The position numbers and the translations under genes were made by a program. Below are positions 1 through 64,000 of a DNA stretch of 64,000 nt, piece after piece (the stretch's first letter is position 1; each line of letters starts with the position of its first letter). The stretch comes from Haliotis rufescens (Eukaryota): the NCBI RefSeq assembly GCF_023055435.1, contig NW_025963846.1, forward strand, positions 29,078,001-29,142,000, in the 5' to 3' direction. Under the pieces are notes generated by a model. That model had not been told where the DNA came from. It ran no database searches and saw only the letters and a list, made by a program, of their open reading frames with translations.

Positions 1-22932: not shown

Positions 22933-25847
22933 ACTCTGTAAATCACTTGCTTGATAACGGTGTTAGAACCTACACCGAAACGTCGCTCTTAATTGTAATA
23001 AAGAAGTTGTTCATCCATAAATTCTTATCCTTACTTAGTACTCCAACTTCTAAATGCCTATCAAAGAAGTTACCTAGTCTATGAGACGTCACGGCCACGG
23101 TCGGACGTTGTTGACAGTCTGTCTTGTCATAACGTTAAGAAGTGCAGTCAGATGTACACACAGTGAAAAACGAAACAAGTTAACAATTCGATCATATTTC
23201 GGCCAAATCCAACTGTTTTAATTTGTGGAAAAGGTTCCAAGCCGCAGAGGTCTACAAGCACAGATATGGCTACTCATCCCGCTTGGCTAGGCCTCGTGCC
23301 CTCGCAAAATTGTTTCGAAATGTATATATCCAAAGTTGCTTAACTTATAAAATGCCTTAGCTACGTCACAGTTAGACAATGATTTTCAGTATATTAGACT
23401 GTTCTTTGGATAAAGATAGCAATTATCCCAGACGTTTCTCCAGATTTCCGATGGTTAATTCTGACTCGATCGCCGAATGACGAGGGCGACGCCATGTTTG
23501 TTTATAAACACTGAAAGTAGTCCCTACTTGACCTTTGATACTTGCATCTCTATCCGCATATGACCCCAACGGATATCGTTTTTATCCGTGGGATTATCCT
23601 CCCGAGAAACCTACCCATTATATGATAAATACAAGTATCCGCCCTAGAACTGTTGTTCTACTTGATACTTCTTGAATTGATAACACAAGTCCGTCTGAGG
23701 GTCCACAACATTTTATTGTGGGTGGGGGTGGTAGGGGGTGCTTCTGTCCAGCGCCGAGTTCGCCCGGCGCACACTTTACGGGACACACTGTATATTACAC
23801 GTGGCATATTGTATATTGCACTTGATAAACAGTATAATGCATGTAATATAATTTTCGATCGTGACAAACATGCCCTCATGCTTGTGAATGCGGCAGAGTG
23901 GAAAATCGATATGATTCCATCAAAACTGTATTGTTTGTAAACATTGTCTAATTGCTGAGCAATACTTATGACAGATGGACATTGGTTTAGAATTGGATTA
24001 GGTGTGATGTACAATGGGGGACTGCCTAAAAGTCGGGCCAAGAAAAGTCGGGGCGGGCCGGGCCGGGCCAGCGGGTAATACTAAAAATGGAATGCAGAAT
24101 AATAAAACGAAACATGCATATCTCGGCAGATCTCAAATGGCCAGAAACGGATAGTTTTGCTCATTTAATTGAGTTTGAATCAAAATGCATCTTCAGCAAT
24201 GTTATGAACTGATAACTATAGCTACATACCGAGAGTTCATACCGAAAAGTCAGTGTCTTGACTGTGTCTTTACTTTGATGAGAAGGTTTCTCACCGACCT
24301 TAGCGTGCAGGGGTGTGATGTCCTGGGCAGGAATTCGAAATGACAGTGTTTTAACTACTCTTCTTTCATTAATTAACGTGTTTGGCATACCTAATTAACC
24401 TTTACTAATTTATGTTAAACCAACACAGGATGTTTTCTGCAAGTGGATATTCGCGAATGTCATAGGACTGACACGACACGTGTTAATAACTGTCAAAGCG
24501 CTTCTAAAAATACAAAACATACTTTACATCTATAGACTAATTATAATATCATATCTACCTATATAACACTTAAGTGTCTCATATTGCAGTAGCAAACACG
24601 GTGCTCAAAAGTGAAGCCCTTTTCCCTCTACATTCTCTCTATCAGAAGTGTTTTGCTTGTGTTGGGTCCGACTTGGCCCGGGCGGTCAATATCAACTTTA
24701 AACACACAGATGTATCTTCAAATGTGTTTACATCTATAGATTAGTGTTATATCTACCTATATACCACTTTATAATGCCACGGTACATCGTATTCAAAAAA
24801 AAAAAGGGGCTCAAAGTGAAGCATTTTTACTATATTTTCTTAAGAAAATCTATGTCAGAAGTGTTCGGTCCGACTTGGCCCGGGCTGTCAAAATCATCTT
24901 AAACCTCACAGATATATCATCAAATGGATTCACATCTTTAGATGAGTATTATATCCACCTAAATACCACTTTATAGTGTCTCAGATCGCTGTACCTAAAG
25001 GAAACAAGGTGCTCAAAGTGAAGCCCTTTTTCCTCTACATTCTCAACATAGCCTCTATCAGAAGTGTTTGGCATGTGTTTAGTCCGACTTGGCCCGGGCG
25101 GTCAAAATCAACTTTAAACACACAGATGTATCTTCAAATGTGTTTACATCTATAGATTAGTGTTATATCTACCTATAAAACACTTTATAATGTCACGGTA
25201 CATCGTATTTAAAGTAAACAAGGGGCTCAAAGTGAAGCATTTTTACTGTATTTTCTTAAGAAAATCTCTGTCGGAAGTGTTCGGTCCGACTTGGCCCGGG
25301 CTGTCAAAATCAACTTAAACCTCACAGATGTATCATCAAATGGATTCGCATCTATAGATTAGTGTTATATCTACCTATATACTACTTTATAATGTCACGG
25401 TACATCGTATTTAAAGAAAACAAGGTGCTCAAAGTGAAGCCCTTTTCCCTCTACATTCTCAACATAGTCTCTATCAGAAGTGTTTGGCTTGTGTTGGGTC
25501 CGACTTGGCCCGGGCGGTTAAAATCAACTTTAAACACACAGATGTATCTTCAAATGTGTTTATTTCTTTGGATTAGTGTTATATCTACCTATATACCACT
25601 TTATAATGTCACGGTACATCGTATTTAAAGAAAACAAGATGCTCAAAGTGAAGCATTTTTACTGTATTTTCTTAAGAAAATCTATGTCAGAAGTGTTCGG
25701 TCCGACTTGGCCCGGGCTGTCAAAATCAACTTTAAACACAGATGTCGGACGATAACTCAAAGAAACCTGGTCTGTTAAAGTCGAGCACTTCGCTGAATCT
25801 TCTCAAGAAAATTTCACCAAATGTGTTGGAGTGAAGTATACTCTTTA

Positions 25848-26626
25848 CTTACTTACTTACTTACTTTGGAGATTTAACGTGCGCTTTCCGACTGATGCGT
25901 ATTTCGCACACGCGCCCGGCCAGGCCATTTAATGTGTTTCCGAAAGGGGCGAAAGTGGTCTGTGCAACCCAAGAGGGGGCTTTAGGGGTTGCTTATATAG
26001 AATTTGGGAATTTTGAGATTTGGAATAGAAGCCGATGGGGTTGGGGAGGAGAACTAAGGGAGCTGGGTGTGGTGGATGCTTGTTTGTTTATGTGATTTTG
26101 ATTTGGTAGGTTATTGTGTTTTTAGATGCGTTTTATTAGTTCCGTTTTGATTAAGAATACGCCTAAGGCCTTGAAGTTGTCTAGTTTATTTTGTGGGTTT
26201 AGTATTGCTTCTAGAGTGAGAGCCTTGTTTAGATTGAGGGTGGTTTGTAATGTGGTTCGATGTGTTAGGTATGTGTGTGCAGTGGATAAGTGCGTGTTCT
26301 GGGGTTTCTAGTTGTTTGCAGTGTGGGCAGTTACCTGTAGTGTGTTTTTTAAATTTGTTTTAGGTGGTTATTTAGGTTGGCGTGTCCTGTTTGGAGTTTA
26401 GTGATCACTCTGTCGATTTCTTTTGATGGATGGAGAATTTTTGGTTTGGTTAGTGGTTTGCTGAGCACTTTTTTGATTTGGCTATTTGAGTTTAGATATA
26501 GGTTATGCCATTTTTGTGATTTAATGCTTGTTTACACTTTTAATTTCTGATTTTGAGATGGGTAAGTTTAAGCTTATTTCTGGGATTTTCAGGGATAGTT
26601 TGGCTGCTTTATCGGCGTCTTCATTT
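25848..26626 (-). mobile_element. Shorter copy of the same I/Nimb LINE family (3' end)
   Basis: Reverse complement of ~22155-22930 with substitutions; (ACTT)n tail; TSD TACTCTTTA at 25839-25847 and 26627-26635. Confidence 0.92.
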
Positions 26627-27599
26627 TACTCTTTAAAGTGAAGCCTTTTTTTCATGGTATGTGCCTAGTCGGAAAATCCCTTGCTTTTACCTAATCCGTC
26701 GTGTGTTTTTTTCAAGGATCATACTCACAGGGTAACACTTGGAGAAGGTAAGGTGAGACACTTTGCATTTCAGGATAAACCTCTCCCTGAACCCTGCTTA
26801 ATGCTTCTATTATCTATGAGTGTGTTTAGGAAAACAGGATTATCTGAGACAGTTGTAATCTGCCATACCACGAGAATACGTGCTGCATCTCCGAGCAGCT
26901 CGTTCTGTGAAAATTTCATATTTGGCAAGGTGAGCGTATCCTGCACCACCTGTGGAACAAACACACGCAAAGGCAAGTTAGTTGTTAAACCCAAAAAATA
27001 CGAAAACGATAAGCACAAGTCAAAACAGAGAATTTCATCGGACATAACTCCATTTGCTACTTCTGTGGTAGTCACCAATCAACCCATTTATACTTCAAAA
27101 AATAGCTTTAACCCTTTTAAAGCTTTTGAGAAATTCAACAGTATGGTCTGACAAAGCAAGAAGCACAAATGGGGCATGTTTCGGCCAATGATTAGAGTAT
27201 TCTTGCAAGTCTAAGGGTCCAACAGGAGTTATTTCTGCGACATGCTATTTCAAAACCCAAAATTCAGAGGGATATATATGAAAAGAAAAATTGAAATAAT
27301 ACAAATATAAATTCCTTCCAGGTGAAGGCTATCACTTGAAATCAAATTAACAAAGCAGATTTTAGTCAATGACACATCTCTTGGGGTAGAAGTTCATCTC
27401 TGTCACCATGCTATGGTATTTCTGGAAAGGAAAGTTAACTTACAAAGTTGTAATATACGTTAAAGGCTTAATGTTGCTGATTAAGCGCAAAGATATAAAC
27501 TCTGACTGACTGCTCAGTAACATTCATGTAATATTAGTAATATTCAAATAAGTGTACTTGTTCTAGGTATGTGTGACGTGGGTACATATATATAAGCGT

Positions 27600-28528
27600 A
27601 TAGAAGAAACGTCAACAAACTTGTAACTATGTATAAAATAATAAATAAGCCATGTCCTTCATTTATAACTGATCTTATACCACCACTTGTGTCACAGAAG
27701 GTCAGTTATAATCTCAGAAACTGCCATGATTTTGTAGTTCCATTTGCACGGACATCTACGTTTAAAAGGTCTTATATTATAGATACATTAGGCCAACAGA
27801 ATAATCTATCGTCAGGAATTAGGGATAGTCCGTCAATATCTTATTTTAAAGCTGTCGCATCTGAGCAGCCTACATCACCACCTATGCACTATAATTGCGG
27901 TGAGAGATCTACAAACATATTGAACACTAGATTGAGACACAATTGTAGCACACTAAATTCCAACCTGTTTCGTGTTAATTATCTGATACTATTTCCTGTA
28001 AATGCGGAGCTCCTTTGTTAAAATTCATTCCATTTCTTCTTCCAATGTACCTTATATGATGATATTAGGGAGACATTACTGACAGCTATCGATAATCTTG
28101 GAGGACAAAAAAACTCTAATTTGTATTCTTTTTGTGATCCAACCTTAGATGTTTTCCTGAATACAAAAATATTCTTGTCTGTACACAAATTTATAGAAAC
28201 GAGTAACAGATTCAGAAGCTAGCATATTATGGTTTCCAAACTGTTAATCATTAATATTGTTTAATCTATATACAACACTAACGTGTATAATATTAGCTAA
28301 TGTATGGGATGCACACTGTCTTCACTTTCCAGCACATTTTACATATCCTTCATATGAGCACTGTATATATATTTATATTGCGCACTATGTTTCCACAATG
28401 TGATGCTTCAACTGTAAATTGTAAATTTTCATTATGCAATATTATGTATAACTGTATATAGGGTGAAAGTGGTAATAAGTGCTGCACTTGTGCCCAATCC
28501 CTTTGTCTTTGTGGACAATACAATATGT

Positions 28529-28558
<30 letters not shown>
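27600..28558 (+). mobile_element. CR1/L2-group LINE 3' fragment
   Basis: MYKIIN..P..L..YNLRN..FARTSTFKRSY..TRLRHNCSTLNSNLFR C-terminus; (AAT)n tail at 28530-28558. Confidence 0.8.
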
Positions 28559-28559
<1 letters not shown>

Positions 28560-30394
28560 GCAACCAATGTATTATGATCAGGATCCATTGGTATCCCTTC
28601 AGCAAGTGCGAATCAGGTCCTAACACATCTGTTTTGTCATGTATCACGCGCTATACAGTCGAACCTTTCATATGTGAAATGAATGGCAAAAATATGATTT
28701 ATGAAGTATCTACCAATTACTAATAAAATACATTGTGCTGTACAGACTAACACAGCATGCTGTGACAGCGCGCTGGTTTATTGAAACGGCTGATGAAATG
28801 CATATGTAGCCTAGTTTAGACTATAGACTTGTTTTGTGTACAGATGTGACGACGAGGTTGGGATAACCTGACACACATGAGCATTAATAGCCATGTTTAC
28901 CTGTACTAGTTGAGAGCCAAGGTTGAAGTCATTCATGTGTGAAAAATGTTGTCGAGGCATCTGTAAACGGCTAAAGAAATGCAAATGTAGCCTAGTTTAG
29001 AATATACACTTGCTTTGTGTACAGATGTGACGGCAAGGTAAGGGCAACCTGACACACATGAGCATTAAAAGCCATGTTTACCTGTACTTGTAGTTGACTG
29101 CCAAAAATGCTGTCGAGGCATCTGTACATCTTCTTTGTCGAATTGCATTATTAAAGTACATCAAGATGAGACATCATATACATTCATATATATTTGTTGA
29201 GCACGAAACCTTGAAGTGTAGCCAGGACATTTCCTCAAAACTATGGGCGGCCATGTAGCTTCAATATCTTATAAATTATATCACTGAACATAGGTCAAGG
29301 TGTATTCAGTAAACAAAGATCTGAAGGGCTGTATTTCCTTCATCGTACACACTATGCGTTCGTCACAGTTTGTGAAGGATTACGGATACGAACGAACTAG
29401 CACTTGTTTGGCAGGTAGGTTTTGTTAAGATTTGTTATCTTGTTCTCTCTCTACCCTCTACTTCCTTAATCACAATTTAAATCCTAAATAGACTTTCGGG
29501 CCCAACACTGTGGCAATTTTAGACCCTCTGTTTCTGTATTTACTTGAGCTCATTTCCCCTAAGGTTTTCACATCTCATAAGACTAAGCCATCAATCATGT
29601 TAAAGCTGTCTGACATGTTTCTTATGAACAGTTTATGAACCTAAACAATGTCCAAGTGACTTAAGCACAAAAATACGCGAACACTTCTGACACAGAATTT
29701 CTTAAGAAAATACAGTAAAAATGCTTCACTTGATGATACATCTGTGAAGTTTAAGTTGATTTTGATCGCCCGGGCCAAGTCGGACCCAACACAAGACAAA
29801 CACTTCTGATAGAGACTATGTTGAGAATGTAAAGGGAAAGGGCTTCACTTTGAGCACCTTGTTTTCTTTAAGTACATCGATCTGAGACACTATAAAGTGG
29901 TATTTAGGTAGATATAATACTAATCTATAGATGTGAATCCATTAGATGATACATCTGTGAAGTTTAAGTTGATTTGACAGCCCGGGCCAAGTCGTACCGA
30001 ACGCTTCTGACAGAGATTTTCTTAAGAAAATACAGTAAAAATGCTTCACTTTGAGCACCTTGTTTTCTTTAAGTTCAGCGATCTGAGACACTATAAAGTG
30101 GTATTTAGGTAGATATTATACTAGTTTATAGATGTGAAGTAATTAGCCAGTAACACTTTGGCCCGTCTTGGCCCGGCCCGGCCCGACTTTTAGGCAATGC
30201 CGTACAATGGTTTGCTGTGGACCACTTTTTTATTTAATAATGTACAATACGACTAACTAAATACATTGACATACATACATCCATGATACAGAATCAAGCA
30301 AATAAAAATACGAATGCTTACGCTGGTTTATAACAATAATTGGGCATCTGCAATGAGAAAAATGCCAGATACCACCAACAGTATGATTTGGAAC

Positions 30395-33300
30395 CAATTT
30401 TTTAGAATATTTGGCCATTCATTATAACATGATGATAGAAATGTTTGCCTCTCTCTTTTAAAAAATATACATCTGAATAAGTAGTGAAATTCATCAGCAA
30501 TAGATGGAGAATTACATAATATACAGGTTCTATTTTCCTTTGGAATATTTTTCCATCGGCCAGTCTCATTAGGTAAATTATGATTACAGGTTCGAAATCG
30601 TAGTATTGGAATTGATATGCGTTTTGGCAAAAGAAGATATTTATCAAGAACCGGAGTGTTCTTTAAATGCTTATAACATAATCCTTTAGAAACAGAATTA
30701 ACACCACTTCTCCATTTCTGAAAAAAAAATATATCTCTACGTATTTGCTCTACTTCTGACACCAGCCACTTTGTTGTGCAAATTGACGGATTGTTAAATA
30801 CATAAGATAATCCAATACTATCTAGTATATCCCTAACACATCTAACCCAGTGATTTGTTGATGCAATAGTCTTGTTTCTATTAAGTGACAAATATTGATA
30901 TAACAGCTGTGAAAGTTTATACACACCAGTTTGATATGTTAATTTGTGCCAGAAAGATATCATTCGTTTACAAATTATTATTCTTAATGGTAGCCTACCT
31001 AATTCGCCATATATCATATAAAGAGGAGTTGGATTTCTTAATCCTGTGATAAGTCTGAGGAATTTGAGGTGTATACTTTCTATAATTTCTACATTTTCAA
31101 AGCCTCAGATTTCTGAACCCTAAGTTAATATTGGTAATACCATCGTATCAAAGCTGATAATACACAGTCCAAAGGTAAATTTTAATTTCTTGATAATTTT
31201 ATCAGACAAAACATAGCTTTCGATGCACTTTGACTAAGGGAATAGTACAATTCCTGAATACATATAAGTGTCGACAATATCTAGGGTTTTATCAGAATAG
31301 TGAAATTTAAGTTTCAAATTTTTCAATGGGCCACCACCGAAAATCACAACTTTTGTTTTATTTATATTTACATGTAATTTCCACTCTCCACAATATTCAT
31401 TAAAAGAGTCTAAGGCTTTCTGTAAACCTTCTGGTTATTTATCAAATAATACAGCATCATCTGCATACAATAGAATTATGAATTGGATCCATACAATTAA
31501 GTCTTTATCTTCATCATAGTTGAGATTAACTCCTCCACACCCAGATGAAAGCAAAAAGGTTTCCACATCATTTATGAAAATTGAAAATAATAGAGGGGAT
31601 AGGTTTTCTCCCTGTCTGACACCTATATTACAAGGAAAGTAACCAGACATTTTATCATCACACTGTATCAGCGATTTGATATTTTTATACATATTTTGAA
31701 CTAACGTAAGAAATCTACCTTTGATGCCAATAGTCTTCATTTTCCTCCATAATCCGACCTGTTACACAGTGTCAAAAGCTTTAGTAAAGTCTATGAAAGC
31801 GCAGTATAATTTTTGTTTATTATATGTTAATATTTGCATAAGCATATAAATTACAAATATATTGTCAGCAGTTGTAAAAGATTTCCTGAATCCTGCTTGA
31901 GCAGGTGTTAGATTATTATTTTTATTTAAGAATTTAGTCAAACGGTTGTTTAAAATTCTGGTGAATAGTTTTCCCAAACAGCTAAGGATAGTGACAGGCC
32001 TATACGAGTTAGGATCCAGTGGGTCACCTTCTTTCTTGTAAATCGGTTTAATTATTCCCACTGACCAAGATTCTGGAAGTATACCCTTTTCAAATATCAG
32101 GTTAAATAGTTCAACTAACAAAGGGGTTAATAAATCAATACTATCCATAAAATAATCATTTTCTATATATTCAATACCGGATGCTTTATTTCTCTTTAGT
32201 TCTCTTACTGCTATCATAACTTTGTCAGATGTGACACCTCCATTTAAAGTTTCAGAGTCATATTGAGTATCCATAGTACATTGCTCCATTTCCGGGTCTT
32301 CTGAAGTTGTCTCATTCATCGATTTAAAAAAACTGGTAAAATACTTCAATTTCATCTAACATTTTCCAAAACTCTTTTGGAGAGTGTTAGTGTTTTTCTC
32401 TTAACATTTTACCTAAGATATCTTTATATTGTTTTATATGCTTATCCATACATCTTATAAGCCCTATATTCATATTTTAACAGGCGTTTATTATAATTAG
32501 AATTAAATCTTTTCAAGCGGCGTTTTGCTTTGTAAAAAACCTTTTCTAGCATTTATACATTCCTTTCCAAACCATGGTTTATTCATCTTACATTTCTTAC
32601 CGACACCCTGCCTCCGGGTCCGAAGGCATCGCGTGCAGCGTCTACCAGCACGTGCCCGGCCTCTTCAGTTATGTCATTGATCAGATGTGGGTCAGCTTGG
32701 CCTTGTCTAGCCACATGTGCTTTCCGAGTGAGAATGTTTATCCTTTCAGCATTTAAATGTTGTAGAAACCTGTTAGTTCTGTCTGTATTATAACGTTTTG
32801 GTCTAGGATGAGTATTTTGTACTGTATTTACTCCACACTGGATACCTACCGTTTGTTCTTGGAGTACAGTGGTGGCTTAAGAAAAAGACACTGGGCAGTG
32901 CACATCTGAATTCAGGGGTGAGAAATCTAAAATGGCTAAGTCAGTGAACAGAAGTAAGCACATGGGGGAGGCTAAAACACAGTCAACAACACTTACATCA
33001 TTACATGTTGTTTTACTACATTTTTATCCTGTCCCAGTCTACCATTACAGATGAATAAGTTAAGATTTTTACATATCTCTATTATTTTATTCCCTGAATT
33101 ATTAACCCTTGCATAATCTTGATTAGCCCTGACCTGTGGTATATTAAGTTTATCTAATAATTTATCAGGCTCAAATTCATTACACATATCATTTATATCA
33201 ATATCAAACTATCTGAGTACTTGCTTATTGAATATGGTATAATCACATAGCTGTTTAGTTCTTGCATTGAAGTCACCAATCAAGACAACATACTCACTCA

Positions 33301-33752
33301 AAGAGAGAAAAGGAAGTAAATTCTTTTCAATTTTATTGTATGTCTCACTTGTAAAGTAATTTGAATTTTCTGGAGGTAAATCTACTCTTCCCTAAAAACA
33401 AATCTTGTTTGGTGTCACATAGTGTCTTTGATATTTTTATCCACAGTACATATTCACATTCTTCTTCTTTTATAACTGATATGTATTTTTCCCAATCACA
33501 TCTTATTGCTACCCCGAGGCCACCTGAGCGTCTTATTGCTCCGTTCCTATGCTGAAAGTACAGTTTATAACCTGGTAATTGTAAATCATCTAGTGAATCA
33601 GTTTTGGTTTCCTAAAATCCTATGATACCCTTGTTTTTAATGAAATTGGTAAATTCTTGATATTCTAACTGCTTTCTAAGGCCACATATATTTAATGAAA
33701 GTAGTCTTAGGTGGTTGTGGTTACTTGCATTATAAACATTATCATTATCATT

Positions 33753-33793
<41 letters not shown>

Positions 33794-34070
33794 AACCATC
33801 ATTTTCAACAATTTCACTGTTATCATCTATACATTCATCAAAAACATCAACATTATCAGCATCGACAGTCATGCCCTCATTTTCTTGTACATTATCAGCA
33901 TCGACAGTCATGCCCTCATTTTCTTGTACATTATCAGCATCGACAGTCATGCCCTCATTTTCTTGCACATTATCAGCATCTACAGTCATGCCATCATTTT
34001 CTTGTACACTGGTGACAGTATGAACATTGTCACCAGTAGAGTGGATATCACTCATTTCACAGGCAAACTT
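30395..34070 (-). mobile_element. Decayed RTE-X-like LINE (APE + RT), frameshifted
   Basis: SLNICGL and GDFNART (APE); NSYRPVTILSCLGKLF, QAGFRK, FIDFTKAFDTV, GVRQGENLSP, LLYADD, IYGELGRLPL, CILC..DEFHYLFRC. Confidence 0.88.
33740..34010. repeat. (CAT)n microsatellite plus 39-bp minisatellite x4
   Basis: CATTATCAGCATCGACAGTCATGCCCTCATTTTCTTGTA repeats; minus strand reads VQENEGMTVDADN and poly-Asp just before the APE domain. Confidence 0.9.
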
Positions 34071-34697
34071 ATGCAGGGAGGGCATGGAGTGGGAGAACAA
34101 CAGTCATAACAGTCATTAATGGGGCAACGGCGATCGGAGGGAGTAGAGGCGGCAGGCTTGTGAAGAGTAGATTGGGAAAGCAAAGACGTATATAAGTCTT
34201 TGGGGAAATTGAGCCATGGGGTTTTGGTCATTTGCACCTTTAGATTTTCGGCGGATCCTCCAAGGAAAACAAGATTTACAGGCGGGCGTACCAGCAATTG
34301 AGTTAGTAGGTTTGAATGAAAAGAGAGACATTGATACCTTAAAACTTAACAAGAATGACAAAATTGTATTCACACTTACCCAGTGGAAATGAACACAAAA
34401 AAATCACTAAAAGTCACAAAGTCACTGACACATGGTAATGAGAGTTCAGTTGAATTGTTTTGCCTTTGATGAAGTCCTTGTTTTCGCATGTAGGGGTCGT
34501 TGTTCATGCGTTGCTTGCATCTGTGGAGTGGAGTCCAAGGGTACAAGTTGTTCTTCAGTATCCTTTTCACCTAGCTACAAAGTGTCTGAATTGTGGTTTC
34601 CGTGGCACCATTGACAACATTTTAAGCATTTGTCTGACGGGAATGGCTGGGACCTTCCACCGGCGATACCCAACCACACCAACCACACAGACACAAA

Positions 34698-35658
34698 CTA
34701 CAACAACCTAGAAAAAATATTATACAACCACCAGAAACCTGTATTCAGCTTTGAACAAACTTGTTCTGCTGTTGGGCGTCCATCTATATCTCCTTTTAAG
34801 GCTCCTTTGATGATGTCTCGCAGTCCCTGGTCAGCGACATGACGGAGTTCTATTTCCCCTGCCATCTCGGCCAGACGGCGTCCATTGTAGTAGGCAACTA
34901 GTTTGTTGTGGTCAAATTCCTGACGCAATAAAGCAAAGGCGATAGCGCCAAGAGAGAAAATATCACTTTTCTCTGTCAGAGCCGCTTCAGGGGGTGTAAA
35001 ACAAGTGTATCCTGTCCCATCGTCCCCGTGTTGTTGCCCACCTTCCCCGGCATGTGAAAAACAAGTGTTTCTGGTCCAATGCTCCCCGTCATGCTCTCCG
35101 TCGCGCTCTCCGTCACGTTTCCCGAATTGTCCCCCGTCATGTTGCCCATCTTCCCTGACATGTTCCTGCGTCAGGCGACGAGCTGCCGATCCAAATCCTC
35201 CTATTTTATAAACAGGTTTACCGCGTGACATCAGAACGTCCCCTCTCACTAGGATGTTTTCTGGCTGTATATTTCCGTGTATGATATCAATGTTATGGAG
35301 AAACCGTAAACCACTGGCAATGTCGATCATGACAGAACGACAGTCGACCTCGCCTAGAGGTCTGTTCATGGTTAAACGTCTACTCACATACTGGTCCAGG
35401 TTGCCCAACTGGCAATATTCAAAGGTCAATATGAAGCCATCTGCAGTAAAACCTTCACCAATCATCTTTACAATGTTTTTTCCATTCTGCGCATTTTAGT
35501 AGTATGTCCTTTTCGGTGGCTACACATCTTTGTGAACACACAAGTACTTTTTCAAGAACCGTTTCGCCACCCTTTCCACCCTTTCTCACTGTTGAGAACC
35601 GACCTTGGACAAGATCTGTTCGCGCAAATATTCTGAGTAGATGCCTTTGGGTATACAT
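34698..35658 (-). pseudogene. Pseudokinase subfamily C (A/B mosaic), frameshifted
   Basis: N-lobe start (DLVQGRFSTV..VLEK..TEKDIL) and remainder (HGNIQPEN, IGGFG, FTPPE, SDIFSLG) lie in different frames around 35480; TAG at the start of the hydrophobic tail. Confidence 0.8.
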
Positions 35659-36683
35659 CCTCTGAACAGTCTCAAGGAAATGCGACGTAGTACATTCAGT
35701 TGTTAGATTCAGTGACGTGTAATTATATTTAGACTGAGCACGTGGCTGGACTTGGCTGTGAGTCAGCCTGTCATGTCGTGCTTTCGTTTTCCTCTGTTGT
35801 GTATGAAAGGCCAGTAGGGCTTTTCCCGGAATGACACAAATTTGTTTAAAATGGACCACGACTTGTTTCATTAAAGAGCACCATGTAAATAGTATCTCGT
35901 TTATGGCCCAATGTCAAAGCCTGAAAAACAATTTTTTACTGCCTAACTCGAGGAAGTATTTCTGTGCAGTCAATGAAACTTGGTACATGTGATCACTTAT
36001 GTAAAAGAGTTTTAGTACACAATTATTGTACCTCCAGTCTTTGGCTCGTAAGCTTATAATCATCGGCAATTTCCGGAAGTAATCGTAAATGTCATTTTTT
36101 TTCCTATTTTAAATAAAGCCTTTCTCTGCAATTTATAAGATTGGCAGAACTAATAATTTCCATATTCAGTTTATTAATAAGTAGTATTTTCACTTTCTAT
36201 ATCTCGTAACGAAAATGTTTCACATTTTCCCATGGTGCATTTGTGTTATCATCTCATCTCGCGCCAAGCTCATGCTGATGTAGTGTCTTTTCCCAGCAAG
36301 CCATTTTCAACGTTTATACTTCATTTCCCAGAAAATAACGAGTCAGTACGCTCCCCATGCTGGCATCCTATTACTGTGATGTTTGTGATTTGTTTGCATA
36401 GACAAGATAGTTAATTAGCCGACGCTATACCACTGGACCACAGGCGCTATCACATGTGATCAGTGCTCGTTTAACGGGTCATTAGAATCCCCATTGACAT
36501 GCATGCGTAATCATTAAACGATGAATTGCGCATGCGTGTGACGTCACCGTCCGCTCTCCCATTCATCTTTCCTTGAAACCGCACCCGCAATTGTTTATGT
36601 CAACATGACCGACCATTGGGATTAACCGGATTAACGCTTGAAAAGGTAAGAATTTATGGCTAACCCTTGCCCAAAGCCAGCTG

Positions 36684-37043
36684 ACCCTAATGACCGAAAA
36701 GGGGTTTTGGATCGTAAAGACGTGTAAGTTTCCCTAAGACCGAAAACGGGTGTTGGATCGTAAAAACGTGTAAGTTTTCCTAAGACCGAAAAACGGGTGT
36801 TTGATCGTAAAGATGTGTAAGTTTCCCTAAGACCGAGAACGGGTGTTTGATTGTAAAGATGTGTAAGTTTCCCTAAGACCGAAAACGGGTGTTGGATCGT
36901 GAAGCGAGAGTCACCAGAGCGTGAGGCACGGTAACGGTATAACGAGACAGCGGTGGCACTATAGCGCGGTAATTGAGTGGATGGTAGAGCTCGGGCTGCG
37001 CCCGGTAAACTGCATTGTTGCCCCCGTTTTCGGTCTTGGGGGT
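36684..37043. repeat. ~46-bp tandem repeats (x5) closed by an inverted copy of the motif; MITE-like
   Basis: CCCTAAGACCGAAAACGGGTGTTGGATCGTAAAGATGTGTAAGTTT repeats to ~36900; CCCGTTTTCGGTCTTGGGG at ~37023-37041. Confidence 0.6.
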
Positions 37044-37619
37044 GAGTGCTGATCAGCAGCTACATTAATAATATTTCAACTTTTAATTACCAATCTAGTC
37101 ACTGTCCATTTATTTATTATCAGTATTAAGTCGTATTCAACTATATCATTCTATTTCATCAACCTGTAATTTCATATAACATTCCTTAGTTGTCACCATG
37201 TAAGTATGAACTATTCAGAGTAGGATATGTTGGTTTATCATGTAATTGATATGTATTTTCATCCTGGTGAATGTAACATCCTGACGGGAGTAATATCTAC
37301 GTCTGAATATTATTGTATGAAGTTCGTTATGAATTGAAATGCTTTTTCACCATATTCCCATATGTTAAGGATGCTAAGGAGCACTGACAACAGAGATGAT
37401 TCAACAATTGGTAATGGTTCTCATCAGGACCAGTTGCAGTGTCATGGGATTTATCAAGAGCTGCAGAGAGTTCATCAAGAGAAAGTGATTCATTATGATA
37501 TTCCAACTTGTCAGGGAAGTGTCAGGAGTGTAATTAGGAGAAGAAGAACAAGATGCTATTGTTTTCACTACTTTACGAGTCTTGTATACTTGTCAGAATA
37601 GTATCATGAACCTTGAGAT

Positions 37620-38400
37620 GATGCACACCGTGTCAAGATCACTTGCCCTTCATTTTCTGTATCATGTTCCACACTTTATTTAGAGGCGTTTGAGTACTTG
37701 TTTTAGAAACAAATGCATGCCAGGAAGAACGTTTTGTTCCTTTCATCGTCATATGAGCTTTTGCTCTTAATATTCTAAGGTTGTTGAGATGAGTCGGTGA
37801 TTGATTAGTATTAAAACGTTTTCAGCCTTTTCCCATCGTTTTCTAGCTTGTCTGCAGTCATCATTGAATCGTGGCTTTCTAATACGTGGAACTGTGGAGG
37901 ATTTAGGAATAGTGGTCATGGCGATATTGTTGACATCCTGTGAAAAGGATTCAATACGATCATCAACATTCTGATACGATTCAGATACAAATTTGTCAGT
38001 ACAGAACTTCTGGAATAGAGTCTAGTTAGCTTCACTGAAATTTCATCGAGAAACTGGAATCTCTTTGGTAGGTGTAACGATTTTAAGAAGTGTTTGAAAA
38101 TGATAGCTCCAACAAAGATCATCATGTACTGTCCATTCAAAATCATTCTAAAGTGAAGGATCTGCAATTGTAAGATCGAGGGCTGAATTTGTCCTTTTAG
38201 CTGGATGGAGGTAGGTATTTGAGTCATCATTACAAATACAGAATATTGTTGATAAGAAATTGTTCTATGATGCTGCCTTTGTTGTTCAATGGGTTGCTGC
38301 CCCAAAGGGGACTGTGTCCATGCAAATCGCCCATTATTAGGAAGGGTATGGGAAGTTGATCGACCAAATTCTGAAATGTCACGAGTTGTGTAGAAGAAGA
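37620..38400 (-). mobile_element. Decayed I-group LINE endonuclease fragment
   Basis: QLPIPFLIMGDLHGHSPLWGS..NNKGSIIEQF (APE); downstream TIPKS..PRFNDDC motif. Confidence 0.75.
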
Positions 38401-39046
38401 AGGTTGGTTGGTTTGTTGTTTAACGCAGCACTCAGCAATATTACTGCTATATGATGGCGGTCTGTAAATAATCGAGTCTGGACCAGACAATCCAGTGATT
38501 GACTTCATGAGCATCGATCCAAGTAATTTGGATCAATGACATGCATCAACCAAGTCAGCGAGCCTGACCACCCGATCCCGTTAGCAGCCTTTTACGACAA
38601 ACATAGTTGCTTTTTACGGCAAGCATGGGTTATTCAGAAAGAGTATAAATCCCGCGTCAATGAACTGTGTCTGAGCCCTTACTGGTCCCGGGAACGCCAA
38701 GAGGAGTTTTCCTCCTAAATATCACATTTGGAGCTCCGGGCCAACACCTTCTATTCAGAATGTTCTTCATAGAAATTGAGTTGCCCCATAGATCAATAAA
38801 TTACTTATCAGTTGACCTCAAATGGAGCTTCCTGAATTTCAAGCGAACATATTCAGTGCCGTACTTAGCCGGGGGCAGGAGGGGCAGTTGCCCCCCTGGA
38901 TTTTTTATAGAAAACACTTTTCCTTATGTGAACCTATTACTAATGTGACTAGGAGCATTATATAAAGAAGGAAAGATTTTATAACCTCTGGTTAATTGGT
39001 GTATTCAAAGGAACAAAGGCAGACGTAAAAGATACCATTATTATTA

Positions 39047-39313
39047 GGGACCGGTCATTTATTACATGGTGGGGTGAGTCAGAGGGTTTCGTTGCACTAC
39101 CGTACTGAAAATAATAACCCTCCCTTAATGCTTGTCATGAACAGTTTTGAATGACCCTCCCCATGTCCTTGTACATTTTACAGTACCCCCCCCCCCCCCC
39201 CCCCCAAATATGACCCTCCTCTGATTCCCTCTGACCTGACACCCTCCACCCCCACACACACACTGCCTGCCACCACCACCACCCTACACCACCCCTAAAA
39301 AATGACTGGTCCC
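39047..39313. mobile_element. PIF/Harbinger-like MITE
   Basis: TIR GGGACC(G/A)GTCATTT; flanks TTA and TTG (possible mutated TWA TSD). Confidence 0.65.
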
Positions 39314-40169
39314 TTGATCTAAACTTTAAAGAAAGGTAAAAGATGTTTTGTTACACTTGAATGACATGTAAAACTGAATAAAACAGTATTTTTTAAACAT
39401 AATACCTGAAACATTTTGTTCCTTCAAATGTCATATCACAAATGCAAGAATATTCTTAAGGATAAATATGATCAAACGATTCAGAGAAAAAGAAAAAGAA
39501 AGACTCACAGAAAAAGTCAATATTACAGTACGTTTTCACCTTAACACTAAAATGCCATTTTGTGCAGATATGTACGCAGCGGATCATGTGGTCAGGCTCG
39601 CTTATTTGGTTTATGCATGTCATTGTATCCCAATTACGTGGATCGATGCTCATGACATCAATCACTGGATTGTCTGGTCCAGACTCGATTTATTACAGAC
39701 GACGTCATGTAGCTGGAATATTGCTGAGTGCGGCGTAAACAACAATTAAAGTTCCAAAGTGCGGAATAGAAACCTAGCTGAAAACAACGAATTCTTGGCA
39801 GCTTCCAGTTCGGAACATTCTGTCGTACCCTATCAGTAATTATCGGTTAGAGTGTTTGTATTAGACCCCTTTTATTGTCTTATTAAGTGGAAACCTAAAA
39901 CTCTGTTGAATTTAATTGTCAATTGCTCATTGATCGTGATCGGTCATTTACTGATTTCACAGTTTAGTTCTTTACCTACAGATTTCATTCAGTCTTATAG
40001 CTCGGCCTTGAGTCGGCACACATCTGTATATTTCGGGCCTAAATCCCCACCAACCCGCGTTGTCAACAGGCTATATTAAGGAGGGGACTGGCCACAGTAA
40101 CAACGTGTGAACATAGGCATAATGACAGAAAGCGCACGTAAAATCTCAAAATAGTCATGACAGTCATAG

Positions 40170-40523
40170 CAGGTGAGGTGAAATTGGGTTTAACGTCGCG
40201 TCCAAGATTATTGCACTTATATAGCGACGTGCATGTACGTGTGTTTGTGTGTGTGGCTGCTTGTACTAGTCCGGACTGATGCCGATATATATGGCTAGCC
40301 CACTGAGATACCATGCCGCAGTTTAACATGAATACCCCACTCAGACACAGTGTACTGACTCCCAGCCGACCAGTACTTGTTTTAGCCCCTTAATGCCGAG
40401 CAACCGAGGGGGTAACAACAAGTACCATCTTTTAACGTCTTTTGGTATGACGCGGCCGGGGATCGAGCCCCGGACCTTCCGCTCTCCGGGCGGACGCTCT
40501 ACCACTAGACCACGGAGGCGGTC
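40170..40523 (-). mobile_element. tRNA-derived SINE family 3 (V-SINE-like); other copies ~47468-47833 and ~55261-55630
   Basis: Head GACCGCCTCCGTGGTCTAGTGGTAGAGCG..GGCTCGATCCCC (A/B boxes), CATACCAAAAGACGTTAAAA.ATGGTACTTG body, (CACCT)n tail. Confidence 0.82.
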
Positions 40524-40690
40524 GAGAGTCATAGCAACTGATTCAGGACACCAACCATAGGCTCAGTTAACCGAAATACACAGAAGTAGGTGCGATAGTC
40601 ACAACAATTGAATGAGTTAATACAGAACGTCGCGACAAAAACATTTCCATAATCACAAGGAATCTCTGCTAAAATCGGAGTCCATTGTTC

Positions 40691-41720
40691 TACGTGTTAT
40701 CAAGCTGTAACTGCTGGAATATTGCTCCAGGTACGTGTTATCATGCTGTAACTGCTGGAATATTGCTCCGGGTACGTGTTATCATGCTGTAGCTGCTGGA
40801 ATATCGCTCCGGGAACGTGTTATCATGCTGTAGCTGCTGGAATATTAATCCGGATACGTGTTATCATGCTGTAGCTGCTGGAATATCGCTCCGGGTACGT
40901 GTTATCATGCTGTAGCTGCTGGAATATCGCTCCGGGTACGTGTTATCATGCTGTAACTGCTGGAATATCGCTCCGGGTACGTGTTATCATGCTGTAGCTG
41001 CTGGAATATCGCTCCGGGAACGTGTTATCATGCTGTAGCTGCTGGAATATCGCTCCGGGAACGTGTTATCATGCGTTAGCTGCTGGAATATCGCTCCGGG
41101 TACGTGGTATCATGCTGTAGCTGCTGCAATATTAATCCGGATACGTGTTATCATGCTGTAGCTGCTGGAATATCGCTCCGGGTACGTGTTATCATGCTGT
41201 AGCTGCTGGAATATTGCTCCGGGTACGTGTTATCATGCTGTAACTGCTGGAATATTGCTCCGGGTAAGTGTTATCATGCTGTAGCTGCTGGAATATCGCT
41301 CCGGCAACGTGTTATCATGCGTTAGCTGCTGGAATATCGCTCCGGGTACGTGGTATCATGCTGTAGCTGCTGGAATATTAATCCGGATACGTGTTATAAT
41401 GCTGTAGCTGCTGGAATATCGCTCCGGGTACGTGTTATCATGCTGTAGCTGCTGGAATATCGCTCCGGGTACGTGTTATCATGCTGTAGCTGCTGGAATA
41501 TCGCTCCGGGTACGTGTTATCATGCTGTAGCTGCTGGAATATCTCTCCGGGAACGTGTTATCATGCTGTAGCTGCTGGAATATCGCTCCGGGTACGTGTT
41601 ATCATGCTGTAGCTGCTGGAATATCGCTCCGGGTACGTGGTATCATGCTGTAGCTGCTGCAATATTAATCCGGATACGTGTTATCATGCTGTATTTGCTG
41701 GAATATCGCTCCGGATACGT
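40691..41720. repeat. 41-bp satellite array 2 (~25 units)
   Basis: Same monomer with private variants such as TATTAATCCGGATACG. Confidence 0.97.
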
Positions 41721-41911
41721 CTTGATAACACAAGTCCGTCTGCGGGTGAACAATGTTTTATTGTGAGCTCTTCAACGGGTGCTCAACTCCCAGTTCCAAA
41801 CTGCCCAACTTGCGCTCGTTTACATGCATCTACCTTCATCTGCTTCTGTTCAGCGATATATCGCCCGGCGCACACTGCATGCGACACACTCTTATAGTAC
41901 ATGTGGTATAC

Positions 41912-42195
41912 TGGAGTGGGTGAGTGAGTTGGGTTAAACGCCGCTTTCAACAGTATTCCAGTTATATCACGGCATGTCAGCTTTATGTGGGGGGAAAGCC
42001 CGAAGTGATGCAGGTCTCTGACGTTTACCACTTTGATGAAATCCAAGAGCACGGGTATGGTGCTGACAAACCTAGAAACATAATCGGAGCGAACCGGGAT
42101 TCGAACCCACAATCATAGGTTTCTGGCGTGCCCAAGGGACGCAACTCTGCACAGCGAATCGCGGCGCCTTGGACGACTGGGCCACCCGTGCCCCC
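41912..42195 (-). mobile_element. SINE family 1 copy (also 49271-49554, 56986-57269; variant copies 48243-48522, 56040-56319)
   Basis: Near-identical to 5295-5578. Confidence 0.85.
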
Positions 42196-44107
42196 GGTAT
42201 ACTAGATATTGCACTTGATAAACGGTATACTGCATGTAATATACGTTTCGGTCGTGACAAAGGTCATGCCCACACGTCCTCAATAAGGGTTGTGAATGAT
42301 GTACAGTGGACAATCGATATGAGTGCATACAAAAATGAATTGTTTGCAAACATTGTCTAATTGCTGAGCAATAATTATTATAGATAGACATGGATTTTGA
42401 ATTGAATTTGCTGTGGACAACTTTTTTTCTTTAATAATGTAGAATACGACTAACTAAATACAATAAATACATACATCCATGATATAGAATCAAGCAAATA
42501 AACATACGAATGCTTATGCTGGTTGATAAGAATTGGGCATCAGCAATGAAAACATTGCTTGATACGAAAAAAACTCTAAGCCTGACTAACTTTCATCTAT
42601 GGGCCATTACAACAATCAATGTAGTACATTGTTTGATTAGTTCATTGCCCGTGTATTTGATCTGTTGAGGCCGTTTGCATATTTGTGATGGCCAGTTGAA
42701 CATAATTAAAGTTTAGTGCGTCAACATTTTCCTCAGTCTGATGCTATTCAAATGGTGATGGTAGTATCGTGAAATCTGAAGAAGCTAACATATTCGTGTG
42801 TATTTATTCAAGTAAGATATGTGTAAGGACCTGGTTCTATGCCACAATAGTTTGTAATGTTGTTGTTTGTTATATATGATTGTTTTTATGACAACAGTGT
42901 GTGGCATTGTGAAGCATGCTTAAGTGCGTGTATGTCATATTTCACTGAAACCCAGTAATGCGGTTCAATACCACTGGAGATAGAACTGGGTCGATCCCGA
43001 CGCCCACCGACTACTGGAACGTGGGGTTGGGGTGGGGTGGGGTCGGGTGGGGTGGGGTGGGGTGGGGTGGGAGAACAATGGTCGTTACAGTTATGAATGG
43101 GGCAAGGGCGATCGGAGGGAGTAGAGATGGCAGGCTGGACGGGAGTAGATGGGATAATTTGGGAGGGGTGTGGGGTGTGGGGGGGGTGGGGGGGGGGGTC
43201 GGGGGTCGGGGGAGTCTTATTTGCACGTTTGGGTTTACGGCGGATCCTCAAAGTAAAAGAAGATTTACTGGTGGGTGCACCATCATCGGAGCTTGTAGTT
43301 TTAAACGAGGAAAGAGACATTGTAACTTACAGACTTAACAAGAACGACAAAGTTGTATTCACACTTACCCAGAGGAAATATAAAACTGTAAACACAAAAC
43401 ACTAAAAGTCACCAAGTCACTGACACATGGCATTGAGTTCAGTTGGAATGTTTTGCCTTTGATGAAGTCCTTGGTTTTCTTTTAGTTACTGCGCGGACAG
43501 GGCTTCGCATGTAGGGGTCGTTGTTCATGCATTGCTTGCAGCTTTGGAAAGTGGAGTCCAAGGGTACTAGTTGTTCTTCACATCAGTTTGCCGTAAACCA
43601 CACATCACAGTTATAATATGTGACAGAATCCTTTTCACCAAGCTACAAAGTGTCTGAATTGTGGTTTAAGTGGCACAATTGACAGACAGTGTGGTCAACT
43701 GATCTCCTATTCACGATGTTGGTGGCTGCCTTCGTCAAGCTGACTTGTGCTGTAGGCTCAGGAAGGAAGGGTATCGTCAACAGCTGGCTCCCTACATACC
43801 ACATACACAGTGTCACTTCATATTGGAGTGTCCCAGTGATGCCTCATCCATAGAAATAGATTGGTGATCCAGTGAATTTTGAGAAATATATCCCTCTATC
43901 AAGTCGTGATTGTTGTGGTGAAAATGTTACACCAGACTTCCAACAAGGATGTTCCAATACATTTATGACAATACTCGTTCAAAGTAATCTCCTGCATGAA
44001 AATGATTTGCGCAACTATAGATACTGTAGGAGACAATGTAGACTACTTCAGAATTCAAGTCATTTCCTCGGTGATCTGTTTGAGTAAATGCAAGACAGGC
44101 TCCCTTT

Positions 44108-45121
44108 TCACTGGCGACGCAGGAACACACCAATACCAACACCAATACCAATCGCACAGATTGCAAGGTAGCCATAAGCCAGTTTCATCAAAACAGGATC
44201 CGAGTAAACTGTTTTCAGCATTTCACAAACTTGTTCTGCAGTTGGGCGTTTGGACATGTCTCTCTGTAAGGCTGCCTTGATCACGTCTCCCAGTCCCTGA
44301 TCAGCGACATGACGGAGTTCTATTTCCCCTCTTACCTCGGCCAGACGGCGTCCATTGTAGTAGGCAACTAGTTTGTTGTCGTCAAATTCAGGACGCAATA
44401 AAGCAAAGGCGATAGCGCCAAGAGAGAAAATATCACTTTTCACTGTCAGAGCCGCTTCAGGGGGTGAAAAACAAGTTTCTCCTGTCCCATCGTTCTCGTC
44501 ATGTTCCCCATCTTCCCCGTCATGTACGCCAAAATGTCCCCCGTCATGTACGCCAAAATGTCCCCCGTCATGTACGCCAAAATGTCCCCCGTCATGTACG
44601 CTAAAATGTCCCCCGTCATGATCCCCGCCATGTCTCCTGTCACGTTCCAGGCCACGTCTCCCGTCATATTCCGATAACGAGCGAGCCGATCCAAATCCTG
44701 CTATTTTATAAACCGCTCGATTGTACCATGTCACAAGGATGTTTTCTGGCTGCAGGTTACGGTGTTCTATGCGCAAGTTATGAAGAAACTCCAATCCACT
44801 GCCAATGTCGGTTACGACAGAACGACAGTCGGCCTCGTCTAGAGGATTCTTCGAGTTTGAACGTTTACTCACATACTGGTCCAGGCTGCCTTCCTCGCAA
44901 TATTCAAAGGTCAGTGTGAAGCCATCTGCAGTAAAACCTTCACCAATCATCTTGACAATGTTCTTGGCCCCTTCAGATTCTGCACATTGTCGGAGTATGT
45001 TCTTTTCGGCGGCTGCTTGACGTTGTGAGCAGACAAGTACTTTCTCAACAACCATCTTGTTACCTTTCTTTTCCTTGCGCACTCTTGAGAACCGACCAGG
45101 AACAAGTTCTATTCCCGCCAT
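44108..45121 (-). CDS. Tail-anchored pseudokinase A2 (337 aa)
   Basis: Intact ORF; HRN/GFG; 4 octarepeats; TM followed by RRQ. Confidence 0.92.
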   Translation of the reverse strand: MAGIELVPGRFSRVRKEKKGNKMVVEKVLVCSQRQAAAEKNILRQCAESEGAKNIVKMIGEGFTADGFTLTFEYCEEGSLDQYVSKRSNSKNPLDEADCRSVVTDIGSGLEFLHNLRIEHRNLQPENILVTWYNRAVYKIAGFGSARSLSEYDGRRGLERDRRHGGDHDGGHFSVHDGGHFGVHDGGHFGVHDGGHFGVHDGEDGEHDENDGTGETCFSPPEAALTVKSDIFSLGAIAFALLRPEFDDNKLVAYYNGRRLAEVRGEIELRHVADQGLGDVIKAALQRDMSKRPTAEQVCEMLKTVYSDPVLMKLAYGYLAICAIGIGVGIGVFLRRQ

Positions 45122-46020
45122 TCTTCGTATTCGTGGAATACAACTCCTCTGAACAGTCTCAAGGAAATGCGACGTAGTAGTTAGATTCGGTGACGTGAAG
45201 TTATATTTAGACTGAACACCTGACCGAGAGTCAGTAGGTCAGGTCGTGGTTCAGATAACCCCTGTTGTTATCTAAGGCCATCAGGACGACCATCCTTCGT
45301 CACTACTCGCCTCTTTCCGTAGCTTGTCCCGGAATGAACCACGACATGTGGTATTCAGCAGCACCATGTAAACAGTTTATCAAGGCCATTGATCGAAAAA
45401 TACTGATTACCTCGTAATTTGATGAGGATTTACTGTACAGTCAATTACTTAGCGTGGGATCCAAATCGAGAAGGGCCAGAGTCACCTGTGTATAAGGTCA
45501 TGTCACAGTAAAGGTCAATATTACAGAATGTTTGCAATGCAGGGTTGTTATTTGAATACTTAACACTTATGAGCGACGAGTGTTGACAATCTTATGATAC
45601 GAGGAGTTGGTCATGGTCTTGGCCTTTGATGGAGTCCTTGGCTTTATTTTTGGTCCTTTGCTTATTTTGGTTTTCGCACGGACACGGGATTTGCATGTAG
45701 GGGTCGTTGTTCATCCGTTGCTTGTGGCTGTGGAAGGTGGAGTCCAAGGGCACTTGTTTTTGGTCTTCACATCAGTTTGCTGTAAACCACACATCACAGT
45801 TATAATATGTGACAGAATCCTTTTCACAAAGCTACAAAGTGGCCGAATTGTGGTATCCGTGGCACCATTGACAGACAGTGTGGTCAACTAAATCTCCCAT
45901 TCACAATGTTAGTGGTTGGTTGTATTGTGGACTCCACAGCTGGCTCTCTACATATCCACACAGTTTCACTTCATATTGATCCATAGAAATATATTGGGAT
46001 AATGATCTCGTTAATTTTTT

Positions 46021-46887
46021 CTAAATTATATCCCATTGTTTCAGTGTTATTTCTGAAATATATGCAGACACAACTACAACGCCGCCAAAAATCAGAATAT
46101 TCCACCACGTGTAACCTGTATTCAGCATTGAACAAACTTGTTCTGCTGTTGGGCGTCCAACTATATCTCCTTTTAAGGCTTCATTGATGATGTCTCGCAG
46201 TCTCTGGTCAGTGATGTGACGGAGGTCTATTTCCCCTGCCATCTTGGCCAGATGACGTCCACCATAGTAGGCAACTAGTTTGTCGTTGACAAATTGCGGA
46301 CTCCATAAAGCATAGGTGACAGCTCCAAGGGAGAAAATATCACTTTTCTTGTCCAGAGCCCCTTCAGGGGGCAAAAAACAAGAGTCTTCAGTCGCATCTA
46401 ACCCACCATGTTCCTCAACTCTCCTGTTATTTCTCCTGGCCTTGCGACGAGCTGCCGATCCAAATCCTCCTATTTTATAAACAGGTTTACTGTATGACGT
46501 CACAAGGATGTTTTCTGGCAGTAGGTTGCCGTGTATGATATCAATGTGGTGAAGAAACTGCAAACCACTGGCAATGTCGGTCATGAAAGAACGACAGTCG
46601 GCTGCATTCGGAGGTTTCTTCATGAATAAACGTTTACTCACATATTGGTTCAGGTTGCCTTCCTCGCAATATTCCAAGATCATTGTGACGCCTTTTGCAG
46701 GAAAAGCGTCATAAATCTTGACAATGTTTTTGGCCCCTTCAGATTCTGCGCATTGTCGGAGTATATTCTTTTCGGCGTCTGCAATCGGCTGTGGACACGA
46801 AAATGCTTTCACAAGCACCGTTTTGTTACCTATGTTAAAGTTCCTCAATGTTGAGAACCGACCTTGAACCAGCTCTGTTTCCTTCAT
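46021..46887 (-). CDS. Tail-anchored pseudokinase B2 (288 aa)
   Basis: Intact ORF; HGN/GFG; 3 aa differences from B1. Confidence 0.92.
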   Translation of the reverse strand: MKETELVQGRFSTLRNFNIGNKTVLVKAFSCPQPIADAEKNILRQCAESEGAKNIVKIYDAFPAKGVTMILEYCEEGNLNQYVSKRLFMKKPPNAADCRSFMTDIASGLQFLHHIDIIHGNLLPENILVTSYSKPVYKIGGFGSAARRKARRNNRRVEEHGGLDATEDSCFLPPEGALDKKSDIFSLGAVTYALWSPQFVNDKLVAYYGGRHLAKMAGEIDLRHITDQRLRDIINEALKGDIVGRPTAEQVCSMLNTGYTWWNILIFGGVVVVSAYISEITLKQWDII

Positions 46888-47517
46888 TTTTCGTATGCCT
46901 GGAATATGACTCCTCTGAATAATCTCAAGGAAATGCGACGAAGTACAGTTAGATTCAATGGCGCGTAGTTATATTTAGACTGAACACCTGACTGTGAGTC
47001 AGCCAGTCAGGTCGTGGTTCAGATAACCCTTGTTGTTACCTAAGCCCGTCAGGACTACCATCGTTCGTCACTACTCGCCTCTCTCCGTAGCTTGTCCCGG
47101 AATAACACGAGTTGGCCACGAATGAATCACTTGATATATTTAGTAACACAATGTTAATATTATCTCCATTATAGCCCAAGGCCATAGCCTGAAGAGCTCA
47201 CACCAAAAAATCGATATTACAGTACGTTTTCACCTTATCACTAAAATGCCATTTGGTGCAGATATGTACTCAGCGGGTCATGTGGTCAGGCTCGCTGATT
47301 TGGTTAATTCATGTCATCGTGTCCCAATTGCGTGGATCGATGCTCATGACATCAATCACTGGATTGTCTGGTCCAGACTCGATTAATTACAGACGGCGTC
47401 ATGTACCTGGAATGTTGATGAGTGCGGCGTAAACAACAAAGTTGCAAAGTACAGAATGGAGACCTAGTTGAGGTGAGGTGAGGTGAAATTGGGTTTAAAC
47501 GTCGCGTCCAAGATTAC

Positions 47518-47561
<44 letters not shown>

Positions 47562-48770
47562 TCTGCTGCTTGTACTAGTCCGGACTGATGCCGATTTATA
47601 GTGCTAGCCCATTGAGATACCATGCCACAGTTTAACATGAATACCCCACTCAGACACAGTATACTGACTCCGAGCCGACTAGTCCTTGTTTTATCCCCTT
47701 AATGCCGAGCACCAGACAGGGTAACAACAAGTACCATATTTTAACGTCTTTTGGTATGACGCGGCCGGGGATCGAGCCCCGGACCTTCCGCTCTCCGGGC
47801 GGACGCTCTACCACTAGACCACGGAGGCGGTCGACAGTCATAGCAACTGATTCAGGACACCAACCATGGGCTCAGTTAACCGAAATACACAGAAGTAGGT
47901 GCGATAGTCATAACAATTGAATGAGTTAATACAGAACGTCGCGACAAAGCATTTCCATAATCACAAGGAATCTCTGCTAAAATCGGAGTCCAGTGTTCTA
48001 TTCCGCCTATATCGTAATCAAGCACGTGTTGTTAATCACTATAGCGATGCTACTGGACTAACATCTAGTCTCTGAAGTGAACGTATCTCACAGAAAAACA
48101 ACAGTTGTTAAATTATCTTAATAAAAATATAATAAAAATGAACCCAGAGACTCTCTTCATTTCGTAGATACCTTATGCTGCAGTAATCTAGACTTGCCAA
48201 CGTTATAGACTTACATGGGCTGTATTGAATATATTTGTATTAGTGAGTAAAGGAGTTGGATTTAACGCCGCTTTTAGCAGTATTCCAGTTATATCGCGGC
48301 GTGTCAGCTTAATGTGGGAGGAAAGCCCGAAGTGATGCACGCCTCAGACGTTTACCACTTCGGTGAAACCCACGAGCACGGGTATGGTTCTGACAAACCT
48401 AGAAACATAATTAGGGCGAACCGGGATTCGAACCCACAATCATAGGTTTCTGGTGTGCCCAAGGGACGCAACTCTGCAGAGCGAATCGCTGGGCCTTAGA
48501 CGACTGGGCCACCCGTGCCCCCTTATTTGTATTAGGGTATGTATGACAGACTATGATGCTACCAGGTATTCTTGATAAGGTGAGCCTATCCTGTCCTATC
48601 GGTGGCAACCCGTCACAAACACACGCAACGGCAAATCAAACGTTCACATGTAAACCATAAAACTTCCCTATTAAGGCCTTCTATGTTGTAACCCTGATCA
48701 AACAATTTTTGGCCAAGAGTCTTACGACGCTGTTTGAAATCTACATAGAAAGGGCATGCTCGGACCACAA

Positions 48771-49205
48771 ATGCTGTAGCTGCTGGAATATCGCTCCGGG
48801 TACGTGTTATCATGCTGTAGCTGCTGGAATATCGCTCCGGGTACGTGTTATCATGCTGTGGCTGCTGGAATATTGCTCCGGGTACGTGTTATCATGCTGT
48901 AGCTGCTGGAATATCGCTCCTGGTACGTGTTATCATGCTGTAGCTGCTGGAATATCGCTCCGGGTACGTGTTATCATGCTGTAGCTGCTGGAATATTGCT
49001 CCGGGTACGTGTTATCATTCTGTAGCTGCTGGAATATCGCTCCGGGTACGTGTTATCATGCTGTAGATGCTGGAATATCGCTCCGGGTACGTGTTATCAT
49101 GCTGTAGCTGCTGGAATATCGCTCCGGGTACGTGTTATCATGCTGTAGCTGCTGGAATATCGCTCCGGGTACGTGTTATCATGCTGTAGCTGCTGGAATA
49201 TTGCT
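48771..49205. repeat. 41-bp satellite array 3 (~10.5 units)
   Basis: Same monomer. Confidence 0.97.
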
Positions 49206-49991
49206 TCTGTTCAGCGAGATCGCCCGACGCACACTGCATGCGACACACTCTTATAGTACATGTGGTATACTGGAGTGGGTGAGTGAGTTGGGTTTAACGC
49301 CGCTTTCAACAGTATTCCAGTTATATCACGGCATGTCAGCTTTATGTGGGAGGAAAGCCCGAAGTGATGCAGGTCTCTGACGTTTACCACTTTGGTGAAA
49401 TCCAAGAGCACGGGTATGGTGCTGACAAACCTAGAAACATAATCAGAACGAACCGGGATTCGAACCCACAATCATAGGTTTCTGGCGTGCCCAAGGGACT
49501 CAACTCTGCACAGCGAATCGCGGCGCCTTGGACGACTGGGCCACCCGTGCCCCCGGTATACTAGATATTGCACTTGATAAACGGTATACTGCATGTAATA
49601 TACGTTTCGGTCGTGACAAAGGTCATGCCCTCACGCCCTCAATAAGGGTTGTGAATGATGTATAGTGGACAATCGATATGAGTGCTTAAAAAAATGAATT
49701 GTTTGCAAACATTGTCTTATTGCTGAGCAATAATTATTATAGATAGACATGGATTTTGAATTGAATTTGCTGTGGACCACTTTTTTATTTAATAATGTAC
49801 AATACGACTAACTAAATACATTGACATACATACATCCATGATACAGAATCAAGCAAATATACATACGAATGCTTATGCTGGTTGATAAGAATTGGGCATC
49901 AGCAATGAAAACATTGCTTGATACGAGGGCTGGTCAAAAAGCTCTAAGCCTGACTAACTTTCATCTATGGGTCATTAGAACAATCAATGTA

Positions 49992-50166
49992 CAGTGAACT
50001 ACGGTTATAACGAACACGCTTATAACGAACTAACGGATATAACGAACTAACTTTTTAGTCCCAACTATTTGCTGTAGCTATACTGTATATATGCTTATAA
50101 CGAATTACGGTTATAACGAACTAAAATTAGTAGTCCCTTTGAGTTCGTTATAACCGTAGTTTACTG
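49992..50166. mobile_element. 175-bp TA-MITE copy (also 57707-57881)
   Basis: Same TIRs and same insertion site as 6015-6189. Confidence 0.92.
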
Positions 50167-50571
50167 TAGTACATTGTTTGAGTAGTTCATTGCCCGTGTA
50201 TTTGATCTGTTGAGGCCGTTTGCATATTTGTGATGGCCAGTTGAACATAATTAAAGTTTAGTGCGTCAACATTTTCCTCAGTCTGATGCTATTCAAATGG
50301 TGATGGCAGTATCGTGAAATGTACAGAAGCTAACATATTCGTGTGTATTTATTCAAGTAAGATATGAGTAAGGACCTGGTTCTATGCCACAATAGTTTGT
50401 AATGTTGTTGTTTGTTATATATGATTGTTTTTATGACAACAGTGTGTGGCATTGTGAAGCATGCTTAAGTGCGTGTATGTCATATTTCACTGAAACCCAG
50501 TAATGCGGTTCAATACCACTGGAGATAGAACTGGGTCGATCCCGACGCCCACCGACTCCCCTACTGGAACG

Positions 50572-50716
50572 TGGGGTTGGGGTTGGGGTGGTGTGGTGTG
50601 GGGTGGTGTGGGGTGGGGTGGTGTGGGGTGGGGTGGGGTGGGGTGGGATGGTGTGGGGTGGGGTGGGGTGGGGTGGGGTGGGGTGGGGTGGGGTGGGGTG
50701 GGGTGGGGTGGGGTGG
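50572..50716. repeat. (GGGGT)n tract (also ~43021-43072, ~58287-58411)
   Basis: Pentamer G-runs of variable length between units. Confidence 0.9.
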
Positions 50717-51924
50717 TTATAACCGTAGTTTACTGTAGTACATTGTTTGAGTAGTTCATTGCCCGTGTATTTGATCTATTGAGGCCGTTTGCATATTTGT
50801 GATGGCCAGTTGAACATAATTAAAGTTTAGTGCGTCAACATTTTCCTCAGTCTGATGCTATTCAAATGGTGATGGGTGGGGTGGGGTGGTGTGGGGTGGG
50901 GTTATGAATGGGGCAACGGCGATCGGAGGGAGTAGAGATGACAGGCTGGACGGGAGTAGATGGGATATGGGATACATTGGGAGGAGGAGGGGGGGTTGTG
51001 TGTGTCTTATTTGCACGTTTGGGTTTTCGGCGGATCCTCAAAGGAAAACAAGTCTTACTGGTGGGTGCACCATCATCGGAGCTTGTAGTTTTAAACGAGG
51101 AAAGAGACATTGTAACTTACAGACTTAACAAGAATGACAAAGTTGTATTCACACTTACCCAGAGGAAATATAAAACTGTAAACACAAAACACTAAAAGTC
51201 ACCAAGTCACTGACACATGGCATTGAGTTCAGTTGGAATGTTTTGCCTTTGATGAAGTCCTTGGTTTTCTTTTAGTTACTGCGCGGACAGGGCTTCGCAT
51301 GTAGGGGTCGTTGTTCATGCGTTGCTTGCAGCTGTGGAAAGTGGAGTCCAAGGGTACTAGTTGTTCTTCACATCAGTTTGCCGTAAACCACACATCACAG
51401 TTATAATATGTGACAGAATCCTCTTCACCAAGCTACAAAGTGTCTGAATTGTGGTTTACGTGGCACAATTGACAGACAGTGTGGTCAACTGATCTCCTAT
51501 TCACGATGTTGGTGGCTGCCTTCGTCAAGCTGACTTGTGCTGTAGACTCAGGATGGAAGGGTATCGTCTTCGTCCACAGCTGGCTCCCTACATACCATAT
51601 ACACAGTGTCACTTCATATTGGAGTGTCCCAGTGATGCCTCATCCATAGAAATAGATTGGCACAATGATCCAGTGAAGTTTGAGAAATATATCTCTCTAT
51701 CAAGTCGTAATTCTTGTGATGAAAATGTTACACCAGATGCGCAGTACGAGCAGACTTCCAACAAGGATATTCCTTTATATTTATGACAATACTCGTTCAA
51801 AATAATCTCCTGCATGAAAATGATTTGCGCAACTATAGATACTGTAGGAGACAATGTAGACTACTTCAGAATTCAAGTCATTTCCTCGGTGATCTGTTTG
51901 AGTAAATGCAGACAGGCTCCCTTT

Positions 51925-52914
51925 TCACTGGCGACGCAGGAACACACCAATACCAACACCAATACCAATCGCACAGATTGCAAGGTAGCCATAAGCCAGT
52001 TTCATCAAAACAGAATCCGAGTAAACTGTTTTCAGCATTTCACAAACTTGTTCTGCTGTTGGGCGTTTGGACATGTCTCTCCGTAAGGCTGCCTTGATCA
52101 CGTCTCCCAGTCCCTGATCAGCGACATGACGGAGTTCTATTTCCCCTCTTACCTCGGCCAGACGGCGTCCATTGTAGTAGGCAACTAGTTTGTCGTCGTC
52201 GAATTCAGGACGCAATAAAGCAAAGGCGATAGCGCCAAGAGAGAAAATATCACTTTTATCTGTCAGAGCCGCTTCAGGGGGTGAAAAACAAGTGTCTCCT
52301 GCCCCATCGTTCTCGTCATGTTCCCCATCTTCCCCGTCATGTACGCCAAAATGTCCCCCGTCATGTACGCCAAAATGTCCCCCGTCATGTACGCTAAAAT
52401 GTCCCCCGTCATGATCCCCGCCATGTCTCCTGTCACGTTCCAGGCCACGTCTCCCGTCACATTCCGATAACGAGCGAGCCGATCCAAATCCTGCTATTTT
52501 ATAAACCGCTCGATTGTACCATGTCACAAGGATGTTTTCTGGCTGCAGGTTACGGTGTTCTATGCGCAAGTTATGAAGAAACTCCAATCCACTGCCAATG
52601 TCGGTTACGACAGAACGACAGTCGGCCTCGTCTAGAGGATTCTTCGAGTTTGAACGTTTACTCACATACTGGTCCAGGTTGCCTTCCTCGCAATATTCAA
52701 AGGTCAGTGTGAAGCTATCTGCAGTAAAACCTTCACCAATCATCTTGACAATGTTCTTGGCCCCTTCAGATTCTGCACATTGTCGGAGTATGTTCTTTTC
52801 GGCGGCTGCTTGACGTTGTGAGCAGACAAGTACTTTCTCAACAACCATTTTGTTACCTTTCTTTTCCTTGCGCACTCTTGAGAACCGACCAGGAACAAGT
52901 TCTATTCCCGCCAT
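51925..52914 (-). CDS. Tail-anchored pseudokinase A3 (329 aa)
   Basis: Intact ORF; 3 octarepeats. Confidence 0.92.
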   Translation of the reverse strand: MAGIELVPGRFSRVRKEKKGNKMVVEKVLVCSQRQAAAEKNILRQCAESEGAKNIVKMIGEGFTADSFTLTFEYCEEGNLDQYVSKRSNSKNPLDEADCRSVVTDIGSGLEFLHNLRIEHRNLQPENILVTWYNRAVYKIAGFGSARSLSECDGRRGLERDRRHGGDHDGGHFSVHDGGHFGVHDGGHFGVHDGEDGEHDENDGAGDTCFSPPEAALTDKSDIFSLGAIAFALLRPEFDDDKLVAYYNGRRLAEVRGEIELRHVADQGLGDVIKAALRRDMSKRPTAEQVCEMLKTVYSDSVLMKLAYGYLAICAIGIGVGIGVFLRRQ

Positions 52915-53813
52915 TCTTCGTATTCGTGGAATACAACTCCTCTGAACAGTCTCAAGGAAATGCGACGTAGTAGTTAGATTCGGTGACGTGAAGTTATATT
53001 TAGACTGAACACCTGACCGAGAGTCAGTAGGTCAGGTCGTGGTTCAGATAACCCCTGTTGTTATCTAAGGCCATCAGGACGACCATCCTTCGTCACTACT
53101 CGCCTCTTTCCGTAGCTTCTCCCGGAATGAACCACGACATGTGGTATTCAGCAGAACCATGTAAACAGTTTATCAAGGACAATGATCGAAAAATACTGAT
53201 TACCTCGTAATTTGATGAGGATTTACTGTACAGTCAATTACTTAGCGTGGGATCCAAATCGAGAAGGGCCAGAGTCACCTGTGTATAAGGTCATGTCACA
53301 GTAAAGGTCAATATTACAGAATGTTTGCAATGCAGGGTTGTTATTTGAATACTTAACACTTATGAGCGACGAGTGTTGACAATCTTATGATACGAGGAGT
53401 TGGTCATGGTCTTGGCCTTTGATGGAGTCCTTGGCTTTATTTTTGGTCCTTTGCTTATTTTGGTTTTCGCACGGACACGGGATTTGCATGTAGGGGTCGT
53501 TGTTCATCCGTTGCTTGTGGCTGTGGAAGGTGGAGTCCAAGGGCACTTGTTTTTGGTCTTCACATCGATTTGCCGTAAACCACACATCACAGTTATAATA
53601 TGTGACAGAATCCTTTTCACAAAGCTACAAAGTGGCCGAATTGTGGTATCCGTGGCACCATTGACAGACAGTGTGGTCAACTAAATCTCCCATTCACAAT
53701 GTTAGTGGTTGGTTGTATTGTGGACTCCACAGCTGGCTCTCTACATATCCACACAGTTTCACTTCATATTGATCCATAGAAATATATTGGGATAATGATC
53801 TCGTTAATTTTTT

Positions 53814-54680
53814 CTAAATTATATCCCATTGTTTCAGTGTTATTTCTGAAATATATGCAGACACAACTACAACGCCGCCAAAAATCAGAATATTCCACCA
53901 CGTGTAACCTGTATTCAGCATTGAACAAACTTGTTCTGCTGTTGGGCGTCCAACTATATCTCCTTTTAAGGCTTCATTGATGATGTCTCGCAGTCTCTGG
54001 TCAGTGATGTGACGGAGGTCTATTTCCCCTGCCATCTTGGCCAGATGACGTCCACCATAGTAGGCAACTAGTTTGTCGTTGACAAATTGCGGACTCCATA
54101 AAGCATAGGTGACAGCTCCAAGGGAGAAAATATCACTTTTCTTGTCCAGAGCCCCTTCAGGGGGCAAAAAACAAGAGTCTTCAGTCGCATCTAACCCACC
54201 ATGTTCCTCAACTCTCCTGTTATTTCTCCTGGCCTTGCGACGAGCTGCCGATCCAAATCCTCCTATTTTATAAACAGGTTTACTGTATGACGTCACAAGG
54301 ATGTTTTCTGGCAGTAGGTTGCCGTGTATGATATCAATGTGGTGAAGAAACTGCAAACCACTGGCAATGTCGGTCATGAAAGAACGACAGTCGGCTGCAT
54401 TCGGAGGTTTCTTCATGAATAAACGTTTACTCACATATTGGTTCAGGTTGCCTTCCTCGCAATATTCCAAGATCATTGTGACGCCTTTTGCAGGAAAAGC
54501 GTCATAAATCTTGACAATGTTTTTGGCCCCTTCAGATTCTGCGCATTGTCGGAGTATATTCTTTTCGGCGTCTGCAATCGGCTGTGGACACGAAAATGCT
54601 TTCACAAGCACCGTTTTGTTACCTATGTTAAAGTTCCTCAATGTTGAGAACCGACCTTGAACCAGCTCTGTTTCCTTCAT
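53814..54680 (-). CDS. Tail-anchored pseudokinase B3 (288 aa)
   Basis: Protein identical to B2. Confidence 0.92.
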   Translation of the reverse strand: MKETELVQGRFSTLRNFNIGNKTVLVKAFSCPQPIADAEKNILRQCAESEGAKNIVKIYDAFPAKGVTMILEYCEEGNLNQYVSKRLFMKKPPNAADCRSFMTDIASGLQFLHHIDIIHGNLLPENILVTSYSKPVYKIGGFGSAARRKARRNNRRVEEHGGLDATEDSCFLPPEGALDKKSDIFSLGAVTYALWSPQFVNDKLVAYYGGRHLAKMAGEIDLRHITDQRLRDIINEALKGDIVGRPTAEQVCSMLNTGYTWWNILIFGGVVVVSAYISEITLKQWDII

Positions 54681-55310
54681 TTTTCCTATGCCTGGAATAG
54701 GACTCCTCTGAATAATCTCAAGGAAATGCGACGAAGTACAGTTAGATTCAATGGCGCGTAGTTATATTTAGACTGAACACCTGACTGTGAGTCAGCCAGT
54801 CAGGTCGTGGTTCAGATAACCCCTGTTGTTACCTAAGCCCGTCAGGACTACCATCGTTCGTCACTACTCGCCTCTCTCCGTAGCTTGTCCCGGAATAACA
54901 CGAGTTGGCCACGAATGAATCACTTGATATATTTAGTAACACAATGTTAATATTATCTCCATTATAGCCCAAGGCCATAGCCTGAAGAGCTCACACCAAA
55001 AAATCGATATTACAGTACGTTTTCACCTTATCACTAAAATGCCATTTGGTGCAGATATGTACTCAGCGGGTCATGTGGTCAGGCTCGCTGATTTGGTTAA
55101 TTCATGTCATCGTGTCCCAATTGCGTGGATCGATGCTCATGACATCAATCACTGGATAGTCTGGTCCAGACTCGATTAATTACAGACGGCGTCATGTACC
55201 TGGAATGTTGATGAGTGCGGCGTAAACAACAAAGTTGCAAAGTACAGAATGGAGACCTAGTTGAGGTGAGGTGAGGTGAAATTGGGTTTAAACGTCGCGT
55301 CCAAGATTAC

Positions 55311-55358
<48 letters not shown>

Positions 55359-56567
55359 TCTGCTGCTTGTACTAGTCCGGACTGATGCCGATTTATAGTG
55401 CTAGCCCATTGAGATACCATGCCACAGTTTAACATGAATACCCCACTCAGACACAGTATACTGACTCCGAGCCGACAAGTCCTTGTTTTATCCCCTTAAT
55501 GCCGAGCACCAGACAGGGTAACAACAAGTACCATATTTTAACGTCTTTTGGTATGACGCGGCCGGGGATCGAGCCCCGGACCTTCCGCTCTCCGGGCGGA
55601 CGCTCTACCACTAGACCACGGAGGCGGTCGAGAGTCACAGCAACTGATTCAGGACACCAACCATGGGCTCAGTTAACCGAAATACACAGAAGTAGGTGCG
55701 ATAGTCACAACAATTGAATGAGTTAATACAGAACGTCGCGACAAAGCATTTCCATAATCACAAGGAATCTCTGCTAAAATCGGAGTCCATTGTTCTATTC
55801 CGCCTATATCGTAATCAAGCACGTGTTGTTAATCACTATAGCGATGCTACTGGACTAACATCTAGTCTCTGAAGTGAACGTATCTCACAGAAAAACAACA
55901 GTTGTTAAATTATCTTAATAAAAATATAATAAAAATGAACCCAGAGACTCTCTTCATTTCGTAGATACCTTATGCTGCAGTAATCTAGACTTGCCAACGT
56001 TATACACTTACATGGGCTGTATTGAATATATTTGTATTAGTGAGTAAAGGAGTTGGATTTAACGCCGCTTTTAGCAGTATTCCAGTTATATCGCGGCGTG
56101 TCAGCTTAATGTGGGAGGAAAGCCCGAAGTGATGCACGCCTCAGACGTTTACCACTTCGGTGAAACCCACGAGCACGGGTATGGTTCTGACAAACCTAGA
56201 AACATAATTAGGGCGAACCAGGATTCGAACCCACAATCATAGGTTTCTGGTGTGCCCAAGGGACGCAACTCTGCAGAGCGAATCGCTGGGCCTTAGACGA
56301 CTGGGCCACCAGTGCCCCCTTATTTGTATTAGGGTATGTATGACAGACTATGATTCTACCAGGTATTCTTGATAAGGTGAGCCTATCCTGTCCTATCGGT
56401 GGCAACCCGTCACAAACACACGCAAGGGCAAATCAAACGTTCACATGTAAACCATAAAACTTCCCTATTAAGGCCTTCTATGTTGTAACCCTGATCAAAC
56501 AATTTTTGGCCAAGAGTCTTACGACGCTGTTTGAAATCTACATAGAAAGGGCATGCTCGGACCACAA

Positions 56568-56920
56568 ATGCTGTAGCTGCTGGAATATCGCTCCGGGTAC
56601 GTGTTATCATGCTGTAGCTGCTGCAATATCGCTCCGGGTACGTGTTATCATGCTGTGGCTGCTGGAATATAGCTCCGGGTACGTGTTATCATGCTGTAGC
56701 TGCTGGAATATCGCTCCGGGTACGTGTTATCATGCTGTAGCTGCTGGAATATCGCTCCGGGTACGTGTTATCATGCTGTAGCTGCTTGAATATTGCTCCG
56801 GGTACGTGTTATCATGCTGTAGCTGCTGGAATATCGCTCCGGGTACGTGTTATCATGCTATAGCTGCTGGAATATCGCTCCGGGTACGTGTTATCATGCT
56901 GTAGCTGCTGGAATATTGCT
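56568..56920. repeat. 41-bp satellite array 4 (~8.5 units)
   Basis: Same monomer. Confidence 0.97.
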
Positions 56921-59589
56921 TCTGTTCAGCGAGATCGCCCGACGCACACTGCATGCGACACACTCTTATAGTACATGTGGTATACTGGAGTGGGTGAGTG
57001 AGTTGGGTTTAACGCCGCTTTCAACAGTATTCCAGTTATATCACGGCATGTCAGCTTTATGTGGGAGGAAAGCCCGAAGTGATGCAGGTCTCTGACGTTT
57101 ACCACTTTGGTGAAATCCAAGAGCACGGGTATGGTGCTGACAAACCTAGAAACATAATCAGAACGAACCGGGATTCGAACCCACAATCATAGGTTTCTGG
57201 CGTGCCCAAGGGACTCAACTCTGCACAGCGAATCGCGGCGCCTTGGACGACTGGGCCACCCGTGCCCCCGGTATACTAGATATTGCACTTGATAAACGGT
57301 ATACTGCATGTAATATACGTTTCGGTCGTGACAAAGGTCATGCCCTCACGCCCTCAATAAGGGTTGTGAATGATGTATAGTGGACAATCGATATGAGTGC
57401 ATAAAAAAATGAATTGTTTGCAAACATTGACTTATTGCTGAGCAATAATTATTATAGATAGACATGGATTTTGAATTGAATTTGCTGTGGACCACTTTTT
57501 TATTTAATAATGTACAATACGACTAACTAAATACATTGACATACATACATCCATGATACAGAATCAAGCAAATATACATACGAATGCTTATGCTGGTTGA
57601 TAAGAATTGGGCATCAGCAATGAAAACATTGCTTGATACGAGGGCTGGTCAAAAAGCTCTAAGCCTGACTAACTTTCATCTATGGGTCATTAGAACAATC
57701 AATGTACAGTGAACTACGGTTATAACGAACACGCTTATAACGAACTAACGGATATAACGAACTAACTTTTTAGTCCCAACTATTTGCTGTAGCTATACTG
57801 TATATATGCTTATAACGAATTACGGTTATAACGAACTAAAATTAGTAGTCCCTTTGAGTTCGTTATAACCGTAGTTTACTGTAGTACATTGTTTGAGTAG
57901 TTCATTGCCCGTGTATTTGATCTGTTGAGGCCGTTTGCATATTTGTGATGGCCAGTTGAACATAATTAAAGTTTAGTGCGTCAACATTTTCCTCAGTCTG
58001 ATGCTATTCAAATGGTGATGGCAGTATCGTGAAATGTACAGAAGCTAACATATTCGTGTGTATTTATTCAAGTAAGATATGAGTAAGGACCAGGTTCTAT
58101 GCCACAATAGTTTGTAATGTTGTTGTTTGTTATATATCATTGTTTTTATGACAACAGTGTGTGGCATTGTGAAGCATGCTTAAGTGCGTGTATGTCATAT
58201 TTCACTGAAACCCAGTAATGCGGTTCAATACCACTGGAGATAGAACTGGGTCGATCCCGACGCCCACCGACTCCCCTACTAGAACGTGGGGTTGGGGTTG
58301 GGGTGGTGTGGTGTGGGGTGGTGTGGGGTGGGGTGGTGTGGGGTGGGGTGGGGTGGGGTGGGATGGTGTGGGGTGGGGTGGGGTGGGGTGGTGTGGGGTG
58401 GTGTGGGGTGGTTATAACCGTAGTTTACTGTAGTACATTGTTTGAGTAGTTCATTGCCCGTGTATTTGATCTATTGAGGCCGTTTGCATATTTGTGATGG
58501 CCAGTTGAACATAATTAAAGTTTAGTGCGTCAACATTTTCCTCAGTCTGAGAGAGAACAATGGTCATTACAGTTATGAATGGGGCAACGGCGATCGGAGG
58601 GAGTAGAGATGGCAGGCTGGACGAGAGTAGATGGGATATGGGATACATTGGGAGGAGGAGGGGGGGTTGTGTGTGTCTTATTTGCACGTTTGGGTTTTCG
58701 GCGGATCCTCAAAGGAAAACAAGTCTTACTGGTGGGTGCACCATCATCGGAGCTTGTAGTTTTAAACGAGGAAAGAGACATTGTAACTTACAGACTTAAC
58801 AAGAATGACAAAGTTGTATTCACACTTACCCAGAGGAAATATAAAACTGTAAACACAAAACACTAAAAGTCACCAAGTCACTGACACATGGCATTGAGTT
58901 CAGTTGGAATGTTTTGCCTTTGATGAAGTCCTTGGTTTTCTTTTAGTTACTGCGCGGACAGGGCTTCGCATGTAGGGGTCGTTGTTCATGCGTTGCTTGC
59001 AGCTGTGGAAAGTGGAGTCCAAGGGTACTAGTTGTTCTTCACATCAGTTTGCCGTAAACCACACATCACAGTTATAATATGTGACAGAATCCTTTTCACC
59101 AAGCTACAAAGTGTCTGAATTGTGGTTTACGTGGCACAATTCACAGACAGTGTGGTCAACTGATCTCCTATTCACGATGTTGGTGGCTGCCTTCGTCAAG
59201 CTGACTTGTGCTGTAGACTCAGGATGGAAGGATATCGTCCACAGCTGGCTCCCTACATACCACATACACAGTGTCACTTCATATTTGAGTGTCCCAGTGA
59301 TGCCTCATCCATAGAAATAGATTGGCACAATGATCCAGTGAAGTTTGAGAAATATATCTCTCTATCAAGTCGTAATTCTTGTGATGAAAATGTTACACCA
59401 GATGCGCAGTACGAGCAGACTTCCAACAAGGATATTCCTTTATATTTATGACAATACTCGTTCAAAGTAATCTCCTGCATGAAAATGATTTGCACAACTA
59501 TAGATACTGTAGGAGACAATGTAGACTACTTCAGAATTTAAGTCATTTCCTCGGTGATCTGTTTGAGTAAATGCAGACAGGCTCCCTTT

Positions 59590-60579
59590 TCACTGGCGAC
59601 GCAGGAACACACCAATACCAACACCAATACCAATCGCACAGATTGCAAGGTAGCCATAAGCCAGTTTCATCAAAACAGAATCCGAGTAAACTGTTTTCAG
59701 CATTTCACAAACTTGTTCTGCTGTTGGGCGTTTGGACATGTCTCTCCGTAAGGCTGCCTTGATCACGTCTCCCAGTCCCTGATCAGCGACATGACGGAGT
59801 TCTATTTCCCCTCTTACCTCGGCCAGACGGCGTCCATTGTAGTAGGCAACTAGTTTGTCGTCGTCGAATTCAGGACGCAATAAAGCAAAGGCGATAGCGC
59901 CAAGAGAGAAAATATCACTTTTATCTGTCAGAGCCGCTTCAGGGGGTGAAAAACAAGTGTCTCCTGCCCCATCGTTCTCGTCATGTTCCCCATCTTCCCC
60001 GGCATGTACGCCAAAATGTCCCCCGTCATGTACGCCAAAATGTCCCCCGTCATGTACGCCAAAATGTCCCCCGTCATGATCCCCGCCATGTCTCCTGTCA
60101 CGTTCCAGGCCACGTCTCCCGTCACATTCCGATAACGAGCGAGCCGATCCAAATCCTGCTATTTTATAAACCGCTCGATTGTACCATGTCACAAGGATGT
60201 TTTCTGGCTGCAGATTACGGTGTTCTATACGCAAGTTATGAAGAAACTCCAATCCACTGCCAATGTCGGTTACGACAGAACGACAGTCGGCCTCGTCTAG
60301 AGGATTCTTCGAGTTTGAACGTTTACTCACATACTGGTCCAGGTTGCCTTCCTCGCAATATTCAAAGGTCAGTGTGAAGCCATCTGCAGTAAAACCTTCA
60401 CCAATCATCTTGACAATGTTCTTGGCCCCTTCAGATTCCCCGCATTGTCGGAGTATGTTCTTTTCGGCGGCTGCTTGAAGTTGTGAGCAGACAAGTACTT
60501 TCTCAACAACCATCTTGTTACCTTTCTTTTCCTTGCGCACTCTTGAGAACCGACCAGGAACAAGTTCTATTCCCGCCAT
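59590..60579 (-). CDS. Tail-anchored pseudokinase A4 (329 aa)
   Basis: Intact ORF; 3 HDGGHFGV repeats; no adjacent B gene upstream. Confidence 0.92.
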   Translation of the reverse strand: MAGIELVPGRFSRVRKEKKGNKMVVEKVLVCSQLQAAAEKNILRQCGESEGAKNIVKMIGEGFTADGFTLTFEYCEEGNLDQYVSKRSNSKNPLDEADCRSVVTDIGSGLEFLHNLRIEHRNLQPENILVTWYNRAVYKIAGFGSARSLSECDGRRGLERDRRHGGDHDGGHFGVHDGGHFGVHDGGHFGVHAGEDGEHDENDGAGDTCFSPPEAALTDKSDIFSLGAIAFALLRPEFDDDKLVAYYNGRRLAEVRGEIELRHVADQGLGDVIKAALRRDMSKRPTAEQVCEMLKTVYSDSVLMKLAYGYLAICAIGIGVGIGVFLRRQ

Positions 60580-61336
60580 TCTTCGTATTCGTGGAATACA
60601 ACTCCTCTGAACAGTCTCAAGGAAATGCGACGTAGTAGTTAGATTCGGTGACGTGAAGTTATATTTAGACTGAACACCTGACCGAGAGTCAGTAGGTCAG
60701 GTCGTGGTTCAGATAACCCCTGTTGTTATCCAAGGCCATCAGGACGACCATCCTTCGTCACTACTCGCCTCTTTCCGTAGCTTGTCCCGGAATGAACCAC
60801 GACCTGTGGTATTCAGCAGCACCATGTAAATAGTTTATCAAGGCCATTGATAGAAAAATACTGATTACCTCGTAATTTGATGAGGATTTACTGTACAGTC
60901 AATTACTTAGCGTGGGATCCAAAGCGAGAAGGGCCAGAGTCACCTGTGTATAAGGTCAAGGTCACAGTAAAGGTCTATATTACAGAATGTTTGCAATGCA
61001 GGGTTGTTATTTGAATACTTAACACTTATGAGCGACGAGTGTTGACAATCTTATGATACGAGGAGTAGGTCATGGTGACGTACCAGCAAATACATGTCAA
61101 ACACGTGGTACTTTAATCTAGGTTAGGTTGTACATCACAGGCTTAAGATACCCACATTGAAATAGCAGAGCAGAAATACACAATAGGCGCTGTAGCCATA
61201 CAAATTATTCGAGCTAATATGTGACGTCACACCACCATCGTTTCGGCATATTGCAATATCAAACATTACATTCAGTAAACTTCACACACTATCTATAACC
61301 TATGACCCAACATACCAAGTTCTTAACATGTATATA

Positions 61337-62710
61337 TACTGAACCAAATTAAAAACTTCACAATCCTAAAATTTTAACATTTTGACTAGTTATCATTGTG
61401 GGCCCTTATTGTGTATTTAAACAGTAATGGCCACGTATTGTCTTTAGATAACACCCGTTTTTGTGCAGGTGAATCGATCAAAATCATGTGCACAGCACTA
61501 TAATGGCAAAGGTGTTTTTTCAGCCATACTTGTTAGCAGTCATTAACAAAAAAAGGAAAAACACAAGAAAACAAAAGTCTTTACGGCCATTTGTCATGCC
61601 AGGCCTTTCAAATGTGCAACGTGAACGTGCCATCGTCATGTTGCAGACGGGAACGTCCGTAGCTGAAGTCGCAAGGACGATGGGTTGTAGTCGACGGACT
61701 GTTTATGATTTACAGACGCGTCTACAGAAAACGGGTACCACCGCTGATCGCCCTCGGCCAGGTCGACCACGTGTGACGTCACATGCAGAGGATCGTCAGA
61801 TTGTCTTACGTCACCTCCGTAACCGATTTTTGACGGCTACATCAACCAGAAATAAACTGTTTAGGGGTAGACTGAGTGCGCAAACTGTTCGAAACCGTCT
61901 GAGAACTGCTCACCTTCAAGCACGACGGCCATACTGCGGGCCGATTCTGACTCAATTACACAGACGTCAACGTCAATTGTGGGCACAGCGACACTTAAGA
62001 TGGTCTCAGAGGAATTGGAATCAAGTCGTCTTCAGTGATGAATCCCGATTTAATCTTCGATTTGCTGATGGTAGGGCGAGGGTGTGGAGGCGCCGTCATG
62101 AACGTTACGCCCAGTGTTGTATACAGGAAGTTGACAGATTTCGAGGCGGAAGTGTCATGGTGTGGGGTGCTTTCTGTGGCAATGCACGTTCCAGGTTTCT
62201 TGTCATCCATGGCAACCTCAACGCTGCTGCTTACCGCGACCAGGTACTGGCACCAGAACGTCTGATTTTATGGCAGCACATGGACCCGGTTTGATCTTCT
62301 AACACGACAATGCCCGACCCCACACAGCAATTTTGACAAGGAATTTCCTTCAGAATGCGGGAGTCAACGTCATGGACTGGCCGTCAAGGTCTCCTGACCT
62401 CAATCCCATCGAACACGTCTGGGATGCTCTTGGCAGAAGTCTGCGCACTCTCCAGAACCAACCACAGAATTTGCAACATCTTGTCACCATTTTGCAGTAA
62501 CAATGGCGTCGTCTTCCCAATCATGTGTTCACAAGCATCACAAGGTCCATGCGGAGGCTTTGTGTGGCAGTTGTCAACGCACATGGTGGCCATACACGCT
62601 ACTGAACTTGTGTGCCATCAGATTCTCGTGCTTGGGACTTATATATGTTGTCTTCGATCCCTCACTCACTGATACCAATACATCTAAAAAGTAATGTCAT
62701 CATTTAAATG
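61337..62710 (+). mobile_element. Defective Tc1 transposon, copy 2
   Basis: Same frameshift, stops and flanks as copy 1 at offset 50,090. Confidence 0.92.
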
Positions 62711-63814
62711 GTGAGTTTAAACGCGTATTTTACCCTTACACACCCTTCCTGTCTGTTATCAATGTGTCACTGTTTACAGTTCGGGCGATCATAACCCTAT
62801 AGACATGTGTGCGGGCGAGTTCATTCATCAGAAATCTGTCATTTACGATGTGTTTATAAATATGAACTGCTAACCACGCTCATAGTCATGTTGCGTGTCG
62901 TGGTTAGAACCACGATCTATTGAAAGGTGTCATACATTCGTGTTCGGATATAGGTACAACATCTACAAGCACATACTTTCCTACATCATTCAAATGTTTT
63001 AAATACCGGATACGTTTAATAGACACCAACGAAAGAAAGGTTTAATGAGGGGAATACCCATATATATACTCTCTGAAATAACTCCCTTTTAAAATAACAA
63101 ATGTACAACACATGTTCCCTAACATATAATAAATACGGGACACTGGTCACACAATTTATGAATGGGAAGCTTCAGGCGAGGCTGTTATGTTAACATTATT
63201 GTAAGGCCGGGGTATGTTGACATTGTTATGGGCGGTCGGTCGCTTAGTCTCTCTGCTATACATTAGCTCATTCTTGCGCGCTAAATGTAAACTACACTGC
63301 TAGCTTGCTGATTGTGTAGTCTTATCTATTTTGTCTATATTTGTTTCTATACAGGTTGTCTAACGTTCATGGTGTACAACTTGTAGACCGTACAAGATGA
63401 ATTTGATCCAGCTAGACGTACATTTATTATTCCTACATTACCCGGCGTATATCATGTTGACTCAACCCGTCTCTATAGTGCTACTTGTACTTTCAACACA
63501 CACCCTGCATTCATCAAACCAGGTCGCACGCTCTAGTGCGGTGTCACGCTCTGATAGGGGGTGGGGGGTGGGGGGTGGGGGGTAGAAAACACAGTCATAG
63601 GCTGGATTGGATTCAGTAGAATGCAGTTGAGAAATGTAATGTAACGATAACTTTATGCGACATTTAAGTGACGGTTCATCAGCCTCCACATACAGACAAT
63701 CCATCGGAGAAGTTCTGAAGGCCCAAAGGCAAAGCCTCAGACCTTGATGAATTTTTTTCAAATTCACTTTACAAGCACCACCATAGATATAGAGCGGATG
63801 AGCGCTCTGTACAG

Positions 63815-64000
63815 TGGGAGGGGTGTTTTTGGGAGTGGGTGTGGGTGTGGGTGTGGGTGTGGGTGTGGGAGTGGGTGTGGGAGTGGGTGTGGGTGTGGGA
63901 GTGGGAGTGGGAGTGGGTGTGGGTTTGGGTGTGGGTGTGTATTGTGGGAGTGGGTGTGGGTGTGGGTGTGGGTGTGGGTGTGGGTTTCGGTGTGGGTTTG
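63815..64000. repeat. Start of second G/T hexamer satellite
   Basis: GGGTGT repeats with the same left flank as at 13720. Confidence 0.95.

Follow-up and report, generated by a model that had tools for sequence, protein, structure and literature searches.

The His/Gly octarepeat in the activation loop of subfamily A, one branch of a kinase-like gene cluster in Haliotis rufescens, is best explained as a by-product of minisatellite growth in a loop set free when catalysis was lost, a reading to which we assign a probability of roughly 0.58. The protein that carries it is predicted to be a non-catalytic, tail-anchored scaffold or decoy. Throughout, the window is the whole 64,000-nucleotide stretch that was analysed, and coordinates refer to it unless a contig is named.

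The octarepeat and its host protein

Gene A2 encodes a protein identical to entry P0006 of the protein collection. Its features and the genes A1, A3 and A4 are listed below.

44108..45121, minus strand: A2 coding sequence, one open frame of 337 aa, a kinase-fold pseudokinase with a C-terminal hydrophobic helix
44756..44764, minus strand: A2 HRN in place of HRD, catalytic Asp gone, with the HRD+2 Lys changed to Gln
44690..44698, minus strand: A2 GFG in place of DFG, Mg-binding Asp gone
44465..44683, minus strand: A2 full activation segment from GFGSA to PPE, 73 aa
44525..44620, minus strand: A2 in-frame units, 4 x 24 bp, one HDGGHFSV and three HDGGHFGV, residues 168-199
44489..44524, minus strand: A2 acidic stretch HDGEDGEHDEND, directly after the array
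44120..44176, minus strand: A2 C-terminal hydrophobic segment, residues 316-334, mean hydropathy 2.0, followed by RRQ and the stop
7303..8316, minus strand: A1, four units at 7720-7815
51925..52914, minus strand: A3, three units at 52342-52413
59590..60579, minus strand: A4, three units at 60007-60078

Using Tandem Repeats Finder, the A2 array was detected with a 24-bp period at 44515-44620 and 98% matches, and matching 24-bp arrays were found in the window at 7710-7815, 52332-52413 and 59997-60078. GFG lies at residue 142 of A2 and PPE at residue 220, with the array in between and inside the Pfam Pkinase domain. Repeat and frame analysis confirmed the preliminary description of a coding minisatellite between GFG and PPE with copy numbers of 4, 4, 3 and 3 in A1-A4. 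The head-to-tail, GC-rich and near-identical units number three or four in all eight A genes of the cluster, so that copy number does vary, as claimed, between paralogs (which were compared here, rather than individuals). The commonest 24-mer has 21 exact occurrences in the 1.33-Gb genome, each within the eight A genes, compared to 0 for the reversed 24-mer. The array is therefore real and not a chance pattern, and a genome-wide mobile minisatellite was ruled out as the source of the unit, given that the exact 24-mer is confined to these genes.

At the DNA level, 21 of 27 A units are identical, silent sites included, and the variants fall into four types with 4 replacement changes and 1 silent change. 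The proposed unit HDGGHF(G/S)V holds in general, but one A1 unit reads HEGGHFGV, one A copy has Gln instead of His in its first unit, and other A copies also hold HDGGQFSV and HDEGHFGV units. Each A loop carries 9-11 His and a patch of 5-6 Arg ahead of the array; that of A2 has 11 His, ten of them at a spacing of 4, and a net charge of -11. The acidic sequence reported after the array is likewise present in the sense that A loops are acidic (net -9 to -13), although A4 reads HAGEDGE rather than HDGEDGE. That the array is always in frame is correct for A but automatic, because 24 bp is a whole number of codons; one sister copy (D'') has an expanded loop out of frame and is also 5'-truncated. 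The flanking parts of the A loop are as free to vary as the core: 40 flanking codons show 6 replacement and 2 silent variants, and 223 core codons show 24 and 11.

All three main subfamilies of the window score well above the cut-off of 31.7 bits for Pfam Pkinase (PF00069; A 91.9, B 79.4 and C 66.8 bits). In 22 of the 22 copies examined, the HRD Asp is replaced (HRN, HGN or HAN) and DFG has become GFG. The beta3 Lys position in A corresponds to Glu26 when aligned to the closest active relatives and to Lys27 when aligned to Aurora A and ULK3; it is probably Glu, that is, lost. By the sequence definition outlined in PMC13519141, which is based on loss of the HRD Asp, the DFG Asp and the beta3 (VAIK) Lys, A, B and C classify as pseudokinases. 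The view of the activation loop as a regulatory surface does not carry over to such proteins: both catalytic Asp residues are missing from all 22 copies, which leaves the loop without an activity to switch.

An AlphaFold model of A2, built from a 22-sequence alignment, has a kinase fold (mean pLDDT 75.9) with a final helix at residues 309-336. Residues 155-161 and 164-214 fall below a pLDDT of 50, and the A activation loop is accordingly modelled as disordered. Foldseek matched the model to the kinase domains of IRAK4, Aurora A and ULK1 (E 4e-14); these were generic kinase matches at 17-21% identity among which no specific relative was found, and the ESM Atlas returned generic kinase clusters and nothing closer. 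A hydrophobic 19-mer lies near the C-terminus in E, D, A and B (mean hydropathy 1.6-2.1), with sequences that differ between them, whereas C has none (0.37). Because of this hydrophobic C-terminal segment, and because no hydrophobic N-terminal leader was seen in the sequence, a tail anchor is predicted, with the kinase domain and its loop in the cytosol. Mitochondrial tail anchors typically consist of a short anchor followed by basic residues.

A tandem cluster with a repeat-prone loop

A search of the abalone's own genome, together with 324 kb of neighbouring sequence, placed 30 intronless kinase-like loci on one strand over ~255 kb (C68:28.943-29.197 Mb). Twenty are intact (8 A, 6 B, 4 B', 1 D and 1 E) and ten are broken or doubtful: three C (one frameshifted and two without an in-frame start), two F (A/E mosaics carrying a stop), two D' (a stop at the start of the loop), D'' (frame lost within the repeat) and two B'' that are split by a 6.4-kb insertion, which RefSeq splices out (P0004). 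The building blocks of the cluster are a 7.8-kb unit of B plus A and a duplication offset by 128.5 kb (C68:29,005,000-29,070,000 versus 29,134,000-29,198,000) at 99.1-99.5% identity, one 14-kb piece of which is present as a third copy (window 22933-36991). This duplication may be recent and segmental, or may partly reflect two haplotypes assembled in tandem.

Public names for the loci are scattered, including aurora A-like, irlF, PKR-like, mos-like, ULK3-like and ark1-like. Several RefSeq models (P0005, P0008 and P0012-P0016) join A to the next B, join B' to B' or splice off the B tail at PTAEQ. Among the joints listed for four putative RNA runs, none matched these models, which possibly arise from mis-mapping between near-identical copies or represent real anchor-less isoforms.

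Other elements of the window include a 41-bp satellite that occurs once per 7.8-kb unit (1-5087, where the window begins and the copies exceed 124, 40691-41720, 48771-49205 and 56568-56920) and long, extremely G-skewed (TGGGTG)n arrays at 13733-16380, adjoining an N stretch, and at 63830-63997. We take the open frames at 11383-12204 and 61473-62294 to be of Tc1-type transposase origin, the frame at 18761-20566 to be a Penelope-type reverse transcriptase and that at 20746-22656, of which L057 holds a near-identical copy, to be a LINE reverse transcriptase with RNase H; the frames at 30328-32355 are presumably LINE fragments.

The following sister genes and loops were compared with subfamily A.

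34698..35658, minus strand: C copy with an N-lobe frameshift near 35490; its loop has one HDGGQFGK and a duplicated TCF segment
46021..46887, minus strand: B2 pseudokinase (HGN/GFG) with a 27-aa loop, net charge +2
9154-10020: B1
53814-54680: B3
C68:28,974,777-28,976,006: L035, D-type, with a 135-residue DGER/GGER 12-bp array
C68:28,965,700-28,967,300: L034, D-type, with a DGER/GGER array of about 400 codons, frame lost inside the array

From GFGSA to PPE, the loop measures 20 residues without a repeat in E and the two F, 27 in the 12 B-type copies, 63 in the three C, 65 or 73 in the eight A, 135 in D, 143 in the two D' and about 400 codons, with the frame lost, in D''. The D-type loops are arrays of an Arg-rich 12-bp unit encoding DGER, GGER or DGEH, the commonest form of which is present 13 times in D; most of the units in D start with Arg, and its 135 residues include 9 His. 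A unit close to that of A, HDGGQFG(E/K), occurs once in C and D and twice in D'', and HDGGHFGV differs from it by Gln to His and Glu to Val. Autocorrelation of the loop DNA at lag 12 was 0.35 in E, 0.41 in B, 0.37 in C, 0.48 in A and 0.69 in D, exceeding lags 3-9 and 15-21 in five of five loops; in E and B, whose loops are short, the signal is weak. Because sister loops hold a single unit, a 12-bp array or no repeat, the octarepeat is one outcome among several in a stretch prone to repeats, which has expanded more than once independently.

These comparisons qualify what had been said of the sister loops. Both the single HDGGQFGK and the duplicated TCF segment of C are present, but in a window copy that is frameshifted. 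The RRKARRNNRR motif of B is there too, but 5 acidic residues alongside leave the loop, described as basic, with a net charge of only +2; its protein sequence is invariant in 10 of 10 intact B and B' copies.

Our preferred explanation starts from an intronless kinase-like gene that lost the HRD and DFG Asp residues and gave rise to the 30 tandem loci. The loop carries a GC-rich element of 12-bp period, seen today as a single seed in E and F, as one 24-bp unit in C and D, as a DGER/GGER array of 135-143 residues in D-type loops and as three or four near-perfect 24-bp units in A. Arrays could grow by DNA slippage or unequal exchange, and their growth would be tolerated because the loop no longer had a switching job after the loss of the catalytic Asp. 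The periodic His would stem from a CAT codon opening each 12-bp half-unit and spread by homogenisation, ten His at a spacing of 4 being what a 12-bp DNA period yields on translation. The loop would then be an acidic, disordered appendage in the cytosol, with a wide range of lengths tolerated. Selection would act on the open frame, the fold and the anchor, and metal binding, if the loop shows any, would be a side effect. Two observations count against this account: all eight A copies have the regular His, reached through Gln to His and Arg to His changes relative to C and D, and the array is nearly unchanged in H. cracherodii and apparently present under three organism labels. Overall, the octarepeat is probably ordinary minisatellite growth, and it cautions that His/Gly periodicity can arise from a 12-bp period in DNA.

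Expression, selection and competing explanations

Contigs of four runs (X15, X16, X18 and X20, with four organism labels and from four studies; 4 of 24 listed, and RNA by guess) extend over A from about 45160-45440 and on across a long 3' region. Those of X20 also span the interval between A and B, where the other three runs have little or no cover. Together this suggests that the A genes of the cluster are transcribed. Because the run data are contigs, read depth ranks nothing, and missing X16 cover over B is no evidence. In three of four runs the contigs break at 44544/44572 inside the array; short-read contigs that break there cannot count units, but read by their break positions, an array of at least about 3 units is apparently present in runs from three organism labels. 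Upstream of B, window 47053-47450 is a very high-copy element, with thousands of contigs per run.

The proximal promoter is shared across the cluster and is given here for A2.

45201..45334, minus strand: A2 shared proximal promoter, with equivalents at 46969-47102 and 35723-35831

Within it we take CTAAATATAA at 45201-45210 to be TATA-like, the heptamer at 45227-45233 to be AP-1-like with one mismatch, and the nonamer at 45326-45334 to be STAT/GAS-like, also with one mismatch. Across the cluster, 28 loci have the TATA-like decamer with an AP-1-like heptamer 23-33 bp upstream, and 25 of these 28 have a GAS-like nonamer 99-133 bp upstream of the decamer. Perfect GAS-like nonamers number 4 in 324 kb, each in a C or D promoter, compared to 4 in 3000 shuffled 250-mers. 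These motifs were chosen post hoc, share a single ancestry and are imperfect in A; they hint at inducible expression under stress or in immunity, short of being evidence for it.

Using our own codon-model code, core dN/dS was 1.03 over 218 codons in 11 copies, which had been picked for open cores from 22 extracted, with loop and tail excluded and the C tip having lost its start. In a neutral simulation, a mean of 14.1 nonsense events arose and all 11 tips stayed open in 0 of 2000 runs. Within the cores of E, D, A and B, indel lengths are 3, 6 or 9 bp, compared to many non-triplet gaps in the flanks; pairs with C show non-triplet gaps in an unconstrained nucleotide alignment despite the open C frame. 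A and B are 78% identical in coding sequence but 86-87% identical in locally aligned flanks, the B flank being that of B3, whose coding sequence is identical to that of B2. M1a was favoured over M0 by 27.8, with 16 null simulations peaking at 13.2, and about a quarter of codons are constrained. With open frames, triplet core indels, a constrained class and dN/dS of about 1, the genes of the cluster look protein-coding and loosely constrained.

M2a improved on M1a by 25-26, with a positive class of 9% of sites at 4.6. With uniform mutation rates, none of eight nulls exceeded the real value, but with gamma-distributed rates and two trees, one of eight did (34.5) and another reached 18.0. Positive selection was dropped, since the heterogeneous-rate null surpassed the M2a signal. 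The N- and C-terminal halves of the genes yield different trees, which indicates gene conversion.

These results bear on the alternative that the cluster serves as an inducible set of immune decoys, by analogy with plant ZED1/ZRK, in which the loops would be bait diversified against pathogen enzymes and the repeat itself selected. We consider this possible, though unlikely. It would account for tandem pseudokinases with birth and death, for open frames at a core dN/dS near 1, for the lower identity between A and B in coding sequence than in flanks, and for the restriction of perfect GAS-like nonamers to C/D promoters and the pairing of all 28 TATA-like boxes with an AP-1-like site. ZRKs are likewise clustered decoy pseudokinases, as outlined in PMC9539561. 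On the other side stand the heterogeneous-rate null that topped the M2a signal, the signs of gene conversion, and promoter motifs that are post hoc, of single ancestry and degenerate in A; moreover, no receptor-like frame was noticed by eye among frames of at least 170 aa in the 324 kb, a survey in which exon-split genes are missed.

The second alternative takes the A loop for a selected multi-His site in the cytosol that would bind Zn or sense pH and thereby change partner binding or clustering, with 3 versus 4 units tuning its affinity. The evidence makes this reading improbable. In its favour are the flexible, Gly-rich and acidic setting of the regularly spaced His in A2, the persistence of the array in H. 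cracherodii and apparently in three organism labels, and the high affinity of multi-His coordination in the prion octarepeat, a mode described as tighter at low occupancy (PMC6721516). In the account of the same source, however, the ligands of the prion copper unit HGGGW include the two Gly amides that follow His. The A loop is a flexible multi-His segment but contains no HGGGW, having Asp or Phe after His instead of Gly-Gly, and, no hydrophobic N-terminal leader having been seen in the protein, it is predicted to be cytosolic, unlike PrP; the prion-like metal analogy of the preliminary description was therefore not upheld. Nor was the idea of a tuned His module, as the sister genes have at the same place either no repeat or another, Arg/Glu-rich 12-bp repeat. 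The E and B loops have 1 His each and D has an Arg-rich array, and the fact that four sister subfamilies do without the His ladder argues, together with the predicted cytosolic location, against a family-defining sensor. The unit variants are mostly replacements, and the spacing of 4 comes straight from the DNA period. Some in-vitro binding of Zn, Cu or Ni is to be expected of many His in a flexible segment and would not discriminate between these readings.

A broader conjecture is that the cluster constitutes an animal array resembling the ZRKs, made up of STAT/AP-1-inducible, tail-anchored and possibly mitochondrial pseudokinases in which the minisatellite diversifies loop baits by subfamily. 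We hold it to be quite unlikely. If true, the bait would be none, basic, acidic-Arg or a Zn-binding His ladder depending on the subfamily, and a mutation-prone DNA repeat would serve as a diversity generator for innate immune decoys. Abalone has been reported to be without MAVS (PMC11103948), which makes a new membrane scaffold conceivable but has no direct bearing on it.

Two further readings are highly improbable. The suggestion of an A-B heterodimer, held together by an acidic A loop and a basic B loop, draws on A and a B-type gene being neighbours within the repeated 7.8-kb unit, on the net charge of A and on the local Arg-rich patch of the invariant B loop, but the charge complementarity proposed earlier is not supported, given the slight net charge of B and the Arg patch that A itself carries before its array; adjacency follows from duplication of the B+A unit, and the four B' copies stand in B'-B' pairs beside F, whose 20-residue loop is repeat-free. 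That the whole cluster is transcribed but decaying debris, with protein and loop functionless, would fit an overall dN/dS of 1.03, the 10 of 30 broken loci and the lost catalytic residues, but it conflicts with the 0 of 2000 neutral simulations that keep frames open, the exclusively triplet core indels of E, D, A and B, a constrained class favoured above 16 of 16 nulls, hydrophobic tails that differ in sequence among E, D, A and B, and an intact A in H. cracherodii.

The family is more interesting than its repeat: 30 tandem, likely tail-anchored pseudokinases under misleading annotation names, with open frames, near-neutral amino-acid change and a shared promoter that has stress/immune-type motifs. 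If infection-responsive, these genes would be candidate sources of variation in disease resistance among abalone, both farmed and endangered.

Taxonomic spread and comparison with known systems

A word-indexed protein search returned 5 clusters, of which the named ones were H. rufescens or H. cracherodii throughout. A full HMMER scan returned one family representative, apart from which two multi-kinase proteins, 28-29% identical, scored below 1e-30. In a profile search that scored 8000 candidates, of near lengths only, no further family member was found among 112 hits, though active kinases of H. rubra and H. asinina were retrieved. The H. cracherodii protein is an intact A with 4 units and differs from A2 at 1 of 73 loop residues and 12 of 264 others; small as these numbers are, the near-identical loop appears to reflect stability rather than runaway drift. 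In literature listings and the openings of abstracts, we found no description of this family. As far as the literature was covered, the cluster thus appears to be an undescribed, lineage-specific group of pseudokinases.

In a quick tree of 50 rows, built with invertebrate PDIK1L-like kinases and without vertebrate or Ciona sequences, the pseudokinases formed one clade (support 100, stem 1.89) that was not placed firmly among the PDIK1L-like kinases. Membership of NKF4 is unsupported, because the stem of the clade is long and its placement in the tree is not fixed.

The same genome contains single-frame 'PDIK1L-like' kinases with an intact HRD (L065, L066, L068, L070 and L071 at C445:13.75-13.93 Mb, as well as L067 and L069), of which L065 and L066 have a long hydrophobic C-terminal segment, pointing to membrane anchoring in active relatives too. 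Two other loci are likely pseudokinases: L072 (C501), which has HGN and DFN as well as a near counterpart in H. rubra (P0100), and L073 (C112), with a hydrophobic tail and without DFG.

The intronless invertebrate kinases that automatic annotation calls PDIK1L-like or STK35-like (for example, Branchiostoma XP_019625684.1 and Haliotis rubra XP_046560995.1 and XP_046551179.1) are among the best single-domain matches outside the family, at about 27-38% identity. Like the abalone cluster they are single-frame genes, but most keep HRD and DFG and have short loops ending in a CGT/APE region, in which the cluster proteins differ. With vertebrate STK35/PDIK1L (NKF4), the common ground is limited to the automated names of relatives. 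The vertebrate proteins are described as catalytically active, with an activation loop regulated by the nuclear phosphatase SCP4 (PMC8796272), whereas the cluster proteins lack catalytically competent motifs; by the account in PMC2737284, genuine STK35/PDIK1L homologs were not found in lancelet, fly, worm or sea urchin.

The plant ZED1/ZRK proteins, guarded by ZAR1, also form a genomic cluster of pseudokinases, proposed as decoys in PMC9539561, and the 30 abalone loci in about 255 kb match them in being a tandem pseudokinase cluster. A way of working may be shared, but ZED1/ZRK belong to another kinase lineage and kingdom, and the likeness would be one of mode of action. The prion octarepeat PHGGGWGQ resembles the A array as an eight-residue His/Gly unit encoded by 24 bp and present in 3-4 copies in a flexible region. 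The A loop differs in having no Trp, two His per unit and Asp after His, lies inside a kinase fold and shows no sign of homology. Finally, the catalytic-motif substitutions of the cluster occur singly in human JAK2 JH2, HER3 (HRN) and CASK (GFG), as outlined in PMC13519141, whereas the abalone proteins combine HRN and GFG with a degenerate Gly-rich loop and a beta3 Lys that is probably lost, and show no sign of orthology to human pseudokinases.
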